64,000 nt of DNA from Patescibacteria group bacterium (GTDB lineage: Bacteria > Patescibacteriota > Microgenomatia > UBA8517), in the NCBI GenBank assembly GCA_035291665.1, contig DATDRP010000004.1, positions 22,272 through 86,271 of the forward strand, written 5' to 3'. A program made the position numbers and the translations under genes. The notes under the pieces are model-generated. The model did no database searches, had not been told where the DNA came from, and saw only the letters and a list, made by a program, of their open reading frames with translations. Shown here piece after piece: positions 1-64,000 of this stretch. Numbering within the stretch: the stretch's first letter is position 1; the number at the start of each line of letters is the position of its first letter.

Positions 1-1
1 G

Positions 2-397
2 GCGGTTGATATTCTGGCTTCATCATCAGTTGCGCTTGATCCGGGTCTGGTTGGCCAATTTCACTATGAAGTTGTCATAAATGCAAGAAATATTCTGAAA
101 CGTGCCGAAAGTTTGGAAAGAATAGTTTCACTGGTAGGGGAAGCTGAACTCTCGCGCGAAGATCAAATTTCTTATCGCCGGGCAAAGAGAATAAAAAATT
201 ATATGACGCAAAACTTTTTCGTTGCGGAAACGCAAAGAGGTGAAAAAGGTGATTATGTGTTACTGGACGTGGCCTTGAAAGATTTAAATGGAATTATTAT
301 GGGTAAGTATGACAAAGTACCGGAAGATGAGTTTTTATATATTAGTACTATTTCTGATATAAAAAATGCTGATCAGGCCGCTTATTTTAACAATTAA
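2..397 (+). CDS. atpD: F0F1 ATP synthase beta subunit, C-terminal part (5' end lies outside the window)
   Basis: Frame-2 translation reads ...SSVALDPGLVGQFHYEVVINARNILKRAESLERIVSLVGEAELSREDQISYRRAKRIKNYMTQNFFVAETQRG... This matches the conserved C-terminal helical domain of the F1 beta subunit (the DELSEEDK/RARKI/FFVAE pattern). The reading frame is open from position 2. Confidence 0.8.
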   Translation, partial: AVDILASSSVALDPGLVGQFHYEVVINARNILKRAESLERIVSLVGEAELSREDQISYRRAKRIKNYMTQNFFVAETQRGEKGDYVLLDVALKDLNGIIMGKYDKVPEDEFLYISTISDIKNADQAAYFNN

Positions 398-617
398 ACA
401 AAGGCAGGGTGATATTTTTCGTGGTGAAGTTGAATATGTGACTTCCATAAACGATAAAGGCAGATTTGATGTCTTACCCGAACATACGAATTTTATCTCA
501 CTGATAAAAGATTTTATAAAATATAAAATCTCAGGCGGTGATATAAAAAATATGAAGATCGAAAATGCTGTTATGAGAGTCTACGAAAGCAAAGTTGATA
601 TCTTCTTAGGTATATGA
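366..617 (+). CDS. atpC: ATP synthase epsilon subunit
   Basis: The 83-aa product overlaps the atpD end as in F-type ATPase operons. The segment ...GRFDVLPEHTNFISLIKDFIKYK... resembles the epsilon-chain beta-sandwich. The true start could be a non-ATG codon nearby. Confidence 0.65.
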   Translation: MLIRPLILTIKQRQGDIFRGEVEYVTSINDKGRFDVLPEHTNFISLIKDFIKYKISGGDIKNMKIENAVMRVYESKVDIFLGI

Positions 618-623
618 AATTCT

Positions 624-809
624 ATGCATATACTATTATATAATGAGGTTTACGCCCAATATGTGCTGACTACAAGAATATTATGCAAATTGCTTTCGGA
701 TATAAAACTCCCGAATAAGATAATTACCGTATTATTAAACAATATAGAAGAATTCAGTATTAATATTATAAGATCGACAAAAATCTTCGATGGCAAACAG
801 TTTACTTGA
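624..809 (+). CDS. hypothetical small protein (doubtful)
   Basis: 61-aa ORF in an AT-rich region with no recognisable motif. Confidence 0.15.
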   Translation: MHILLYNEVYAQYVLTTRILCKLLSDIKLPNKIITVLLNNIEEFSINIIRSTKIFDGKQFT

Positions 810-1247
810 CTGCTAATAAAATAAAAGGGTATTTTGTATTAATTTGTTGGGACTTTATCAAATATTAAAGGTGGGGAGGGGCAAAAGGATTAAATGCCAG
901 ACAACTTATTAGAGGTGGTCTGGTAAGACTTATAATATTGTCGCAAAAAAGTATATAGTACGATTCCGGTACTTGCTTGGAATCTGCGTAATTCTTACGA
1001 AATTATTTGATTGAAGGGAAGTATAACACCAATGTCAAGGAGTGCGGGGAGTCGAATTATGGTGCTTTAATTCGGCTGAATGTCGCAGATAATTACCATT
1101 AGGGAATATGCTGGGACTTGGATAAGATATTTGCATTGATTGTAGTTGCAAATTACTTAATATCCCAATATCCTAATCTCCTAATATCTTTTTCATTTTC
1201 CTCTTCTTTGAACTTACAATCCTTTGTCATATAATTAAGTACAAAAT

Positions 1248-4200
1248 ATGACTGAAATTAGAAAGTTACATAAAGCCGGATCAAGAAGAATCAGCTACAA
1301 TCATTCGGAAGTTGAGAAATACTGGCAAAAAGTTTGGGATAAAGAAGGTCTGTACACTCCCGATATTCATAAATCTGAAAACAAATTTTATAACCTTTGG
1401 ATGTTTCCCTATCCTTCGGCAGAAGGAGTTCATGTAGGAACTATCTTTTCATCAACAGGGAGTGACGTTTACGGGAGATTTATGCGTATGAACGGATATT
1501 CTGTTTTTCAACCGATTGGTTTTGATTCGTTTGGCATTCACTCTGAAAATTACGCGATTAAAATAGGGGAAAATCCACGGTTTACACTAGGTAGAACTCT
1601 GCCACACTTCAAGAATCAATTCAAAATGATAGGTCATGAGTATGATTGGACTAAAACAGTGACAACGTCCGATATAGATTACTATAGATGGACACAGTGG
1701 ATATTTGTTGAATTGTTTAAAAGCGGTCTTGCATATCGCAAATATGTCAAGGTAAATTGGTGCCCTTCGTGTAAAACTGTGATTTCGGATGAACAGGTTG
1801 TAACACCTGCCCAAGCAGGTAAGGATCCAAGGGATGAGAATGGGGAGATCGTTAAAGAGGAAGAGGGGATGCGGGTTTGCGAAAGATGCGGCTTTTTGGT
1901 TCAGGATAAAGAACTTGAACAGTGGATGTTTCGGATTACTGATTATGCAGACCGGCTTCTTGACGGTCTTGGGGGTATTGATTGGCCGGAAAAAATAAAA
2001 ACCGCGCAAAAGAATTGGATTGGAAAAAGTACCGGGGCGCTTTTGACTTTTAACCTACAACCTACAACCCACCCCCCTGCGCACAAGGCTTCGGAAGGGC
2101 AAAGTATCCTACAACCAATTACAGTCTTTACAACCCGGCCAGATACGGTATTTGGTGCAACATTTATGGTGGTTGCCCCGGAATATGCGCAAAAATATCT
2201 ACTTAAATATATATCTGAAGATAAAATAAACGATGTAACAAAATATATCAATATATCCTTAAAGAAAACAAAGGACATCAGACTATTAAATAAGGAAAAA
2301 ACCGGCATTGAAACGGGATTGTTTGCTCTTAATCCGGCAACCAAGAAAGATATTCCTATTTATGTAGCCGATTATGTATTATCAGATTACGGGACAGGGG
2401 CAATTATGGCAGTTCCTGCTCATGATGAAAGAGATTTTGCATTTGCGAAGAAATTTAATCTACCGATTCATAAGGTAATAGATCAGACCTTGGAAACGCA
2501 TACGGTTTTGATAAAAAACAGCTTGGAGGATGGTTTTTCCGATGAAATTCAAAAAAACAATTGGTATCTGACTGATTATTTTGATTGGGGTTATGGATTA
2601 GTTCTTCCAGCTTCAGATGAGCACAAATTAATTGAGGTCATTCAAAAGTTTCTAAAATCTGGTCCTTGGTATGTGCATACCGACGGAAGTCTTAAAGCTG
2701 TTATTTTTAAAGATAAAGTTTTCAGTATCGAAAATGAAAATGAGCAGGCGAAAGATTATGCAAGAGAAATTTCTGTTACTGAAGAACAAATAGACTGGGA
2801 CAACAAGGATAACTATATGTTTTGCCACAATAAGAATGGGGTATTAGTCGATTCCGGTTCATGGAATGGTTTGAAGTATCCGGAAGATTACGAAAAGATA
2901 CTCTCTGATGTAGAAAAAAATGGCTGGGGGGAAAGAAAATCACAGTATCATCTTCGGGATTGGCTGATAAGCCGTCAACGATATTGGGGACCACCGATAC
3001 CGATGGTATTTTGTAGTAACTGTAAGAGTAAGGGTAAGAGTTGGTTTACATCTGAAAAATTTGATAACTACAAAAAACATATTAGAAATTCGAAATTAGA
3101 AATTAGAAATTTCGACGATTGGTCATCGTCAGGCTGGTATCCGGAAGAGAATCTTCCTGTTGAGCTTCCCGATATTCAAAATTATCAGCCTGAAGGCAAC
3201 GGCCGGGGGCCTTTGGCGAATCATCCTGAATTTTACAAAACTAAATGCCCGGAATGCGCAAGTGTTGCTAGAAGGGAAACCGATGTATCGGATACTTTTC
3301 TTGATAGTGCATGGTATTTTCTTCGTTATCCAAGCGTAAGAATAGAAGATCAGGAGAGTAGAAGAGTAGAAGATAAAAACAACTTACCTCTTACAACCGA
3401 CAACTTACAACTTCCCTGGTCACCGGAGGTAACCAGGGAATGGCTTCCGGTTGATCTTTACTTCGGCGGAGCAGAGCATGCTGTACTTCACCTTATGTAC
3501 GCGCGGTTCGTTTGGAAAGTATTGCGGGATTTGGGATATCTTGATTCCCAAAATGACGAACCCTTCCCGCGCTTTTTTGCACACGGATTGATGATAAAAG
3601 ACGGTGCCAAAATGAGTAAAAGCAAAGGCAACGTTGTCAACCCTGACGATTATGTGGAGAAATACGGCGCAGATACTTTACGGTTATACCTGATGTTCAT
3701 GGGACCGATGGATGGATATCCCGATTTCCGGGATACCGGTATCGAGGGAATGAGAAGATTTATCGAAAAACTTTATCAAGTTTTTCAAATGTCAGACGAC
3801 AAATATCAAATCACAAATAAAAATAAATTAGAGATAAAACAACATCAAACTATAAAAAAGGTGACCGAAGAGATACAACAATTCAAATACAACACTGCAA
3901 TTGCAGCGATTATGGAATACGTGAACTCGCTCCGCGAGTCAATTTCCAATTCCAAATTTCTAATTTCTAAACAACCAAAAAATTTGACAATAAAGCGATT
4001 CAGTGGTGATAAAATGGAAGAATCACCCACTTCTCAGGTTCTACAACCTACAACCTACAACCTATATCTACAAACTCTTGCACTTCTACTTGCTCCTTTT
4101 GCTCCGCACATAACCGAAGAGGTATGGCATAAAATCCTCGGTCACAAAAGTTCTATTCATCTTGCAAAATGGCCAAAATACGATTCGGAATTGGTTAAAG

Positions 4201-4400
4201 AGGAAACTATAACTATTCCGGTTCAAATTAATGGAAAACTAAGAGGCACAATTCAAATTGAGGCTGGTAAGTCAAATGATAAAGAATATGTTTTGAGCTT
4301 AGCCAAGGAAAATGAAAAAGTAAACAAATGGCTGAGTGCAGGAACGGTTAAAAAAGAGATTTATATTGAAGGTAGACTGGTGAATTATGTGGTCAGTTGA
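1248..4400 (+). CDS. leuS: leucyl-tRNA synthetase with several lineage-specific in-frame insertions
   Basis: 1050 aa. The N-terminal class-I catalytic core, the CP1 editing region (TRPDT), GGAEHAVLHLMYARF and the KMSKSKGN motif are all present. Low-complexity inserts such as LQPTT repeats and IRNSKLEIRNF interrupt the conserved blocks. Confidence 0.95.
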   Translation: MTEIRKLHKAGSRRISYNHSEVEKYWQKVWDKEGLYTPDIHKSENKFYNLWMFPYPSAEGVHVGTIFSSTGSDVYGRFMRMNGYSVFQPIGFDSFGIHSENYAIKIGENPRFTLGRTLPHFKNQFKMIGHEYDWTKTVTTSDIDYYRWTQWIFVELFKSGLAYRKYVKVNWCPSCKTVISDEQVVTPAQAGKDPRDENGEIVKEEEGMRVCERCGFLVQDKELEQWMFRITDYADRLLDGLGGIDWPEKIKTAQKNWIGKSTGALLTFNLQPTTHPPAHKASEGQSILQPITVFTTRPDTVFGATFMVVAPEYAQKYLLKYISEDKINDVTKYINISLKKTKDIRLLNKEKTGIETGLFALNPATKKDIPIYVADYVLSDYGTGAIMAVPAHDERDFAFAKKFNLPIHKVIDQTLETHTVLIKNSLEDGFSDEIQKNNWYLTDYFDWGYGLVLPASDEHKLIEVIQKFLKSGPWYVHTDGSLKAVIFKDKVFSIENENEQAKDYAREISVTEEQIDWDNKDNYMFCHNKNGVLVDSGSWNGLKYPEDYEKILSDVEKNGWGERKSQYHLRDWLISRQRYWGPPIPMVFCSNCKSKGKSWFTSEKFDNYKKHIRNSKLEIRNFDDWSSSGWYPEENLPVELPDIQNYQPEGNGRGPLANHPEFYKTKCPECASVARRETDVSDTFLDSAWYFLRYPSVRIEDQESRRVEDKNNLPLTTDNLQLPWSPEVTREWLPVDLYFGGAEHAVLHLMYARFVWKVLRDLGYLDSQNDEPFPRFFAHGLMIKDGAKMSKSKGNVVNPDDYVEKYGADTLRLYLMFMGPMDGYPDFRDTGIEGMRRFIEKLYQVFQMSDDKYQITNKNKLEIKQHQTIKKVTEEIQQFKYNTAIAAIMEYVNSLRESISNSKFLISKQPKNLTIKRFSGDKMEESPTSQVLQPTTYNLYLQTLALLLAPFAPHITEEVWHKILGHKSSIHLAKWPKYDSELVKEETITIPVQINGKLRGTIQIEAGKSNDKEYVLSLAKENEKVNKWLSAGTVKKEIYIEGRLVNYVVS

Positions 4401-4493
4401 TCGAAATAACCAGATGTTTCATCGAGAATTTCTTTAAAGACCCCTTCGGTTGCGAAGTTATATTAAACCTATATACAATGATTCAGGTGGACT

Positions 4494-5228
4494 ATGTTAA
4501 AAGATGAGGATGGCTTAACCGATGGTGATGGTTATATGGAATTTGAGGACAAGGACACCGACTCCAAAAAAACCTCGTTTGATTTTGAGAAATTTATTAA
4601 CAAGTATAAAGTACCGCTGGCGATTTTTTTACTGGGGCTCACCCTGACGGGTCTGGGGATATTCTTCCTTAAAAATGATAGTCCGACGGGAAGACAGAAG
4701 ATCGAAGTTCTAAGCACGGCTACAGAAAGCCAAAAGACAGAAAACAAAATCGTTGTCGAAATTGCAGGTGCCGTTAAAAAACCCGGAGTTTATACTTTTG
4801 AAAATTCAGATGTCAGAATAATCGACTTAATTTCTGTGTCCGGGGGATTTTCGGATGATGCCGACACTGTTTGGATTGACAAAGTAGTAAACAAAGCAGC
4901 AAAACTTAGTGACGGTGCCAAGTATTATATTAAGTCAGTGAATGATATGGACACTCCCGGTCCCGGTAAGCAAATAGAAGAAGAGAGTGCTAATAATTTA
5001 GATATATATCAAAGTGAATCACCTGTTTTTGGGGGCAGTAACGAAGGTTTAACCAATATTAATACAGCGTCAATTGACGAACTCGATAAACTACCCGGAA
5101 TAGGCCCTGTATACGGGAAAAGTATTGTTGAACACAGGCCTTACTCAGATATTAATGAGCTAGTCACTAAAAGTGCTTTGAAGCAGTATGTCTTCGATAA
5201 GATAAAAGAACTGGTTACCGTTAATTAA
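4494..5228 (+). CDS. comEA: competence protein ComEA (SLBB domain plus helix-hairpin-helix DNA-binding domain)
   Basis: N-terminal TM helix, an SLBB-like segment (KIVVEIAGAVKKPGVYTF) and a C-terminal HhH motif (NINTASIDELDKLPGIGPVYGKSIVEHR). Confidence 0.8.
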   Translation: MLKDEDGLTDGDGYMEFEDKDTDSKKTSFDFEKFINKYKVPLAIFLLGLTLTGLGIFFLKNDSPTGRQKIEVLSTATESQKTENKIVVEIAGAVKKPGVYTFENSDVRIIDLISVSGGFSDDADTVWIDKVVNKAAKLSDGAKYYIKSVNDMDTPGPGKQIEEESANNLDIYQSESPVFGGSNEGLTNINTASIDELDKLPGIGPVYGKSIVEHRPYSDINELVTKSALKQYVFDKIKELVTVN

Positions 5229-5242
5229 TCATAAGATCTTAC

Positions 5243-6340
5243 GTGTTAAGAACAAAAGTAAAAAAGTATGACGTCCGGGAGATGGTGATTTTTATCACAA
5301 TTACTGTGATTGTAAGTCTCAAGATTGTTGTATTTTACAATTCTCAAAATAGATTGCCGGATGGGACTAAAATTAAGTTATCCGGTAAATTGACCAGCGA
5401 ACCGATACAGTATGATACGTCACAAGGGGTTTTCTTTTTGGGATATAAATTTTATTTACCTTTACAGCCAAAACTTAGTTATGGCGATGAAATAGTTGTT
5501 GTTGGGGTAACCGAAAAAGATAAATTGAAAAGTCCTCAACTGGTCCAAAACATCTCGGGTCGAATGGTGTATCAATTCCGTAATAAAATTCTGGGTTTTT
5601 ATAACAGAAGCCTTCCAAAAGACCATGCGGCACTCGTTGCCGGGGTGGTACTCGGAGCAAAATCAGGAATAGGGTACGACCTTTGGGAAAAGTTTAAATC
5701 CAGTGGAACCGCACATGTTGTCGTTGCTTCAGGTATGAATGTTACACTTGTTGCGGGATTTCTCCTGAATTTCCTTCTTCTATTTATCAAAAGACAATAT
5801 GCAATAGTATTTGCGATTATTGGTGTATGGCTGTATGCAGTGTTAAGCGGATTTGAAGCTCCGATCGTTCGTGCCTGTGTGATGGGATCTATTGCATTTA
5901 CCGCGCAAGAGTTGGGAAAACGGAATTTTGCCTATCGATCGTTATTCCTCACAGGATTTGTAATGTTATTTATTAACCCCTCATGGTTTTTTGATTTGGG
6001 ATTCTGGCTCTCATTCTTAGCAACGCTTGCGATCTTAAAATTTGAAAAGCCGATTGAATACAGGCTTCGTAAGATACCGGTTAAAGCTTTCCGTCAGGAT
6101 CTGTCAACCACACTTGCTGCCCAGATTGGTGTTTTTCCAATTCTTTATTATTTCTTCGGACAATTTAATATTTTCTCGCCTTTAATAAATGCAGTTGTTT
6201 TATGGACAATTGTACCGATAACCTTAATTGGTATGATATCCGGTTTGATTTCACTGGTATATGAACCCATCGGTACATTGATACTATATTTATCGTATCC
6301 GTTAACGAGTTGGTTTTTGACTGTCGTTAACCTCGTTTAA
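5243..6340 (+). CDS. comEC: ComEC/Rec2 membrane channel portion (competence domain), separate ORF
   Basis: Polytopic membrane protein with the ComEC competence-domain signature ...SSGTAHVVVASGMNVTLVAGFLLNFLL... It ends 17 bp before the MBL-domain ORF. Confidence 0.7.
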   Translation: MLRTKVKKYDVREMVIFITITVIVSLKIVVFYNSQNRLPDGTKIKLSGKLTSEPIQYDTSQGVFFLGYKFYLPLQPKLSYGDEIVVVGVTEKDKLKSPQLVQNISGRMVYQFRNKILGFYNRSLPKDHAALVAGVVLGAKSGIGYDLWEKFKSSGTAHVVVASGMNVTLVAGFLLNFLLLFIKRQYAIVFAIIGVWLYAVLSGFEAPIVRACVMGSIAFTAQELGKRNFAYRSLFLTGFVMLFINPSWFFDLGFWLSFLATLAILKFEKPIEYRLRKIPVKAFRQDLSTTLAAQIGVFPILYYFFGQFNIFSPLINAVVLWTIVPITLIGMISGLISLVYEPIGTLILYLSYPLTSWFLTVVNLV

Positions 6341-6356
6341 TTAGTTTTTAAAGAAA

Positions 6357-7259
6357 ATGGAAAGAAAATGGAAAATACTTTTTTCGATATTGATGCTTTG
6401 TTGCCTCACAGTCTGGTTATCAGTCTTTACAAGCAAGAGAAACCTTCATCTGATTGCTTGTGATGTCGGACAGGGAGACGCAACGCTCATTGTTTATAAA
6501 AAATATGACATTTTGATCGATGGCGGACCGAATAATAAAGTATTGGGCTGTCTATCGAAATATATGCCTTTTTGGGATAGAACAATCGAGATGGTAATTC
6601 TGACGCACCCGCAAAAAGACCATTACTTTGGACTGATAGAAGTGATGGCCAACTATAAAGTTGATTATTTCTTAGCAAATTCGATTGAATCAAGCAGTGA
6701 TGACTATCAAGTGCTAAAAAATGCAGTAGGGAGTAAGCCTACCAGAGTGGTTTCACCTGTCTTAGGCAATAGTTATAGATTGGATTTGATGTATTTGGAT
6801 ATACTTAACCCATCTCACGAGTTTATTGCACAAAATAGCCTTAAAAATAATGAGTCTGAAGGGCAGGTGCTTGGGACTTCAACAACGACAATGGATCCCA
6901 ATGAATTTTCAATTGTATTTGAGCTTAAATTTAAGGATTTTACCGGCATATTAACGGGGGACCTGAGCCCTGAAAAATCGAATGAAATAGCCTCGCTTAT
7001 AACCAATTTGGGTAATAAACCGGTTAACTATATCAAAATACCACATCATGGATCAAAGAACGGTTTATCCGAAAACTTATTGAGAATTCTTCAACCTCAG
7101 ATTGCAACGATCTCTGTAGGTAAAAATAACAGTTATGGCCACCCCAGCCCGGAAATTCTGAAAATGTTAAGTGATCAAAATGTTAAAACATTTCGAACGG
7201 ACGAGAGCGGGGATATTGTCATAGAAACCGATGGGGAGAAAATATGGGTGAATAAGTAG
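6357..7259 (+). CDS. comEC: ComEC C-terminal metallo-beta-lactamase domain, separate ORF
   Basis: HLIACDVGQGDATLIVYK, ILTHPQKDHYFGL (HxHxDH-like) and IPHHGSKNG motifs are typical of the ComEC MBL nuclease domain. An N-terminal TM helix is present. Confidence 0.75.
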   Translation: MERKWKILFSILMLCCLTVWLSVFTSKRNLHLIACDVGQGDATLIVYKKYDILIDGGPNNKVLGCLSKYMPFWDRTIEMVILTHPQKDHYFGLIEVMANYKVDYFLANSIESSSDDYQVLKNAVGSKPTRVVSPVLGNSYRLDLMYLDILNPSHEFIAQNSLKNNESEGQVLGTSTTTMDPNEFSIVFELKFKDFTGILTGDLSPEKSNEIASLITNLGNKPVNYIKIPHHGSKNGLSENLLRILQPQIATISVGKNNSYGHPSPEILKMLSDQNVKTFRTDESGDIVIETDGEKIWVNK

Positions 7260-7261
7260 GG

Positions 7262-7385
7262 AAAAGTTGTAGGGTGTAGGAAATAGGTTGTAGGAAATAA
7301 GAAGTAGGTTGTAGGAGATGGGAAATATAGTAATTAAGTAATTAAGAGAAAGAAATGGGTTGTGAGAAGTGAGATGTGAGTGGTG
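7262..7385. repeat. intergenic array of short degenerate tandem repeats: (taggttgtagga)x3, (taattaag)x2, (gtgag[a/t])x4
   Basis: Direct reading of the sequence. aggttgtag is the reverse complement of the ctacaacct motif repeated inside leuS and near 49141. Confidence 0.7.
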
Positions 7386-7414
7386 AGTATTAAGAATTTT
7401 AGACTAGAAATTTA

Positions 7415-7654
7415 CTACTGGGTACCACCCTTGGGAGGTTGTTTTGCAATCGTCAGGTCGGTATATGCCCGAAGTAAAAATCTAAAGGTGTTTTCGTATT
7501 TTATCTCTGATAAAATTACAATATCCTCTTCACTAAAACCATACTTAGGATCCCTAAGAATCCCTTCTCTTTTGACGGGATCACTTAGATCCAAACGACC
7601 ACGCTGTATAATAAAATCACTAGCTAGCTTTCCTAAGGATTCTTTTCCTGGCAT
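7415..7654 (-). CDS. hypothetical small protein (79 aa)
   Basis: Balanced charged composition. It overlaps a less protein-like plus-strand ORF (7380..7706). No motif was recognised. Confidence 0.25.
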   Translation of the reverse strand: MPGKESLGKLASDFIIQRGRLDLSDPVKREGILRDPKYGFSEEDIVILSEIKYENTFRFLLRAYTDLTIAKQPPKGGTQ

Positions 7655-7733
7655 AATTGAGACGAATTATATCACGCAAGGCATAAAAGATGCTAAAATA
7701 TATTGATTTTCATTTGATAAACAGTTTAAACCT

Positions 7734-7916
7734 GCGCCTGTAGTTTAAAGGATAAAACTTTGGGTTTTCGATACCTAAAGGTAATGAAGTTCAGCCCTCG
7801 TAGCTTAACGGACAAAGTGACAGTTTCCGGAACTGTTGATGCCAGTTCAATTCTGGCCGAGGGCACAGATCGGATTAACCCAATGACTGGAGGTTCGATT
7901 CCTCTCAGGCGCACCA
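7734..7916 (+). other. tRNA-like outer gene: tRNA-Arg(TCG) 5' half and 3' half separated by a ~105-nt insert that contains tRNA-Arg(CCG)
   Basis: - 5' half: acceptor GCGCCTG, D-arm GTTT/AAAGGATA/AAAC, anticodon arm TGGGT-TTTCGAT-ACCTA.
- 3' half at 7888..7916: T-arm GGAGG-TTCGATT-CCTCT, acceptor CAGGCGC (perfect complement of the 5' acceptor strand), discriminator A and an encoded CCA. A T8 run follows. Confidence 0.3.
7794..7865 (+). tRNA. tRNA-Arg (anticodon CCG)
   Basis: Manual cloverleaf: GCCCTCG / TA / GCTT-AACGGACA-AAGT / G / ACAGT-TTCCGGA-ACTGT / TGAT / GCCAG-TTCAATT-CTGGC / CGAGGGC / A. U33 and A37 are present, there is a GG in the D-loop, and no CCA is encoded. Confidence 0.8.
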
Positions 7917-8030
7917 GTTTTTTTTGAGCGCCAGTTGTCGAACGCGGAATTTTCAAGTTCGAAAGGACAATGCCTTTTGGAGGCAATAGCCAGTGAGATT
8001 CACGATAGCGAAAGGATTCATAATCAAAAA

Positions 8031-9881
8031 ATGGATATTAAATCACAAATAATAAACTCTCTTCGTAAGGTAACGGGTGAGGAAGTGATGAAACTCGATG
8101 TACCTGAAAGGGAAGAGTATGGAGAATACTCCTCAAACATAGCGATGCAAATATTTGCAGGGGTAAAAGACCCGCCTGCCGGACTGGCAGGGCAAGAGAG
8201 TGGAAGAGTGGAAGATAAGGGAAATGTCATTGTGAATCCGAGCTTGTCGGGGACGAAGCAATCTTATTATAACAACCCCCGTCAGTTAGCAGAAGAGATA
8301 GTGAATAAATTAAATAACGATAAGGAACTTCTTGAAGTTGTCGAAAAAATTGATGTTGCCGGACCGGGTTTTATCAATTTCCATCTAAAACCTGACGCTT
8401 TGACAACAATTCTACGGGGGGTTTTGGAAGAGGGAAGTGATTACGGTCGTCTTTTTGTTAATAAAAATAAAAAGCTTTCATTTGAGTTTGGTCAACCGAA
8501 TACTCATAAACTGCCCCATATCGGCCATTTGTTCTCATACATTTTGGGATCATCCCTGTCAAACATCCTGGAAGAAACGGGCTACGAAATTCGCCGCGCA
8601 AATTATCAAGGGGACATTGGTCCTCATGTGGCAAAGTGTCTATGGGCATTTCTTAAAGAAAACCCAACGGTACCAGAGGACCTGGAAGGTAAAGTTAAAT
8701 TACTCCAATTAATGTACCAGCATGGAAGTGCCGCCTATGAAAAAGGTGGTACGGAGAAAGACGAAATTGATAAATTAAATCAGGACATTTACAACAATGT
8801 ACCGGAGGTACAGGAAATTCTTACAAAAACAAGAGAGTGGAGTAAAACTTATTATAAACAATTTGAAAAAAGATTAGATATTGAATTTGATCGATATTAT
8901 TATGAATCGGAAGTCCATCAAAAAGGATATGAATTGGTTAAAAATAATATCGGTAAAGTATTTTCGGAAAGCGAAGGTGCAGTTATTTATGAAGGAAGTA
9001 AAGCCGGACTCCACGACCGGGTTTTTATCACTTCCAGGAATACTCCAACATATGAAGCAAAGGACGTTTGTCTTGAGATCCTGAAATATGAAGAATTTCC
9101 ATATGACAAACTGATTATCACAACCGCAAGTGAACAAAATGAGTATTTCAAGGTAATTTTTTCTGCTATTGAAAAAGTTATGCCCGAACTTAAAGGAAAG
9201 CTTGAACATATCGGTTTCGGAATGGTAAACCTGAAATCCGGTAAAATGGCTTCGAGAACCGGCGAAATTATCGGTGCTGTTGATCTTGTTGACATGGTCG
9301 TAGCCGAAATCAGGAAAATTGTTGAGGATCGAAAAGACCTTTCGGAAGCTGAAAAAGAAGAGATTGCCGAAAGTGTCGGAATAGGCGCTGTAAAATATTC
9401 GTTTTTGAAGAATTCACCGCTCAAAGATACGAAGTTTGACATTAAAGAGAGTATTTCCAAGGAGGGCAATTCCGGGCCATATCTGCAATATACTTATGCA
9501 AGAACGCAGAGCGTTTTGGAAAAAGCGAAAAAACCGTCTACAGCCAACAGTCTACAGATAACAGAAAAACAAAAAACTGTAGACAGTAGTCTGTCAGCTT
9601 TAAGCTTGAACGAAGAAGAATTAAATATTCTTCGTTCACTTCTTCATTTTCCCGAAGCTGTCGAGGCTTCAGCTATCAGTTATTCACCCAATTTAATATG
9701 TAATTATGTTTATGATCTGGCTCAGAAATATAATACTTTTTATAACAAGCACGATATTTTGGAGCAAAGAACAAAAGATAAAAAGGTAAGCGAATACCGA
9801 TTATCATTAACAAAGGCAGTTGGGATAGTGATTGAAAATAGCCTCAAACTGCTCGGGATAAAAACACTCCTTAAAATGTAA
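8031..9881 (+). CDS. argS: arginyl-tRNA synthetase (an alternative upstream ATG at 7935 would add 32 aa)
   Basis: The N-terminal Arg_tRNA_synt_N-like segment (MDIKSQIINSLRK...VPEREEYGEYSSNIAM), the class-I motif PHIGHL and the C-terminal DALR anticodon-binding domain are present. A low-complexity insert ...GQESGRVEDKGN... also occurs. Confidence 0.9.
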   Translation: MDIKSQIINSLRKVTGEEVMKLDVPEREEYGEYSSNIAMQIFAGVKDPPAGLAGQESGRVEDKGNVIVNPSLSGTKQSYYNNPRQLAEEIVNKLNNDKELLEVVEKIDVAGPGFINFHLKPDALTTILRGVLEEGSDYGRLFVNKNKKLSFEFGQPNTHKLPHIGHLFSYILGSSLSNILEETGYEIRRANYQGDIGPHVAKCLWAFLKENPTVPEDLEGKVKLLQLMYQHGSAAYEKGGTEKDEIDKLNQDIYNNVPEVQEILTKTREWSKTYYKQFEKRLDIEFDRYYYESEVHQKGYELVKNNIGKVFSESEGAVIYEGSKAGLHDRVFITSRNTPTYEAKDVCLEILKYEEFPYDKLIITTASEQNEYFKVIFSAIEKVMPELKGKLEHIGFGMVNLKSGKMASRTGEIIGAVDLVDMVVAEIRKIVEDRKDLSEAEKEEIAESVGIGAVKYSFLKNSPLKDTKFDIKESISKEGNSGPYLQYTYARTQSVLEKAKKPSTANSLQITEKQKTVDSSLSALSLNEEELNILRSLLHFPEAVEASAISYSPNLICNYVYDLAQKYNTFYNKHDILEQRTKDKKVSEYRLSLTKAVGIVIENSLKLLGIKTLLKM

Positions 9882-9927
9882 TTTTGGCTCTATTGCAAAA
9901 GAAGCAAAACGAAGAACCTAATATCAA

Positions 9928-10383
9928 TTATTTTCTGCGAGCAATGAACGCATAATCGCATCTACCTACCTCGACGAAAAACGCAGTTGAGTAAAAATTG
10001 ATCTTTGGACAATTAACTTTTTCATCTGATCCGATGGAAAGAATTTTTTTCTTATCGGAATTATCAAGAGAATGTTGAGGATCAGTCAGACTAATTTTTG
10101 TAATTAAGCCCTTTTCAACAACTTCAACCTCTGCCGGATTGGAAAATACTTTTGGAAATTGCTTAGAGGTGGATTTACCGGCTTTACAGTCAATCATCCA
10201 TTCCAAAGTCCTTAAGCGGCGGTCAACAATTAAGATCGGACTGTCAAAACTGCGGGGAAATAAAACCAATTGCGAATTTGGGGGACAATCATCAATTATT
10301 CCTTGTACAAATTCTCCCTGCGGATACACCATACCCACATTTCCTTTGTAAGCAACACCGATTTTTTCTTTATTATCAATCAT
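9928..10383 (-). CDS. hypothetical protein
   Basis: 151-aa ORF convergent with argS. No recognisable motif. Confidence 0.45.
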   Translation of the reverse strand: MIDNKEKIGVAYKGNVGMVYPQGEFVQGIIDDCPPNSQLVLFPRSFDSPILIVDRRLRTLEWMIDCKAGKSTSKQFPKVFSNPAEVEVVEKGLITKISLTDPQHSLDNSDKKKILSIGSDEKVNCPKINFYSTAFFVEVGRCDYAFIARRK

Positions 10384-10520
10384 ATTGTCCTATAATACAT
10401 ATTATATTACCAGATTATATTTTTTACCAGCGGAGAGGTTTTGTGAGTTATGGGGAACGATAAGTCCTTATTTTAATTGACATCCGATGAATAACCAGTT
10501 GTTATACTATTTTATATATA

Positions 10521-10548
10521 ATCATACATTAATATAATAATGTATTGA
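10521..10548. promoter_or_regulatory. AT-rich inverted repeat ATACATTA-N6-TAATGTAT in the long leader upstream of the P-type ATPase; candidate operator
   Basis: Perfect 8-bp inverted repeat read directly from the sequence, ~170 bp upstream of the ATPase start. Confidence 0.2.
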
Positions 10549-10714
10549 TATAGTAATATATTTAATGATCGCAGAAAATATAGCTTTTTGATGTCTTCTT
10601 CCTTAGAACATTTTAATAAAACACTGAATTATCAACTCCTTGTTTGGATTTTTTGCTGGAGAAATACAATTTAAGACCAATGACAAATGTAAGCCATATT
10701 AATATAATGAATTA

Positions 10715-13237
10715 ATGAACCATTCGGATTATGCAAGTTTGGATATAAATCAAGTGTATGGCAAATTGAAAAGCGGTAAAGAGGGTTTGACTGCTGAAGA
10801 GGCAGCAAGGAGGATCTTAATATACGGTCCGAATGCAATAAAATCAACTCAGGTTACTTATTTCCAAATATTCTTACGGCAGCTCAAGTCTCCCTTTGTG
10901 TATCTTCTCTTTGGAGCATCGGTTATATCATTTATCCTTAAAGAATTTGTGGATTCGGGTATGATTTTGGGATTTATTCTGATCAATACAGTCCTGGGGT
11001 TCTATCAGGAATACCGCTCGGAGCAAACTATTAGATTATTGAAAAAATATCTTGTCTCAAAATTGAAGATTATTCGCGACGGCGTTGAAATTATTCTTGA
11101 TGTGACAGAACTTGTACCCGGGGATTTAATTAATTTTGAACCAGGCGATATTCTTCCCTGCGATGTGAGGTTTATTGAAACCCAAAGCATGTCGATAGAT
11201 GAATCGGTTTTAACAGGTGAGTCCTTACCGGTTGAAAAATATAGTATTGTCCAGGAAGGATTGTCAGATGATATTTATAAACTACGGAATATCGGATTCT
11301 CCGGAACAACAGTAATCGGGGGATCCGGTAAGGGGATTGTAATTGCCACAGGTGAAAAAATGGTCTATGCAAAAATTGCAGACCTCGCCGCGAAAACCAG
11401 CAAGTCCAGCTCGTTCGAAAGCGAAATAAAAAGGTTTTCTGCTTTAACTTTAAAAGTTGTTGCCACAACCCTTATTATAGTAATTGCAGTTAGCCTTGCG
11501 ATAAAAGAAAAACCCAGTATATCCGAGCTCGCCCTTTTTTCCGTTGCCCTAGCAGTTTCCGTAATTCCCGAAGCACTCCCTGTGGTTTCAACTTTTTCAC
11601 TTTCAATCGGGGCGTCGAAACTGACTAAGAAAAACGTCGTTGTCCGGCGGCTTTCTGCTGTAGAAGACTTGGGGGAAATCAAAGTCCTTTGCAGTGATAA
11701 AACAGGGACTCTTACGGAAAATAAATTGACGATTGACGAAATTTATTCACAGAAAATTAATAAGACTTTGATATTGGCATATTTGTCGTCGGTTGTATCA
11801 AAAATGTCAAGAAATTCCGGTAATATTGCTTTTGAACACGCAATCAAAGAGGAAATTGACAGGCTGCGGTTGAATGGTGAATTAAGTCTTAACAGAATCA
11901 TCAAAAGCATTCCCTTCGATCCGGTCAGAAAAAGAATGAGCAGCATGGTTTTAAACGATAAAAAATATTATATTGTCAGCAAAGGTTCGTTTGAACAAAT
12001 TAAAGATATTTGTAAAATCCCGGAAAAAGATTTGAATGGTTTTGAAAAATGGTTAGCCGAGAAAGGGAAAGAGGGAAGAAGGGTGCTGGCAGTTTGCTCG
12101 AAGGCTGTGCCATCAAAGAATGCTGATATATCCAAATCCGAAAAAGAGATGGAATTTATCGGAATGATTTCTTTCATCGACCCGATAAAACCCTCTGCAC
12201 ATCTGGCAATTGCCAAAGCCAAGGAATTGGGTGTTTTGGTTAAGATCTTAACCGGCGATACAAAAGAAGTTGCGTATGATGTTGCGAAAAAAATCAATCT
12301 GATTGAGACAGAGAATGAGGTGATCACCGGTGAAGAGTTTTCAAAACTGAATATCGATGAAAAACACAAAGCGGTTGTGGATTACCAAGTCTTTGCGAGA
12401 GTTTTGCCTGAGCAAAAGTACGAAATAATAAATTTATTGAAAGAAAAATATTTCGTCGGTTTTTTGGGGGAGGGAATTAATGATGCCCCAGCCCTTAAGG
12501 CGTCTAATGTGGCAATCGTCGTTCAGGGTGCGGCTGATGTGGCCAAGGAGTCGTCCGATATTGTACTTCTCAAAAAAGGTTTGGAAGTAATCATGGATGG
12601 TATCGAGGAGGGCAGAAAAGTTTTTATTAATACATCAAAGTATATAACTTCGACGATGACATCGAATTTTGGAAATTTCTTTGCGGTTGCTTTCGTTTCT
12701 CTTTTTATAGATTTTTTACCGATGCTTCCTTTACAATTACTTCTCCTGAACTTGCTATCGGATTTTCCAATGATTTTTGTAGCTACTGATAATGTGGACC
12801 CCGAGCTTCTGAAATACCCCATGAAGTACGATCTGAAGTCGTTTCTTCTGATATCGCTACTTTTGGGAGCTATTTCGACTGCATTTGATTTTATTTACTT
12901 TGCCAGCTTCCTTCCGTTCGGGGCAAAGACTCTCCAAACGTCTTGGTTCATCGGAAGTGTACTAACCGAAATACTTTTTATTTATTCCATAAGAAGCAGA
13001 AGGTTTCTCTTAAAAGCAAAACCGGCGTCGGGATTGTTGATCCTTTTATCCGTGATTGCGATAGGATTTACTTTTGGGATTCCATATACAAACTTGGGGG
13101 ATAAAGTATTTGGATTTATAAAACCCGATTTTGTACAGGTTACGAGAATCGTAGTGATCGCAGGAATATATTTGATTCTGACTGAAGCCGCGAAACTAAC
13201 TTTTTTCAAGTATTCTTCCAGTAAAGTTACTTCCTGA
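10715..13237 (+). CDS. cation-transporting P-type ATPase (P2-type; Ca2+/Mg2+ class)
   Basis: Cation-ATPase N-terminal domain (LTAEEAARRIL.YGPN), TGES actuator motif (LTGESLPVEK), phosphorylation site CSDKTGTLT, hinge GEGINDAPALK and about 10 TM segments. Confidence 0.9.
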   Translation: MNHSDYASLDINQVYGKLKSGKEGLTAEEAARRILIYGPNAIKSTQVTYFQIFLRQLKSPFVYLLFGASVISFILKEFVDSGMILGFILINTVLGFYQEYRSEQTIRLLKKYLVSKLKIIRDGVEIILDVTELVPGDLINFEPGDILPCDVRFIETQSMSIDESVLTGESLPVEKYSIVQEGLSDDIYKLRNIGFSGTTVIGGSGKGIVIATGEKMVYAKIADLAAKTSKSSSFESEIKRFSALTLKVVATTLIIVIAVSLAIKEKPSISELALFSVALAVSVIPEALPVVSTFSLSIGASKLTKKNVVVRRLSAVEDLGEIKVLCSDKTGTLTENKLTIDEIYSQKINKTLILAYLSSVVSKMSRNSGNIAFEHAIKEEIDRLRLNGELSLNRIIKSIPFDPVRKRMSSMVLNDKKYYIVSKGSFEQIKDICKIPEKDLNGFEKWLAEKGKEGRRVLAVCSKAVPSKNADISKSEKEMEFIGMISFIDPIKPSAHLAIAKAKELGVLVKILTGDTKEVAYDVAKKINLIETENEVITGEEFSKLNIDEKHKAVVDYQVFARVLPEQKYEIINLLKEKYFVGFLGEGINDAPALKASNVAIVVQGAADVAKESSDIVLLKKGLEVIMDGIEEGRKVFINTSKYITSTMTSNFGNFFAVAFVSLFIDFLPMLPLQLLLLNLLSDFPMIFVATDNVDPELLKYPMKYDLKSFLLISLLLGAISTAFDFIYFASFLPFGAKTLQTSWFIGSVLTEILFIYSIRSRRFLLKAKPASGLLILLSVIAIGFTFGIPYTNLGDKVFGFIKPDFVQVTRIVVIAGIYLILTEAAKLTFFKYSSSKVTS

Positions 13238-13240
13238 AGA

Positions 13241-13272
13241 CTTCACCGGTAGTTGCGACCGGGTGAAGCAGT
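13241..13272 (+). terminator. possible stem-loop terminator after the ATPase gene (cttcaccgg-N9-ccgggtgaag)
   Basis: 9-bp inverted repeat with one bulge immediately after the stop codon. No strong U-tract follows. Confidence 0.3.
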
Positions 13273-13360
13273 GTCAGCAGTTTAAACATAAACTCCCTGT
13301 CAAAATATCTTTGTAAACTGTCCTACAGAAAATTATTACATTTATGTTAAAATAATTGGT

Positions 13361-13660
13361 ATGGAAAAGAATTTCTCAAGCTGGAGAGAAGCAAAAAAAG
13401 GTCTTCAACCTGTATTGGAAAGTTTGCATTTATCGGCAAAAGTAGAAGCAAGAATTGCCAACGGCGGTTCCTACTTAGTCCCCGGTGAAGACGGTAAACT
13501 GACAGTAGTTTTTGACAATGTTGCAACTGAAGAACAAAAAAGAAAAGCTTTGTATCACATAAAAGGTTTGGCTAACACATCTACTCAGCTTTCGCATGCA
13601 TTATTACAAAGAATTGACACACGGGAAGGCAGGGGTGCACATGGTGGTGGCAGGTCCTAA
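13361..13660 (+). CDS. hypothetical protein
   Basis: 99-aa ORF with no known motif. Confidence 0.4.
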   Translation: MEKNFSSWREAKKGLQPVLESLHLSAKVEARIANGGSYLVPGEDGKLTVVFDNVATEEQKRKALYHIKGLANTSTQLSHALLQRIDTREGRGAHGGGRS

Positions 13661-13783
13661 TCCCTTTAATATTAGCTTCAAATAACCTCTTTTTCCGTAC
13701 AACCACTCTGCGACGGGACACTCTTAACCCCGTACTTTTGAGACCTCATGAGAGCCATATTGACCTAAATTACATCATATTGT

Positions 13784-14239
13784 TTGAAAGTTGTTAACAG
13801 AGGATATTTATCCTATAATACAAGTATGAATTATTTTGGTTCAGAAAGCGGCTGCTTGCATGGGGGTGAAGTATGTCTTCATAAATACAAGATACCTGTA
13901 GTGAGGGAAGGAGAAGGTGCTTGTCCCTTGGGTTTAGTACTACATACTAATAGCACAGCCCAAATACAAGGAAGATGTCTTTGTGTCAACCTTGAAGGTA
14001 AAGTAAGAGATCCTTATACGGAAATGGAAGTATTTTATGTACAGGGCAGAGAAAGACCATTGGCCGAATGCCACTTCAAGAATAAAGGAAAATATTGTAC
14101 CGGGATCTCGAATGGCGGACGGGAAAGAGAGGAAAACAAAGTACCCGCTCCACAAAAAAAGCAAAATAATGAAGAGCTTATCCCGTTTGATGGCACAATA
14201 TTTGATGTAAAGAGGGTGCCTAATAAGATAAGAATTTAA
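13784..14239 (+). CDS. hypothetical Cys-rich protein
   Basis: 151 aa with multiple Cys (CLHGGEVC, GRCLCVN, ECHFKNKGKYC). No signal peptide is apparent. Confidence 0.4.
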   Translation: MKVVNRGYLSYNTSMNYFGSESGCLHGGEVCLHKYKIPVVREGEGACPLGLVLHTNSTAQIQGRCLCVNLEGKVRDPYTEMEVFYVQGRERPLAECHFKNKGKYCTGISNGGREREENKVPAPQKKQNNEELIPFDGTIFDVKRVPNKIRI

Positions 14240-14241
14240 TT

Positions 14242-14775
14242 ATGGCAGATGGAAAAGACAGAAAAATATTTTGGAATGAATATTGTAAAAGTTATTGTCG
14301 ATATTCAATAGATGCTAATGACGATGAATTAAAAATACCTGATTCTGCGGAAGTTGGTTCTGGGATCAGGCTCGATTGTCGATATACAGGCAAAAGAGTG
14401 TTGTTGACAGTACAACGAGCAACCCATGGTGGAAGGATCTTAGGATGTAATGTTTCTGAAAACGAATGCCGTAAGGCTGTAAAAGATAATAAAAAAGCAT
14501 ATACAGGCGTTAGTTTTGTACCGAACCATTCCTATTTTCCAGGAAAAGTAACGGATCAACCATCCTCAGAACCGATCAGTTTCTATCCGGGATTATTTGA
14601 AAAATCAAGTGAGGAAGAAACAACACATGACCAGGCGAGACTGAATTACGAAAAACTTGCGAAAGCTAGAAAAATACTTCACGGTAAACTTGGAAGATAT
14701 GAAACAGTAGAACTTGAGAATGGTGATGTGGTGATTAGAGATTCAAGAAATAATACTTTTCGTACATACAGTTAG
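14242..14775 (+). CDS. hypothetical protein
   Basis: 177-aa ORF that starts 3 nt after the previous stop and is Cys-containing. The two look like an operon. Confidence 0.45.
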   Translation: MADGKDRKIFWNEYCKSYCRYSIDANDDELKIPDSAEVGSGIRLDCRYTGKRVLLTVQRATHGGRILGCNVSENECRKAVKDNKKAYTGVSFVPNHSYFPGKVTDQPSSEPISFYPGLFEKSSEEETTHDQARLNYEKLAKARKILHGKLGRYETVELENGDVVIRDSRNNTFRTYS

Positions 14776-14779
14776 TTTT

Positions 14780-15454
14780 TCAGGGATTAAAATCTTTTTT
14801 CTCTTGTATCGGTCCGAGATCTTCTCTCATCGCAATTACGGGATTGATCATTGTATGTTTACCGTACCTGATATCGTTGAAAACCAACGCTGTTACACCA
14901 ATTCCGACTATAATACCAAACCATTGTGCATAGCTCCTCTCATCAGCCGGCATCGATAAAACCTTTGGCAAATCATACATCCACACAAACCCAAGCACAT
15001 TCCATATATCTTTTAATGCCTGAACATTTCTAATCGATTTGTCTCTCACGTCAGATCTTTTTTGAAAGTAAGCAACATCGATGGTTTTTAGAAGCGCCAT
15101 ACCATATGCAAAATACTGTACTAAATCACCCGAGGATGTAACTTGTACGTTTTGAAGCACATTGGACGCGATTTCAGCAACCTTGTGTGTTTTTTGCTGC
15201 CAATCAGGATTTAATAAGTTAGGATCATTCAAAACATTAACTACGATTCTTGAACCGATTTCAATTATCTCTCTGCCTCCATCGGTAGCGATTGCGCCTG
15301 CAATAGTTAATAGAGCACCGGTGGTATTCGGTCCCTTTTTTTCCACAGGCGGAGGGGTTTTATAAGGTTTACCATCGATAGTCGTTATCTCAGGGACAAT
15401 TGGAGGGGTTGCCCTTTTTGATTTTCTCGTAAGAAATCTTTCAATCATAGTCAA
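14780..15454 (-). CDS. hypothetical protein (predicted membrane-associated)
   Basis: 224-aa ORF with hydrophobic segments and no recognised family. Confidence 0.45.
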   Translation of the reverse strand: MTMIERFLTRKSKRATPPIVPEITTIDGKPYKTPPPVEKKGPNTTGALLTIAGAIATDGGREIIEIGSRIVVNVLNDPNLLNPDWQQKTHKVAEIASNVLQNVQVTSSGDLVQYFAYGMALLKTIDVAYFQKRSDVRDKSIRNVQALKDIWNVLGFVWMYDLPKVLSMPADERSYAQWFGIIVGIGVTALVFNDIRYGKHTMINPVIAMREDLGPIQEKKDFNP

Positions 15455-15521
15455 AATTTGAATAATGAATATTTTATCCTATAAGGTTGTCTAACTCAAT
15501 ATTTATTGTATAATTGCGGAT

Positions 15522-16241
15522 ATGGGAAGAAAAGAAGATTTAAATGTCTTATCGAAATTTTATCGGGAAGGATCAACTATTCATCCGGCATTTGTTGAAC
15601 TATCAAGATTGAAGTTAGTGAGAGAACAGGACGATTTATCTTTTAATTTGTGTCCAAGTTGTCCCCATTTATGCCCGGGAAGTAAACTTAAAAATCCACC
15701 GTTTCCCGATTGTCAAGAATGTAAGCTTCCGGTTAATACAGACCGAAATTTCCTGGAACTTGTGAAACTGATTTTTAACAAAGCGAGAATTGTAAGTACC
15801 GAAAAAATTAAAGATTCTGATCCGTCACTTCCTTCAGGATCTGCGATAAATGCGGTTCGCACTGTTATCGACGTTCCGGGCAGCACTAATCACATACCCC
15901 ATATCGGGACCATAAGTATTACACATTATTATGACCAGCAGGTCCAATTTGGTATGTATGAGATTAAAACAGATTCCGATAAAGATCAAACACTTTTTCC
16001 AAGTACAGTAGTCAGAAAGAAAGTCGATATTAATAAAGAACAGTGGCAAAGAATCCGGAACAATCAAAGAAAGGGATCACCAACAGATGTGGCAGTAGAA
16101 TTGAATGTAGAATTACCTCCCAATCCAACATCTAAAATTTTGAAGGGTTTGAAAGAGGAAAGTAAGAAAAGGGGTAGAGGTATTACAGCGAATGAGTCTG
16201 AAGAGAGCTTACTAGATAAGATATTTGGCAAGAAAAAATAA
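15522..16241 (+). CDS. hypothetical Cys-rich protein
   Basis: 239 aa. CPSCPHLCPG...PDCQECKLP suggests a zinc-ribbon-like N-terminus. Confidence 0.45.
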   Translation: MGRKEDLNVLSKFYREGSTIHPAFVELSRLKLVREQDDLSFNLCPSCPHLCPGSKLKNPPFPDCQECKLPVNTDRNFLELVKLIFNKARIVSTEKIKDSDPSLPSGSAINAVRTVIDVPGSTNHIPHIGTISITHYYDQQVQFGMYEIKTDSDKDQTLFPSTVVRKKVDINKEQWQRIRNNQRKGSPTDVAVELNVELPPNPTSKILKGLKEESKKRGRGITANESEESLLDKIFGKKK

Positions 16242-16326
16242 ACCCTCTAAATTTATTTCCGCGCTATAAGAGATTGGGGGAAATGAGCTTAAAGAGTATA
16301 CTTTTAAATCAAATTTTATGGATTTA

Positions 16327-17154
16327 TTACTTTTTTTGTGTTGATTGCTGCCATTCCCGATATTCTCTTGGGAATTTTCTAATAATAAATTCTCGATTAG
16401 CCGGATTGCCACCGATAGCCATCCGAATAATATCGTTATCTGGGTAATTAATATTTACCAATGCTTGCATACCTGCATTTACATCACCTTTCTCAAATAA
16501 TTTCTTGGCTTTTACTGTGGTTTCCTGCCTTCTTATTTCATCGCCGGATTTATTACTCTCATGTAAATTTATGATAGGTTTTGCAACTATCTCGCCTCCT
16601 TGTTGAGCTTTTTCAACGAAAAAACCCATTACCCCATCGATAAATTGTTTACCACTGGTCTCGTGTGCCGCTAATCCTAATGCCACAATTACATGGGCGG
16701 TTCTTAAATTAAGCGAACCATCATTTATTGAAAACCAAGTTTTCCAATCGAAAAGAGGCTTTTCACCTGCCAAATTACCATTGATAGCATGATAAACAAC
16801 TTCCCCTGATAAAATTTTTAAGCCTGTTGAGAAAATTTTTTTTGGTACATTTCTGTCCGGATCTTTTTCCACAAGTTCCTCCAAACCGAATATTGCACCT
16901 GTTATGTGACCTTTCATTACTGCCCAATCAGCATTGGAATTTGGATCTGGGGACTGACCTGTACAGGCTACGAGGGTGAGAGGCAATAATAGAGCTGCCG
17001 TTTTAATATAACCCCGGTTATCTTCGACAACATCCTTTAATATCTGTCGAGTAGATAATCCCGGTATTTTTTCTCCGTTCAATCCAAACGGATCGTCGGG
17101 ATGACCCAATTGAACGGTTTGGTCCGGAGTTATATTTGAAAATCTTTCTGGCAT
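16327..17154 (-). CDS. hypothetical protein
   Basis: 275-aa ORF with no confident family assignment. Confidence 0.45.
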   Translation of the reverse strand: MPERFSNITPDQTVQLGHPDDPFGLNGEKIPGLSTRQILKDVVEDNRGYIKTAALLLPLTLVACTGQSPDPNSNADWAVMKGHITGAIFGLEELVEKDPDRNVPKKIFSTGLKILSGEVVYHAINGNLAGEKPLFDWKTWFSINDGSLNLRTAHVIVALGLAAHETSGKQFIDGVMGFFVEKAQQGGEIVAKPIINLHESNKSGDEIRRQETTVKAKKLFEKGDVNAGMQALVNINYPDNDIIRMAIGGNPANREFIIRKFPREYREWQQSTQKK

Positions 17155-17312
17155 GAGATTATTATAAATTATAGGTCTTTTGTAGTCAATTATAATTGAA
17201 AAAACAGTTATGTAAAGAATTGATGATTAATAATATTTGAGAGCTTTTGAGAATGTTTAAGCGTGTATTATTGTTGACTTAATTAACTTAATATTATATA
17301 TTACTTTATATT

Positions 17313-18503
17313 ATGGGATTGGAATCATTAATAAATAAATTTAGAAAACAAAAACCGATTACACCCCAGCAAAGTCTGGCTCTTAAACAGCGACAAGAGA
17401 TAGCAGGTTCAATTAGAGGTGAAATCGTAAATCACACAAGGGGTCGGTTGGCCGATGCAGAACCACAGGCATTGCAAATGGGTTATCCAAATGCTTCATT
17501 GATGCAAGATACTAATGTCTGGTACGCAAGACAACTTGGAGAGATGGGTGTAGGTACAAAACTTCCCCTGATTGAAATAAAGGGGTCTTATTTTATCGGA
17601 TTAATTGAAACCGTTCTTGATCAAATGATAGAAGGTGGAAACATTATGATTCCTCTTGCGGAAACTTCTTCAAGAATTGCTGCAATTGTAAAAGAGGAAG
17701 ATCCGTATAAAAGAGCCGAAGCAGCTTTTGATATATGTAACGATGTCGTCAAGGGTCGTAATAAACGAAAAGCAAAAAATGGTTTGGAGAAATTGACCAA
17801 ATTGAATATCTATGAGCCCTTTATTGATGCCTTGAGTGAAATAGGTTCAAGAAAAGATGTAGTTTTGGATAGTATAATTGGTCTTCAGGATGCTACAAAA
17901 ATCACTGAAGCAAGTGTACACAGCATTCACGACAGTTTGTTATCCAAAAAGAATCAGTTGGAAAATAGTGTTAAAGTATATGATTCTAAAGTAGGAGTAC
18001 AGGATAATTTAATGAGAATAAAAGATGAAGCGTATGGTGCGGTTTCGGAAATGCTGGATAGGATATCCAAAGGTGAAAAAGTTGGTGACGAATTGCCCAG
18101 GCGTGCCAATGCTGCCATAGCAGAGTTAGCTAATGAATTAGATAACGGATTAGATTCAAATAAAGCTGCACAACAGACTGTTCGACAAGCAGGGAATAGA
18201 CAAGTAGATGCGATGGCGGCGGATACTGTTTTAGGTATTGATAGAGCAACCAGAATTAGTCTTGAAACAACATCGATACTAGGTGTAAGTTGTCCAATGA
18301 CTGGTTTAAAAATGGTATCTGATGCAGATACAGCTGTATCTTGGATGGCTTTGAAGATTGGTGTGGCACTTGTTCGACGCATGAACATACCTATTGATCC
18401 TTCCGGATTGAGTGATCAAAATGTTATGAATGCTATTCAACGCGAATGGGAAAGTACTAAGGGTTACCTTACATCAGGTTCGAAACAAAGCAACCAAGCT
18501 TAA
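17313..18503 (+). CDS. hypothetical protein (predicted helical or coiled-coil)
   Basis: 396-aa ORF transcribed divergently from the 16327..17154 gene. Confidence 0.5.
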   Translation: MGLESLINKFRKQKPITPQQSLALKQRQEIAGSIRGEIVNHTRGRLADAEPQALQMGYPNASLMQDTNVWYARQLGEMGVGTKLPLIEIKGSYFIGLIETVLDQMIEGGNIMIPLAETSSRIAAIVKEEDPYKRAEAAFDICNDVVKGRNKRKAKNGLEKLTKLNIYEPFIDALSEIGSRKDVVLDSIIGLQDATKITEASVHSIHDSLLSKKNQLENSVKVYDSKVGVQDNLMRIKDEAYGAVSEMLDRISKGEKVGDELPRRANAAIAELANELDNGLDSNKAAQQTVRQAGNRQVDAMAADTVLGIDRATRISLETTSILGVSCPMTGLKMVSDADTAVSWMALKIGVALVRRMNIPIDPSGLSDQNVMNAIQREWESTKGYLTSGSKQSNQA

Positions 18504-18576
18504 TAGGTAAATTCAGAAATTTTCAAATACAATCAATTTTTTAAAGATTTGAATATTATTTTTTTAAATAATAAAA

Positions 18577-18798
18577 ATGGAAAATAAAAATAAACCGGTA
18601 GAAGAAAAGACACTTGCAGAGCTACATGATGATCGAAGAGGCTTTTTTTCCGATGAAGTGCTGGAAGAACTGAGAGAAGAAAAATTACGAGAAGGATCAG
18701 AAGGTGCCGATAAAATAAATAAAGCATTTGCCAATTATCAACCCAAGCGTATTCCGGTAAGAAGAGTTGTTAAAGTCAGCGTTCCCAGAAGAGGTTAA
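18577..18798 (+). CDS. hypothetical small charged protein
   Basis: 73 aa, Lys/Glu/Arg-rich. Confidence 0.35.
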   Translation: MENKNKPVEEKTLAELHDDRRGFFSDEVLEELREEKLREGSEGADKINKAFANYQPKRIPVRRVVKVSVPRRG

Positions 18799-18974
18799 GA
18801 ATATCTTCAAAAAAGTTATTAAACCGGGCATCCGATCAATTACTCATAATTTAGCTTCAAATATAGCCGAAAGGTGAACCCCCGGTTCAGTTTGATTATT
18901 TTGATTAATCCGCATTTTAATATTTATATGATTTTATTGTTCTTATTATTATTAATTAATATTATTTTGATAAT

Positions 18975-19010
18975 GGAGTTCTACCTGATGCACGTGCATT
19001 GCATGGGCAC
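18975..19010. repeat. direct repeat copy A: atgcacgtgcattgcatgggcacccaatt, upstream of the 19066 gene
   Basis: Contains the palindromic core TGCACGTGCA. A near-identical copy lies at 19908..19945. Confidence 0.6.
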
Positions 19011-19065
19011 CCAATTATGATGTATATTATTATTGTAAACTACATATTATTAGCCTTCAAATAAG

Positions 19066-19863
19066 ATGAAAACTCATAAAAATCCAAAAAGCAATCTTTC
19101 AAAGAAAGTTTTTGAACTTACTGAAGGTGTAGCAAGCAGATTGACTGATATGGTATTGATAATGCTGTATTACGGATTTGAAGCAGCTTTCTCCAGCCGG
19201 GGGGATCTATGGCAAGCTGGTGAAAAAGTAGTTGGTGATTTTGAATATCTAAACTCTAATTCTATAAAAAATGCCTTGAAGGGTTTGAAAAAACAGGGTT
19301 TTATCGGCAATAAAGGCAGTAGTGAAAATATTTCTGTTATAACAGAAACCGGGAGAAAGAAACTGAACGCAACTATTCCTTTTTACGACAATAAACGTAC
19401 TTGGGATAAACATGTGTATCTTGTTACTTACGACCTACCGGTCAGTAAAAACAATCAACGAAATTATCTCAGGACATATCTCAGGACTATCGGATGTGGA
19501 ATGCTCCAGGAAAGCGTTTGGGTTACACCATATAACCCAACGAAGTTAATTGATGAATTTGTCACGGATTCATTTCTTGAAGACAGTATGATATTGGTAT
19601 CATCATTCGGTAATGATGGTGCAATTGGGGACATGGATTTGCGATCGCTTATGGATAAGGTCTTTAAGCTTTCTGAAATAAACAAAAGATATCGCGATTT
19701 CTTACACCGGACTAATAACGGAGGTTTTACGAAAGAACAATTAATGTTTGGATATTTGGCAATACTGAAGGATGACCCTCAAATACCTTTTGAGTTATTA
19801 CCAGGTGATTGGCTTGGAGGTAAGGCAAATCAAGTTTTCCTCGAGAAGATAAAACAGGGCTAA
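19066..19863 (+). CDS. hypothetical protein, possibly a PaaX-like or Cas2-fold transcriptional regulator
   Basis: 265 aa. The segment HVYLVTYDLPVSKNNQRNYLRTYLRTIGCGMLQESVWVTP resembles the Cas2-like/PaaX C-terminal fold. This is a weak call made from memory only. Confidence 0.4.
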   Translation: MKTHKNPKSNLSKKVFELTEGVASRLTDMVLIMLYYGFEAAFSSRGDLWQAGEKVVGDFEYLNSNSIKNALKGLKKQGFIGNKGSSENISVITETGRKKLNATIPFYDNKRTWDKHVYLVTYDLPVSKNNQRNYLRTYLRTIGCGMLQESVWVTPYNPTKLIDEFVTDSFLEDSMILVSSFGNDGAIGDMDLRSLMDKVFKLSEINKRYRDFLHRTNNGGFTKEQLMFGYLAILKDDPQIPFELLPGDWLGGKANQVFLEKIKQG

Positions 19864-19907
19864 TAAAACATTAAATTCATAAAAATAAGATAAAACAGGG
19901 TGTCTAC

Positions 19908-19945
19908 TCAATGCACGTGCATTTGATAGGCACCCCATTGACCAT
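19908..19945. repeat. direct repeat copy B: atgcacgtgcatttgataggcaccccatt, downstream of the 19066 gene
   Basis: About 25 of 29 positions are identical to copy A, in the same orientation. Confidence 0.6.
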
Positions 19946-20085
19946 AACCATCGATTTGCCGTAACAGCATAACCTATATTTATCCGTCTTTGCAGAAAAC
20001 CGTGAGCGTAAGCTAGTGGAGATTCATTCATCTTTAAATCTGATACTTTAAAGATGGGTAGTCAGACTATATAATCGTTAAGGTC

Positions 20086-21357
20086 ATGAATTACAAACTC
20101 GATAAGCTTCCGAACGGCATCAGATTAATCACCGTAGAAATTCCCAACATGGAATCTGCGACGGTTACTTTGTGGGTTGGAGTCGGTTCGAGGTTTGAAG
20201 AAGATAAAATTGCAGGACTTTCCCATTTTCTGGAGCATATGGTCTTCAAAGGTAGTAAGAAACGCCCGACAGCAAAGAAAATCTCAGAAGCGATTGATGC
20301 CTTCGGCGGAGAATTTAATGCTTCAACTTCAAAAGAGTGGACGAATTTTTATATTAAAGCCCGGAAAGAAAAGGTTGATGTAGCATTTGATGTCTTGTCC
20401 GATATGGTTTTGAACCCCATTTTGTCCGAAAAAGAAATTGAGAAAGAAAAAGGTGTTATTTGCGAGGAAATTTCGATGTACGACGACACTCCAATGGCAA
20501 AAATCGATGATATTTATGAACGATTAATTTTCAAAGGCTCTCGTCTTGGAAGGGATATTATCGGTACAAAAGAAACGGTACGTGGAGTTAAACGTTCGGA
20601 TTTTGATGCATATAGAAAAACCCATTATAAAGGAAGTAATTTTGTAGTAACAGTTGCCGGTGGTATCAAACGTAATGAAGTATTAAAACTTACAAATAAG
20701 TACCTTTCGTCAATGAAGGACGGTAAAAAAGTTGAAGAAGTACTTTACAAATCTCAACAAAAAGTACCGACGGTACTATTGGAAACAAAGAAGAATGAAC
20801 AAGGACATTTAATTCTTGGTTTTTTAGGTGATAAAAGAGACCATAAAGACAAATATGCTGAAGCGGTACTTGCTTCTGTTATCGGAGGAGGAATGAGCGC
20901 TAGAATGTTTACCGAAGTTCGGGAGAAACGGGGACTTGCATATGCGGTACGTACCGGACCGGAACATTTCAAAGAAACCGGTTACTTCGGTACATATGCC
21001 GGAGTAGATTTGAAAAGAATCGATGATGCCATAAAGGTGATACTTGATGAGCATTATAAACTGTCTTCAAAGAAAAAACCGATTTCCAAAAAGGAATTTG
21101 AGAAAGCTAAGGAATTTATGAAAGGTCATTTGGCTTTATCACTGGAAGATACAAAAGCAATCAACGGATTTTTTGGAATGAAAGAGCTGCTATTGGAGAA
21201 AATTGAAACCCCCGATGAAGTAATCAAAAAAGTTGATAAAGTCACACTCGAAGAGGTTTATGCCTACGCTCAAAGAATATTCAAGCCCGAGAGATTATCG
21301 TTGGCTGTCATTGGACCGTTTGACGACGAAAAACGCTTCATGAAGCTGCTTCACTAA
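20086..21357 (+). CDS. M16 family zinc peptidase (insulinase/pitrilysin-like)
   Basis: Inverted zinc-binding motif HFLEHMVFKGS (HxxEH) near the N-terminus and two M16 domains, 423 aa. Confidence 0.85.
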   Translation: MNYKLDKLPNGIRLITVEIPNMESATVTLWVGVGSRFEEDKIAGLSHFLEHMVFKGSKKRPTAKKISEAIDAFGGEFNASTSKEWTNFYIKARKEKVDVAFDVLSDMVLNPILSEKEIEKEKGVICEEISMYDDTPMAKIDDIYERLIFKGSRLGRDIIGTKETVRGVKRSDFDAYRKTHYKGSNFVVTVAGGIKRNEVLKLTNKYLSSMKDGKKVEEVLYKSQQKVPTVLLETKKNEQGHLILGFLGDKRDHKDKYAEAVLASVIGGGMSARMFTEVREKRGLAYAVRTGPEHFKETGYFGTYAGVDLKRIDDAIKVILDEHYKLSSKKKPISKKEFEKAKEFMKGHLALSLEDTKAINGFFGMKELLLEKIETPDEVIKKVDKVTLEEVYAYAQRIFKPERLSLAVIGPFDDEKRFMKLLH

Positions 21358-21383
21358 ATTACCGGCGCGTATACTATTTAAGC

Positions 21384-22229
21384 TTAGGGGTAATTAATAT
21401 TAATCGGTTTATTTGGTTTTGATTTATCTTTTTTTCTGGCAATGATAAAGGCGATGACAAGAATTAGTAATACCAAAATCGATCCACCAATTATAACCAA
21501 TTTATTATTAGGATTGAAAATTCCGGAAGTTGAAGTGTAAACCCTTTCACCTGCGGGTTGGTTAGTGTCGGGGTTTGTTTTCGGATTCAAGGAGGGAAGA
21601 GGTCCTTCCGCATCGATTCCTTCTGTGAGAGACGTTTCATCAACCGAATCTGACCCACCCGTTGAATTCTCCGTGGGAGTAATGAGTAGTGTATCGTTTG
21701 CTTTCGGATCGGTGTTTTGGTATATGTATCCGGAAAAATTAGAAACCCTGCTTAGAATGTCACCTGTACCTTGGGAAACTGCTATGTTTGAATCAACAGT
21801 GCTTCCGGGTTCAAAATAAAACCAGACTTTTGCATTGCCTTCTTTGATTGCCTGGAATTTAATTTTAGCAAGTTCTCCCTTTCCGTTATAAGGTTTGTCG
21901 GGTGAATTAACAACACCGGATACGGTTACGGAACCTGTGTCATTATTGAAAAAAACCGAAGGGAAGTCATCGTAAATATCAGAAGCGTCAATTGCAACTA
22001 CTTTCAAAAGATTTGAATTAAAGAACAGTTTTGCACCCGCACCAAGTGAATTTTCACCATCGGTGTTTATCATTACTGAGATATCAATAACATCATATTT
22101 CTTAAGCGATGCCGATGCTGGATCCAAATAAAATTCCGGATTGGCAGCATGAATCTCACTAAAAGATAACAAAAATAGACTTACCAAAAAGACACTAAAT
22201 ATTTTTAAGTGAAGCACTTTTTTATTCAT
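21384..22229 (-). CDS. membrane-anchored protein with one cohesin-like domain (putative anchoring scaffoldin)
   Basis: Signal peptide, then a ~150-aa beta-sandwich-like segment whose pattern (...GAGAKLFFNSNLLKVVAID...SVFFNNDTGSVTVSGV...GKGELAKIKFQAIKEGNAKVWF) parallels cohesin signatures. A Thr/Ser/Pro/Asn-rich linker, a C-terminal TM helix and a KKDKSK stop-transfer follow. Confidence 0.55.
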   Translation of the reverse strand: MNKKVLHLKIFSVFLVSLFLLSFSEIHAANPEFYLDPASASLKKYDVIDISVMINTDGENSLGAGAKLFFNSNLLKVVAIDASDIYDDFPSVFFNNDTGSVTVSGVVNSPDKPYNGKGELAKIKFQAIKEGNAKVWFYFEPGSTVDSNIAVSQGTGDILSRVSNFSGYIYQNTDPKANDTLLITPTENSTGGSDSVDETSLTEGIDAEGPLPSLNPKTNPDTNQPAGERVYTSTSGIFNPNNKLVIIGGSILVLLILVIAFIIARKKDKSKPNKPININYP

Positions 22230-22253
22230 GTAAGAGATTTTACGAAGCTAAAG

Positions 22254-24500
22254 TTAGAGCTGATCCTTCAATAGATTCCAGTTATGTCTCATGATGACAT
22301 AATCAAGGTTATTAATACTTCCGCTTCGATCCAAGTCAACCAAGGACAGAGCTGTGCCGTAGTTGGGGAGCATATTAAGCGTGTAGTCGATCTCGTTTAT
22401 TTCACCGTCTCCATTAAAGTCTCCGCCCAGAAGTATCGGGTTTGAAAGATCAAGATACGAGTTTGTGGTTGATATTACAACAGGGTTTGTATCGCTTCCG
22501 TATTTTCTCGGGAGATATCCTGCAGTCTGAATCAGGAAAACATAATTACCTGTGGCGATTGATAGGATTGCTTCTCCTGCTGTATTTGTGGTTGCGGTTG
22601 TTTGAGTGATCGTTGTTGTATTGGGTTTACGATAAGAAACTGTGATGTTCGCACTGTTACTTACCCCGGTTCTCAACTTTCCCTGCATCTTGATTTTCAA
22701 AGTAACACTTGATGGAGAAGGAGTATTCGTAGCCGATACCGATGTCGGGGTAGCAGTAGGAGGTACATTTGTAGGTGTTGCGGTTGGTACAGATGTGGGT
22801 GGAACTGCAGTCGGACTGACTATGGCTCCGGGTTGAGAATATACTTCAAATTCTGCAAGCTGGAAGTAGTAATTATTATCAGAAGCATTTATTCTCAACT
22901 TTGTTGCATTAATCCTGACATATCTTGCAGTAACTTGCGTGAAGGAGAATGACTGGACGTTACTTGTCGGAAGCGCATAATTCGTAAGGTTTGCGACAGT
23001 TGTCCAAGTCGAATTATTTTGGGAAACCTGAACTGCAAAGTCGATCGGAAAGCCTTGTCCGACGTTTGAAACGTCATTTCTGGGATAAAGATTGACTTTT
23101 CCAACTGTATAGTTTGTTCCCAAATCAACGGTTATCCATTCAGTATGGGAGACACTCAAATTACTAAAACTACTCCATCCGAATGGTGCTGCGGATGAAC
23201 TTGTGTTTCCGTCAACTGCACCTGTTTTGAACCAACCCCAGTTTTCAATTGAGCTGGATGCCAGAACTGCTTTATTGAGTGCCAAATTCAAGTTTGATTG
23301 AATCGTCGGTGTGGCTGTTGGAATTTGTGTGGGAATAGCAGTTGGCTGTACGGTAGGTTGAACAGTCGGCGTTGCTGTCGGAGTTTGGCTGCCTGTTATT
23401 ATTACGGACGTCCCGTTGACGCTTGTCAGGATATCTACCGGATCTTGAGTATTCCATGTTCCGGTAAGAACCATATTCGAGTCATTTCTACCTCCCGGAG
23501 TAAAGTCGAATGTAATCTGAGATCCGGAACTAACTGCGACTCCTTTGAAAATGATATCCCCAACATGGATATTCGATCCGTTAACAGGAGTGGTTGAGGT
23601 GCCGGATCCGACATTAACTGAAATATACGCAGTTCCGGTCGTATTATTGAAAGTTAGTCTTGGGGTTGAGGTAAATCTTGGTTCATTTCCTTTTACAACA
23701 GTCACGGCTTGAAGTACTGCCGGATTGTAGTTTACTATCGCGTCAATACCGTCAACGTTTTGTCCGGCCGTATCTCCATAGATACTTACTGTAAATTGAG
23801 TGTTCAGCGTCTTTGTGCCAGGATTTGTAAGGAAAAGCCTTGCAGAACTTACTGGATTTACGGTGATATTGGCTGGAGTTGTCTGAACACCGAGCAAAAC
23901 TGATTGCATGTTATATACTTCTGTGGATTGAGACAGGCTTACTACGGCTGTTTGATTTGAGTTTGAAGTATTTTGATCGAATGTCAGCTTTGCGATGTTG
24001 GCTATGCCGGAGAGTGGTGGTGCCGGTTGAGGAGTCGGAGTACTATCGTTATATCCGATTGCGATTACCAACCTGAAGCTACCCGTTGTATTTGCCGAGG
24101 CCATTGAAGTTTTTTGAACGACTGTCCAATATTGGGGGATTACTTGGATTTCTTGAGTAAGTTTGACCATCGTAGGATCAAAATTTCCTTGCAAATCGAC
24201 AAATCCCACCTGTTCACCCTGAGTATTAATATTAAGATCGAGTGTTGTTGAAGGAGGGACGGATGCCGTAGAAGGACTCAAGTAAAGACTAACTGTTGTG
24301 ACAGCCGCCTTCAGCCTAAGTCTGATTTCTCTTTGGACTAAATAAACTCCCACAATTGCAGAGATTGTCAGAAAAATTACCAATCCAAGCTGCATTGGAT
24401 GAAGTTTTTTAAGTTTGGCAAGCAAAACTCGAAACGCTTTTTTTAAGTCGACTACATTTTTTAACATAAATAAAAAATATGTCTTTATTAACAACATCAT
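22254..24500 (-). CDS. scaffoldin-like protein: N-terminal TM anchor, two cohesin-like domains, F5/8-type-C (discoidin/CBM32-like) domain, divergent C-terminal dockerin-like module
   Basis: - Cohesin-like patterns: VGFVDLQGNFDPTMVKL...SGIANIAKLTFD and VDGIDAIVNYNPAVLQAVTV...GDIIFKGVAVSSGSQITFDF.
- Discoidin signature: ...WSSFS...EWITVDLGTNYTVGKVNLYPRND...
- C-terminus: GGDFNGDGEINEIDY...DLDRSGSINNLDYVIM, two Ca-loop-like segments. Confidence 0.6.
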   Translation of the reverse strand: MMLLIKTYFLFMLKNVVDLKKAFRVLLAKLKKLHPMQLGLVIFLTISAIVGVYLVQREIRLRLKAAVTTVSLYLSPSTASVPPSTTLDLNINTQGEQVGFVDLQGNFDPTMVKLTQEIQVIPQYWTVVQKTSMASANTTGSFRLVIAIGYNDSTPTPQPAPPLSGIANIAKLTFDQNTSNSNQTAVVSLSQSTEVYNMQSVLLGVQTTPANITVNPVSSARLFLTNPGTKTLNTQFTVSIYGDTAGQNVDGIDAIVNYNPAVLQAVTVVKGNEPRFTSTPRLTFNNTTGTAYISVNVGSGTSTTPVNGSNIHVGDIIFKGVAVSSGSQITFDFTPGGRNDSNMVLTGTWNTQDPVDILTSVNGTSVIITGSQTPTATPTVQPTVQPTAIPTQIPTATPTIQSNLNLALNKAVLASSSIENWGWFKTGAVDGNTSSSAAPFGWSSFSNLSVSHTEWITVDLGTNYTVGKVNLYPRNDVSNVGQGFPIDFAVQVSQNNSTWTTVANLTNYALPTSNVQSFSFTQVTARYVRINATKLRINASDNNYYFQLAEFEVYSQPGAIVSPTAVPPTSVPTATPTNVPPTATPTSVSATNTPSPSSVTLKIKMQGKLRTGVSNSANITVSYRKPNTTTITQTTATTNTAGEAILSIATGNYVFLIQTAGYLPRKYGSDTNPVVISTTNSYLDLSNPILLGGDFNGDGEINEIDYTLNMLPNYGTALSLVDLDRSGSINNLDYVIMRHNWNLLKDQL

Positions 24501-24532
24501 ATTCCTGTAATGTTGTCAATAGCCTTGTTAGA

Positions 24533-25858
24533 TTATAGACTATAATTCCCAAACCAAACAATATAATCAGCGCCATTTACGATCCCGTCTCTATTAAAAT
24601 CTCCGACAATATTTCCCGAAGTTGTGGGTTTTTGATAGTTTGTAAACCAAATTAAGTAATCGGCGCCGTTTGCCTTGCCGTCTCCATTTGCATCACCGGA
24701 ATTTGACCGAATCGAAGTCGGGTATACCGAAGGCAACTGATCGCTAGCTGGGACAACCACTTCTACATAATTTGACAATACAGATTCCGATCCGTTTATA
24801 TTAACAGCCGAAACGTTATAAATATATGTTTTACCCGATGTAACGCTTGTATCGGTATACGAAGTCTGATTTGCAGTAAAATCGGGGCCGTATCCGCCAT
24901 CGTCGCGCCCAATCCGATAATGGGAAATGTAGGGAGTAGTAGATGAATTCCAGGAAAGCGATACCGATTTTGATGTGATTCCCGTGACTTTCAAATTTGA
25001 AGGAGCACATACAGCGGTTCTTATTACGTTTGCAGACGAGGATACGTTACCGGAATTATCCTGGGCTGTTACTTCATAGCTGTAAGAACCACAAGACAAC
25101 GATTTATCAGTATATTGATAGCTTTCAGTAACTTGATCCATGATCGGAGTGAAGCTGTGAATTTTTGTACCGTTACGCCAAATAGAATAATTCGGAATAT
25201 CGCGATTATCTTTGGATGCAGTGCTTGTCAATTCAAAACTGTATTGCATATAATCTGAAGTGTTCTTAACGGTCAGATACGGCGCAGTCGGAGCAGTTTT
25301 GTCGACAATATTTATTATATTGTAATCAAAAGCTTCCCATTCCTCATTAAATCCAAGGTCGGGATTGAATGCATGGGCGACAACCAAATAATCTCTAACG
25401 GGATATAAATTGCTGTCGAAAGAACAGGTGAATGGAGCTGAGAAGTCAGTACACAGTTCCCAAACGTTTGGTTTATCATAATTTTCTTCCAGTCCGAATT
25501 TGACATATTTGACATCACCTGTAGTTGTGACAGTTATGTTTACCAATCCTTCAGCACTATAACCCTCTTGGGGTGAAGTGACTGTGATTGTGATCAGACC
25601 GAGTGGGGGTGTGGGAAGCGGTGTGACGGTAGGGGTGGGAACTCCGCAAGACCAAATGCAGGATGTATCGTTTGAACAAGATGAGTACTCAAAACTTGAA
25701 CAATAGGAAGGACCTGTACAACAGGAATACGCTTCGGATCTTTCGGCGGTTTTCGGATTTTGTGTAAAAAAGATGGCTATATATAAAGTGACGGATAAGA
25801 TCCCGACTGCGGAAATCTGAAGGAATAACGGTTTTTTTAATTTGTTAAGAAAATGCAT
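24533..25858 (-). CDS. secreted Ig-like/fibronectin-III repeat protein with C-terminal dockerin-like module
   Basis: N-terminal hydrophobic anchor or signal, a Cys-rich segment and Fn3-like repeats (SNLKVTGITSKSVSLSWN...). C-terminal GDANGDGKANGADYLIWFTNY...GDFNRDGIVNGADYIVWFGNY. Confidence 0.65.
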   Translation of the reverse strand: MHFLNKLKKPLFLQISAVGILSVTLYIAIFFTQNPKTAERSEAYSCCTGPSYCSSFEYSSCSNDTSCIWSCGVPTPTVTPLPTPPLGLITITVTSPQEGYSAEGLVNITVTTTGDVKYVKFGLEENYDKPNVWELCTDFSAPFTCSFDSNLYPVRDYLVVAHAFNPDLGFNEEWEAFDYNIINIVDKTAPTAPYLTVKNTSDYMQYSFELTSTASKDNRDIPNYSIWRNGTKIHSFTPIMDQVTESYQYTDKSLSCGSYSYEVTAQDNSGNVSSSANVIRTAVCAPSNLKVTGITSKSVSLSWNSSTTPYISHYRIGRDDGGYGPDFTANQTSYTDTSVTSGKTYIYNVSAVNINGSESVLSNYVEVVVPASDQLPSVYPTSIRSNSGDANGDGKANGADYLIWFTNYQKPTTSGNIVGDFNRDGIVNGADYIVWFGNYSL

Positions 25859-25957
25859 ACTCAGGTTATTTTAAGAATATGCTTAAAAGGAATTGATTGT
25901 CAAACAAAAATATTCAAAGAGGGTAAATGAATTTCGCTATTTATACGTATTTCAAGA

Positions 25958-26074
25958 ATACCCCATCTGAAGGCAATTGCCGAAGGATGGGGATGAATTG
26001 AATTAAGAATGTAACCTCGTTTAGACGGATCCGAAAGGATACCCCGCCTGAAAGCGACAGCGAGAGGGTGGGGA
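25958..26074. repeat. tandem duplicated hairpin element (2 x ~55 bp): taCCCCaTCtgaaggcaattgccgaaggaTGGGG / taCCCCgCCtgaaagcgacagcgagagGGTGGGG
   Basis: Two adjacent stem-loops with 7-bp G/C stems sit in the intergenic gap between two minus-strand dockerin genes. The spurious 60-aa ORF 25900..26082 shows the repeat as HPxAxAFRxGIL x2. Confidence 0.55.
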
Positions 26075-26103
26075 GGTTTCATATCAATGTATAAGAAAAT
26101 AGA

Positions 26104-28005
26104 TCACTTCCCGTAATTTCCGAACCAGATGATGTAATCAGCTCCGTTAACTATGGTATCTCTATTAAAATCTCCTGCTGATGGACCTTGGCTGGTTGTT
26201 TTTTTGTAGTTATTAAACCAGATCAAGTAATCGGCTCCGTTTACTTTTCCGTCGCCATTTGCATCCCCCGGTTTTGAAGTCGCCGTCGGGGTGGCTGTTG
26301 GAGTAACACTCGGTCCGCCGGTTGGCGGAGTAGGAGTAGATGAAGCCTGCGGTGTAGGCGAGGGTGGTATCGAACCGTTTACACTTATAGCTGTTGAAAA
26401 TTCACTTGCCAGTCCCGACCACTCAACCGATTTAACTTTAAACCAGGTATTTGATGTTGATCCTTGGTATCCGATACTGCCTGTATACAACCAGACAAAA
26501 GAGTCGTTCCAATGCTCGGCCGCGGTTGATCCCAGTACTCCTCGGACCAAGCCTGTAAACGAGGTGGGGGTCCTGCCGGTATAACTGACTAGTTCATTTG
26601 GTTTTTCGGATGACAGACCGGATATCTCCAGTGTACCTTGATCTGGAAAACCTGTTGTAGAATCTACATTAATTGAAGTTTGGTTATTTGTAATTTTGCT
26701 GGGAGCGTTCAGGTACGTTAACAATGAGGGGAGCAATGCAATCTGGTTATAAGTTCCCCCCTGGCTGGTGGAACCGTATATTTGATATTCCTTAATTTCC
26801 CGATGGTTAGGAGCGGGTTTAAAAGTGACTATTACATTACCGCCCGACGAAACCGCTTTCATATCAGAAGGTGCGGCGGGTTTCTTAAAAATAACATAGT
26901 AGAGATTTTTGTTTCCAGCTTGGCGAATATCTCCGCTAAATGCAATTTTAGTCGTATCGGGACTGAAGCTGGCGTTGACATAATCCCTGCCCGCATCACT
27001 CCCGTAATTTGCCACTCTTACCGGAGCCGATCCGGAAGTTGTGAGCGGTTGCGGAACACTGAAGACAAGAACGTGACCAACCTCGCCTCCAAGGTTAGCT
27101 CCCAGAACCATCCATTTAGCGTCAGGACTGAAGTTGGTGTGATCGCCATAAACTGCACCGTTTATCATAGTTAATTGTCTGGTTGCCGTATCTCGGGCAA
27201 AAAGAGTATTTGCATATTGAAAATCCGACCCATTCCCTCCGATCCAACCTTGACCTCCACCAATCATATAAGCAGAATCGGACAGGGTAGGATGGTCAAA
27301 AAGTCCTGCCCAGGTTTGGTTCCCTACATTAAGCTGGCCAAGAAATGTACCGGTATTAACATCAAAAACCATCGGTACATCTGTATATTGTTCCCATTGG
27401 CTATTATTAAGATACCAAGCGGCATTGTTACCCAGCCAGCCGTGGGTAACATCAAACCCACCTGACTGTCTGCCGGGGGAAACATAACCACGGCAATTTG
27501 TACCGTCAAGGTTAATGAACTTAACTGTACCTGTCCCGGAGCTGATATCGTTGGAGTTAGCAATACCTGAGAGTGTCCTTCCGTCGGGGCTAAGCATAGA
27601 AAAATAAAAAGGGAGGCAGGATGAGGCATTTGGAATTTGTGAAGATATGTTAGCGGCGATTTCTGTTTGGTAGAGATTTTCTTTTGAATAGTAGAACTTG
27701 CTGTCGTGGCTCCACCATCCCATCAGACCTTCCCCGACACCGCTGGAAGGGGCGCTTAAAGTGTGATTATTGTTTCCGTCAGTATTCATAACGTTATTAG
27801 GTCCGGTGATTATATATTGGCCATTAGGACTGAATGGGTTGGAAGTGTAATAAGAGGTAGGGTAGCTTGCAGAAGTATTAGTCATTCGCCATATTTCAAA
27901 GCCGGTTTCCGGATCGGTAAAGATTTCCTTGGGAGCTGCCTGAACAGGTGAGACAAAGATGGTAATAGTTAATATTGCGATAAAAACCTTAAACCAATGT
28001 GACAT
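26104..28005 (-). CDS. secreted beta-propeller (TolB/WD40-like) plus Fn3-like protein with C-terminal dockerin-like module
   Basis: Signal peptide, repeated propeller-blade-like segments, a Fn3-like domain, a TP-rich linker (TPTATPTATSKP) and GDANGDGKVNGADYLIWFNNY...GDFNRDTIVNGADYIIWFGNYGK. Confidence 0.65.
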   Translation of the reverse strand: MSHWFKVFIAILTITIFVSPVQAAPKEIFTDPETGFEIWRMTNTSASYPTSYYTSNPFSPNGQYIITGPNNVMNTDGNNNHTLSAPSSGVGEGLMGWWSHDSKFYYSKENLYQTEIAANISSQIPNASSCLPFYFSMLSPDGRTLSGIANSNDISSGTGTVKFINLDGTNCRGYVSPGRQSGGFDVTHGWLGNNAAWYLNNSQWEQYTDVPMVFDVNTGTFLGQLNVGNQTWAGLFDHPTLSDSAYMIGGGQGWIGGNGSDFQYANTLFARDTATRQLTMINGAVYGDHTNFSPDAKWMVLGANLGGEVGHVLVFSVPQPLTTSGSAPVRVANYGSDAGRDYVNASFSPDTTKIAFSGDIRQAGNKNLYYVIFKKPAAPSDMKAVSSGGNVIVTFKPAPNHREIKEYQIYGSTSQGGTYNQIALLPSLLTYLNAPSKITNNQTSINVDSTTGFPDQGTLEISGLSSEKPNELVSYTGRTPTSFTGLVRGVLGSTAAEHWNDSFVWLYTGSIGYQGSTSNTWFKVKSVEWSGLASEFSTAISVNGSIPPSPTPQASSTPTPPTGGPSVTPTATPTATSKPGDANGDGKVNGADYLIWFNNYKKTTSQGPSAGDFNRDTIVNGADYIIWFGNYGK

Positions 28006-28058
28006 GGAAGTAATTTAATAATCCATCAAAGTGAGGGTTGATGTCAATAAAATTCAAT

Positions 28059-30686
28059 TTATTTCCCGTAATTCCCGAACCAGATGATGTAATCAGCTCC
28101 GTTAACTATGGTATCTCCATTAAAATCTCCTGCTGATGGACCTTGGCTGGTTGATTTTTTATAGTTATTAAACCAGATCAAGTAATCGGCTCCGTTTACT
28201 TTTCCGTCGCCATTTGCATCCCCCGGTTTTGAAGTCGCCGTCGGGGTGGCTGTCGGTATGATCGTCGGTATGGGAGTAGATATTCCGGTTGGGAAGGCCG
28301 TTGGTATAGGTGTGGATGTTGGTACGGGACTTCCGGTGTGGACTGCTTTGATGGCAATATCTTTATTAAGACCGCTTACGGGTATGGACAATGTACCTCC
28401 AGACGAGATTACACTGGTTGTAACTGCACCGGTATAAGTATTCCAGTACTCAATATTATATGTTCCCGCCTGAAGGTTCGGGATAGAAACGGTCGGATTG
28501 ATCGTCCCTGGTGTACCGGTATTTGACCAAATATAATCCCGATGCTGTACCCAAAGATATGCCCGGTAGCGGTCTCCGCTCACCAGTGCAAAGGCGCGGG
28601 TTTTACCTCCGGTATCGTTTTGGACAGAAAGCGTAGTACCGGTGTATCCGGATGGGGTGTCGGCCGCAGTCATGACGGAGGTGAAATTACTGGTTGAAAA
28701 ACTGATATTCTGAAAGAAATTTTTCATTACAAGTTTTTCCTGATTTACTAAATTTGAATATGAGCTGTCGTTTTGATTGTCATACCAGAATATGGGAGTG
28801 GTAGCCATTGGTGAGAACAGTCCGGTCCAGGCTCCATTATGATGTGCCCGGTGGGCACCCTCTCCGGTGGTTCCCTGCGGATTTGGCTGGTTCCATTCCG
28901 TCGTTCCCACACCGATTTCACCCCAGACAAACGGGCGGGGAGCCGATCCGGGTGTCCAATCGGTGCTGTCGCCGATACCCAAACCGTCGCAGTAATATTT
29001 ACCATACTGTCGGCCGTAGAGACACCAGGCAAAACGATGCACGAAGTTGACTTCATCGTTAGTAAGAGCGGAAGAGTAGCGGCTGATCATCATATAATCA
29101 TGGTAATTGGTGAGGTTGAATGCAGGGGAGGACCAGAATGCCGGACTGAATGCCTGAGATCCCTGGGAAGTGGTGCGCATGTGCTGGTAAATATCGGTTT
29201 GCTTCTGATAATCAGCATACTGTTGGAAGAAATTAAATATTGATGTATTTGGAAGAACATGGCCAAGCTCATTATGGTTTTCCCAGGCAAGAATTGATGT
29301 TGCGTATCCCCACCGGGCCACACGGTAACGGAAATTCCGCTGCCAGCTTTTCAGTACCCACGGTTGCGACCAGTCCCAGGAATCAGGCGATTCAGGGTTA
29401 CCCGGCCAGGTAAACCAGGGACCCGAGCAGGAACAAAGCTGGATATAGACACTATTGGTTACTCCTGCGTCGATATACTGATCTTGCAGCCAGCATTCTT
29501 CCGGATTGAAGTAATTACCTAACGGACGGGGTAGCGTTGTATTCGAATTCGGATCGTTATTGACATTATCCTTGGCGAAATGCCGTTCCATATCACCGTC
29601 TGTTACTATCGAATAAAGGATGTTTCCCTGCGCGTCTACCGGTCCGAATTCAACATCATCAACATAACCACTACCTTGGAAGTAGACTACTAGATCCGAT
29701 GAAGGAGTATATGTGCGTTCTGAAAGGGTATAACTGGTGGAGTTGGCGTCGATCTGGGTGCCGGAGATTACGCTTCCCGGAAGCACCCCATTCAGTGACC
29801 TGAGGGATACGGTGACAGTGCCTTTGGTCCAGACTTTTAATTTATGGGAGCGGTTGGGTTCGGTGACAGCTAAACGTTGATACCAGGCTGTTCCGGGTTG
29901 AGCTGCCCTCATACCGGAATGGGTATTAGTATTGATTGTTACTCCGACGGCAGCCCCGTCTGTCGTGGAAGCATTAATCCAGGTTGTATGAGCGCCTTCG
30001 ACCCCCAGTGAAAAATCATTCTGGTCCCAAATCCGGATCAAATTAATTCCGTACTGCTTATCCTGAACAAATCTGCTTTCGTAGTTATCTCCCCAGGGAT
30101 ACCCGCGGGAAAGGGGGACATATGACGAGCCGTTGTCAAACACCATGTACCGGGGATCCTGTGGATTAGGCTTTATAAATCCCGGATTGGAATTGTCGGC
30201 TGTGATGCTGAAAGTTTGGGCAGAGGTTTGGGTCTTACCTTCTTTATCTTCAGCACTGACAGTATAAGAATAAGTTCCGACCTCCGACCAGGTGAACCGT
30301 CCTTTCCACACGGGAAGACCGGACTTACCCATAACATTTCTGCTTCCGACAATGTGCCGGGTGTAATCCTGGTAAAAGAATGCCGGAAGTACAAGCTGTT
30401 TACCGCTGGGTGTAGTGATGTTGATATTAACGGTTACTCCATCCACACCAAACCATGTCATACGCGACGGGTTTGCTGCCTGGGTGTCAGACGGATCGTA
30501 GAAATAATAAGGATTGGGGTACGTTTTGGATAGATTAAATGAGAATTCGATTTTCTGATATTTTTTAACCGATGCTGACGAAGGAGAAACCGTAACAGGT
30601 CCGGTAACCTGCGGGGCGGCTGCCTTTACCGGTACAGAAGAAATAGCAAGAAATAAAAAAATTAGAATAGCTTTTTTATATAGCAT
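28059..30686 (-). CDS. secreted putative glycoside hydrolase (N-terminal beta-sandwich plus TIM-barrel-like domain) with C-terminal dockerin-like module
   Basis: Signal peptide. An internal segment LAWENHNELGH is reminiscent of a clan GH-A catalytic NE motif, but the family is unassigned. The C-terminal linker and dockerin are nearly identical to those of the 26104 gene. Confidence 0.55.
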   Translation of the reverse strand: MLYKKAILIFLFLAISSVPVKAAAPQVTGPVTVSPSSASVKKYQKIEFSFNLSKTYPNPYYFYDPSDTQAANPSRMTWFGVDGVTVNINITTPSGKQLVLPAFFYQDYTRHIVGSRNVMGKSGLPVWKGRFTWSEVGTYSYTVSAEDKEGKTQTSAQTFSITADNSNPGFIKPNPQDPRYMVFDNGSSYVPLSRGYPWGDNYESRFVQDKQYGINLIRIWDQNDFSLGVEGAHTTWINASTTDGAAVGVTINTNTHSGMRAAQPGTAWYQRLAVTEPNRSHKLKVWTKGTVTVSLRSLNGVLPGSVISGTQIDANSTSYTLSERTYTPSSDLVVYFQGSGYVDDVEFGPVDAQGNILYSIVTDGDMERHFAKDNVNNDPNSNTTLPRPLGNYFNPEECWLQDQYIDAGVTNSVYIQLCSCSGPWFTWPGNPESPDSWDWSQPWVLKSWQRNFRYRVARWGYATSILAWENHNELGHVLPNTSIFNFFQQYADYQKQTDIYQHMRTTSQGSQAFSPAFWSSPAFNLTNYHDYMMISRYSSALTNDEVNFVHRFAWCLYGRQYGKYYCDGLGIGDSTDWTPGSAPRPFVWGEIGVGTTEWNQPNPQGTTGEGAHRAHHNGAWTGLFSPMATTPIFWYDNQNDSSYSNLVNQEKLVMKNFFQNISFSTSNFTSVMTAADTPSGYTGTTLSVQNDTGGKTRAFALVSGDRYRAYLWVQHRDYIWSNTGTPGTINPTVSIPNLQAGTYNIEYWNTYTGAVTTSVISSGGTLSIPVSGLNKDIAIKAVHTGSPVPTSTPIPTAFPTGISTPIPTIIPTATPTATSKPGDANGDGKVNGADYLIWFNNYKKSTSQGPSAGDFNGDTIVNGADYIIWFGNYGK

Positions 30687-30696
30687 TTATTTTGAT

Positions 30697-33342
30697 TTAT
30701 TTTATAGTAATTTGACTCGGATCGGTGGCGAATATCACCGGATCACCTTGGAAAAATTCCACTTTACCTTCAACCCAAATTGATTGGTGAAGCTGGTAGT
30801 CTTTTTCTATATTTGGGAAGTTGCTTAATTGTTCAACCGGGATTAAAACCTGTAACAACTGACTGTGAGGCTCATCGCAACTAAGGTAATAGTAACGGCT
30901 GCTTTTATGAATATATTTTATTTCGCAAGATGTTTTTATGTTTTGGAATTCGTATCCGATTGCGTAAAAGTAGGCAATAGATTGTGGTGGTCCTGATTCG
31001 ATATCAGCACCCAGCTGAATATTGGAAATCCCTGCAACCTCCGGAGATGATATTGTATTTGTATCAGCTTGAGTTCCTACATCTTTCAGAACAAAAATGG
31101 TGTTATTTATACTTTTGACTATAATATATTTTCCGCTTACCAGAACATATGGATTGATTGTCCAACCCCGCCCGTCAGCGTAAAATCCGTCGGGATAGCT
31201 ACGGTTACCACCTTCTGCACAGAGGTTAGTACACCAATGTGTAGTAGTGTTACAATTGCCGCACTGCTCCGCTGAAACGAATGGAGTATAAGAACCATTA
31301 ATAGGGTTTGTAAAAGTGGCACCGCGACTGTCACTTCTGTCAGTGATTTTCAGCCCTTCCAGTACAGCCAACCAGTGTGAGTGAAAAACCATATCACTGG
31401 AACCGGAAACCATACCCTGTTCATCCGTTTGGATATCAATAAACTTAACAAATCGAGCATCACCTCCGGTATATCCGGTGACAGTAGAATTATCCAAGAC
31501 CATTTCACCCATGGTGGCATCCTCACGGTAATCACACCAACCGCTGGCACAGGTTTGACCATTGCTATAGATTATGTACGCCACCTGCTTACCATTAGAA
31601 AGAGTACGGACAGCTGGTTGGGGACCGGAATAAAGCCAACCATTACCAAAAGCTCCAAATTTAATGGCTGGGGTAAACATTCGGGCACCTGTGTCCAAAC
31701 TCAAAGCGAAGAGGGTTTGATAATTAGGATTCGCATCAAGGGTTTGTTTAATACCGGCGTTTGTGGTCGGCATGGGAGAAGCAAAATACATTGCATTGTA
31801 ACCATGGCGCATTCGCATGAGTACAATTCCTGTATTGTCAGCGATGACAGGCCAGTTATGTCGGAATTCGTAACAGGCGCTACCTTCTCCGTCCGAGCCA
31901 CAATACCAATTGTTTGTTGTTGGTTTTACATTCCATCGGAGGGTACTACTACTATTGTTGATCGCTCTGACTCGTAAATCCGGATCAGTTGCATAAACAA
32001 TCACATCATACCGGGCGGAATATGAAGGCATGGTAACTTGATTAATACCTGAACCGGGGTTATACGGCCACCCGCCACCCGGAGAACTAAGGTTCGCTGT
32101 AGAAAGTTTATGTAATTTTCCATCATTGGCGGTAAAATAAACATAGTTTCCAGCAATTAACGGGGAAGTGGTTAAACTTGCTCCGGCATTAAAACTATTG
32201 AGCGTTGTACCGTTTGATCCGTTTAATTTGTATAATGTATTTCCAGATGCAACAAAAACTGCATCTGTACCCGAATCATATGCTGCCGAACTGTTAAGAC
32301 CTCCAAGACTTTTTGTCCAAATATTTGATCCATTGGTAAGATTCAGTGCGTACAAAGTTCCGTTTCCAGCCGGTACATATACTCGATTATTTCCGACAGT
32401 CGGGTAGACTTGATACTCAGAAACGGAATCTACATCGCTTCTCATCCATTGGTAAGCCCAACTATTTGAAAGGTCAACGGTATTCCATCCGGTTCTCTGA
32501 GCGTTAAAAGCGTGTTGGCTCCATTCGGTGGTGGGATTACTTGGCATCAGAGTCGGGGTTGGACCACTTGGTGTGGGGGTTGGCTGTTGGACTGTCGGAG
32601 TCGGAGGGACAGGTGTATTGGTTGCATTGGGAACAGGCGTATTTGTCGGATTGGGTGTGGGATTGGGTCCTGATGTATTTATGGTAATTCTATCAATGTC
32701 GGGTGCATACCCTGTATTATTAAGGAACCTTATAGTGTTATTTCCGGATGCAAGACTTACCGATATAGCTTTTGATGCAACTGTTGTCCAGCTTCCTGAA
32801 TTGGCGAATGAGTACAAAGCTGCAGCACTGCCGTTTATGCTTATTGACACATCCCGGTTGGGATCGCCGCTAATATAATATACAGTCATCGTGTAGGCAG
32901 CTTGTGAAAGAGAACTAATATTATTAAATTGAAGGTAATTCCCCGAACCTCCACCTATCCAGCCTACAATTTGTCCGCCTGAACATGTTGTACAGCTTCT
33001 TGCAGCAACAGCTCCCGCAAATGTATTTGAAGTTGATTCCGCTTCATATGAGGCAGTTCCTCCACCTATCGGAGTTGGAGTGGGGCCAACCTTACCGTAA
33101 TTATTAAACCAGATGAGGTAATCGGCTCCGTTCACTATGGTGTCACCATTAAAATCACCGGCTGATGCTCCCTGACTGGTTGACTTTTTATAATTGTTAA
33201 ACCAGACAATATAGTCGGCTCCATTTACTTTCCCGTCACCATTAGCATCTCCGGGAAGCGGTGATTGAGCTGCAGCATAATTGGAGCATGTTAAAAATAT
33301 TAAGGAAAATACCAATACAATCTTAAAATAAAGATTTCTCAT
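30697..33342 (-). CDS. secreted PQQ-like beta-propeller protein with N-terminal dockerin-like module
   Basis: Signal peptide, then PGDANGDGKVNGADYIVWFNNYKK...GDFNGDTIVNGADYLIWFNNYGK, a TP linker, PQQ-like repeats (YALNLTNGSNIWT...) and a Cys-rich C-terminal domain (WCDYREDATMGEMVLD). Confidence 0.7.
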   Translation of the reverse strand: MRNLYFKIVLVFSLIFLTCSNYAAAQSPLPGDANGDGKVNGADYIVWFNNYKKSTSQGASAGDFNGDTIVNGADYLIWFNNYGKVGPTPTPIGGGTASYEAESTSNTFAGAVAARSCTTCSGGQIVGWIGGGSGNYLQFNNISSLSQAAYTMTVYYISGDPNRDVSISINGSAAALYSFANSGSWTTVASKAISVSLASGNNTIRFLNNTGYAPDIDRITINTSGPNPTPNPTNTPVPNATNTPVPPTPTVQQPTPTPSGPTPTLMPSNPTTEWSQHAFNAQRTGWNTVDLSNSWAYQWMRSDVDSVSEYQVYPTVGNNRVYVPAGNGTLYALNLTNGSNIWTKSLGGLNSSAAYDSGTDAVFVASGNTLYKLNGSNGTTLNSFNAGASLTTSPLIAGNYVYFTANDGKLHKLSTANLSSPGGGWPYNPGSGINQVTMPSYSARYDVIVYATDPDLRVRAINNSSSTLRWNVKPTTNNWYCGSDGEGSACYEFRHNWPVIADNTGIVLMRMRHGYNAMYFASPMPTTNAGIKQTLDANPNYQTLFALSLDTGARMFTPAIKFGAFGNGWLYSGPQPAVRTLSNGKQVAYIIYSNGQTCASGWCDYREDATMGEMVLDNSTVTGYTGGDARFVKFIDIQTDEQGMVSGSSDMVFHSHWLAVLEGLKITDRSDSRGATFTNPINGSYTPFVSAEQCGNCNTTTHWCTNLCAEGGNRSYPDGFYADGRGWTINPYVLVSGKYIIVKSINNTIFVLKDVGTQADTNTISSPEVAGISNIQLGADIESGPPQSIAYFYAIGYEFQNIKTSCEIKYIHKSSRYYYLSCDEPHSQLLQVLIPVEQLSNFPNIEKDYQLHQSIWVEGKVEFFQGDPVIFATDPSQITIK

Positions 33343-33466
33343 ACTATGTACGGAAGTTTAATATACTTCTTAAGTCTATCTTACGAAGAATTTAATTATC
33401 AAGGACTAATTTGTAATTGGCCACAGAAGCCTGATATAAGAGTATATAAATAGTATTGGAAAGTTA
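33343..33466 (-). promoter_or_regulatory. conserved intergenic promoter region upstream of the 30697..33342 gene (duplicate of 37169..37291)
   Basis: The ~120-bp intergenic sequence is about 90% identical to the region upstream of the paralogous PQQ gene. On the minus strand it contains TTGATA...TATATT-like elements. Confidence 0.35.
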
Positions 33467-34699
33467 TTATTTGTTGTAGTTACTAAACCATACAATATAG
33501 TCAGCTCCGTTAACTATGGTATCTCTATTAAAATCTCCTGCTGATGGACCTTGACTGGTTGATTTTTTATAATTTGCAAACCAGATCAAATAATCCGCTC
33601 CGTTAACTTTCCCGTCACCATTTGCATCTCCGGGTTTGGAAGTCGCCGTTGGGGTGGCTGTCGGTATGATTGTCGGTGTGGGAGTAGGAGTATTGATAAC
33701 TCCGGATGTCGGAGTCGGGGAGGGGGGGCGCACTGTTGGTGTGGGAGACGGATTAACAGAAATTCCCGCGTTGGTCAGAATTTCCGTATCAGAAAAGAGT
33801 GTAAACGTTTGTGCGTATTTGCTGTTCATTGGTTCCATGAAGAGCTTATTTGAAAGCATGCCGTTAAGAACCGTACCCATATGACTGTCACTCATTACAG
33901 CGTTGTGAGGTTCATTATTGAATGAAGTAAGGCTTATTGTTTCGCCGGCAATCGTAAAACTGGTTCCGGCAAGTTGTGTACTTGCCCATTTATTAAAATC
34001 AAATAACGCGAGATTCCGTTGGGAAGCAATTGTTGCTATTCCCTGATTGACTGTATTAATAGCCTGGGTGGCACGTTGGCGTCCGGTTGCATTTGGGTAA
34101 AGCGATTGGATAAGCAAAAACTGCCCGGGATCACCGATGTTGGCAATTATTATTGGTATGTTTTTGGTGTTCAGGATTGTATCAACAGCGGTAGTAATAT
34201 TTGCAAGAATTCCGTTTATTTTTGATTGAATTTGGGCATCAGTCATTGTGCCGTTGTAAATTGGATCGTACGTGGCAACAGCAGGGTTAGGACTGAAATC
34301 ATTTGTTCCGATCCAAATTACTGCATGGGTAACCAATCCTTGTTGTACTTGTGAAGCCAAACCTGTATGTTGTCCCGAAGTAATCATGGATGACGCGTTA
34401 GCGGCAGTTCTTGCCCAATTGTATGCATACCCGCACCGTCTTGGTTCCGAACGGCATCCCCAAGCTCCCGCATTAACACCCCGGTATTTCACCAAAAGCT
34501 CTAACCAATTATAAGTTGTTGCACTATAGCTTCCACCCCGGTTATCATCAGCCCTGTATTCATCGGTATTGCTATCACCCAATATACCCAGCCCGGTAAT
34601 CGGCGCCCCTAATACTTTACCTGTAAAAAAGAGCTGGAAAATGAGTACCAGTAAGAAAATTTTAATTTTTGAGTTTTTCAATTTCAATTTAAGGTTCAT
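33467..34699 (-). CDS. secreted SGNH/GDSL-family hydrolase (esterase/lipase-like) with C-terminal dockerin-like module
   Basis: Signal peptide, a GDSNTD block-I motif (ILGDSNTDEY) and WIGTNDF. C-terminal TPTPT linker and dockerin. Confidence 0.7.
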   Translation of the reverse strand: MNLKLKLKNSKIKIFLLVLIFQLFFTGKVLGAPITGLGILGDSNTDEYRADDNRGGSYSATTYNWLELLVKYRGVNAGAWGCRSEPRRCGYAYNWARTAANASSMITSGQHTGLASQVQQGLVTHAVIWIGTNDFSPNPAVATYDPIYNGTMTDAQIQSKINGILANITTAVDTILNTKNIPIIIANIGDPGQFLLIQSLYPNATGRQRATQAINTVNQGIATIASQRNLALFDFNKWASTQLAGTSFTIAGETISLTSFNNEPHNAVMSDSHMGTVLNGMLSNKLFMEPMNSKYAQTFTLFSDTEILTNAGISVNPSPTPTVRPPSPTPTSGVINTPTPTPTIIPTATPTATSKPGDANGDGKVNGADYLIWFANYKKSTSQGPSAGDFNRDTIVNGADYIVWFSNYNK

Positions 34700-34855
34700 A
34701 TAATTTTCCGCTTAGTAATTTCTTGGTTATTGCTATTATTTATATTACCCTGTTATGGAATATTTTTAAACTGTCTTTAAAAAACCCTTCCTGGGCGGTG
34801 AGTATTTCATAAGTAAAGAGAGCGGCCTTTGAAAACCATAGATATTAAAGTTGGA

Positions 34856-37168
34856 TCATTCGACTATTTCTAACTGCCTTGGATCAGTCAGTATGATTTC
34901 CGGGTCAACGTTTTCGGGCCAATAAAGAGTTATTTTACCTGTTACCTGGACATTTTTACCCTTTAACGTCATTGGATCAAAAGTAAATTTTGACAGGTCT
35001 TGTGCAAAAATCCGAAGCAACAAATATCCGTCATGCGGATCAGTAAATCCAAGGTAAATCGCTTTCGGTAGATTATCTTTCGCTGAAACGATGCGTCCGG
35101 TTATGGTTACAACTTTATTAATATAGTTATCTGCTTCGTCATAAGTTATAACCGGGATTCCAGAATCGCTATTTTGTACTCCCAGGACTGTTTGATCTGA
35201 ACCAGTATCTGTTATCAGATTTTCGCTATCGGCATTTGCTGTTGGGCTGCCGTTTTCAAAAACCATTAAAGCGCCGTCGTTGGTTTTAAGAAGAACCTGA
35301 TTTGCGGATACGATTGTATACGGGCTAGAACCCCCATTTCTGTCGTTCATATACTCGTAAAAACCCGGAGGGTATGATCTTGTATCGCCATATGAATAAA
35401 GACCTTGCGAACAATATCTTGATGATGATAACGTGCAGCTGCTTTGACATACGGGAGGATTCGAGCAGCCCGGGTAATCGCAAGGAGACGTACAGCCGGC
35501 AACCCCGCCGGGACAGGTACATTGTCTCCAGATAACAAACGGTACATTTTCACTTGCAATTGGATTTGTAAATGTTAAACCCAAGTTTGAACTTCTATTC
35601 GTGATTCTAGCTGCAGCGTTAATCAACCAATGTCCATGAAAAATAATATCTTTAGACATCGTCAAATTCATCATCTCGTCGGTTTGGGTGTCCTGATATT
35701 TGATAAACCGTACATCTCCTGCCTGGTAACCGGAAACGGAGCTCGCATCCAAAACCATTTCACCCATTGTTGCATCCTCCCGGCCGTCGCACCATTGTCC
35801 GCTCGGCGGCGGGCAATTGCCGGGCGTAGAACAGCCTCCGCAGGTTAAAGCATTCCGCCAGATGATATAAACTACTTCTTTCCCGTCGCTCGTGATTGCA
35901 ACTACCGGCTTCGGGCCTAGCGATAAACTGCCTCCATCACCCGAGCCTCCGTTGCCAACTGCAGGCGGTACGTACGATGTTGCATCGCTCCAGCTTGTTG
36001 TTTTGCCTGAAACTGGCCATGCCGGAAGCCCGCTATCCAGATTTATGGCAAATAATGCTTGATCACCGGGTTTACCCTGAAGGTAACTTTTAATCTCACT
36101 ATTAGTATTGGGAAACATCTTATCCGTCCAAGTTGTCCATGGCAAGCGATACCGGACAAAGACTATGCCGTGGTTTTCAGCCACCACAGGCCAACTGTTG
36201 TTAAATTCTATTGATCCGGCAGAGTAAGTATTGATGGTAGGTTTAACTTTCCAAACCTGCGCCCCTGTTACTGCATTCACAGCATGTACATACAAATCCT
36301 GTGAATTGGCAATCAACAAATTCCGAGATGTTGAATAAGCTGGAGCGGTTACCAAAGTGTTGCCGGAATTATATGACCATACTTGCGTCATGTTGTCGGT
36401 ATTTACGGAAATTAAATTGGTAACAGCGGATAAATAAATTCTGTTATTAACAAGAAGGGGAGCGTAATTCAAAGCCTTCCCTGAGTTGAAAGTTCCGGTG
36501 ATTGCCCCGGTCGAGGCGTTGATTTTGTATAAATTGCCATTTGTTGAGGCAACATAAAGAAGCTCATTATTATAAACCGGCGAGGAATTCAGAGCTCCAA
36601 GTGCTGTATTCGACCACATAACGTTTCCGTTCGTTTTGTTCAAAGCATAAACTCCACCTTCTGAAACCATATAAATTCTACTTCCGCCGGTTATCGGTTG
36701 GACCAATCCCGGGACGCTCAAATGTCCTGTCTGAGTTTTTGCATCACTACCAGACCCGTTCCATTGCCAAATATGTTTCCAAGGTAAAGCTACAGTTTGG
36801 GTGGTAAAATTTGTCCTTTGTACGTCGTGTCCGAATTGAGTCCACTCACTTATTGTTGCCGGAACCGGAGTAGGTGTTGGTCCGGATGGTGTTGGAGTGG
36901 GCGAGATCCGTCCGTAATTATTAAACCAGATGAGGTAATCGGCTCCGTTTACCATGGTATCCCCATTAAAATCACCGGCTAGTGCGCCCTGACTAGTCGA
37001 CTTTTTATAGTTATTAAACCAGACCAAATAATCAGCTCCGTTTACTTTCCCGTCACCATTTGCATCTCCGGGTAGGGAAGATTGAGCTAATGCATAATTG
37101 GAACACGAAAGTAATAGTATTGAGGATATCAGTATCGTTTTAAGATGTAGATTACTAATCTTTTTCAT
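34856..37168 (-). CDS. secreted PQQ-like beta-propeller protein with N-terminal dockerin-like module (paralog of 30697..33342)
   Basis: Same architecture as its paralog, and they share WCDGREDATMGEMVLD and N-terminal dockerin sequences. Confidence 0.7.
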   Translation of the reverse strand: MKKISNLHLKTILISSILLLSCSNYALAQSSLPGDANGDGKVNGADYLVWFNNYKKSTSQGALAGDFNGDTMVNGADYLIWFNNYGRISPTPTPSGPTPTPVPATISEWTQFGHDVQRTNFTTQTVALPWKHIWQWNGSGSDAKTQTGHLSVPGLVQPITGGSRIYMVSEGGVYALNKTNGNVMWSNTALGALNSSPVYNNELLYVASTNGNLYKINASTGAITGTFNSGKALNYAPLLVNNRIYLSAVTNLISVNTDNMTQVWSYNSGNTLVTAPAYSTSRNLLIANSQDLYVHAVNAVTGAQVWKVKPTINTYSAGSIEFNNSWPVVAENHGIVFVRYRLPWTTWTDKMFPNTNSEIKSYLQGKPGDQALFAINLDSGLPAWPVSGKTTSWSDATSYVPPAVGNGGSGDGGSLSLGPKPVVAITSDGKEVVYIIWRNALTCGGCSTPGNCPPPSGQWCDGREDATMGEMVLDASSVSGYQAGDVRFIKYQDTQTDEMMNLTMSKDIIFHGHWLINAAARITNRSSNLGLTFTNPIASENVPFVIWRQCTCPGGVAGCTSPCDYPGCSNPPVCQSSCTLSSSRYCSQGLYSYGDTRSYPPGFYEYMNDRNGGSSPYTIVSANQVLLKTNDGALMVFENGSPTANADSENLITDTGSDQTVLGVQNSDSGIPVITYDEADNYINKVVTITGRIVSAKDNLPKAIYLGFTDPHDGYLLLRIFAQDLSKFTFDPMTLKGKNVQVTGKITLYWPENVDPEIILTDPRQLEIVE

Positions 37169-37291
37169 ACTATATACGGAAGTTTTGTATAATTGTTAAG
37201 TCTATCTTACGAAGAATTTGATTATCAAGGACTAATTTGAGTTTAGCCACCAGCAAACGATATACATATATATAGTAGTATGGTAAAGGTA
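37169..37291 (-). promoter_or_regulatory. conserved intergenic promoter region upstream of the 34856..37168 gene (duplicate of 33343..33466)
   Basis: See the 33343..33466 entry. Confidence 0.35.
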
Positions 37292-39649
37292 CTATTTGTT
37301 GTAGTTACTAAACCAGACAATATAGTCGGCTCCGTTAACTATCGTATCTCCATTAAAATCTCCGGCTGATGGGCCTTGTGTCGTTGACTTTTTATAGTTA
37401 TTAAACCAAACCAAATAATCGGCTCCGTTTACTTTTCCGTCACCATTGGCATCCCCCGGTTTTGCAGCATTTGTAGGAGTAGCAGTTGGAGTAAGACTGG
37501 GTCCGCCGGTTGGGGGAATAGGGGTCGGACTGATCGGGGAGATTTGGGTTGGTACAACAAGGTAAAGGGGAAATCGGGTATCTGTAGAAACCCGGACCGT
37601 ACCCGCATTTGCATCAAATACCGTGTTAAGCTGTACCACTGTTCCGTCATCGTTCACACCGGATATATTTAGATTTTTACCACCGGTTGCAAAGGTAATG
37701 GTAAAAGAGGTAGGAACAACCAAACGCGTATTTGATTCACTACCCCAACTGGTCACTGTTTCACCGTCGACCGTACCGGTGAATCCCGCAGCATTGGTAA
37801 CAGTCTGGTAAGAGTGAACAAACAGTTTGGCCGATCCGGAGAATAAGGGATAATTGGCATCACTCCTGATCATAACTAATGCGTTTTCCATAGGTGTTAC
37901 CCCTGACAGGGTCATCGGACCGATGGTGGTGTTTTTAAGATCGTTGACTAAACCGACGACTGCCGGGGCGTTAATTGTCACGCCGGTGCTTTTGGCAAAT
38001 ACCTGGCCTCCCGGAATCTGTATACCTGCTGCAAATTGTGTATCTGTTACTTTAGGATAATTACTAACATTTTGTGGAGAACCAAAGCTCATATAGAGCC
38101 GTTTGAGCCAATATCCGCGTTCAGAACCATCCCAGCCGTTTTGAAAGGAAAATGGAGAGAGAGCTAGTGATCCTTTAGACACTTGTTGGGCAAGATATTG
38201 AGAATTTTCAAATACGGAAACATGTTTTTCCGGCAGAGGATTTATAAACCTATATTCGACGATTGGCCCTGCTAATAGATCGCCCAAGCGGCGTGACGGA
38301 GCACCTACATGATGGTGGATATACTGGATACCTGACGCTTTTGCCTGATATAACGCTTGAGATTCATTGAAAACCAAAAATCCCGATGTTTGTTGCAGAC
38401 TATGGACAATAGCCTCCAGGATTGTCCTCTCGTAATCCCAGCGGTTAAGACCGTAATCGCCGACTTCCGGAACAGTGAATGGTGTATTTTCTAAACGACT
38501 GCCATCCATCGCCATACTCCAAAAGAAACCATTCGGATCCCGAAGAATACTTGTGCGCGTCTGGTAATTAGGCGGGTTGGTGATGGCATCACCTGAAGGA
38601 ACCCGTGCATAAATATGGCGGGAAGAAATATTGGTATTGGCAAGCACATGCCCGTCCATATAATTAAAAGTATTCATTACAACCAGAATATTGGGATTTA
38701 AGGATTTGAACCAGTCATACATATCTTTTGAATATTCGATCTCAGTATCACTCATAAACTTCACGAAATTTGATTTGTCTGTTGTAGTCCACCCATTGTA
38801 TGTGCTTTTTGCAGGAAACTGATTACCGGGAAGTGTCCAGCCTTTACCGGCATAATACGTACGGATCTTCGTATCAAGCTCCGGTTTCCAATACGCATTG
38901 GGGTCTGACGGATTAAGGATATTGTCAAACCATCCATTATGGCTGAAATATGCATCGGACAATCCATCTTCATTATACGGTTGCCAGATTATTCCGGGAT
39001 TATCTTTATATTTGATGCCTGTCTGGGTATTGATCCGATCGGCAAACCGTAGAATATGGACCTTTGCGATTTTATCTCGAAATTCCCTGCTCCAACTCAT
39101 ACCAAATGATCTGTAAACACCGACCGGATATCCTGACCGTGCTGCTGCATTTTCAAAAAAGAAACCTCCCATCCAGATCTGCATTCCCATTTGGTTGGCC
39201 CGGGCAATGGTTTTATCAAGCTGTACCATGCATTTTTCGGAAAGATCAGTTCCGGTTGGACCAGCCCAACAGCTATAACTGGCTGCGGAAGTGGTCATAT
39301 CCTTGACGTCATATCCCATCACACGTATAGTATTGAAACCTGCTGCGGCAATTCGTTTGATAGTTTTCAGATTATCTTCATCCGTCATATAACTGGTTGC
39401 GCCGATAGCAGCTGAGCCTTCATTTAATCCGGTACCAAAAATAATGAATTCCTTGCCACTGCGCATTAGTTTGCCGTTTTCAACAGTTAACCAGGATGTG
39501 ATTGGTGGCCGAGATGGTGCAGCCGCCTGACCGAAACTGCTGTCCCAGGCTGGATTCCAATCGATAAGCACAGATTGGGCATTTAGTGATGAAATAGGAA
39601 ATAAAAGAAAGAAAGAGGTCACCAGAAAACAGCGAAAAAAAGTTTTCAT
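37292..39649 (-). CDS. secreted glycoside hydrolase family 5-like protein with C-terminal dockerin-like module
   Basis: Signal peptide. GH5-like blocks AGFNTIRVMGYD and IWQPYNEDG (NE acid/base) in a TIM-barrel-sized N-domain. C-terminal beta-rich domain, linker and dockerin. Confidence 0.55.
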   Translation of the reverse strand: MKTFFRCFLVTSFFLLFPISSLNAQSVLIDWNPAWDSSFGQAAAPSRPPITSWLTVENGKLMRSGKEFIIFGTGLNEGSAAIGATSYMTDEDNLKTIKRIAAAGFNTIRVMGYDVKDMTTSAASYSCWAGPTGTDLSEKCMVQLDKTIARANQMGMQIWMGGFFFENAAARSGYPVGVYRSFGMSWSREFRDKIAKVHILRFADRINTQTGIKYKDNPGIIWQPYNEDGLSDAYFSHNGWFDNILNPSDPNAYWKPELDTKIRTYYAGKGWTLPGNQFPAKSTYNGWTTTDKSNFVKFMSDTEIEYSKDMYDWFKSLNPNILVVMNTFNYMDGHVLANTNISSRHIYARVPSGDAITNPPNYQTRTSILRDPNGFFWSMAMDGSRLENTPFTVPEVGDYGLNRWDYERTILEAIVHSLQQTSGFLVFNESQALYQAKASGIQYIHHHVGAPSRRLGDLLAGPIVEYRFINPLPEKHVSVFENSQYLAQQVSKGSLALSPFSFQNGWDGSERGYWLKRLYMSFGSPQNVSNYPKVTDTQFAAGIQIPGGQVFAKSTGVTINAPAVVGLVNDLKNTTIGPMTLSGVTPMENALVMIRSDANYPLFSGSAKLFVHSYQTVTNAAGFTGTVDGETVTSWGSESNTRLVVPTSFTITFATGGKNLNISGVNDDGTVVQLNTVFDANAGTVRVSTDTRFPLYLVVPTQISPISPTPIPPTGGPSLTPTATPTNAAKPGDANGDGKVNGADYLVWFNNYKKSTTQGPSAGDFNGDTIVNGADYIVWFSNYNK

Positions 39650-39733
39650 AATAAAGCCTTATATCATTTTGTTGCGGTTGAACATTGAAGTCAAGTGGTG
39701 TCAATGTTGTTTATCTCGAATATTAACAAAAAC

Positions 39734-40897
39734 TTACTTTCCGTAATTACCAAACCAAACTAAATAGTCTCCACCATTAACAAATCCATCCTCGTTAAAG
39801 TCTCCTGCTAATGCTCCCTGGCTGGTTGATTTTTTATAGTTATTAAACCAGACCAAATAATCCGCTCCGTTTACTTTCCCGTCGCCATTAGCATCCCCCG
39901 GTTTTACAGCAATTATCGGGGTAGCTGTTGGAGTAAGACTGGGTCCGCCGGTTGGGGGAGTAGAAGCACCGGGGATTGAACTTGCAATCCAAACAGATCC
40001 TTGCCGAAGATCGCCGGTTATACCGTTACCACTAGCGTCATTCAAAATATATCCCGTCCCATTACCCTCATCCAGGTGATATAAAAGTAGTGTATTTATA
40101 TCATTAATGTATGGATTTGAGGGAGGAGTAAAACTTCCCTGATACCGTAAATTATTTGAGATCCTCAGTTCATCAAAATAACCGTTGTATGATGGATATT
40201 GACTTCCTGCATCATGTTTTTCAGCAGCAATGACAAGGTATGGGTCGCTCTCATTACAACTCGGTCCGGTTGAAAGATTAGTACAGCAGGTTGAACAGGG
40301 GACTGCGTTATCGGGATAAGATATTACTCCGTCAGGTCCGTCTGCTTCTGCCCTGACAATCCCGTCAACAAAGATCCACATATATCCATCCGATATTCGT
40401 CTCTCAATGGCAACATGGTGCCAAATGTCGTCAAGTACGGTATTACCACCGCAGATTGTGCGGTTTCCCGTACCGTTACCGCTGACGCCGAAAACCAATT
40501 TTCCGCCGGCAATTGATAAGCCGAATTTTCTGTCCTGGTTAAATCGGTCGCGGTCGATGACAATATTTCCGAATATCCAGTTGTCATTTGTTCCGCATGC
40601 GACGGATGAAGATGTATTATCAGCGCTTTTTGCTCTCATCCAAAATTCCAATGTAAAATCAGTATCTCCGATATCAGCAGCAGTACTTTCTGAATTTTGA
40701 CCATTAATTGGAATTTTAATCCGATCGAGCTGATTTGTGCCGGTTCCGTTAAACTTGAGAGCCGATCCAAAATCTGCGTAAGCTTTATTAAAGTTTGATA
40801 TTAAAAGAAAGAAAGCCGTAAGAAAAATAGTTAATAATCTCAACTGAAGGCTAATTGTAATTTTGTTTTTGAAGCGCTTTGTTAACATGATGTTCAA
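39734..40897 (-). CDS. secreted LamG/concanavalin-A-like lectin domain protein with C-terminal dockerin-like module
   Basis: Signal peptide. LamG-like pattern (LEFWMRAKS...DDIWHHVAIER...FDELRISN). C-terminal linker and dockerin (GDANGDGKVNGADYLVWFNNY...GDFNEDGFVNGGDYLVWFGNYGK). Confidence 0.7.
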   Translation of the reverse strand: MNIMLTKRFKNKITISLQLRLLTIFLTAFFLLISNFNKAYADFGSALKFNGTGTNQLDRIKIPINGQNSESTAADIGDTDFTLEFWMRAKSADNTSSSVACGTNDNWIFGNIVIDRDRFNQDRKFGLSIAGGKLVFGVSGNGTGNRTICGGNTVLDDIWHHVAIERRISDGYMWIFVDGIVRAEADGPDGVISYPDNAVPCSTCCTNLSTGPSCNESDPYLVIAAEKHDAGSQYPSYNGYFDELRISNNLRYQGSFTPPSNPYINDINTLLLYHLDEGNGTGYILNDASGNGITGDLRQGSVWIASSIPGASTPPTGGPSLTPTATPIIAVKPGDANGDGKVNGADYLVWFNNYKKSTSQGALAGDFNEDGFVNGGDYLVWFGNYGK

Positions 40898-41018
40898 GTA
40901 TCAGGGAAAATAAAACCATAATCAATGGTATTTTTATCAACTACTGGACAGTGAAGGGGAGTTATTGGATAATGTAAGGAATTTGTTTGTGGGTAAGAAA
41001 TATTAATTTTTAATATAT

Positions 41019-42128
41019 ATGAAAGGACTCGAATTTCCGATAATAGGCACAAAAGCTTCTTCAACCGGTGATGTATATTCCAATTCAGGGAGCGGAAAAA
41101 TCGAAAAATTTGATATCAATTCACCGGGCGGCAGGAAAGAATATTTTGAGGCAAAAGTCGGAGATGAGATCAATCATATCAAAGATTTCTTAAAAGACAG
41201 GACTTTTATTGCCTATATGCTTGGTAAAAAGGGGTCCGGTAAAGGTACGTATTCAAAACTTTTAACTGAGGTTTTTGGTGAAGATAAAATGGTAACAGTA
41301 TCTGTTGGGGATTTGATTCGGGAAGCCGATGATTGGGAAAATTTCAAAAAAACCGAGAAATATGAAAAATTACGGAAATACTATCGGGGGTATGTTTCAT
41401 TTGATGAGGCAGTTAAGGCGCACCTTTCCAGAAGTACTTCAAAATTGCTGCCAACAGAATTTATTCTGGCTCTGGTTAAAGCTCACATTGACGGATTACA
41501 GCGTAAATCAATTTTTATTGACGGATTGCCAAGGGATTTGGATCAGGTATCCTACTCGCTTTATTTTCGCGACTTAATTGCTTACCGGGATGACCCCGAT
41601 ATGTTTGTCTTGATTGATATTCCGGAATCAGTAATCGACGCCAGAATAAAAACAAGGGTTATCTGCCCAAAATGCAGCCTATCGCGTAATTTGAAACTTC
41701 TTCCGACCAATAATGTCGGTTTTGATTCCAAAAAAAGAAAGTTTTATTTACTTTGTGATAACACTGATTGTGAAGGTAACGGTACAGAAATAATGGTAGG
41801 AAAAGAGGGAGATGACAAAGGCATAGATCCGATCAGGAAGCGGTTGGATAAAGATGAAGAAATTCTCAAAAAAGCATTCGATCTTTACGGTATTCCGAAG
41901 ATACTGCTTCGTAACCACGTACCGGCAACAGAGGCAGGCAAGTACTTTGATAGTTACGAGCTCACACCTGATTTTGATTATACGATCGACAAAAAAGGCA
42001 AAATTAAAAAGACCGAAAAACATTGGACGTTTAAGGACGATAACGGTATTGAATCGTACTCTCTTATGGCAGCAGCGGTTGTTGCAGTCTTCATAAAGCA
42101 GCTTGCAGAAGTATTAGGGGAAATTTAA
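41019..42128 (+). CDS. adk: adenylate kinase family protein with N- and C-terminal extensions and a Cys4 zinc LID
   Basis: - P-loop: GKKGSGKGT.
- NMP-binding core: FILALVKAHIDGLQRKSIFIDGLPRDLDQ.
- LID: ICPKCS...CDNTDC.
- C-terminal: RKRLDKDEEILKKAFDLY.
These are collinear with canonical Adk, but the protein is 369 aa. Confidence 0.7.
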   Translation: MKGLEFPIIGTKASSTGDVYSNSGSGKIEKFDINSPGGRKEYFEAKVGDEINHIKDFLKDRTFIAYMLGKKGSGKGTYSKLLTEVFGEDKMVTVSVGDLIREADDWENFKKTEKYEKLRKYYRGYVSFDEAVKAHLSRSTSKLLPTEFILALVKAHIDGLQRKSIFIDGLPRDLDQVSYSLYFRDLIAYRDDPDMFVLIDIPESVIDARIKTRVICPKCSLSRNLKLLPTNNVGFDSKKRKFYLLCDNTDCEGNGTEIMVGKEGDDKGIDPIRKRLDKDEEILKKAFDLYGIPKILLRNHVPATEAGKYFDSYELTPDFDYTIDKKGKIKKTEKHWTFKDDNGIESYSLMAAAVVAVFIKQLAEVLGEI

Positions 42129-42134
42129 ACCTCT

Positions 42135-42195
42135 TCTCTCGTATCACGTATCACGTTTCTCGTATTTCGTTTTTCGTATTTAGTTTTGTACAATG
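42135..42195. repeat. short degenerate tandem repeat (cgtatcacgtatcacgtttctcgtatttcgtttttcgtattt)
   Basis: Direct reading. It lies in the gap between adk and the GGDEF gene. Confidence 0.6.
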
Positions 42196-42200
42196 GATAG

Positions 42201-43142
42201 ATGGATGAGAATGCTGAAAATCCGATTGATGTTCATGATACCCTGGAACGTCGGGAATCACCCGTGATAAAACCTCTTTATGATTTGAGAAGTCCTGTTA
42301 TAACCCCTAAATTTATATTAGGAAGCTTGGATCTTGATATTAAAAATGCATCTGATCAATATAAACCCAAGTTAACATTAAGGAAGAATTATTATACAAG
42401 ACTTTTTGAAACAGAGTTTCGTAGTCTTCAAACGGAAAAGATCGAAAACCCCAAGGAAGTTGAAAAACAGTTTATTAAAAAAACCAAAGAACTTTTGGAT
42501 CAAAAAATGGGTATGGCTGTAACAAGGGAAGAAGTTGACAGAGCCCAAGCCAATAGCGAGTATTTTGACGGAATGATTTCTGATGCAAGAGAGGGCAGGG
42601 ATCCTTTGACCGGTTTGTACAACAGATATGGATTTGTTGAGATGATGACGCAAATTATGAGAGACCCCGTAAAAATGTATGGAGAACAAGGTGCAAAACA
42701 TTTAATGGATAAAAAGGTTGCAGTTATTATTACTGATATTGATGATTTTGGTTTGTTTAACAAAAAACATGGTATGGAAGTTGGGGATGCAGTATTGGAA
42801 ACAACAGCATTGGCTATGCGTGAAGGAGTAAGACCATCAGATGTAGTTTGCCGGCATGGCGGAGAAGAAAATGTGGTTGTTGCATTTGATGTTGACCCAA
42901 AGCTAATTTATAAAAGGATGAATGAAAAGCTCAATAATTTCGGAAATACTTTTGGAATTACTTTTAGTGCAGGCGCAGTCGAAGTAGAATGGGAAGAACT
43001 AAAGAAAATTTTTACTGCAGAAGGCGCTTGGGAAGATAAAGCAAAACAATTTGACAATTTAATTTTAAAACAAGCCGACAATGAATTGAGAATTGTAAAA
43101 AGCCGGGGTAAAAATAATATCAAAGTAGCCGGGACTGATTGA
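42201..43142 (+). CDS. GGDEF-domain protein (putative diguanylate cyclase)
   Basis: LTGLYNRYGF, an I-site RPSD and the A-site RHGGEEN (GGEEF variant) with canonical spacing. Confidence 0.65.
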   Translation: MDENAENPIDVHDTLERRESPVIKPLYDLRSPVITPKFILGSLDLDIKNASDQYKPKLTLRKNYYTRLFETEFRSLQTEKIENPKEVEKQFIKKTKELLDQKMGMAVTREEVDRAQANSEYFDGMISDAREGRDPLTGLYNRYGFVEMMTQIMRDPVKMYGEQGAKHLMDKKVAVIITDIDDFGLFNKKHGMEVGDAVLETTALAMREGVRPSDVVCRHGGEENVVVAFDVDPKLIYKRMNEKLNNFGNTFGITFSAGAVEVEWEELKKIFTAEGAWEDKAKQFDNLILKQADNELRIVKSRGKNNIKVAGTD

Positions 43143-43164
43143 TTAAGTTATAACAGCGTTCAAG

Positions 43165-43262
43165 AAAACCACGTTCAGTTTACATGAACGTGGATGAATT
43201 GAACTGTGATATGTCATCCTCCTTAGGGGAACCCCCGAGTTGACTCGGGGGAGGATGTCATG
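43165..43262. terminator. compound stem-loop region (ccacgttca-N7-tgaacgtgg, then cccccgagt-tga-ctcggggg nested in gtcatcctcc/ggaggatgtc); likely a bidirectional terminator
   Basis: Perfect 9-bp and 8-9-bp inverted repeats located between the GGDEF gene and a weak minus-strand ORF. Confidence 0.45.
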
Positions 43263-43774
43263 GAGTTTCTTTAAATGATATTCCCCAAGTATTGATGCAA
43301 ACCCGGTTTTGCTCGAAGTATCTTTCCCGGATCTGCTTGGAGGTTAAAAAAGCATTGCAATTCGGTACCAGAGGTACAACCCCGTTGGTTGGTTTGACTC
43401 CGAATTCTTCTGGAGAATTGCTCATACACATATGTCCGCAGGTATTGAATCCTGTTTCCGAGTGGAAATTACAGGTAATAAAAGATCTTTGTACTGGAGT
43501 AAAAGTGAGCCTTCTATCTACCATATAACTACAATAATATTGGCAATTATACGACTATGAGTCAACTAATATTATATGATATAAAGTATCAAATAGTGCA
43601 ACATAATAAATCAGGAATTCGATAATATAGGTATTAAATTAATTATACTCGTGAAATAAAAACTCAAAAAATTTAAAAAAAGGGATTTGGTTTTACTGAC
43701 GTTGAAGCAAATTTAAACTGCATTTTTAAGAGGCAACTCTAATTGTAGTCATATACCAAAATAAATATCAAGAA

Positions 43775-44110
43775 TTGAATTATTATAGACATAAATTGTT
43801 TAGTGTAAGGGTGGCAGAAATATATAACGGCTACGATAGAATTATGGCGTTGCCCCGTAACCAGAGGATTCAGGATGAGGAGGGAGACGTGCGGGAAGTT
43901 CAAGAACTACTGGGTTTTGATAATCCAAAATTAGCGAAACAATTAATTCAAAGAGGAGTCGATTTGAATGCATTAAGCATAAATGTAGATGAAGCAATGC
44001 TTACTTTTGGACCGGAAGTTGTTAAAAAGTTTCTTTGCTCCCGTTTTGTGAGACGTGACGGTCGAATAAAAAGTCACAAATTAGCCCCTGCGATAAAAAA
44101 CGGAGTCTGA
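43775..44110 (+). CDS. hypothetical protein
   Basis: 111-aa ORF with no motif recognised. Confidence 0.4.
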   Translation: MNYYRHKLFSVRVAEIYNGYDRIMALPRNQRIQDEEGDVREVQELLGFDNPKLAKQLIQRGVDLNALSINVDEAMLTFGPEVVKKFLCSRFVRRDGRIKSHKLAPAIKNGV

Positions 44111-44163
44111 CTAAAAAGAAACACTCTTCACAATTGCTTCAAAGTGTTAAAATACTTCAACTA

Positions 44164-44235
44164 CGGGGTGTAGTGAATCGGTATCACGCTACGTTCGGGA
44201 CGTAGAAACACTGGGTTCAATTCCCAGCACCCCGA
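44164..44235 (+). tRNA. tRNA-Pro (anticodon CGG)
   Basis: Manual cloverleaf: CGGGGTG / TA / GTGA-ATCGGTA-TCAC / G / CTACG-TTCGGGA-CGTAG / AAACA / CTGGG-TTCAATT-CCCAG / CACCCCG / A. The C1-G72 pair is typical of tRNA-Pro. Confidence 0.8.
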
Positions 44236-44335
44236 CAAATCATGACAATTTCAGTAACGCTTCCCGGAAGGAACAAAATTTGTTAAACAAATTTACAAAT
44301 CCGGGCACCCCGACTGATGTGGATTTGGCATGCTA

Positions 44336-44956
44336 TTATGATTTGAGTATTTCCTGAAGTTTATCGACGCTATTACAAAATACTAGTTCATCAATTTTAT
44401 CCATAAATCTTTCAGATTCATCTTTTACCGCTTCGGAATAATTACCTTTTTGGGTTTTCTCGTTTAACGATCTTTCGTCTGCCCTAAAAAACAGTATTAT
44501 ATTAATCATCGTAGGTAAAGTATTAGTTGAGAATTGGTGTTGAAGTCTATCATTCCCAGCGGGTAAATGAATCAATTCTAAGCCTTTTATCAATGCATCA
44601 CAGGCGGCAACTACCGCTATTTGTGGAAGATACATAGGAGGTAAATTAGGATCTTTTTGAAAATTTTTTGTAAGATCATTCTTTGTGAATTTGTTCATGG
44701 TATACCCTCTTGGTAGGTTAAGTGGGCGATAGGGAGTACTGCCTTTTTGCGATTGAATAAAATTGGTTATTTCCCCGGCAATGAAAATTGAGGCATTCAG
44801 ATTATCAATTAAATGATTTGCTATTTCTTTTTCCTTCACTACAACCGGATGTTTGCCAAGCATTTCAACTAATTGCTCGAACGTGGTTTCTTTACTTTTA
44901 ATCATAACTTGTTCGGAAAAGTAGCTCATAGTACTGCAACCGTTTATTGTAGTCAA
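44336..44956 (-). CDS. hypothetical protein
   Basis: 206-aa ORF with no recognised family. Confidence 0.45.
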   Translation of the reverse strand: MTTINGCSTMSYFSEQVMIKSKETTFEQLVEMLGKHPVVVKEKEIANHLIDNLNASIFIAGEITNFIQSQKGSTPYRPLNLPRGYTMNKFTKNDLTKNFQKDPNLPPMYLPQIAVVAACDALIKGLELIHLPAGNDRLQHQFSTNTLPTMINIILFFRADERSLNEKTQKGNYSEAVKDESERFMDKIDELVFCNSVDKLQEILKS

Positions 44957-44964
44957 ATTCTGGT

Positions 44965-45609
44965 TTAATAAGTTTTCAGGTCTACCGGTTTATTTGGATC
45001 AGTAGTTGGGGTGGGTTCTGTCAGATTCAGCTCCTTACTGGCCTGCTCATAAATTTCAGTATAAAGATTTCCGTTTTGTATTATTCTTGAAACTGTCATA
45101 GAAAAAACACCGATATTAACAAGCCAGATCAAAAGGAGTATCAAAATTCCCAAAACCGGTGTAAATAAGTTGCGTTTTACGACAACTGTTTTTCCGATTA
45201 AATCATGCCAAGTGCGCTTTTTTTGATCCTTGAACATATGAAAATATCCCAAGCCAAAAAAAGCACCGGAAACAACATAACCGACCGTCAGCCGAAAGAT
45301 TGATTCCCAAAAGGTCAAAAACATTCCATCGCTTTTAATAATCTTTTGGGCTGTGAGAATCTTTCCGAATGTACCGCCAAAACGAGATGTAAGAAATGCT
45401 TCAACCGGAAGGATCAGAACGGTCGTTGTTAGAAAGAAGATCATCAAGTTAAGAATTCCGTTTAAAAGCTGGTTCATTTCAGTACTGAAGCTGACAGAGT
45501 ACAAGAGAAATAAGAAAACAAGAGAAAATAAACCAGCATCAATTAGCTTTGAAATTAACCGGTCATAAAAGGTTGAGTATTTATTATTATTTTTCATTTT
45601 CTTTTTCAA
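44965..45609 (-). CDS. RDD-family membrane protein
   Basis: TM helices plus the conserved C-terminal WHDLIGKTVVV motif typical of the RDD family. Confidence 0.6.
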   Translation of the reverse strand: MKKKMKNNNKYSTFYDRLISKLIDAGLFSLVFLFLLYSVSFSTEMNQLLNGILNLMIFFLTTTVLILPVEAFLTSRFGGTFGKILTAQKIIKSDGMFLTFWESIFRLTVGYVVSGAFFGLGYFHMFKDQKKRTWHDLIGKTVVVKRNLFTPVLGILILLLIWLVNIGVFSMTVSRIIQNGNLYTEIYEQASKELNLTEPTPTTDPNKPVDLKTY

Positions 45610-46624
45610 ACAACAGATAATCTGAATAAAGCTGATTCCAATTTGAGTAATTAAAGACTGTCAAAGTTGCCCGCAGGATCATACTCAATGCTAAAAACAG
45701 TAAGAAGGCCAGGCATATTAAAATGATAAGTATTATCGAAATTTCACCCGATTTTTTATAAATAAAATAGGTGATTAGGGATGGAACGCCGAGTGAAACA
45801 CCAAGGATGATTATGCTTAAGCAGCCTACGGCCATTGTGATTGCTTGGTTTACAATTCCGGTTACGATTGTCGGGATTAAGGAATTTTTCCCCATCCGGA
45901 TAGCCGTTGACCAAGCTTTTGTTGGTGAGTAATTTTCCAAAACAATCAACCGTTCAGCGTAGATACGGCTTATGGTAAGAAGCATAATAGCTGCGAAAAA
46001 TAAAATTACAGAAGAAATGCCTCCGATGATGATCCATAATGTTTTTAATATTTCAAAACTTTTCAAAATATAAAAAATAACTGCCCAAACCATAGGTATT
46101 ACAGTTACCAATCCAAAGCTTAAAAGTCCCAACAATAAAGAAAAATATATAAGATTTTTAAGCCTTTTTATTCCTTGTGGGGAAGTGTTTTCCAGTGTTG
46201 GTGTTTCTTTTTTGGTAAGAGCCATATCAAGGCCGGCGATAAGTGATCCTTTTGCCCAATTAGTTATTAAGAGACTTACTGATATACCCAAAATAATAAG
46301 AAGTAAAGTAAGAAGTGCAATGAGTACCCAGGTTCCGATTGGAATGGAAACTGCCCAATCCCGGAGATTGCCGGTGAATGTGCCCAAAACTGAGTTAGCC
46401 ATATCAGGTAAATTTTCATCAGGTTTTAGAGGGTTTTCCATTTCCAAGTTTTGTGGATTTTCAATGGAATCGGATAGGGAATTGGCAATTCTATATGACC
46501 CGGCACCCGTGGAACTTGATAGAATGAAACCCAAAATCCATAACCATTTATACTTTTTTACGATTTCAAACGATGTTTTTATGTATTTTGAATAATCAGG
46601 AAGTTTCATATTATGCTCTGACAA
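45587..46624 (-). CDS. hypothetical polytopic membrane protein
   Basis: 345 aa with about 6 predicted TM segments. It overlaps its neighbours by a few codons, which suggests an operon. Confidence 0.5.
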   Translation of the reverse strand: MSEHNMKLPDYSKYIKTSFEIVKKYKWLWILGFILSSSTGAGSYRIANSLSDSIENPQNLEMENPLKPDENLPDMANSVLGTFTGNLRDWAVSIPIGTWVLIALLTLLLIILGISVSLLITNWAKGSLIAGLDMALTKKETPTLENTSPQGIKRLKNLIYFSLLLGLLSFGLVTVIPMVWAVIFYILKSFEILKTLWIIIGGISSVILFFAAIMLLTISRIYAERLIVLENYSPTKAWSTAIRMGKNSLIPTIVTGIVNQAITMAVGCLSIIILGVSLGVPSLITYFIYKKSGEISIILIILICLAFLLFLALSMILRATLTVFNYSNWNQLYSDYLLFEKENEK

Positions 46625-47348
46625 CTATTGTACCAGCTATTTTGTCATGCCAGGTCTGTTTTTCCTTATCTTTGATCGCAACAACATATCCGAGTCCGAA
46701 TAATATAGATGACAAGAATTTACCGACAAACTCCCTAAGAAATGCTTTAATATACCCGGGCGCTTCGTCGGTCTCTTTATCTACAACTTTGATCTTGAGA
46801 ATTGCCTTACCCGGTGTTGCGCCGGATTTTCCGATGAAATAAATAGGGTAAAGTACTCCCACCAGCCATCCAATGGATGACAAGGCAATATTAACGGGGT
46901 CAGTTTGGGCAGGGATTGTAAAATTCGGGTTAATCGGAAGGCTTGAGGTGGCAGCTAAGTTTGTTGAATCAGAAAACGCTTTTAATATTTGAGTAAAATA
47001 AGGAAGATTAAAAACAGCGGTTATAAGACTGATGATAATTCCGTCGACAAGAATTGCAAAATACCGTCTCGGAATCGAAGCGTAAATTGATTCGATACCC
47101 GGTTCGGTTTTCTGGGTGATGATTTTTGCCTGGCTTATTGTTTTGAGTTCCGACGGGGAAGCATTTACAACTGTTTGTTCAGGTAAATCAGATTGTTCGT
47201 ATTCAGCCTGTAATTCTGCTTCCTTTTTCTCGGGGAACTGATTTGAAAAAGACATAGTGTTTTTCACTGTTTGTCCCGAGTTCATCGTATCGGATGCAGT
47301 TGGGTTTTGTGAGTCATCAGCCTGAACTTTATTTGGATTTTTCTCCAT
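46611..47348 (-). CDS. RDD-family membrane protein with Ser/Thr/Gln-rich N-terminal region
   Basis: RRYFAILVDGII...GATPGKAILKIKVVDKE...TWHDKIAGTIVV (RDD signature). Confidence 0.6.
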   Translation of the reverse strand: MEKNPNKVQADDSQNPTASDTMNSGQTVKNTMSFSNQFPEKKEAELQAEYEQSDLPEQTVVNASPSELKTISQAKIITQKTEPGIESIYASIPRRYFAILVDGIIISLITAVFNLPYFTQILKAFSDSTNLAATSSLPINPNFTIPAQTDPVNIALSSIGWLVGVLYPIYFIGKSGATPGKAILKIKVVDKETDEAPGYIKAFLREFVGKFLSSILFGLGYVVAIKDKEKQTWHDKIAGTIVVRA

Positions 47349-47523
47349 CTTGATTTCACCTGTATTTAAGTCTATTTGATTTTCCGATTGCTTGTCAATC
47401 GTGTTTGGAATTGCAATGTTTTAAAGGACTAATAGCTATTATGGTTGAGATCGGTACCGAACCTGTAAATTTCAAATCACAAAAATATGCGGTGTTAAGA
47501 TAGAATCTATTTACTGTATATAA

Positions 47524-47895
47524 ATGAGAAGTGAAATTGTGAACGGCAGATACAAAACCAAACCGATCTTCAGGCCTACGGAAGAGGCAGCGTTTGGAAA
47601 TATTGACGCCGAAAAGGATATCTATGAACTTTTCAGAATGTTTTCCGGTGTTGACTCACAAAATAAGAAGCCAGCTCTTGAGCAAATGTTGGTTTTTTGG
47701 CTGCATTATCCATGTCGACTTCCCCAACATGAAATTGCAGTACACTTGGGAATAAGCGATAAGGCTGCCAATAATAGAATTTACGAAGCAAGAAAGAAGG
47801 CATTAAAAGTATTGGGTAATAAACTTACGGAAAGAGAATTTGAAGAAAAGTGGAATATGAGGTTAAATAGCGATAAGGGTAAAACATTTGAATGA
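47524..47895 (+). CDS. small HTH DNA-binding protein (sigma-70 region-4/LuxR-like helix-turn-helix)
   Basis: The segment LPQHEIAVHLGISDKAANNRIYEARKKALKVLG is HTH-like. It overlaps the rsmI start by 4 nt. Confidence 0.45.
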   Translation: MRSEIVNGRYKTKPIFRPTEEAAFGNIDAEKDIYELFRMFSGVDSQNKKPALEQMLVFWLHYPCRLPQHEIAVHLGISDKAANNRIYEARKKALKVLGNKLTEREFEEKWNMRLNSDKGKTFE

Positions 47896-48581
47896 CAGGA
47901 ATACTCTACATAGTTGCAACACCAATCGGAAACCTTGAAGACATTACACTTCGGGCAATCAAAACGCTTAAAAGTGTTGATATCGTCTTGGCTGAAGATA
48001 CAAGAGTTTCAAAGAAATTATTGGATTCCCTATATTCCATACACCATATACCAAGTACTAAATTGGTGAGTTATCACCAGCACTCAAACGAGACAAAGAA
48101 GTTGTGGATATTAAATGAGCTTTTGGGTGGCAAAGATATAGCTTTGGTTACAGATGCCGGAACTCCAGGGATTTCGGATCCGGGTAACGAACTTATTTCA
48201 TACCTTTTACTACATTATCCCGATTTAAAAATAATTCCCATACCCGGACCAAGTGCAATAACAACAACACTTTCTGTAACAGGTTTTGATGTTAACAGAT
48301 TTGTATTTATTGGTTTTATGCCGAAAAAGAAAAAAAATAAACTTCTGACGTGGCTGAAAGAGGGTAAAACCACCTTTGCTTACTATGACTCGCCTCATAG
48401 AGTAATAAAAAATCTTGAGGAAATAAAAACGTTATTCGGATCTGATATAAAAGTATTTGTGGCACGGGAACTTACCAAAATTCACGAAACTTTATATCGG
48501 GGTGCAATTGATGAAGTAATCGCAAAACTGCAAAACGATGTATTGAAAGGTGAGTTGGTGGTTGTGGTCAATCGAAATTAA
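47892..48581 (+). CDS. rsmI: 16S rRNA (cytidine1402-2'-O)-methyltransferase
   Basis: The N-terminal LYIVATPIGNLEDITLRAIKTLKSVDIVLAEDTRVSKKLL is diagnostic of RsmI-type tetrapyrrole-methylase-fold MTases. Confidence 0.85.
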   Translation: MTGILYIVATPIGNLEDITLRAIKTLKSVDIVLAEDTRVSKKLLDSLYSIHHIPSTKLVSYHQHSNETKKLWILNELLGGKDIALVTDAGTPGISDPGNELISYLLLHYPDLKIIPIPGPSAITTTLSVTGFDVNRFVFIGFMPKKKKNKLLTWLKEGKTTFAYYDSPHRVIKNLEEIKTLFGSDIKVFVARELTKIHETLYRGAIDEVIAKLQNDVLKGELVVVVNRN

Positions 48582-48847
48582 ACTTGATTCCACTTATTCA
48601 ATTTTCTGAAAATACTTTTGGAGGTTTGGAAACTTGAGGAAATTTTATTATCGAGAAAGTTTTCGATCATGATGCGAGTTCAAGGCTGCCTCATTTCGTC
48701 TATTACCTCGATTCCTTTTTTATGTGCCTCTGGGGGGAATTGACAATTTCGATTCGATCGGAATTGGTTGTTCTCCCGAATCCCTGCCTGCCGTAGGCAG
48801 GTTACCCTGACGTGTACTTTGTACACTTATATAAGTTGCAGATTTTG

Positions 48848-48919
48848 TGTCCCTGGGTAGAATCGAACTACCATTTAAGGTTTAGGAAACCTCCGTTCTG
48901 TCCGTTGAACTACAGGGAC
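48848..48919 (-). tRNA. tRNA-Arg (anticodon CCT)
   Basis: Reverse-complement cloverleaf: GTCCCTG / TA / GTTC-AACGGACA-GAAC / G / GAGGT-TTCCTAA-ACCTT / AAAT / GGTAG-TTCGATT-CTACC / CAGGGAC / A. The D-loop is identical to that of tRNA-Arg(CCG) at 7794. Confidence 0.75.
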
Positions 48920-49174
48920 AAGTTTGATTTTTGATCTGCAACTCATACAGGACAGGTCAATTCCTGTCCGCCTGTCCCGTTAGAAGCGCAAGCTTTCTAA
49001 TGGGATTGAGCTACAGAGGCGTATCCAGACATATTTTATCATGATAAAGGATAAATCCGCTATGGATTTGATAAGAGATTGTATATTTTGGAATGTAACT
49101 ACCGGTGTATGATGGAGTTGTTTCCTATGTTTTTTTCTACCTACAACCGACAACCTAAAACCTATTTCCTAAAC

Positions 49175-50389
49175 TTACTTTATCGTTAAGTAGTATAAAT
49201 TTGGAGTTGTTGTTGCTCCGCCGAGGTTTGTGAGAATCAATAACCTGTCCTGACTCATAATTGAAAATGCAAAAGGGGAGAGATAGCTCCCATGATAGAT
49301 TTCCTGACGATTTGTACCGTCATAATCCAATATGGTAATTTTATCTTCTTCCGAAAGGACCAGATGCCGGGAGGTTGGGAACCACATCAGTTTACGGGTA
49401 GCGGTACTTATGACTCCGTCACCCACGACAAGATTTTTGGAATCCTCATCGATCAAAAAGTTTTTATCTTCTTTGATGTCATAAACATAAGTATGACCAT
49501 CCGTAAGATTGCGGTTTTGTTCCTGTGAAGATGATCCGGGTAGAGGTTTAACCAGATCATTGGGAATTGTTGCTGAACCGCTAGCAGTATAAACAAGCAT
49601 GTCTTCGTCCGGTGAGAATAGTATGGAAGAGGCCTTTCTGTTTAGGATTGATTCAAGCTCATCCGGAAGCTTTTTCATTTTATTTTGAAGTATTAGTTTT
49701 GTTTCATCATCCCATTCCTTTAAAGTAAGCTGTTTGGTTGCAATAATATTTACCCGTTGAGATTGGGGAGTAAATGTACCGGCATCAAGAAGATACGCAC
49801 CATTCAATGTTGTCAGTAAAATTTGTCTTCCGTCAGGAGACCAAGTCCAGCTGGCATTAGTAAGATTTCCATCGGTCACCTGCCTTGGGTCACGGGTAAA
49901 ACCGATAGGCAAGTTTACTGTTTCCATCACCCACAAGCCAAGTTTATCTGAATTATCTCCCGTTAAATCAGGAAGTACCGCGTAGGCAATTTTACCCATA
50001 TCGGTAGTAGATACCGGATTAGTACTACCGTAAAAAGTTATTGCTGAGAGGGACGGTGCGGATTTGAAAAGTGTAGCGGTAATTTCCGTTACTTCCTCTT
50101 CCTTGATATCAATTCTTTTATTCCAGGTGATGTAACCTTCTTTTTTTATTTCCACATCGTATGAATTGGGGCTTAAAGTGAGGGTAGTATTAGTTGCACT
50201 TTCCAGATTGCCATTCATAAAAATTTGAGCTGAATCAGGTGTGGATTTTGCAACAAGGATTCCGTGGGGTTCAAGTTTTCCGTCGTCGGGATTAAATCTG
50301 AAGCCTCTCGCGTACATTACAGCAAAGTAAGCTCCGAATCCGACAACGAAAAGAGTTAATAGAAATATTAAAATGCGAGTTCTAGCCAT
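49175..50389 (-). CDS. membrane-anchored PEGA-like domain plus beta-propeller (TolB-like) protein
   Basis: N-terminal TM helix, a PEGA-like beta-sandwich (IFMNGN...YDVEIKKEGY) and a WSPDGRQILLT propeller signature. Confidence 0.45.
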   Translation of the reverse strand: MARTRILIFLLTLFVVGFGAYFAVMYARGFRFNPDDGKLEPHGILVAKSTPDSAQIFMNGNLESATNTTLTLSPNSYDVEIKKEGYITWNKRIDIKEEEVTEITATLFKSAPSLSAITFYGSTNPVSTTDMGKIAYAVLPDLTGDNSDKLGLWVMETVNLPIGFTRDPRQVTDGNLTNASWTWSPDGRQILLTTLNGAYLLDAGTFTPQSQRVNIIATKQLTLKEWDDETKLILQNKMKKLPDELESILNRKASSILFSPDEDMLVYTASGSATIPNDLVKPLPGSSSQEQNRNLTDGHTYVYDIKEDKNFLIDEDSKNLVVGDGVISTATRKLMWFPTSRHLVLSEEDKITILDYDGTNRQEIYHGSYLSPFAFSIMSQDRLLILTNLGGATTTPNLYYLTIK

Positions 50390-50501
50390 GATCAGTTAAG
50401 AATAATTATATATGAAATGTATTTTTTATAACAGTTGTTGAGAGGAGGTTATGCTGGTTTTGGATTTTTATAAAATGCGTCGGTTATTGTTTTAAATCTG
50501 A

Positions 50502-50867
50502 TCAATATTTTTTTATAGTCCAAGGCATTGCCATCACTTGCGCTCCACGGTTTGTTCCAAAACTGGTTCTCAATTTTCCGTCATACCTGAAAGTTCCTTT
50601 TTTTGGCAAAAGCATCTCCGTAACAATACCATATTTATCAAGCACCTTTACAAAAACCTGGTCGTTTTTGTGTATTCCATATTCAATTATTTCTCCTCTT
50701 ACATCGGATGCAGCTCCCTGGTTTTTCGAATGTACGTAAACTCTATCACCGACATCTGCCCCCAAATATTGTCGAGCAACTAATGGAACAATAGATAAGG
50801 CGCATCCGCAACTGAGTTCAGCAGCATAAGCAAAATCTTCGGCTTTTGATTTTATTTTCTCAATCAT
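50502..50867 (-). CDS. hypothetical protein, paralog A of a tandem pair
   Basis: 121 aa. It shares YLGADVGDRVYV...GTFRYDGKLRTSFG..R with its neighbour (QGAEVGDVVVI...GTFRPDGKIRTSMG). Confidence 0.5.
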   Translation of the reverse strand: MIEKIKSKAEDFAYAAELSCGCALSIVPLVARQYLGADVGDRVYVHSKNQGAASDVRGEIIEYGIHKNDQVFVKVLDKYGIVTEMLLPKKGTFRYDGKLRTSFGTNRGAQVMAMPWTIKKY

Positions 50868-50885
50868 AATAAGACATTATTACTA

Positions 50886-51263
50886 TCAAGAATTATTAGT
50901 TCTTTTGAAATCAGATTTGGACGGATAAAAATTTGGTCTCAGACTGTCCGGTAAAGCTACGATCCTTATGCTTCTGTGAAATCCCATACTTGTTCTGATT
51001 TTTCCATCAGGTCGAAAAGTACCTATTTGCGGAACTGATTGCTCCACTTCATAACCCTCGTTCGTCAGGATTTTAACGTAAGTTTCATTGTTGCTTTTTC
51101 TTCTGCCGTAGCCAACTACCATACCTTCTACCGAAAGATGATGGGATCTGGAATCAAACTCTCTGCTTATTACAACTACATCACCGACTTCAGCACCTTG
51201 ATATTGTCTTATAAGTTTCTTTAAAGCGGTGACGGCAGACTTATCCTTTTGTTCGGAACTCAT
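50886..51263 (-). CDS. hypothetical protein, paralog B of a tandem pair
   Basis: 125 aa. See the previous entry. Confidence 0.5.
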   Translation of the reverse strand: MSSEQKDKSAVTALKKLIRQYQGAEVGDVVVISREFDSRSHHLSVEGMVVGYGRRKSNNETYVKILTNEGYEVEQSVPQIGTFRPDGKIRTSMGFHRSIRIVALPDSLRPNFYPSKSDFKRTNNS

Positions 51264-51625
51264 AACGACCTATATTATATTCCGGCTGAATATGAAGTCA
51301 AGAATTCCAAGAACTTAGAGAATAGCGAAAAGAGAAAAGCAGGGGAACATATCAACAAATTGAAAATCGGAAATAATTTTAAAATTTTTTAGTTTTCTGA
51401 GTGTTTTACCTTCTTGTTAGTGATTGATCTAATTAATATAATGACTCAAATGATGAGCCTTGATTAATGTATCGGAATATGTTGAAAGCATAACAAAGTA
51501 TATAAGCGAAAAGGGAAAAGTAAAAAAGCGATACGTAACAAGTCACAAGTGACAAGAAGAAGAAACCAAGTGTTCAAAAAACCTAGCAATTTGTAAATAA
51601 TTTAATAATTTAGCAATTTAATTGT

Positions 51626-52633
51626 ATGTTTAGAAAAAAACTGGCTATAGATCTTGGAACGGCCAATACCCTTGTATGGGTTGCTGGTGAGGGAATAGTG
51701 GCCAATGAACCGACGGTTGTGGCAATTTCTGCTGACGACAACCGTGTTGTTGCGGTTGGGGAGGATGCCAAAAGGATGCTGGGAAGAACTCCGGAAGCGC
51801 TCATCGCCAGTAGACCAATGCGTGAGGGGGTAATTGCTGACTATCAGGTAACCGAAGCAATGCTCAAATACTTCATCGGGAATGCAATCGGGCGTTTTAT
51901 AATTCTTAAGCCTGATGTAATGATATGCGTTCCAGCCGGTTGCACCCAGGTTGAACGGCGGGCTGCTCTGGATGCAACTCTTTCAGCGGGAGCCTCGCAT
52001 GCGTATTTGATTGACGAACCTTTGGCAGCTGCAATTGGAGCCGGAGTACCAGTGTCGGCACCCAGCGGGAATATGATATTAGATATCGGCGGAGGCGCTG
52101 CTGAGGCAGCTGTGATTTCTTTGGGGGGAGTTGTTGTTCATAAAAGCGTACGTGTTGCCGGAAATAAGATCGATGAAGCTATTCAGGAGTATTTAAAAAC
52201 AAAATTCAATCTTATAGTCGGAGATCAAACTGCAGAGCACCTGAAAATAAAAATAGGATCTGCTTTGAAACTTAAAAAAGAGGAGAAGATGGAAATATCC
52301 GGACGAGATTTGGTTTTCGGACTCCCCAGAAGTGTTATTGTAGGTTCAAACGATATCACACTTGCGATCAGAGCCACTCTGATGCAAATTATAGGAGCTG
52401 TAAAAGGAGTTTTGGAGGACACACCACCGGAATTGGCGGCAGATATTATTGATAAAGGGATTACGATGAGCGGCGGCACCTCGTCTTTACGGAATTTTGA
52501 TCAGTTAATCGTTGAAGAAACGGGTGTTCCTGCGCACGTTGCAGAAGACCCTTTGCTTTGCGTTGTACGAGGCACCGGAGTCGTTTTGGAGAATATTGAT
52601 CTTTGGAAGAGGAGTGTTACCTCAAGGACATAG
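51626..52633 (+). CDS. mreB: rod-shape-determining actin homologue MreB
   Basis: LAIDLGTANTLVWV, a phosphate-1/2 actin fold and DEPLAAAIGAG across 335 aa. Confidence 0.9.
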   Translation: MFRKKLAIDLGTANTLVWVAGEGIVANEPTVVAISADDNRVVAVGEDAKRMLGRTPEALIASRPMREGVIADYQVTEAMLKYFIGNAIGRFIILKPDVMICVPAGCTQVERRAALDATLSAGASHAYLIDEPLAAAIGAGVPVSAPSGNMILDIGGGAAEAAVISLGGVVVHKSVRVAGNKIDEAIQEYLKTKFNLIVGDQTAEHLKIKIGSALKLKKEEKMEISGRDLVFGLPRSVIVGSNDITLAIRATLMQIIGAVKGVLEDTPPELAADIIDKGITMSGGTSSLRNFDQLIVEETGVPAHVAEDPLLCVVRGTGVVLENIDLWKRSVTSRT

Positions 52634-52976
52634 TAACCTCTAGTAAATTGCGGTACAAAATAAATATTGGGGACAAGTTGAGCATAACCTATTTTGTTTA
52701 GCCTTATTTATTGTTCAAGTATTTTATACAAATTCGTGGATATCTTGATAAAATAGAATAAAGTAGATAGTATATAGTAATTGAGATAAAATAGTGAAAT
52801 TTAAGAAATATTCAAAGAAAAAGTAAGATAATTTTCAATAATATAGGTTGAATTAATTTTGAATTTAGAGGGATATGAATTGACTTCCTGCCAAGCGAAA
52901 TACATTATTTCATGGTAAAATTTGATAATGTACCGGAGGAATTGAGCTTTAATCAATTTTTTTTCAAATAATTAAT

Positions 52977-53918
52977 ATGACAAAAACCCCGTCGGATGGC
53001 AATATTTTGGGAATAACATTGACTGGCAATCAGAAGATGGATCTGCTAAGTGAGATCGAATATTTTTTAGTTAAAAAAGATAAAAGAGGTAGCAGATCAG
53101 CTTCAGTTTTCGGCCGATTTATACCCGGAAAACTTTTTATTACAACGCCAAATCCCGAACAGATGGTTATTGCATCCCAAGACCCCAAATTTAAAAAAAT
53201 ACTTTTAGCCTCAGACGTGAGGCTGTGTGATGGTGTGGGATTAGCCGCCTGGTCAAAATTTTTGAATCTCCCAAAGACAAATGTCCAAGTTTTGAAACCC
53301 ATATTTTACTTACTACAGGGTTTGTATATTGAAATGTCGATAATCTTCAATAGAAATATGCTTGAAAAACACCAAACTGTTATAAAAGGAAGGGAAATGT
53401 TTCTTGATTTACTACGACTAGCCAATAAACACCAATGGAAAATATTTTTGCTTGGTGGAAGAAAATCAGTAAACGAAAAAGCTGTTTCTGTCTTAACGAA
53501 AAAATACAAAAAAATAATATTCCAGGAAGAATCCGGCCCACTTTTAAATGTCAATGGTGTACCGTTGAACGGCGAAGAGTTACGAGTCGATCAAATTGCC
53601 GTACAAAAAATTAATAAGTTTAAACCAGACCTTTTGTTTGTCGGGTTTGGTGCACCCAAACAGGAAAAATGGGTTTATCAACGGCTAGCAAAGCTAAATA
53701 TTAGCGGTACAATGGTTATTGGAGGCACATTGGATCAAATTGCCGGTACAAGACTGAATGTACCATCACTTATAAATAATTTTGGTTTGGAATGGTTGTG
53801 GAGACTTTTTACCGGTTCGCAAAATTTGGAAAGAATATATAACGCTGTCATCCGTTTTCCGATTTTGGTTTATCAGGAGAAATTAAGAATGAACTTAGTG
53901 AGAGGGTTTGAGAATTGA
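52977..53918 (+). CDS. WecB/TagA/CpsF-family glycosyltransferase (N-acetylmannosaminyltransferase-like)
   Basis: The segments ...TPNPEQMVIASQDPKFKKILLASDVRLCDGVGL... and ...KPDLLFVGFGAPKQEKW... match the family core. One internal insertion is present. Confidence 0.65.
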   Translation: MTKTPSDGNILGITLTGNQKMDLLSEIEYFLVKKDKRGSRSASVFGRFIPGKLFITTPNPEQMVIASQDPKFKKILLASDVRLCDGVGLAAWSKFLNLPKTNVQVLKPIFYLLQGLYIEMSIIFNRNMLEKHQTVIKGREMFLDLLRLANKHQWKIFLLGGRKSVNEKAVSVLTKKYKKIIFQEESGPLLNVNGVPLNGEELRVDQIAVQKINKFKPDLLFVGFGAPKQEKWVYQRLAKLNISGTMVIGGTLDQIAGTRLNVPSLINNFGLEWLWRLFTGSQNLERIYNAVIRFPILVYQEKLRMNLVRGFEN

Positions 53919-53966
53919 ATTTATGTATCATATCAATTATTAAAAAACTAGAAAGGTGGTGTTAGC

Positions 53967-54188
53967 ATGACAGGTATAAAAGTTGAGTTGGAAGGAGGAC
54001 CGGTTATAGAAGGACAGGAATATCCGAGAATTACTCCCGACGGAAGAGTTATCGCAGCTGATCCGAGTAAAGTTCACACGATGCGTAGGGGTTTCGCATT
54101 TAATCACGACGGAACAGCAAAATCTACGGCAGAAATAGAAGGAAAGAATTTTGTTCCCGGACCTGATGATGGCTATAAGCTGGGATAA
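53967..54188 (+). CDS. hypothetical small protein
   Basis: 73 aa with protein-like composition, located between the tagA-like gene and fni. Confidence 0.35.
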   Translation: MTGIKVELEGGPVIEGQEYPRITPDGRVIAADPSKVHTMRRGFAFNHDGTAKSTAEIEGKNFVPGPDDGYKLG

Positions 54189-54216
54189 ATTAAAAATAAT
54201 CATCTACAATTAGTTT

Positions 54217-55305
54217 GTGACATCCAACAATATTTCTCAACGAAAAGTCGATCATCTGAAAATCGCACTTTCGGATCAGGTTCAGATTGGCTCTGCCGGT
54301 TTTAAAAATTATTCTTTTACTCATAATGCTTTACCTGAATTGAATTTTGAAGATATTGACACCTCAACCGAATTCTTGGGTAAGAAAGTTAATTATCCGT
54401 TTTTTATTTCTTGCATGACGGGTGGTGTCGAAAAAGGATCAATTATTAACAAAAATTTGGCTATTGCTGCCCAAAAACACAAAATCCCGATGGGAGTGGG
54501 CTCCCAACGCTCAGCAATAGAAAATCCTGAATATGCAAAATCATATGCGGTTGTTCGTAAGTACGCAGTTGATATCCCTGTTATGGCAAATGTCGGACTT
54601 GTACAGCTGAATTATGGATTTGGATTAAAGGAGATTGAGGCAATAATAAAAATGGTAGATGCGGATGCTTTAGTATTTCACATCAATCCGGTTCAGGAAG
54701 TAATACAACCCGAAGGCGACCGGAATTTTGGAAAATTAATTGGAAAGCTTGAGAAAATAATCGATAAGATAAAAGTACCGGTTATTGCGAAAGAAGTCGG
54801 GTTCGGTTTGTCGTTTGAAGTAGTGGAAAAGTTATATCAGGCGGGAGTGAGAATTTTTGATACTGCTGGTTGGGGAGGCACAAATTGGGCAATGGTTGAG
54901 GGTTTAAGAGAGAAGGCAGATCTGAAACTGGCTCAATTATTTTCAAATTGGGGAATACCGACTACAGAATCGATTATACAATGCAAGAAGTTTTCTGATA
55001 GCTTGCAAAAACGGACCCTGAAATTGGGAAAAAGTAACAGTAATAGTAAGAGTAAGAGGAGGGAAGATGTTGTTATATTAGGCTCCGGTGGAGTCAGATC
55101 CGGGGTTGATGTAGCCAAAGCCCTCGCACTTGGTGCAGATTTGGCAGGAATTGCCGCTCCTTTTGCCAAAAAGGCGCTTGTTTCGGCTCACGAGGTTGAA
55201 AAATTAATTTTAAGCTACGCAACTGAGCTGCGGGTGGCTATGTTTGCCACCGGTTCAAAAAATATCAAAAAACTGAAAAATACGAGGCTTCTAAAATTGA
55301 AATAA
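54217..55305 (+). CDS. fni: isopentenyl-diphosphate delta-isomerase type 2 (FMN-dependent), with an in-frame low-complexity insertion
   Basis: RKVDHLKIAL, FISCMTGG, MGVGSQR, VIAKEVGFG and ILGSGGVRSGVDVAKALALGA are collinear with IDI-2. The insert KLGKSNSNSKSKRRED is encoded by an (agtaaN)n repeat. Confidence 0.88.
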   Translation: MTSNNISQRKVDHLKIALSDQVQIGSAGFKNYSFTHNALPELNFEDIDTSTEFLGKKVNYPFFISCMTGGVEKGSIINKNLAIAAQKHKIPMGVGSQRSAIENPEYAKSYAVVRKYAVDIPVMANVGLVQLNYGFGLKEIEAIIKMVDADALVFHINPVQEVIQPEGDRNFGKLIGKLEKIIDKIKVPVIAKEVGFGLSFEVVEKLYQAGVRIFDTAGWGGTNWAMVEGLREKADLKLAQLFSNWGIPTTESIIQCKKFSDSLQKRTLKLGKSNSNSKSKRREDVVILGSGGVRSGVDVAKALALGADLAGIAAPFAKKALVSAHEVEKLILSYATELRVAMFATGSKNIKKLKNTRLLKLK

Positions 55306-55384
55306 TCCTCTTCGCTATTGTATAATATAGGATATATTCTATCTTGATTGTTTGTGAGATTAAATAGTAAGGAAAATATATAAT

Positions 55385-56275
55385 ATGGCTGTAGAAAATA
55401 GCCGTTTCCTACAAACTATAGAAAGCCAAGCATTTGCTGTTCATGCTGATGTTGCGAAATTCTTAACTCTTTTTTTTATTTCAACGGGTGAAATTCCTTC
55501 ACCAAAAAGGATAAATCTGCTTTATAGTTTTGTTAAACTTTCCCTTGAACAGGGGAGTGGCGGTTTTGACGCGCTTGCTGACAAAGTAGCTTTATCGGGT
55601 TCTTCACATTCAGTTATTACAAAAACTTACTGGCAGGATAGGCAAGTTGAAAGTTTTAAGGGAATTTTGGATAAAGCAAACTTTACATATTCATCGAAAA
55701 ATCAAATAACAGCTTCAAAAGAAGCAATGGCCTCATGGTGGAAAGTTTTTCATTACCACGAGTTGAATTCGAGAGGGGTTGAACCACCGTTTCCTTTGAG
55801 GGCTGAGTTTATATCTGAAGCCGAAGAAGATAATATCAGGTATCGTGAATCTACAAACGGGAGTTATGTGAACGCTATGCTTGGGATTGTGCGGCCTGCA
55901 ACGGATGAAAAAATAAAAAAAGAGAATGAGAAAATATTGAATGGAGTAATGAAGCCGGTGTTAATGGCTTATCAGGCAGTAACAGACGGCACGCAACTGG
56001 ATTTGGAATGTCAGAAACAAAAACCCTGTCTGATAAATTTAAATGAAGCCGGATTAGAAGGATTAAGTAAACCCCAAAGATTGGAGAGGTTGAAGAGTTT
56101 AATCCAACATGAAGTCAAAAGATATTTGGTGGATTTGGAATTTCCTATGAAAATTTTTGGAATGGGAATGAGAAAAAAATTTACTGGATTTGCGATTAAT
56201 CTTAATTTAATACTGGAAATGACGAAATATCAGGAAAATGGATTCAAGAAGGAACGTTACCCTCAGATGGTTTGA
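55385..56275 (+). CDS. hypothetical protein
   Basis: 296-aa ORF with no recognised family. Confidence 0.45.
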   Translation: MAVENSRFLQTIESQAFAVHADVAKFLTLFFISTGEIPSPKRINLLYSFVKLSLEQGSGGFDALADKVALSGSSHSVITKTYWQDRQVESFKGILDKANFTYSSKNQITASKEAMASWWKVFHYHELNSRGVEPPFPLRAEFISEAEEDNIRYRESTNGSYVNAMLGIVRPATDEKIKKENEKILNGVMKPVLMAYQAVTDGTQLDLECQKQKPCLINLNEAGLEGLSKPQRLERLKSLIQHEVKRYLVDLEFPMKIFGMGMRKKFTGFAINLNLILEMTKYQENGFKKERYPQMV

Positions 56276-56468
56276 TATATCTCAAAGTTATGTCTATTTG
56301 TCCTTCATTTTTAATATAAATCCCTATTGACAAGAAGTGTTTGTCTTTGATACCTTGTGTATAGGATAAATAGATTAAAGTAGTAGATCAGGCACAAAAC
56401 TAGTACTAAATAGTAGTAAATGTATAGCGTAACATCTTAGTATCCTATATACTCGAAATTTTTGAAAT

Positions 56469-56681
56469 ATGGCCGAGCCAAAGAAAAAAATAAAACTTGA
56501 TGAACTTCCGGACCTTCTTACCGTTAGGGAGGTTGCTGACATACTTCGGGTTTCACCTCTAACAATTAAAAGATGGGGAAAGCGTGGAAAATTACCGGCA
56601 ATAAGAATCAACTCCAGAGGGGATCGGAGATATAAAAAAGAAGCCGTATTGTGGCTTTTAGGCATCCAAGAGAAAGAATAA
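56469..56681 (+). CDS. excisionase/MerR-like helix-turn-helix DNA-binding protein
   Basis: The segment LTVREVADILRVSPLTIKRWGKRGKLPAIRI matches the HTH_17/excisionase family pattern. Confidence 0.55.
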   Translation: MAEPKKKIKLDELPDLLTVREVADILRVSPLTIKRWGKRGKLPAIRINSRGDRRYKKEAVLWLLGIQEKE

Positions 56682-56815
56682 GGATAGCTTTTCAAAACAA
56701 CCTCAGATATTAATTTAGTATTCTTGCCCCGCAAAATCGCTCTTTCGACGTAAACGCGAAGCATTTGAGAGAAAGTAAGATATTTTCTTACGTACAAGAA
56801 CAGTCCTTGCAACAA

Positions 56816-57514
56816 TTAAAGTAAAAATTTCTGAATGATTCCTTTTGCCAATATAATGATTGTCTTATAGAGAATTTTGATGTCGTCTGAAATTGTTCCC
56901 GAATTGATATATTTTTTATCGAGCTCCATCCATTCGGAAAAACTCATACTGTGAGCGCCTGAGACGACCCAGGAACTGGTGATCCCCGGTTTGACCAGTC
57001 TTCGTACTTTATGAACATTTTTAAGCTTGTTCTCTTCGTCAACCGGCAATGGGCGCGGGCCGACTATGCTCATTTCACCTTTGAGTACATTCCAAAGCTG
57101 CGGAATTTCATCAAGTCCTGTTTGAAATAAAATTTTTCCAATCGGTGTCAAGCGGGGATCGTTTCTGATTTTGAATACAGGTCCATCAGCTTCGTTGAGC
57201 TTTTTAAATTTTACTTGAAGCTTATGGGAGCCTTCTTTCATGGTACGGAACTTGAACATCCTGAAATTTTTGCCGTTTTTTCCAACCCTTTCCTGAATAA
57301 AAATTACGGGTCCGCCGTTTGCGAGCTTGAGAAGCAGGAAAATAATTAAATTAGGAGGCAGTAAAATAATCAGTCCCAGAATTGAAAGCGTCAGATCAAA
57401 AAGCCTTTTGCTCAAAGAAACATGATATAAACTAACGGTAGATTTGTTTGACATCACGTAAGTATAAATGCAGAAGCGCGTGGATGTGAAGAATTGAATG
57501 TAAATTGATTGCAA
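56816..57514 (-). CDS. bacterial sugar transferase (polyprenyl-phosphate hexose-1-phosphate transferase, WbaP/PglC family)
   Basis: N-terminal TM helix and the catalytic-domain motifs KLRTMK-like (FKFRTMK) and SIVGPRPLP. Confidence 0.85.
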   Translation of the reverse strand: MQSIYIQFFTSTRFCIYTYVMSNKSTVSLYHVSLSKRLFDLTLSILGLIILLPPNLIIFLLLKLANGGPVIFIQERVGKNGKNFRMFKFRTMKEGSHKLQVKFKKLNEADGPVFKIRNDPRLTPIGKILFQTGLDEIPQLWNVLKGEMSIVGPRPLPVDEENKLKNVHKVRRLVKPGITSSWVVSGAHSMSFSEWMELDKKYINSGTISDDIKILYKTIIILAKGIIQKFLL

Positions 57515-57576
57515 TAGATTACTAATATTCTCGCCAATAACTTTTCTATGAAGACTTAAATTAAGATTTAGTATCT

Positions 57577-57981
57577 CTAATGGATCAATTGACGGTTCAT
57601 GGGAATTACAGGAATATTAAAATCATCAAGATATTTCTCATCTGGATGCGCAACGAACCCCATTGAATTCCAGAATTTTATATCAATTGTTGCATCTTTC
57701 TTATTCGGGAGATAAGAAGCACGAACTTCAGCGAAATCTCCTCTTTGCAGCAATTTTATATACGACTCTACAAGCATCCTTCTATGATTTACATCTTTTG
57801 CTGAAGCTTCGACAATTGTTCCTGATTTCTCTGATACTGTTCCTATGAGATATCCAACCCTGTTCCCGTCAGTGTCATATACATGCAGAACTTGAATTTT
57901 TCCGTCTACATCCTGCACTACAATACGATCTTGATCAAGACCAATAATTTTACGATCTTTTGGTGACTCGCTGGCTGACAT
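57577..57981 (-). CDS. hypothetical protein
   Basis: 134-aa ORF with no confident family. Confidence 0.4.
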   Translation of the reverse strand: MSASESPKDRKIIGLDQDRIVVQDVDGKIQVLHVYDTDGNRVGYLIGTVSEKSGTIVEASAKDVNHRRMLVESYIKLLQRGDFAEVRASYLPNKKDATIDIKFWNSMGFVAHPDEKYLDDFNIPVIPMNRQLIH

Positions 57982-58167
57982 ATTATTAGCGCGACTTTAT
58001 CACAACTTAGTTTGTAAGACAACTTTTTACAATATCTTTTATGAAGAAGTAGTCGAAAAGACAACCAATTGAAGCTATTAAATTCAATAATTATTATTGA
58101 CAATTGAAACATTATAAAATAATAACGTTCTGCTTTGTGCGAGGAATAATAATTTTATTTAAAATAA

Positions 58168-59154
58168 GTGAAATATTCATATCATAAAAGATTGCCAAAA
58201 AAACACGGATTTGGGATGCACTTCTCAATAGTGATTCCAACACGGAACAGGTGTTTATTTTTGGAAAGTTTGTTGAAAAATATATCCCGACTTGAATATG
58301 ACAAAAATAAGATTGAGCTGATCGTTGTTGATAACAGGAGTATTGATGACACTCGAAAAATTGTAAAAATATTTATAAAAAATAATCCTAAGCTCACGAC
58401 TTATTATTTATATAAAGCAGAAATAGGACCATCGTATGCGAGAAACTCCGGTATTAAAAAAGCGAAATTTTCTCATGTTGTATGCATCGATGACGATGTT
58501 TTGATAGAAAAAGACCTTCTTTTGAGGCTTGCTTCGATATTTGAAAGACATCCGAAGGCAGCACTCGTGGGCGGAAAAAACATTGCCATATCGCCTTACA
58601 ACAAAAGATTAGAATATTTTATGAAGCTATTAAACAAAGATGTTTGGGTGTTTGCCCATACTGTACGGAAAGAAAAAAGCGTATCTGAACTTCAATATCC
58701 GGATATGCTTATGTCGGCTTGTATTTGCATAAATAGAAATGTTTTTGATGGTTTTTTTTCTGAAAATTTTGGCAGGGAATATGGAAATTTTATGATTTTT
58801 GCAGAAGATACGGAATTATGTTTCAGGTTAATCCTTGAAGGTAAAATTGTAATTTATGACCCATCACTGGTAAGCAAACATGTGATATCGGAAAATAAGC
58901 TTACCTTCAAATATATTTTAAAAAGATTTTATCAAACGGGGGTTGAGCAAAGAATTCTTGATGATATGTTATCGAAAAAAGGATTGAGTATGATCTTCCA
59001 AAAAAACTTATATGAAATATACGGATATGTAAAATTGGCTATGAAGCTAAAAAACATTGAATGTATTGTAGTATTAGCAAAAGAAATTACTCTTTTATTG
59101 GGATATAAATCATTGAGAGCCAAAGAAATATTAAAGGAAATTAATCTGCATTAG
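58168..59154 (+). CDS. glycosyltransferase family 2
   Basis: FSIVIPTRNR...ELIVVDNRSIDDT...DDDV (DxD), a GT-A fold signature. Confidence 0.8.
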   Translation: MKYSYHKRLPKKHGFGMHFSIVIPTRNRCLFLESLLKNISRLEYDKNKIELIVVDNRSIDDTRKIVKIFIKNNPKLTTYYLYKAEIGPSYARNSGIKKAKFSHVVCIDDDVLIEKDLLLRLASIFERHPKAALVGGKNIAISPYNKRLEYFMKLLNKDVWVFAHTVRKEKSVSELQYPDMLMSACICINRNVFDGFFSENFGREYGNFMIFAEDTELCFRLILEGKIVIYDPSLVSKHVISENKLTFKYILKRFYQTGVEQRILDDMLSKKGLSMIFQKNLYEIYGYVKLAMKLKNIECIVVLAKEITLLLGYKSLRAKEILKEINLH

Positions 59155-59182
59155 TTTCCGAATGTGTTTTTACCGTGGGAGT

Positions 59183-59902
59183 TTACAAAGTAAAACTGAA
59201 AAGTACAAGTTCAAAAAATCCTTGAAGAGCTCCATTGAATATTTTCAGACCATTTGTTTTTTTATGAGGATTTCTGTATTCAACCGGTATGTGGTGCAAA
59301 TTAATTTTATCCTTTGCAGCCAGTATTGAGAGATGTATATTCGGTGCAAAAACTTCAGTTTTCACTTTTGGAAGCAGCTTGCGAAGATATGAAGTCTTTA
59401 TCAATCGAAAAGGAATATTTGCATCTTTGATATGGACTCTGAAAGATAAAGTTATCCAGTATTTAATTACTGCGGTTAAAATTTTACGAAAAAACGGATC
59501 GTCTCTTCTTTCACGATGCCCCAAAATAAAAGGGGAGGTGTTTCTGACATCCCAAAGCTTGTAAAAATCACTTGGAGTGAAATGGCAATCCGAATCAGTC
59601 TGAAAAACCCAAAAATGTTTTGATTTTACTGCCAAATCATACCCGGACCTTATCGTTTTTCCATGACCTTCATTAATTTTATTGATAATTTTCAGGAATT
59701 TATATTTTTTCTTGAGTTTGCCAAGTAAATATTTTGTTTTATCTGTTGATCCGTCGTTGACCACAAGCATTTCCGAAAAAGGTAACGATTTTATAACCGG
59801 TGCCCAGGATGTGATACAGCGTGTAATATTTTTTTCTTCATTAAAAGCAGGGATTATGAATATTACAGTTTCTTTTCGTTTCAATTTTGTTATCCTATTC
59901 AC
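59183..59902 (-). CDS. glycosyltransferase family 2 (Dpm1/GtrB-like)
   Basis: IIPAFNEEKNI...LVVNDGSTDKT...QTDSDC, a GT-A fold. Confidence 0.8.
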   Translation of the reverse strand: MNRITKLKRKETVIFIIPAFNEEKNITRCITSWAPVIKSLPFSEMLVVNDGSTDKTKYLLGKLKKKYKFLKIINKINEGHGKTIRSGYDLAVKSKHFWVFQTDSDCHFTPSDFYKLWDVRNTSPFILGHRERRDDPFFRKILTAVIKYWITLSFRVHIKDANIPFRLIKTSYLRKLLPKVKTEVFAPNIHLSILAAKDKINLHHIPVEYRNPHKKTNGLKIFNGALQGFFELVLFSFTL

Positions 59903-59905
59903 AGA

Positions 59906-60724
59906 ATGAAATACAAAAAATCCTTTACGTCTTCAAGAATATACCAGCTTATTTCTAAAGAGAAGGTGGAATATCTGCGTTATTATTTTGATTTTTTATG
60001 GGCGATGACCGAAAAAGAAATTAAGGCCCGCTACAAAAAAGCTGTTTTCGGATTTTTATGGGTGATTCTTAATCCGATTTTACAAATGGTAGTGATAGGA
60101 TTAATTTTTTCTTATTTTATTAAAATTCCAAACTATTTCTTATTCTTGTTCTCGGGACTTCTGCCATGGCAATTTTTTTCCTTATCGCTTTCAAAAGCAA
60201 CTCCTTCAATTGTCTACGAGCGGACACTTCTACAAAAAGCCAGGTTTCCAATTGAAGCCATTCCACTCTCGTTGATTTTATCAAATTTTATCAATATGAT
60301 TATTTCATTTGTTCTCTTGATCATCGTATTATCTTTTTGGCAAAAAGTTATATTCCCTCAGATATTACTACTCATTCCTGCTTTATTATGGCTTTTAATT
60401 TTTACAATAGGATTATCGCTTCTGACGACCAGCTTGAATGTAAAGTGGAGAGATGTGAGTTTTTTTATACAAACTGTGCTTATATTATGGTTTTATGCAA
60501 CTCCCATTTTATATCATCTTTCTCTAATACCGCGAATCCTACATCCTGTCTTTAATTTGAACCCTTTAACTTCAGTTTTTGAGTTGGTGCACATCTCACT
60601 TATAAATCAGGGATTTTTAGATTTTCAAACTCTGCTACTTAATTTATTATTGACGATTATAGTACTTATTGCCGGGATACTGGTTTTTAGGAAAGAGAGT
60701 AAATATTTTAGCGATTGGCTATGA
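59906..60724 (+). CDS. ABC-2 type polysaccharide/teichoic-acid export permease (Wzm/TagG-like)
   Basis: The signature EIKARYKKAVFGFLWVILNPILQM and 6 TM segments. Confidence 0.85.
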   Translation: MKYKKSFTSSRIYQLISKEKVEYLRYYFDFLWAMTEKEIKARYKKAVFGFLWVILNPILQMVVIGLIFSYFIKIPNYFLFLFSGLLPWQFFSLSLSKATPSIVYERTLLQKARFPIEAIPLSLILSNFINMIISFVLLIIVLSFWQKVIFPQILLLIPALLWLLIFTIGLSLLTTSLNVKWRDVSFFIQTVLILWFYATPILYHLSLIPRILHPVFNLNPLTSVFELVHISLINQGFLDFQTLLLNLLLTIIVLIAGILVFRKESKYFSDWL

Positions 60725-61455
60725 GAAATTCTTATGTAATTGAAGTCAAAAATATTGGTAAAAAGTACATTCTGCACCACGAAAAACCCACTTTGGTTGA
60801 AAGTGTAATTGCAAAAAGTAAGAAGGAGGAATTTTGGGCATTAAGACATGTCAATTTGAATGTTAGAAAGGGCGAGCGAGTGGGTATAATTGGTTCAAAC
60901 GGTTCAGGAAAAACTACACTTCTTAGAATAATTGTAGGAATAACCAATCCAACAGAAGGCAGTGTAGAAACTTCTGGGAAAATAGTTTCACTTATTGATT
61001 TGGAGGCAGGTTTCCATCCTGAATTAACAGGAGAAGAAAATATTTATTTGAACGGAATGCTCGTTGGAATGTCAAAAAAGGAGATCGGTCTAAAATACAG
61101 AAAAATTATAAGTTTTTCCGGAATCGGTAAATTTATAGACACTCCGTATTATATGTATTCGTCCGGGATGAAATTAAGACTCGGTTTTTCTGTTGCAATA
61201 AATTCCGATCCGGAAATTTTGATATTGGATGAAAATATATCGGTAGGAGATCAGGAATTCAGAGAGGAATCGTTCAAGAAATTGAATGAACTATTCAGGA
61301 ACAAGAAGACAATAATAACAGTTTCGCATGACCTTTGGTTTATCAAAAACAGTTGCGACCGAATCATTTGGTTCGATAGAGGAATTATAAAAAAAGACAG
61401 TAGGGGAAAAGGTATTTTGCGCCAATATCAGGAGTATTCGAGTAGAAATAATTAA
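60715..61455 (+). CDS. ABC transporter ATP-binding protein (Wzt/TagH-like)
   Basis: Walker A GSNGSGKTTLL, the signature YSSGMKLRL and Walker B ILILDE. It overlaps the permease by 10 nt. Confidence 0.85.
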   Translation: MAMRNSYVIEVKNIGKKYILHHEKPTLVESVIAKSKKEEFWALRHVNLNVRKGERVGIIGSNGSGKTTLLRIIVGITNPTEGSVETSGKIVSLIDLEAGFHPELTGEENIYLNGMLVGMSKKEIGLKYRKIISFSGIGKFIDTPYYMYSSGMKLRLGFSVAINSDPEILILDENISVGDQEFREESFKKLNELFRNKKTIITVSHDLWFIKNSCDRIIWFDRGIIKKDSRGKGILRQYQEYSSRNN

Positions 61456-61514
61456 TCCTCCAATATTTGTCAAAATGGAATTAAGATCTACGTGTCCAAA
61501 TAAAATGAAATAAT

Positions 61515-62792
61515 TTATTTTTCAGTTCCGGAAATAATATGTGTGTTTGTCTTGTGAATCGGTTTTAGAAATTTCTGAATATTCGCTTTTGCTTTTTCGT
61601 AACTGTATTTTTCCTTTACGGTTATTATCGCACTAGAGGTTATTTTCTTAATCTCAGCTGAATTTAGATTTCGAACCTGTCTGAGTGAATTGAGAATTTC
61701 ATCCTGACCAGGAGATGTTAAAAAACCGTTTTTTCCATGCTTTATGATTTCCTTTCCGCCACCTTTATTGCTGGCTATAACGATAAATCCCATGGCCATA
61801 GCCTCGATGGTAGTAAGTCCGAATGGTTCATGTCTCGACGGAAAAACTGCAATTCCTTTAAGATTTGTCAATAATTCAATCAGGGTTTCTTTTTGGTCAA
61901 ACCTGGGAAAGACGAAAATTCGCTCAAAAATATTCTGTGGAATTTTTAGTGTGCCTAGAAATTGATCGAACGAAACCTTAGTATTGCGCACAAGAAAGTT
62001 GTTTTTTTTATCACCGATTAGAAACAATTTAATATTACGATCTTTTCTTGCTAACGTTGCGAATGCGCGGATTAATAAATCAACCCCTTTTCGATATTCC
62101 AAACGTCCAAAATGAATCAGGTTATTCGAATTTAATTTTTTGTAATTTATGTAAATATTTGGGTCAATAAAGTTAGGTAATATTGAAACATTTTCAGATA
62201 GTTGAGGAAATAATTTTGATACATAATCTTTTACATTTTTACTGCATGCGATGTATCTACCGGTCTTGAATTGAATAAATTTGTGCTCCAATAAGGATAG
62301 GAGTCGATCATCAGTATTTGGCCGATTATATTTATTGATAGAACTTTGTAAACCCTGCAGATATAAATAAGAAATGGGTTCTTTGTAAAAAAGTCTAATT
62401 AAGAATGCAGGAAAATCATATGAGGGGGAGTGAATTGCGTCAAATTTATATTTTTTATGATATTCACGGAAATATAATAATGAAAATACGTTCCAATCGA
62501 TTACGAATATTAGGTGTGGAATAAATCTCTTTAAAAAACTTCTTATTACCCCAAAAGGGATCCTGTAATATATAAAATTAAATATTTTATTTTCAGTTTT
62601 AAACGGTACATAAATGACGGTAAATTTGTCTTTGTTATCAATTTTGCGAAGAGTATCCGATGGGTTACAAGTAAATACAAAAACCTTATATCCCAGACTT
62701 GAAAGTATCTGAGCTAATCCCAAATTAAAAGTCGCAATTCCACCCCAATTAGTAAATGGAGGAAATTCGGGGGAAATAATTGCAATGTTCAT
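61515..62792 (-). CDS. glycosyltransferase family 4 (GT-B, group 1)
   Basis: C-terminal EPFGLTTIEAMAMGFIVIAS (EX7E motif region). Confidence 0.8.
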   Translation of the reverse strand: MNIAIISPEFPPFTNWGGIATFNLGLAQILSSLGYKVFVFTCNPSDTLRKIDNKDKFTVIYVPFKTENKIFNFIYYRIPFGVIRSFLKRFIPHLIFVIDWNVFSLLYFREYHKKYKFDAIHSPSYDFPAFLIRLFYKEPISYLYLQGLQSSINKYNRPNTDDRLLSLLEHKFIQFKTGRYIACSKNVKDYVSKLFPQLSENVSILPNFIDPNIYINYKKLNSNNLIHFGRLEYRKGVDLLIRAFATLARKDRNIKLFLIGDKKNNFLVRNTKVSFDQFLGTLKIPQNIFERIFVFPRFDQKETLIELLTNLKGIAVFPSRHEPFGLTTIEAMAMGFIVIASNKGGGKEIIKHGKNGFLTSPGQDEILNSLRQVRNLNSAEIKKITSSAIITVKEKYSYEKAKANIQKFLKPIHKTNTHIISGTEK

Positions 62793-62888
62793 TTTTTATT
62801 GAGTCCGACTGAATGGTTTCTCTTTTGATTTTTTATTCAAAATTAAAGATTTGACTGATAAGAGTTCAGTATTGCAGTGCATATTAAA

Positions 62889-63914
62889 TTAATTGATCAC
62901 CTTTACGATATCAGATACCTTTTTCTCCCAGCTATTGTTCTTAGCCAACAACTTTTGTTTTAATTGATAATTTCGAGGCCATGCATTAGACAATAACGAT
63001 TTGATTATATTTTCCCATTCTTTACTACTGTTACCGATTTTTACAAATCTTGGAAATCTTTTTAATTCTTTAATGGGGGTAGAAACAACAGGTATCCCGA
63101 TATAAAAATATTCAAACACTTTCATCGGATAACTATATTTATTAAAATTCATTGAAACATCGTAAGGTATGACTCCCATATCGAAATATTTAATTATTTC
63201 TTTTACAACCTTTTTGCTTGAAGTTCTTGGTATCATATAGACATTTTGTAAAGAAATTAATATTTTAATATTCTCTTCTAATTTTGTTTTTAGTTTATCT
63301 TCACCCGTCTGTTCAAAAGATTTAGTAAATACGAAAGAAATATGAGGTAGCCTGCGAATAGTGTTTATAAGAAGATCGTAATCCAATCTAAAATTCAAAT
63401 TTCCTATATAACCAACAATTGGCTTCGGAATTTTTTTAAATATTTGTTTTAACTTATCTAATTCTCCTTTTTCATAATTCGATGGAGTCTGGTTTTTTTG
63501 ATATGTATCCAAATCAAAACCCTGGGGTACAATAGATGTTGGGGTTTTTGTTTTGCGTTTAAGATTATAAAGTGTGTGCGAGTTAACAAAAAAATAATCA
63601 ACTTTTTTTATTAACCTTCTTTCTGATTCGTGAACTATTTTTGCGAGTTTATTATTCGAGGAGGTAAAAAAATCGACACAGTCATATAAAGTAATAGATT
63701 TGTTTTTCATAAAGTTAGCTAATAAATAATTTTGAAAGTCGAAATTCCAGATAATGGGCTTTTCAAAATGCAATCTTATCCAAGTCGCTAAAATAAAGCT
63801 ACTTATAAAAATATCAATAGAAGCTATTGTTTGATATCTATGAAATCTTAGTGGTGTTAGCCTGACAGGGTAGTGTACAAAAATTTGTGAACTCTTTTTT
63901 AACACTTCACTCAT
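62889..63914 (-). CDS. glycosyltransferase, group 1-like (GT-B)
   Basis: C-terminal FEYFYIGIPVVST-like block and the overall GT-B layout. This is a weaker match. Confidence 0.5.
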   Translation of the reverse strand: MSEVLKKSSQIFVHYPVRLTPLRFHRYQTIASIDIFISSFILATWIRLHFEKPIIWNFDFQNYLLANFMKNKSITLYDCVDFFTSSNNKLAKIVHESERRLIKKVDYFFVNSHTLYNLKRKTKTPTSIVPQGFDLDTYQKNQTPSNYEKGELDKLKQIFKKIPKPIVGYIGNLNFRLDYDLLINTIRRLPHISFVFTKSFEQTGEDKLKTKLEENIKILISLQNVYMIPRTSSKKVVKEIIKYFDMGVIPYDVSMNFNKYSYPMKVFEYFYIGIPVVSTPIKELKRFPRFVKIGNSSKEWENIIKSLLSNAWPRNYQLKQKLLAKNNSWEKKVSDIVKVIN

Positions 63915-64000
63915 AAATGTGGCTGAAAGTTTATGTTTCGGTTTACTCCTAAAGACCCACTTAGAGTTTTGTAACGGGATTATTATAACAATGTACCCCT

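Follow-up and report, generated by a model that had tools for sequence, protein, structure and literature searches.

How did two neighbouring genes with unrelated bodies come to end in almost the same linker and dockerin? We asked this of g26104 and g28059, which lie in a stretch of 64,000 nucleotides from an uncultured Patescibacteria group bacterium (hereafter the window). A first-pass annotation had read the shared tails as recent gene conversion or cassette replacement between non-homologous neighbours, and had further proposed that such homogenisation is what holds the dockerins to a single cohesin specificity. Our analysis bears out the first proposal and supports the second only in part.

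The cohesin-dockerin gene cluster

The region is a cohesin-dockerin gene cluster in the metagenome-derived genome of an uncultured Patescibacteria (Microgenomates-like) bacterium. It encodes eight secreted proteins that carry a dockerin on otherwise unrelated bodies, along with a scaffoldin-like protein and a cohesin anchored in the membrane (Table 1). All genes of the dockerin analysis are on the minus strand. The eight dockerins belong to one family. GDANGDGKVNGADYLIWFNNYK and GDFNGDTIVNGADYIIWFGNYG were found in all eight, as two duplicated segments of ~22 residues with an EF-hand-like Ca-binding loop followed by a helix, and 34 of the 54 dockerin columns are invariant. Both g26104 (27.3 bits) and g28059 (26.9 bits) score above the curated gathering cutoff of PF00404 (22.9 bits), which is reached by six of the seven further dockerin-bearing genes, by g33467 exactly. 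The exception is g22254, whose dockerin scores just under the cutoff (21.8 bits) and has other residues at positions invariant in the remaining eight. The most divergent of the eight dockerins is that of g24533, though this gene directly adjoins g26104.

Searches of Pfam and NCBIfam detected CBM6/35, GDSL, Laminin_G_3, PQQ/PD40 propellers, fn3 and DUF5060 on the eight cargo proteins, and no GH family. With no recognised GH family detected on its cargo, the cluster is better not classed as a cellulosome, although it works in the manner of a cohesin-dockerin assembly. The g26104 body has a weak, threshold-level PD40 match in Pfam, and its homologues carry PD40/Tricorn_N; the g28059 body resembles DUF5060 proteins (PDB 9gmj, E 6e-20). 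The first-pass labels for these two bodies, 'TolB-like' and 'GH-like', are tentative.

The candidate partner g21384 had no direct match in Pfam. Its homologues carry PF00963, and g21384 itself is named 'cohesin domain-containing protein [Patescibacteria group bacterium]' by NCBI. For its AF2 model (core pLDDT ~80-90), the 50 PDB matches listed were all cohesins; the best of these was 1g1k_A (E 9.5e-10, TM 0.72), with TM ranging from 0.72 to 0.75 among the matches listed. The module of g22254 aligned to the g21384 cohesin profile with a probability of 97.3% (hhalign), and a second candidate cohesin module in g22254 showed weak similarity (probability 11%). The cluster dockerins presumably bind these neighbouring cohesins.

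A longer repeat is found at two gene junctions (Table 1). Its copies are 81% identical over 578 nt, and the propeller bodies of g30697 and g34856 that follow are 32% identical as proteins. This junction repeat crosses a gene boundary.

Table 1. Features of the cluster, with positions counted from the first letter of the window
Feature	Position	Strand	Basis or remark
g21384, candidate partner: signal peptide, cohesin-fold domain, linker, C-terminal transmembrane helix (membrane-anchored cohesin)	21384..22229	-	
g22254, scaffoldin-like: cohesin-homologous module (~residues 228-370), F5/8 type C domain, divergent C-terminal dockerin (22287-22424)	22254..24500	-	
Dockerin of g24533 (fn3/Big_13 protein)	24536..24697	-	65-71% nt identity to other dockerins
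g26104: signal peptide, PD40/Tricorn_N-like beta-propeller body, PT linker, C-terminal dockerin	26104..28005	-	
g26104 copy of the cassette, probable recipient (TATPTATSKP + 54-codon dockerin)	26107..26298	-	Self-BLASTN, megablast, ungapped alignment
Upstream linker of g26104 (PPTGGPSVTP); mosaic breakpoint, putative relic of the previous cassette type	26299..26339	-	Linker alignments, run test
g28059: signal peptide, DUF5060-containing body, PT linker, C-terminal dockerin	28059..30686	-	
g28059 copy of the cassette, probable donor (same linker end + dockerin, gene 3' end)	28062..28253	-	
N-terminal dockerin of g30697 (CBM6/35 + PQQ-like propeller)	33091..33252	-	
Dockerin of g33467 (GDSL esterase/lipase)	33470..33631	-	PTATPTATSKP linker in common; 84-85% nt identity to g26104/g28059 dockerins
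Junction repeat copy 1: g33467 C-terminal dockerin, stop, 124-nt intergenic region with promoter-like site, g30697 signal peptide + N-terminal dockerin	33071..33637	-	
N-terminal dockerin of g34856 (PQQ-like propeller)	36908..37069	-	
Junction repeat copy 2: g37292 C-terminal dockerin, intergenic region, g34856 signal peptide + N-terminal dockerin	36888..37462	-	
Linker + dockerin of g37292	37295..37517	-	Linker 30-mer at 37488-37517
Linker + dockerin of g39734 (Laminin_G_3 / ConA-like lectin)	39737..39959	-	Linker 30-mer at 39930-39959

Extent and edges of the shared tail

Self-BLASTN of the window aligned the 3' ends of g26104 and g28059 at 97.4% identity over 194 nt (26108-26301 vs 28063-28256, E 9e-90), and megablast gave 191 nt with four mismatches. 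In an ungapped alignment anchored at the stop codon, the repeat covers ~192 nt at 97-98% identity, from 26298 (ACAGCCACC...) to 26107, with five differences (26206, 26199, 26163, 26119 and 26107) and a longest exact common run of 92 nt. The near-identity described by the first-pass annotation is therefore real, but its length of ~210 nt was an overestimate. The copies form a direct repeat, 1955 bp apart, and code for TATPTATSKP (the end of the Pro/Thr linker) and the 54-residue dockerin. Upstream of 26299 and beyond the stop codon, which differs between the two genes (TGA vs TAA), similarity is at chance level. The two protein bodies showed no relatedness in BLASTP (best E 0.17), as had been claimed. 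The last ~15 nt (26107-26120), which hold two of the five differences, may be old flanking homology and not converted sequence.

Silent-site divergence

The likeness of this pair includes its silent sites. With the Nei-Gojobori method we obtained dS 0.097, dN 0.016 and pS 0.09 for g26104/g28059, against a dS of at least 0.62, with several pairs saturated, for the remaining dockerin pairs in the window. In those other 27 pairs pS was 0.42-0.88 and pN 0.05-0.21. Third codon positions are 94% identical between g26104 and g28059 and 41-72% identical in every other window pair. The situation was similar in related Microgenomates genomes, where pS was at least 0.47 in all 22 sampled within-genome dockerin pairs; taking window and relatives together, all 49 within-genome pairs besides g26104/g28059 have a pS of at least 0.42. 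Given a pS of 0.43, the binomial probability of three or fewer synonymous differences in 33 sites is 2.3e-5.

Despite this wide silent-site divergence, protein identity among the remaining cluster dockerins is 66-92%. Low pN at such high pS, together with the high pS in the relatives, indicates that the protein likeness is mainly due to purifying selection, and the idea that homogenisation is what ties the dockerins to one cohesin is not supported in the form proposed.

A mosaic linker in g26104

The linker of g26104 changes its affinity at the edge of the repeat. Upstream, it matches g37292/g39734 at 36 of 41 positions and g28059 at 16 of 32. At ~26298 it abruptly turns g28059-like, with 28/28 matches in the linker and then 157/162. 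The upstream linker of g28059, by comparison, goes on matching g33467 (27/32), and BLASTN aligned 28059-28279 with 33467-33687 at 86.9% over 221 nt. The breakpoint is phylogenetically incongruent, as the upstream linker of g26104 goes with g37292/g39734 and the tract with g28059/g33467. A run test on polymorphic sites found 27 concordant sites (P ~0.001). The first-pass annotation had correctly noticed that linker segments recur in g37292 and g39734: a 30-mer is exact in both (Table 1) and present with three mismatches at 26300-26329; no occurrence is expected by chance. In the aligned linkers, the exact 30-mer is part of a 33-nt run identical in g37292 and g39734. Since a linker of this type abuts the tract in g26104, an earlier linker and dockerin are implied.

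Origin of the near-identical tails

We consider it likely that one fairly recent, short, non-reciprocal exchange (gene conversion) made the two tails near-identical, that it overwrote an older segment of g37292/g39734 type in g26104 with the g28059 copy, that similar older exchanges left weaker traces, and that the protein uniformity of the whole family is mainly the result of purifying selection. The near-identity at silent sites, the sharp edges and the mosaic linker all speak for an exchange between these non-homologous neighbours. Under this reading, the linker and dockerin originally present in g26104 would have been of the g37292/g39734 type. A non-reciprocal homologous exchange of ~180-192 bp between the paralogous segments of the direct repeat would then have copied the g28059 sequence over that of g26104, starting midway through the PT linker and taking in the whole dockerin, and 3-5 substitutions would have arisen afterwards. 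The 33-nt linker run of g37292 and g39734 and the ~570-nt junction repeat may be the weaker traces of older exchanges. The direction was probably from g28059 to g26104, for which flank continuity is the sole basis.

The recombination mechanism itself, like its direction, is an inference. That the tract runs right up to the stop codon, where homology ceases, fits poorly with conversion of the classical two-ended kind, unless old anchoring homology makes up the last ~15 nt. By sequence alone, a one-step illegitimate or template-switch replacement is indistinguishable from RecA-type conversion. As one of 50 within-genome pairs is near-identical, little can be said on the general mechanism.

Several other origins were weighed. 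The strong conservation of the dockerin protein could suggest that both copies are old and that purifying selection or codon bias alone has held protein and codons in place. However, other pairs at ~91% protein identity, such as the g28059 dockerin with that of g33467 or the N-terminal one of g30697, reach just 81-85% identity in nucleotides and 56-69% at third positions, while in our pair even the weakly constrained linker is identical and the breakpoint is abrupt. The silent-site comparison effectively refutes this explanation, to which we give next to no credence. We also find it very improbable that a metagenome assembly artefact, a collapsed repeat or a chimeric path, put the tail of one gene onto the other. 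The JGI contig does end within the tract (window position 26233), and the sole mismatch between the ENA and JGI assemblies is at 26297, at the tract edge. On the other hand, the two copies keep their five differences, their longest exact run is shorter than the assembler k of 141 (inferred from the ENA contig name k141_), and the ENA contig reads through both copies. The independent JGI assembly matches at 14453 of 14454 nt, covering the whole of g28059 and the g26104 breakpoint, and an identical g28059 protein occurs on six contigs.

The two remaining alternatives concern the history of the cassettes. In one, g26104 had no dockerin and recently gained the g28059 linker and dockerin by duplication and insertion. 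Such a gain would agree with the sharp tract edges, with identity that stops exactly at the stop codon and with the fact that some dockerins of the cluster are N-terminal and others C-terminal, which shows module mobility; a dockerin is also absent from some of the g26104 body's homologues (P0005, P0006, P0012 and P0014). Yet g26104 retains the older linker type right next to the tract, and its closest body homologues, P0002 (70%), P0003 (50%) and P0004 (47%), all have a C-terminal dockerin, so we regard a de novo gain as quite unlikely. These three and P0007-P0011 and P0013, which come from other metagenomes, end in dockerins strongly unlike those of the window. The collections contained no pre-conversion allele of g26104 and no intermediate relative; the next homologue is at 70% with saturated silent sites, and metagenome scans gave nothing closer. 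In the other alternative, frequent conversion continuously homogenises all dockerin cassettes and so keeps them matched to one cohesin specificity. Dockerins are indeed more alike within a genome (mean nucleotide identity 0.76) than between genomes (0.62), with genome-specific signatures, and the cluster holds several mosaic tracts. Moreover, in P0002 and P0003 (loci L003 and L004), where a neighbour was readable, the dockerin resembles that of its own neighbour; in L003 it is 84% identical to it in nucleotides and less like those of the window. However, frequent homogenisation predicts similar silent sites, which neither the other window pairs nor those of the relatives have, and the g24533 copy is the most divergent (~70% nt) right beside g26104. 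Coevolution with a cohesin under purifying selection would produce genome-specific signatures just as well. Continuous concerted evolution is, in our view, unlikely.

Comparison with known systems

Gene conversion and concerted evolution among paralogous repeats are a general phenomenon in bacteria. The g26104/g28059 case resembles it in the discrete tract, silent-site identity, mosaic flank, nearby paralogous segments on the same strand and a donor apparently unchanged. It differs in that a ~190-bp domain module alone was apparently exchanged between otherwise non-homologous genes, and in that the tract extends as far as the homology itself, up to the stop codon.

The dockerins are similar to the type I dockerins of clostridial cellulosomes (Acetivibrio thermocellus, Ruminiclostridium cellulolyticum; PDB 1ohz, 2vn5, 1g1k) in having two duplicated segments whose loops are of the Ca-binding type (DxNxDxxxNxxD) and in scoring above the PF00404 cutoff. 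Pro/Thr linkers, mostly C-terminal dockerins on secreted proteins with varied bodies and a nearby gene for a cohesin-fold partner are further common features, and the two near-symmetrical segments recall dual-binding-mode dockerins. Unlike in clostridial cellulosomes, the host is Microgenomates-like and not a cellulolytic Firmicute, and the cargo comprises beta-propellers, a GDSL esterase, a lectin-like domain and a DUF5060 protein, with no recognised cellulase or GH family detected. The anchor is a C-terminal transmembrane helix instead of SLH or sortase, the helix motif NGADY(L/I)(I/V)WF is unusual, and two of the dockerins are N-terminal.

In Microgenomates, genes for cohesins and dockerins have been described from Ca. 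Shapirobacterales BG1-G2 (PMC9123182), and in a cultivated Patescibacteria strain a protein with a dockerin domain was found to be essential (PMC10633639), so the mere occurrence of a cohesin-dockerin system in these bacteria is not new. Our cluster shares with these cases the superphylum and the presence of cohesin- and dockerin-domain genes, which were expressed in the study concerned; unlike our data, the reports are at annotation level, without a clustered eight-gene dockerin family or cassette exchange at the nucleotide level. Domain shuffling in the cellulosomal enzymes of Ruminococcus flavefaciens FD-1 was inferred from architectures (PMC2721979). Modular plasticity, with one dockerin type on varied catalytic modules, is common to both, whereas here a specific recent exchange is visible in the nucleotides, with its breakpoints.

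One could go further and propose that an ultrasmall Patescibacteria cell uses the cluster to build a dedicated cohesin-dockerin assembly on its surface, one that is not cellulolytic. The membrane-anchored cohesin and an adaptor scaffoldin would then present cargo of lectin, propeller and esterase type, perhaps for attachment to a host or to glycans, and cassette exchange between neighbours would be a recurrent way to re-equip or re-tune the cargo and not a one-off accident. We think this rather doubtful. Conversion in the family is episodic and may be a mere by-product of similarity and proximity, and we regard g26104/g28059 as a clear-cut but unremarkable example of gene conversion, a known type of process in a known type of system.

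Dockerin-bearing genes of the cluster

Two neighbouring minus-strand genes, g26104 and g28059 (genes are named by their start in the window), end in a near-identical stretch of linker and dockerin, below called the tract. The tract lies within a run of ten genes, all on the minus strand (21.4-40.9 kb), eight of which encode secreted proteins with unrelated bodies. All eight carry one copy of a 54-residue dockerin, GDANGDGKVNGADYLIWFNNYKK...GDFNGDTIVNGADYIIWFGNYGK. Six genes have it at the C terminus, and the PQQ-propeller paralogues g30697 and g34856 have it at the N terminus, immediately behind the signal peptide. Its invariant residues include G-A at loop-helix positions 10-11 and W-F. The Pfam gathering score of PF00404 was reached by all eight dockerins, g33467 being exactly at the threshold. 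The C-terminal domain shared by the two paralogues gives a faint Pfam match to an OB-fold (tRNA_anti-codon). Pfam and NCBIfam searches of the eight cargo proteins returned no GH family, and because of this the cluster is, on sequence grounds, not filed as a cellulosome. Direct searches of the cohesin and the cargo bodies against Pfam, PDB and NCBIfam mostly gave no match.

The G+C content of the cluster (22000-40900) is 42-48%, compared with 36-39% in the surrounding housekeeping genes; the excess is mostly at codon position 2 and reflects secreted proteins rich in Pro, Thr, Gly and Ala. The GC3 of g28059 is 0.48 versus approximately 0.35 in the flanks, and this raised value could hint at a foreign origin of the gene.

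Features of the dockerin cluster and its repeats, in window coordinates
Feature	Position	Strand	Description
g21384 and g22254	21384-24500	-	membrane-anchored single-cohesin protein adjoining scaffoldin-like protein
g22254, first module			candidate second cohesin
g24533		-	body fn3/Big_13
g26104	26104-28005	-	body PD40/Tricorn_N-like propeller
g28059	28059-30686	-	body DUF5060 protein
g30697	30697-33342	-	CBM6/35 + PQQ-like propeller
g33467		-	body GDSL esterase
g34856	34856-37168	-	PQQ-like propeller
g37292		-	no domain found in body
g39734		-	body Laminin_G_3, lectin-like
Tract	26107-26298 and 28062-28253		linker end + dockerin of g26104 and g28059
Self-BLASTN match	26108-26301 and 28063-28256		alignment covering the tract
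Identical linker run	37485-37517 and 39927-39959		linkers of g37292 and g39734
Junction repeat	33071-33637 and 36888-37462	-	repeat across gene boundary

A probable recent exchange between g26104 and g28059

The first-pass annotation had described the dockerin cassettes of g26104 and g28059 as almost identical, and self-BLASTN of the window confirmed this, with 97.4% identity over 194 nt compared with 70-88% for the remaining dockerin pairs. The repeat itself is real, but its length was measured as approximately 192 nt and not the claimed 210 nt. When the two genes are compared from their stop codons, the identity starts sharply at 26298/28253, within the Pro/Thr linker ACAGCCACCCCGACGGCGACTTCAAAACCG encoding TATPTATSKP, and extends with five differences to the last sense codon. 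As protein, the two dockerins show S/T and G/R differences. The stop codons of the two genes differ, and similarity in the flanks on both sides is at chance level. The upstream bodies are, as had been stated, unrelated (best BLASTP E = 0.17).

An assembly artefact is unlikely, as two public assemblies agree and the copies keep distinguishing bases. The ENA contig (ERZ27254851) shows no difference from the window, and an independently assembled JGI contig (JGI 3300025325) shows one mismatch in 14454 nt. The longest exact run common to both copies is 92 nt, with distinguishing bases retained. The JGI contig stops within the tract, at window position 26233 and 64 nt past the mismatch, where a repeat would be expected to interrupt assembly, and the repeat accounts for the break of this public assembly inside g26104. 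The sole mismatch, at 26297 and one base inside the tract edge, changes ACA to ATA (Thr to Ile), and the same variant is present in a database protein (P0001). It could reflect either a difference between strains at the edge of the tract or an error near the end of the contig.

Selection on the protein was also weighed, and the silent sites rule it out as the only origin of the identity. The synonymous-site check proposed earlier gave dS 0.097 and dN 0.016 for g26104/g28059 (Nei-Gojobori), and among the window's other 27 dockerin pairs dS is at least 0.62 and reaches saturation, with dN 0.05-0.25. Third-position identity is 94%, as against 41-72% in the other pairs, and dockerin pairs with comparable protein identity of about 91% reach just 81-85% at the DNA level. 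Measured against the least diverged other pair (pS, the synonymous divergence, about 0.43), the probability of at most three silent differences among 33 sites is still only 2.3e-5. A comparison of the two segments within each dockerin showed no notable homogenisation (56-79% nucleotide identity).

The linker carries a further trace of the event. We aligned the five closely related C-terminal cassettes, excluding the sixth, g24533, as too divergent, and confined the run test to linker and dockerin, as including the unalignable flanks gives bias. On polymorphic sites this test found 27 concordant sites, with P about 0.001. The nearest relative of the g26104 cassette changes inside the linker: upstream of the tract, the g26104 linker matches g37292/g39734 at 36 of 41 positions and g28059 at 16 of 32, and starting at 26298 the match is to g28059, with 28 of 28 linker and 157 of 162 dockerin positions. 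The upstream linker of g28059, in turn, resembles that of g33467 (27/32), and BLASTN aligns these two cassettes with 86.9% identity over 221 nt. By this alignment g28059 is contiguous with its own subfamily and g26104 is a chimera, and therefore g26104 is the likely recipient of the exchange. Two of the five in-tract differences fall in the last ~15 nt, together with one in the stop codon, so the converted stretch may stop near 26120, and a short old homology beyond this point would have served as the anchor. With the tract edges, the silent sites and the mosaic linker, recent gene conversion between the two genes, as the first-pass annotation had suggested, is well supported.

Ancestral state of the likely recipient

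Other metagenomes contain homologues of the g26104 body, with identities of 70%, 50%, 47% and below, and most of them have at their end a dockerin strongly unlike those of the window. Together with the relic linker kept by g26104, these dockerins make it more likely that an existing module was replaced than that one was gained de novo. In both contigs with a readable neighbour the homologue's dockerin resembles that of its own neighbour (L003, 84% nucleotide identity; L004, 63%). In L003 (JGI 3300056874), where the homologue matches the g26104 body at 70%, two adjacent genes have dockerins with a common stretch of about 65 nt containing one mismatch (~360-430 and ~2360-2430), within a module that is otherwise 84% identical; a similar partial exchange may have occurred independently in that genome. 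The pre-conversion allele was sought with a 34-mer specific to the g26104 linker, which had no exact match in metagenome contigs; a protein-based metagenome scan gave relatives at no more than 50% identity, only on short contigs, and the protein database holds no g26104 homologue between 100% and 70% identity.

Probable older exchanges and generality

The linker 30-mer quoted in the first-pass annotation does recur, exactly in g37292 and g39734 and with three mismatches in g26104. By alignment inspection the identical run in g37292 and g39734 is 33 nt long (its inner 30-mer was verified directly), and the adjoining dockerins are only 78% identical; it is probably a separate short exchange restricted to the linker. 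A larger junction repeat of ~570 nt with 81% identity runs from a C-terminal dockerin through its stop codon and 124 nt of intergenic DNA into the signal peptide and N-terminal dockerin of the next gene. A promoter-like TTGATA-18-TAGACT site is kept in both copies. Downstream of the repeat, the two propeller bodies share just 32% protein identity, and the bodies upstream are unrelated (an undefined body versus the GDSL esterase). Judged from these alignments, the linker run and the junction repeat are visible traces of older exchanges.

In a dockerin-alignment scan of GTDB representative genomes, which do not include the source species itself, the nearest dockerins showed 57-69% protein identity and came mainly from Microgenomates (Ca. 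Amesbacteria, Chisholmbacteria, Gottesmanbacteria and Woesebacteria), with one MAG labelled Gammaproteobacteria. Among its hits (L005, L013-L034), the same scan found a signature of the GDANGDGK...NGADY type in many copies in Planctomycetota MAGs (Phycisphaerales, Pirellulales) and also in some MAGs labelled Gammaproteobacteria, and the dockerin subtype is therefore widespread beyond Firmicutes.

Mean dockerin nucleotide identity was 0.76 within and 0.62 between genomes in a comparison of nine genomes, into which eleven sources of Microgenomates type (the window, L003 and nine loci from GTDB) were grouped. Low silent divergence was seen in one of the 50 within-genome pairs, g26104/g28059; the other 49 have pS of at least about 0.43. 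Because only this pair stands out, these divergences point to protein-level uniformity upheld mainly by purifying selection, plausibly acting via a shared cohesin, and to conversion that is episodic. The silent sites of the other copies thus largely contradict the earlier proposal that homogenisation keeps the dockerins matched to one cohesin.

Cohesin partners

The cohesin assignment of g21384 was settled by fold search, direct domain searches being mostly without match. Its AlphaFold model has a well predicted beta-sandwich core and a C-terminal transmembrane helix, and every one of the 50 listed PDB matches is a cohesin, the best being 1g1k_A (E 9.5e-10, TM 0.72). The protein is identical to the NCBI entry 'cohesin domain-containing protein [Patescibacteria group bacterium]', and its homologues carry PF00963. 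One module of g22254 aligns to the g21384 cohesin profile with a probability of 97.3%; a candidate second cohesin, the first module of the protein, shows weak similarity (probability 11%). This protein also contains a divergent dockerin, GDFNGDGEINEIDY...LDRSGSINNLDY, with other residues at positions that are invariant in the cluster's eight, and a domain of F5/8 type C. The predicted domains suggest a two-tier cohesin-dockerin hierarchy in this Patescibacteria genome, in which the cargo dockerins would bind the scaffoldin cohesin and the scaffoldin dockerin would bind the anchor cohesin.

Implications

Gene conversion is a standard process, and docking-module exchange is usually inferred from domain architectures only. 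In the literature searched we found no report of dockerins undergoing gene conversion or concerted evolution. The g26104/g28059 tract is a fresh example of a known process and leaves the understanding of gene conversion and of dockerins unchanged. What it provides is a case of docking-module exchange between otherwise unrelated genes that is resolved to the nucleotide and in which the breakpoints and a probable direction can be read. Domain shuffling is an accepted idea for cellulosomal enzymes (PMC2721979). Cohesin and dockerin genes, some of them expressed, have already been reported from Microgenomates (PMC9123182), and in a cultivated Patescibacteria strain the essential envelope proteins include one with a dockerin domain (PMC10633639). 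In clusters like this one, conversion can mislead orthology calls and phylogenies that are based on dockerins. A compact Patescibacteria cohesin-dockerin cluster whose cargo is not obviously cellulolytic bears on the role of these modules in episymbiotic ultrasmall bacteria.

Follow-up and report, generated by a model that had tools for sequence, protein, structure and literature searches.

The window, a stretch of 64,000 nucleotides from the genome of a Patescibacteria (CPR) bacterium, carries on its minus strand (21384-40897) a cluster that encodes nine secreted dockerin proteins and one membrane-anchored cohesin. The cargo of the dockerin proteins is mostly without recognisable cellulases and comprises PQQ-like propellers and GDSL, DUF5060-type, LamG, PD40 and F5/8C proteins, and two of the cluster's dockerins are N-terminal. 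We read the cluster as a small cohesin-dockerin surface-display system, in which binding of the dockerins to the cohesin is predicted from the genes. The genes central to this analysis are the following.

21384..22229, minus strand: cohesin gene, 281 aa, with signal peptide, cohesin module, Pro/Thr-rich linker and C-terminal transmembrane helix
30697..33342, minus strand: PQQ-A, 881 aa, with signal peptide, dockerin, CBM6, PT linker, PQQ-like/BamB-like beta-propeller and C-terminal domain
33467-34699, minus strand: GDSL hydrolase gene (Pfam Lipase_GDSL_2 and Dockerin_1)
34856..37168, minus strand: PQQ-B, 770 aa, with signal peptide, dockerin, PT linker, PQQ-like beta-propeller and C-terminal OB-like domain
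37292-39649, minus strand: gene for a 785-aa protein (Pfam Dockerin_1 only)

The 281-aa cohesin, whose gene is the last of the cluster, is presumed to be the common partner of all the cluster's dockerins. An identical protein is named 'cohesin domain-containing' by NCBI, and four homologues that are 31-36% identical (BLASTP/alignment) carry PF00963. The 281-aa protein itself has no Pfam hit even at E 10, so it is not recognised by the PF00963 profile, and its family profile matches the 4ums cohesin at E 0.065 only. An AlphaFold2 model has pLDDT values of 76-91 in blocks covering residues 31-140. The best 50 Foldseek matches of this model in the PDB are all cohesin modules. The top match is 1g1k_A (E 9.5e-10), and the leading matches reach target-normalised TM-scores of 0.72-0.75. 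Based on this model, the protein is predicted to have the nine-stranded beta-sandwich (jelly-roll) fold of cohesins.

Pfam matches support the assignment of PQQ-A (PQQ_2, CBM_6 and Dockerin_1), and PQQ-B matches BamB-type propellers in a sequence search of the PDB; for the 785-aa protein there is no NCBIfam or PDB sequence match. Where the GDSL gene meets PQQ-A and the 785-aa gene meets PQQ-B, each upstream gene ends in a dockerin module, and all four junction dockerins reach the curated cut-off for type I dockerins (PF00404), 22.9 bits.

33091..33255, minus strand: PQQ-A N-terminal dockerin (Pfam Dockerin_1, 25.6 bits)
33256..33342, minus strand: PQQ-A signal-peptide codons, residues 1-29
33470..33634, minus strand: GDSL C-terminal dockerin (Pfam Dockerin_1, 22.9 bits)
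36908..37072, minus strand: PQQ-B N-terminal dockerin (Pfam Dockerin_1, 28.0 bits)
37073..37168, minus strand: PQQ-B signal-peptide codons, residues 1-32
37295..37459, minus strand: C-terminal dockerin of the 785-aa protein (Pfam Dockerin_1, 24.3 bits)

Two tandem segments of ~22 residues, each with a D-x-N/D-x-D-G...D calcium loop and a helix, are found in 8 of 8 modules (GDANGDGKVNGADY... and GDFNGDTIVNGADY...). The ending VWFSNYNK is common to the dockerins of the 785-aa and GDSL proteins and unique to them.

The two junctions are copies of one tract, which aligns at 81.3% identity over 578 columns (E 3e-155, self-blastn) and at 81.9% when megablast is run against the same locus in another assembly.

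33071..33637, minus strand: junction copy A, comprising the 3' dockerin end of the GDSL gene, the spacer, and the PQQ-A signal peptide, N-terminal dockerin and start of the PT linker
36888..37462, minus strand: junction copy B, comprising the 3' dockerin end of the 785-aa gene, the spacer, and the PQQ-B signal peptide, N-terminal dockerin and start of the PT linker

In each copy, the Dockerin_1 module makes up the last ~165 nt of the upstream gene. An earlier note on this DNA had described a repeat of ~90% identity between ~33040-33650 and ~36880-37480; its coordinates were nearly exact, but identity is 81-82% and ~90% is reached only in parts. The contents it gave, namely a C-terminal dockerin of the upstream gene, a spacer of ~120 bp and the signal and dockerin of the propeller gene, are as described, with spacers of 124 and 123 nt. 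A sliding profile (30-nt window) resolves the tract further. Identity is 73-93% in the C-terminal dockerin, with 90-93% beside the stop codon, 70-77% in the distal intergenic part, 97% in the spacer core, 57-63% in the signal-peptide codons and 80-100% in the N-terminal dockerin. Past 33070 and past 33643 it falls to 43-57%. The tract is thus bounded in the manner expected of gene conversion, with 81% DNA identity in the junction compared with 48% in the propeller body.

The similarity extends across non-coding DNA and is therefore not limited to the dockerin coding segments; a limitation to those segments would have told against the earlier description.

33343..33466, minus strand: spacer A, 124 nt, between the GDSL stop codon and the PQQ-A start codon
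37169..37291, minus strand: spacer B, 123 nt, between the stop codon of the 785-aa gene and the PQQ-B start codon
33370..33413, minus strand: core A, 44 nt, gene strand CAAATTAGTCCTTGATAATTAAATTCTTCGTAAGATAGACTTAA, with TTGATA-18 nt-TAGACT at 33402-33373
37196..37239, minus strand: core B, 44 nt, with TTGATA-18 nt-TAGACT at 37228-37199

Over their full length the spacers share 81.7% global identity, whereas other spacers of the cluster are at most 53% identical to them and shuffled sequences average 54% and never exceed 60%. The intergenic motif noticed earlier corresponds to the core, which is identical at 43 of 44 bases; given 23 differences in 126 columns, a 44-column window this clean is improbable (P = 0.005). 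Further copies are absent from the window even when 14 of 44 mismatches are allowed, and among 81 fetched loci the motif occurs only in contigs of the same organism. A 21-nt stretch of the core has no match in the genome-contig collection searched. With no copy beyond the two sites in these searches, the core was rejected as a promoter in general use across the cluster or genome.

Both cores contain TTGATA-18-TAGACT, a 9/12 match to the -35 and -10 consensus hexamers of sigma-70-type promoters. Promoter-like sites of this quality are not enriched in the region (33 found, 36 expected from shuffles). We propose that the core probably holds the promoter, together with flanking regulatory bases, of both propeller genes, which would accordingly be expected to be transcribed from equivalent promoters. 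The homology covers the spacer with its promoter-like site, and the earlier statement that the promoter had been copied along is a fair description. Other candidates for the spacer were rejected. For an ECF- or sigma-I-type promoter that would include the CGTA in the core, a fitting -35 element is missing at the required spacing. A structured RNA or riboswitch was ruled out by the lack of an Rfam match at E <= 1 and by folds no more stable than those of shuffled sequences (z-scores of -1.2 for spacer A and -0.2 for spacer B); a candidate hairpin around CTTCGTAAG/CTTAAGAAG of copy A has no counterpart in copy B. Extension of the propeller reading frames upstream into the spacer is precluded by an in-frame TAA 18 nt before the ATG.

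Beyond the tract, the two propeller genes are old paralogues. Their bodies share 34% protein identity and their synonymous sites are saturated (pS 0.82, and still 0.81 in the best-conserved protein block). Over 40 relatives of PQQ-B, at 43-68% identity, occur in other genomes; PQQ-A is only 32-38% identical to them, and its own closest relative is P0057, at 52%. Because each propeller has closer relatives elsewhere, the split between PQQ-A and PQQ-B predates those lineages. The surroundings of the orthologues can also be compared: a DUF5060-type gene follows PQQ-A after 10 nt, and one likewise follows P0057 in locus L010; behind the PQQ-B orthologue of the closest relative lies a DUF5060-type gene where the window has a GDSL gene. 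The nearest PQQ-B orthologue (P0002, 68%) lies on a 2.7-kb contig that lacks the gene's 5' end. The suggestion that the propeller centre had diverged and the ends had been homogenised holds for the centre and for the 5' end; it does not hold for the 3' end.

The tract is younger than these paralogues, as the N-terminal dockerins have a pS of 0.43 compared with 0.82 in the propeller bodies. These two dockerins are each other's best match (87.9% nt, dS 0.59-0.63). Their signal peptides, which have in common the motif CSNYA-AQS, are 68% identical in nucleotides, with dN 0.28, dS about 1.2 and one 3-codon indel. At the other end of the tract, the GDSL and 785-aa dockerins are 86.7% identical over the whole module (dS 0.75), and both are nearly as close to the dockerin of the 875-aa gene (84.8/85.5%, dS 0.77-0.78). 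Only the last ~55 nt are specific to the GDSL/785-aa pair, which leaves the tract's upstream limit uncertain.

The dockerins are also mosaic. Divided into thirds, the GDSL dockerin finds its best match in the PQQ-B N-terminal dockerin for the first third (94%) and in the 875/PD40 dockerins for the middle one (88-89%). For the last third, identity is 94% to the dockerin of the 785-aa gene, compared with 76-78% to those of the PD40 and 875-aa genes. A Sawyer-type permutation of polymorphic sites supports this mosaicism (SSCF p = 0.0002; 0.007 with all seven sequences). One further copied cassette stands apart by its age.

26108..26301, minus strand: linker and C-terminal dockerin of the PD40 gene, with its partner at 28063-28256 in the 875-aa DUF5060-type gene

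These segments are 97.4% identical over 194 nt (dS 0.09), which makes this the most recently copied cassette of the cluster and the only really young one.

Constraint on the dockerin proteins is strong throughout the cluster (dN 0.05-0.15, dS often >1), and its effect on DNA identity can be gauged from other comparisons. Pairs of N- and C-terminal dockerins in the window share 78-91% protein identity, yet have a dS of 1.1-1.9. Among relatives, dockerins of the same genome show ~91% protein and 74% DNA identity in L081 and ~72% protein and 72% DNA identity in L005. Judged by these values, purifying selection on the protein alone appears to yield lower DNA identity than is seen in the tract. Between genomes, the dockerins of orthologous propeller genes are 62% (window and L005) or 48% (window and L081) identical in nucleotides, and the dockerins of propeller genes resemble the other dockerins of their own genome. 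A metagenome scan with the signal-peptide-dockerin query returned dockerins at most 62% identical among the matches listed, mostly from other organisms.

We consider it probable that the likeness of the junctions arose by gene conversion between dockerin-flanked sites, with the promoter-like spacer carried along. All dockerins of the cluster would have to fit one cohesin, and selection would therefore keep the dockerin proteins nearly identical. What this leaves in the DNA are direct repeats of ~165 nt, with 76-97% identity, scattered through the cluster. At two sites these repeats flank a spacer: the upstream gene closes with a dockerin, and the propeller gene behind it opens with a signal peptide and a dockerin. 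Homologous recombination that left the flanks unexchanged probably began in one of the two dockerin repeats there and was resolved in the second. By a single event or a small number of them, about 570 nt would have been copied from one junction onto the other. The copied DNA would have run from the last part of the C-terminal dockerin across the entire spacer, promoter-like site included, and on through the signal peptide and N-terminal dockerin. This copying would have occurred long after the propeller paralogues split, yet not recently (dS about 0.6). Since then the signal peptide, distal spacer and synonymous sites may have drifted to about 60-75%, with the dockerin codons and the 44-nt spacer core staying conserved.

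Divergence is uneven along the tract, with a JC distance of about 0.2 in the spacer and a dS of about 0.6 in the dockerin and about 1.2 in the signal peptide. A single event consequently needs added selection on the spacer and sampling noise, there being only 20-35 synonymous sites, and several shorter events fit this unevenness equally well. Taken further, the N-terminal dockerins, the spacer and the final third of the C-terminal dockerins would each have been homogenised in independent short exchanges, and these pieces would adjoin only because every gene of the cluster carries a dockerin. The patchy profile agrees with such exchanges, with its dips in the signal peptide (57-63%) and distal spacer (70-77%), as do the varying divergence estimates and the fine mosaicism of the dockerins, which have switch points every ~50 nt. 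However, the signal peptide and distal spacer still align above the 54% mean of shuffled sequences, and the signal peptides retain their common motif, so homology is continuous through the tract. The dips sit exactly where the weakest constraint is expected, and the difference in pS between signal peptide (0.60) and dockerin (0.43) is about 1.3 standard errors. We regard wholly independent exchanges as unlikely.

An old tandem duplication of the propeller gene and its upstream region, with no later exchange, would require purifying selection alone to have kept the dockerins and promoter alike as all the rest diverged. The strong constraint on the dockerin proteins speaks for it, N-terminal dockerins are common in both propeller subfamilies of other genomes, and selection can conserve a promoter core. 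Such a history nevertheless conflicts with an N-dockerin pS far below that of the body, and the N-terminal pair is less diverged than equally constrained N-versus-C pairs. Spacer outside the core and signal peptide align at 57-77%, whereas orthologous dockerins of lineages that split later align at only 48-62%, and the permutation test supports exchange among the dockerins in the form of mosaicism. This explanation thus seems quite improbable to us.

The earlier note had instead inferred a tandem duplication of a unit made of a propeller gene and an enzyme gene with a C-terminal dockerin, at an actively expanding locus. Consecutive units do have the same order and orientation and a common junction. 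The enzyme bodies are unrelated, however, as the GDSL hydrolase and the 785-aa protein can be aligned only in the Pro/Thr linker and dockerin; the propellers are too divergent, each being closer to proteins of other genomes; divergence is not uniform along the unit, given the contrast in pS and DNA identity between junction and propeller body; and the gene after the PQQ-B orthologue in the closest relative is of another kind. Neither does recent expansion agree with junction copies that differ at 18% of positions and with a dockerin dS of about 0.6, the only young copy being the cassette at 26108-26301/28063-28256. The protein comparisons already refute a recent duplication of the whole unit. 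An assembly artefact, a collapsed or chimeric repeat, deserves almost no credence. Repeats of ~80-97% do carry that risk in assembly, and the DNA comes from a metagenome, but ENA and JGI assemblies made from different samples agree over this 22 kb at 100% (or 99.995%). Junction B is also spanned by two short Rifle contigs, so that its sequence is identical in four independent contigs, and the copies differ at about 100 positions, which lets reads be placed unambiguously. A mobile element was ruled out as well, with no inverted repeats in 28000-42000 and no transposase.

Under gene conversion between dockerin-flanked junctions, the locus would exchange short modules rather than grow by fresh gene duplication. 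Genes that swap short modules in this way must not be dated by the similarity of their ends. A bolder version of this proposal is that dockerin repeats serve as homology arms that move cassettes of promoter, signal peptide and dockerin, and linker-dockerin cassettes more broadly, between the cluster's genes, and that the core is a dedicated co-regulatory site of both propeller genes. We think this doubtful, but if it were true, the repertoire of surface proteins and its regulation would be reshuffled by recombination.

Species-specific conservation of dockerins has been described for cellulosome-producing Clostridia (Pages et al., 1997, Proteins 29:517, as cited in PMC6487960). As in those systems, the dockerins studied here have a duplicated 22-residue calcium-loop segment and are near-identical within a genome and different between genomes, a pattern expected if all have to fit the organism's own cohesin. 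Unlike the Clostridia, the host here is a Patescibacteria (CPR) bacterium in which one cohesin is seen, held by a transmembrane helix in place of SLH modules or a sortase. Its cargo is mostly not recognisable as cellulases, and two of its dockerins are N-terminal. Cohesin-dockerin systems outside cellulosomes also exist (Peer et al., 2009, FEMS Microbiol Lett 291:1, as cited in PMC6487960), and Cellulosilyticum lentocellum has one cohesin and one dockerin (Allan et al., 2026, PMC13487519). The present cluster resembles these minimal systems in its single-cohesin protein, in dockerin partners encoded nearby and in having no multi-cohesin scaffoldin. It differs from them in that nine dockerin genes stand in one cluster, in the evidence for copying of modules among these genes and in that binding is predicted from genes.

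Concerted evolution by gene conversion is known in bacteria from duplicated tuf genes, rRNA operons and families of repeat-bearing surface proteins. The junctions share with these cases a discrete tract of high identity in old paralogues, lower synonymous divergence inside it, mosaic relationships and flanking homology that can begin and end an exchange. Unlike in these cases, the homology arms here would be two dockerin copies in two different genes, and the putatively converted tract therefore crosses a gene boundary and carries a promoter-like spacer. The proposed mechanism is an ordinary and well-known one in an uncommon setting. A common binding partner would impose selection, selection would maintain DNA repeats, and recombination between the repeats would carry a promoter and a targeting module across a gene boundary, which would make this locus a clean, small example of protein-interaction modules driving concerted evolution.

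Every long open reading frame between 21384 and 40897 lies on the minus strand, where Pfam matches Dockerin_1 in nine consecutive genes. In transcription order, with the cohesin gene that ends the cluster, these are:

39734-40897, minus strand: LamG gene with Dockerin_1 (Pfam)
37292-39649, minus strand: gene for a 785-aa protein, Dockerin_1 and no other family matched
34856-37168, minus strand: PQQ-B, PQQ-like beta-propeller gene (Pfam), dockerin at the N-terminus
33467-34699, minus strand: GDSL hydrolase gene with Dockerin_1 (Pfam)
30697-33342, minus strand: PQQ-A, PQQ-like beta-propeller gene (Pfam), N-terminal dockerin and CBM6
28059-30686, minus strand: gene for an 875-aa protein, Dockerin_1 and a weak DUF5060 match under the Pfam cut-off
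26104-28005, minus strand: PD40 gene with Dockerin_1 (Pfam)
24533-25858, minus strand: fn3 gene with Dockerin_1 (Pfam)
22254-24500, minus strand: F5/8C gene with Dockerin_1 (Pfam)
21384-22229, minus strand: cohesin gene (signal peptide, ~150-residue beta domain, Pro/Thr linker, C-terminal transmembrane helix)

Self-comparison of 20001-43000 yields a single long direct repeat, junction A (33071-33637) against junction B (36888-37462), 81.3% identical over 578 columns (E 3e-155), together with many matches of ~160-220 nt at 70-97%, all on dockerin-coding segments. In transcription order, each junction comprises the last ~165 nt of the upstream gene, coding its C-terminal dockerin, a spacer of 124 (A) or 123 nt (B), and the start of a propeller gene, which encodes a signal peptide and then the N-terminal dockerin. 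An assembly artefact is ruled out because independent assemblies from ENA and JGI give the same sequence for the locus, and two short contigs do so across junction B; the Rifle aquifer series is among the source samples. The earlier note was thus right about the repeat and its content, but its figure of ~90% identity gives way to a patchy 81%, with parts ranging from 57 to 100%: most dockerin windows reach 83-100% and the spacer core 97%, the distal spacer 70-77% and the signal-peptide codons 57-63%. Beyond the repeat limits, identity falls to 43-57%. The full spacers are 81.7% identical, above the other spacers of the cluster (at most 53%) and above shuffles (mean 54%, maximum 60%), and therefore the similarity extends beyond the coding dockerin segments; the restriction to those segments that the earlier note named as its refutation is thus absent. 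The shared intergenic motif also stands: 43 of its 44 bases are identical between 33370-33413 and 37196-37239, with no further copy elsewhere in the window when 14 mismatches are allowed.

The earlier note read the repeat as the trace of a tandem duplication of a two-gene unit, propeller plus C-dockerin enzyme. The gene pair was not duplicated. The GDSL and 785-aa proteins have only linker and dockerin in common, and over ~700 residues PQQ-A and PQQ-B agree at 34%. DNA identity between their propeller bodies is 48%, and pS is 0.82 (0.81 even in the best-conserved protein block). Each propeller also has closer relatives elsewhere: more than 40 relatives of PQQ-B in other genomes show 43-68% identity, against just 32-38% for PQQ-A to those same proteins, and the nearest relative of PQQ-A, P0057, reaches 52%. 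On L005, a foreign contig, a PQQ-B-type gene has a second, more distant propeller gene as its neighbour. PQQ-A and PQQ-B are old paralogues. The closest relative has a DUF5060-type gene, and no GDSL gene, 3 nt after its PQQ-B orthologue, and such a gene likewise comes after P0057 and, in the window, after PQQ-A; the conserved neighbour of a propeller gene is this gene rather than the upstream enzyme.

Propeller genes of both subfamilies adjoin DUF5060-type genes in several unrelated contigs (window 28059-33342, L010 1933-5876, L009 3-2710, L005 1208-6089), with gaps of at most 10 nt or overlapping gene calls and with inverted order in L005, which suggests a functional link. The L005 pair forms another dockerin-to-dockerin junction, the C-terminal dockerin of the DUF5060-type gene lying 95 nt ahead of the N-terminal dockerin of the propeller gene. 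The sole DNA-level match between the propeller bodies (31492-31539 against 35747-35794, minus strand; 83% over 48 nt) encodes the motif WCD-REDATMGEMVLD, strongly conserved, also in all relatives read, and possibly a functional site in this uncharacterised family of propellers. PQQ-A bears, after its N-terminal dockerin and ahead of the propeller, a CBM6/CBM35-like module (32680-33070, minus strand; residues ~99-222) that is absent from PQQ-B, P0073 and P0057 and has PT-linker sequence on both sides; it looks like a lineage-specific insertion. The last ~90 residues of both propeller proteins form a domain that faintly matches an OB-fold (tRNA_anti-codon; 30697-30950 and 34856-35100, minus strand). 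Fusion or fission is suggested, since a similar OB-like protein is encoded by a separate gene in L005 (10107-10610), directly after a 921-aa propeller gene.

Purifying selection on the dockerin proteins is visible: dN across the cluster is 0.015-0.145, with the more divergent fn3 module left out, whereas pairs of one N- and one C-terminal dockerin have dS values of 1.1-1.9 or at saturation. Same-genome dockerins in relatives are about 91% identical in protein and 74% in DNA (L081), or about 72% and 72% (L005). Across genomes, the dockerins of orthologous propeller genes share 62% and 48% of nucleotides, and they resemble the dockerins of their own genome. L081 (CAYUPO010000001.1) holds the one relative of PQQ-B in genome_contigs, at 49% identity. 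It shares the architecture of a propeller with an N-terminal dockerin, and a further gene on it encodes a dockerin that is nearly identical; it is titled 'uncultured Gammaproteobacteria bacterium', and either this label may be wrong or the system may be present outside Patescibacteria.

DNA copying on top of selection is also visible. PQQ-A and PQQ-B each have, as the best partner of their own N-terminal dockerin, that of the other (87.9% nt, dS 0.59). The C-terminal dockerins of the GDSL and 785-aa genes, taken as whole modules, are barely nearer each other than either is to that of the 875-aa gene. The dockerins are also mosaic: by thirds, the GDSL dockerin is closest first to the PQQ-B N-terminal dockerin (94%), then to the 875-aa and PD40 genes (88-89%) and last to the 785-aa gene (94%; 76-78% to 875-aa and PD40). 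Polymorphic sites are clustered in a Sawyer-type permutation (SSCF p = 0.0002 without PD40, 0.007 with all seven). The strongest sign of ongoing module copying in the cluster is the match between the linker and C-terminal dockerin of the PD40 and 875-aa genes (26108-26301 against 28063-28256, minus strand; 97.4% over 194 nt, dS 0.09), a copy much younger than the junction repeat. The Pro/Thr linker that precedes the dockerin is part of the shared cassettes (28059-28279, 33467-33687, 37292-37525, 39734-39966 and 26104-26337, minus strand). The linker TPTATPTATSKPGDANG is common to the PD40, 875-aa and GDSL genes, and PPTGGPS(L/V)TPTATP to the 785-aa, LamG and PD40 genes; because linker types combine differently across genes, the exchanged unit often seems to be linker plus dockerin (~220 nt).

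From the mosaic thirds and the best-partner pairs, the junction-specific tract starts at about the final third of the C-terminal dockerin, an approximate upstream end, takes in spacer, signal peptide and the whole N-terminal dockerin, and ends with the first PT-linker codons. We propose that gene conversion between the two junctions, each with dockerin repeats at its flanks, is the most likely mechanism: the dockerin repeats would have served as homology arms, with the spacer carried along. One event or several probably took place long after A and B split but not recently, given a dS of about 0.6 and spacers that differ at 18% of their positions; these values do not fit an actively expanding locus, as the earlier note had it. 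The most diverged parts of the tract are the signal peptide and distal spacer, where least constraint is expected. Of the PQQ-A-like relatives, P0073 (39% identical to PQQ-A) has an N-terminal dockerin, and P0057 as called lacks it.

Within the spacer, the 44-nt core is conserved above the rest (a window like this has P = 0.005 when 23 of 126 columns differ), and both copies contain TTGATA-18-TAGACT, a 9/12 promoter-like match. From sequence, we infer that this core is a putative promoter with adjoining regulatory bases of both propeller genes. That a promoter was copied along holds insofar as a junction with a promoter-like spacer was copied, but 9/12 promoter-like matches are no commoner here than in shuffles. 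No structured RNA is indicated in the spacer. TTGACA-like -35 boxes lie 30-60 nt upstream of several of the nine cluster genes, and a GGAGG-like Shine-Dalgarno sequence is recognisable in the 20 nt before the start codon in 0/9 (e.g. 33343-33362, 37169-37188, 34700-34719).

Pfam does not recognise the 21384-22229 protein. The identical NCBI entry is called 'cohesin domain-containing protein [Patescibacteria group bacterium]', and PF00963 is present in four homologues. Cohesin modules make up all of the 50 best PDB fold matches to its AlphaFold2 model (pLDDT 76-91 in blocks covering residues 31-140); 1g1k_A ranks first at E 9.5e-10, and target TM reaches 0.75. Together with the nine dockerin genes beside it, this cohesin gene makes the cluster a small cohesin-dockerin system of a CPR bacterium, in which nine dockerin proteins are predicted to bind one membrane-anchored cohesin.

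That gene conversion leads to concerted evolution is textbook knowledge, and uniformity of dockerins within a species is known from cellulosome producers; the dockerins of this cluster are likewise like those of their own genome and unlike those of others, which is the known species-specific pattern of cohesins and dockerins (Pages et al. 1997, in the reference list of PMC6487960). Non-cellulosomal and minimal cohesin-dockerin systems are on record (Peer et al. 2009, as cited by PMC6487960; Allan et al. 2026, PMC13487519). Full-text literature searches returned nothing relevant on dockerins with 'gene conversion' and only passing mentions of dockerins in the candidate phyla radiation/Patescibacteria; one essential dockerin-domain protein is mentioned in passing in a Saccharibacterium (PMC10633639). 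The junction repeat is thus a new instance of a familiar type of event, and its setting is uncommon.
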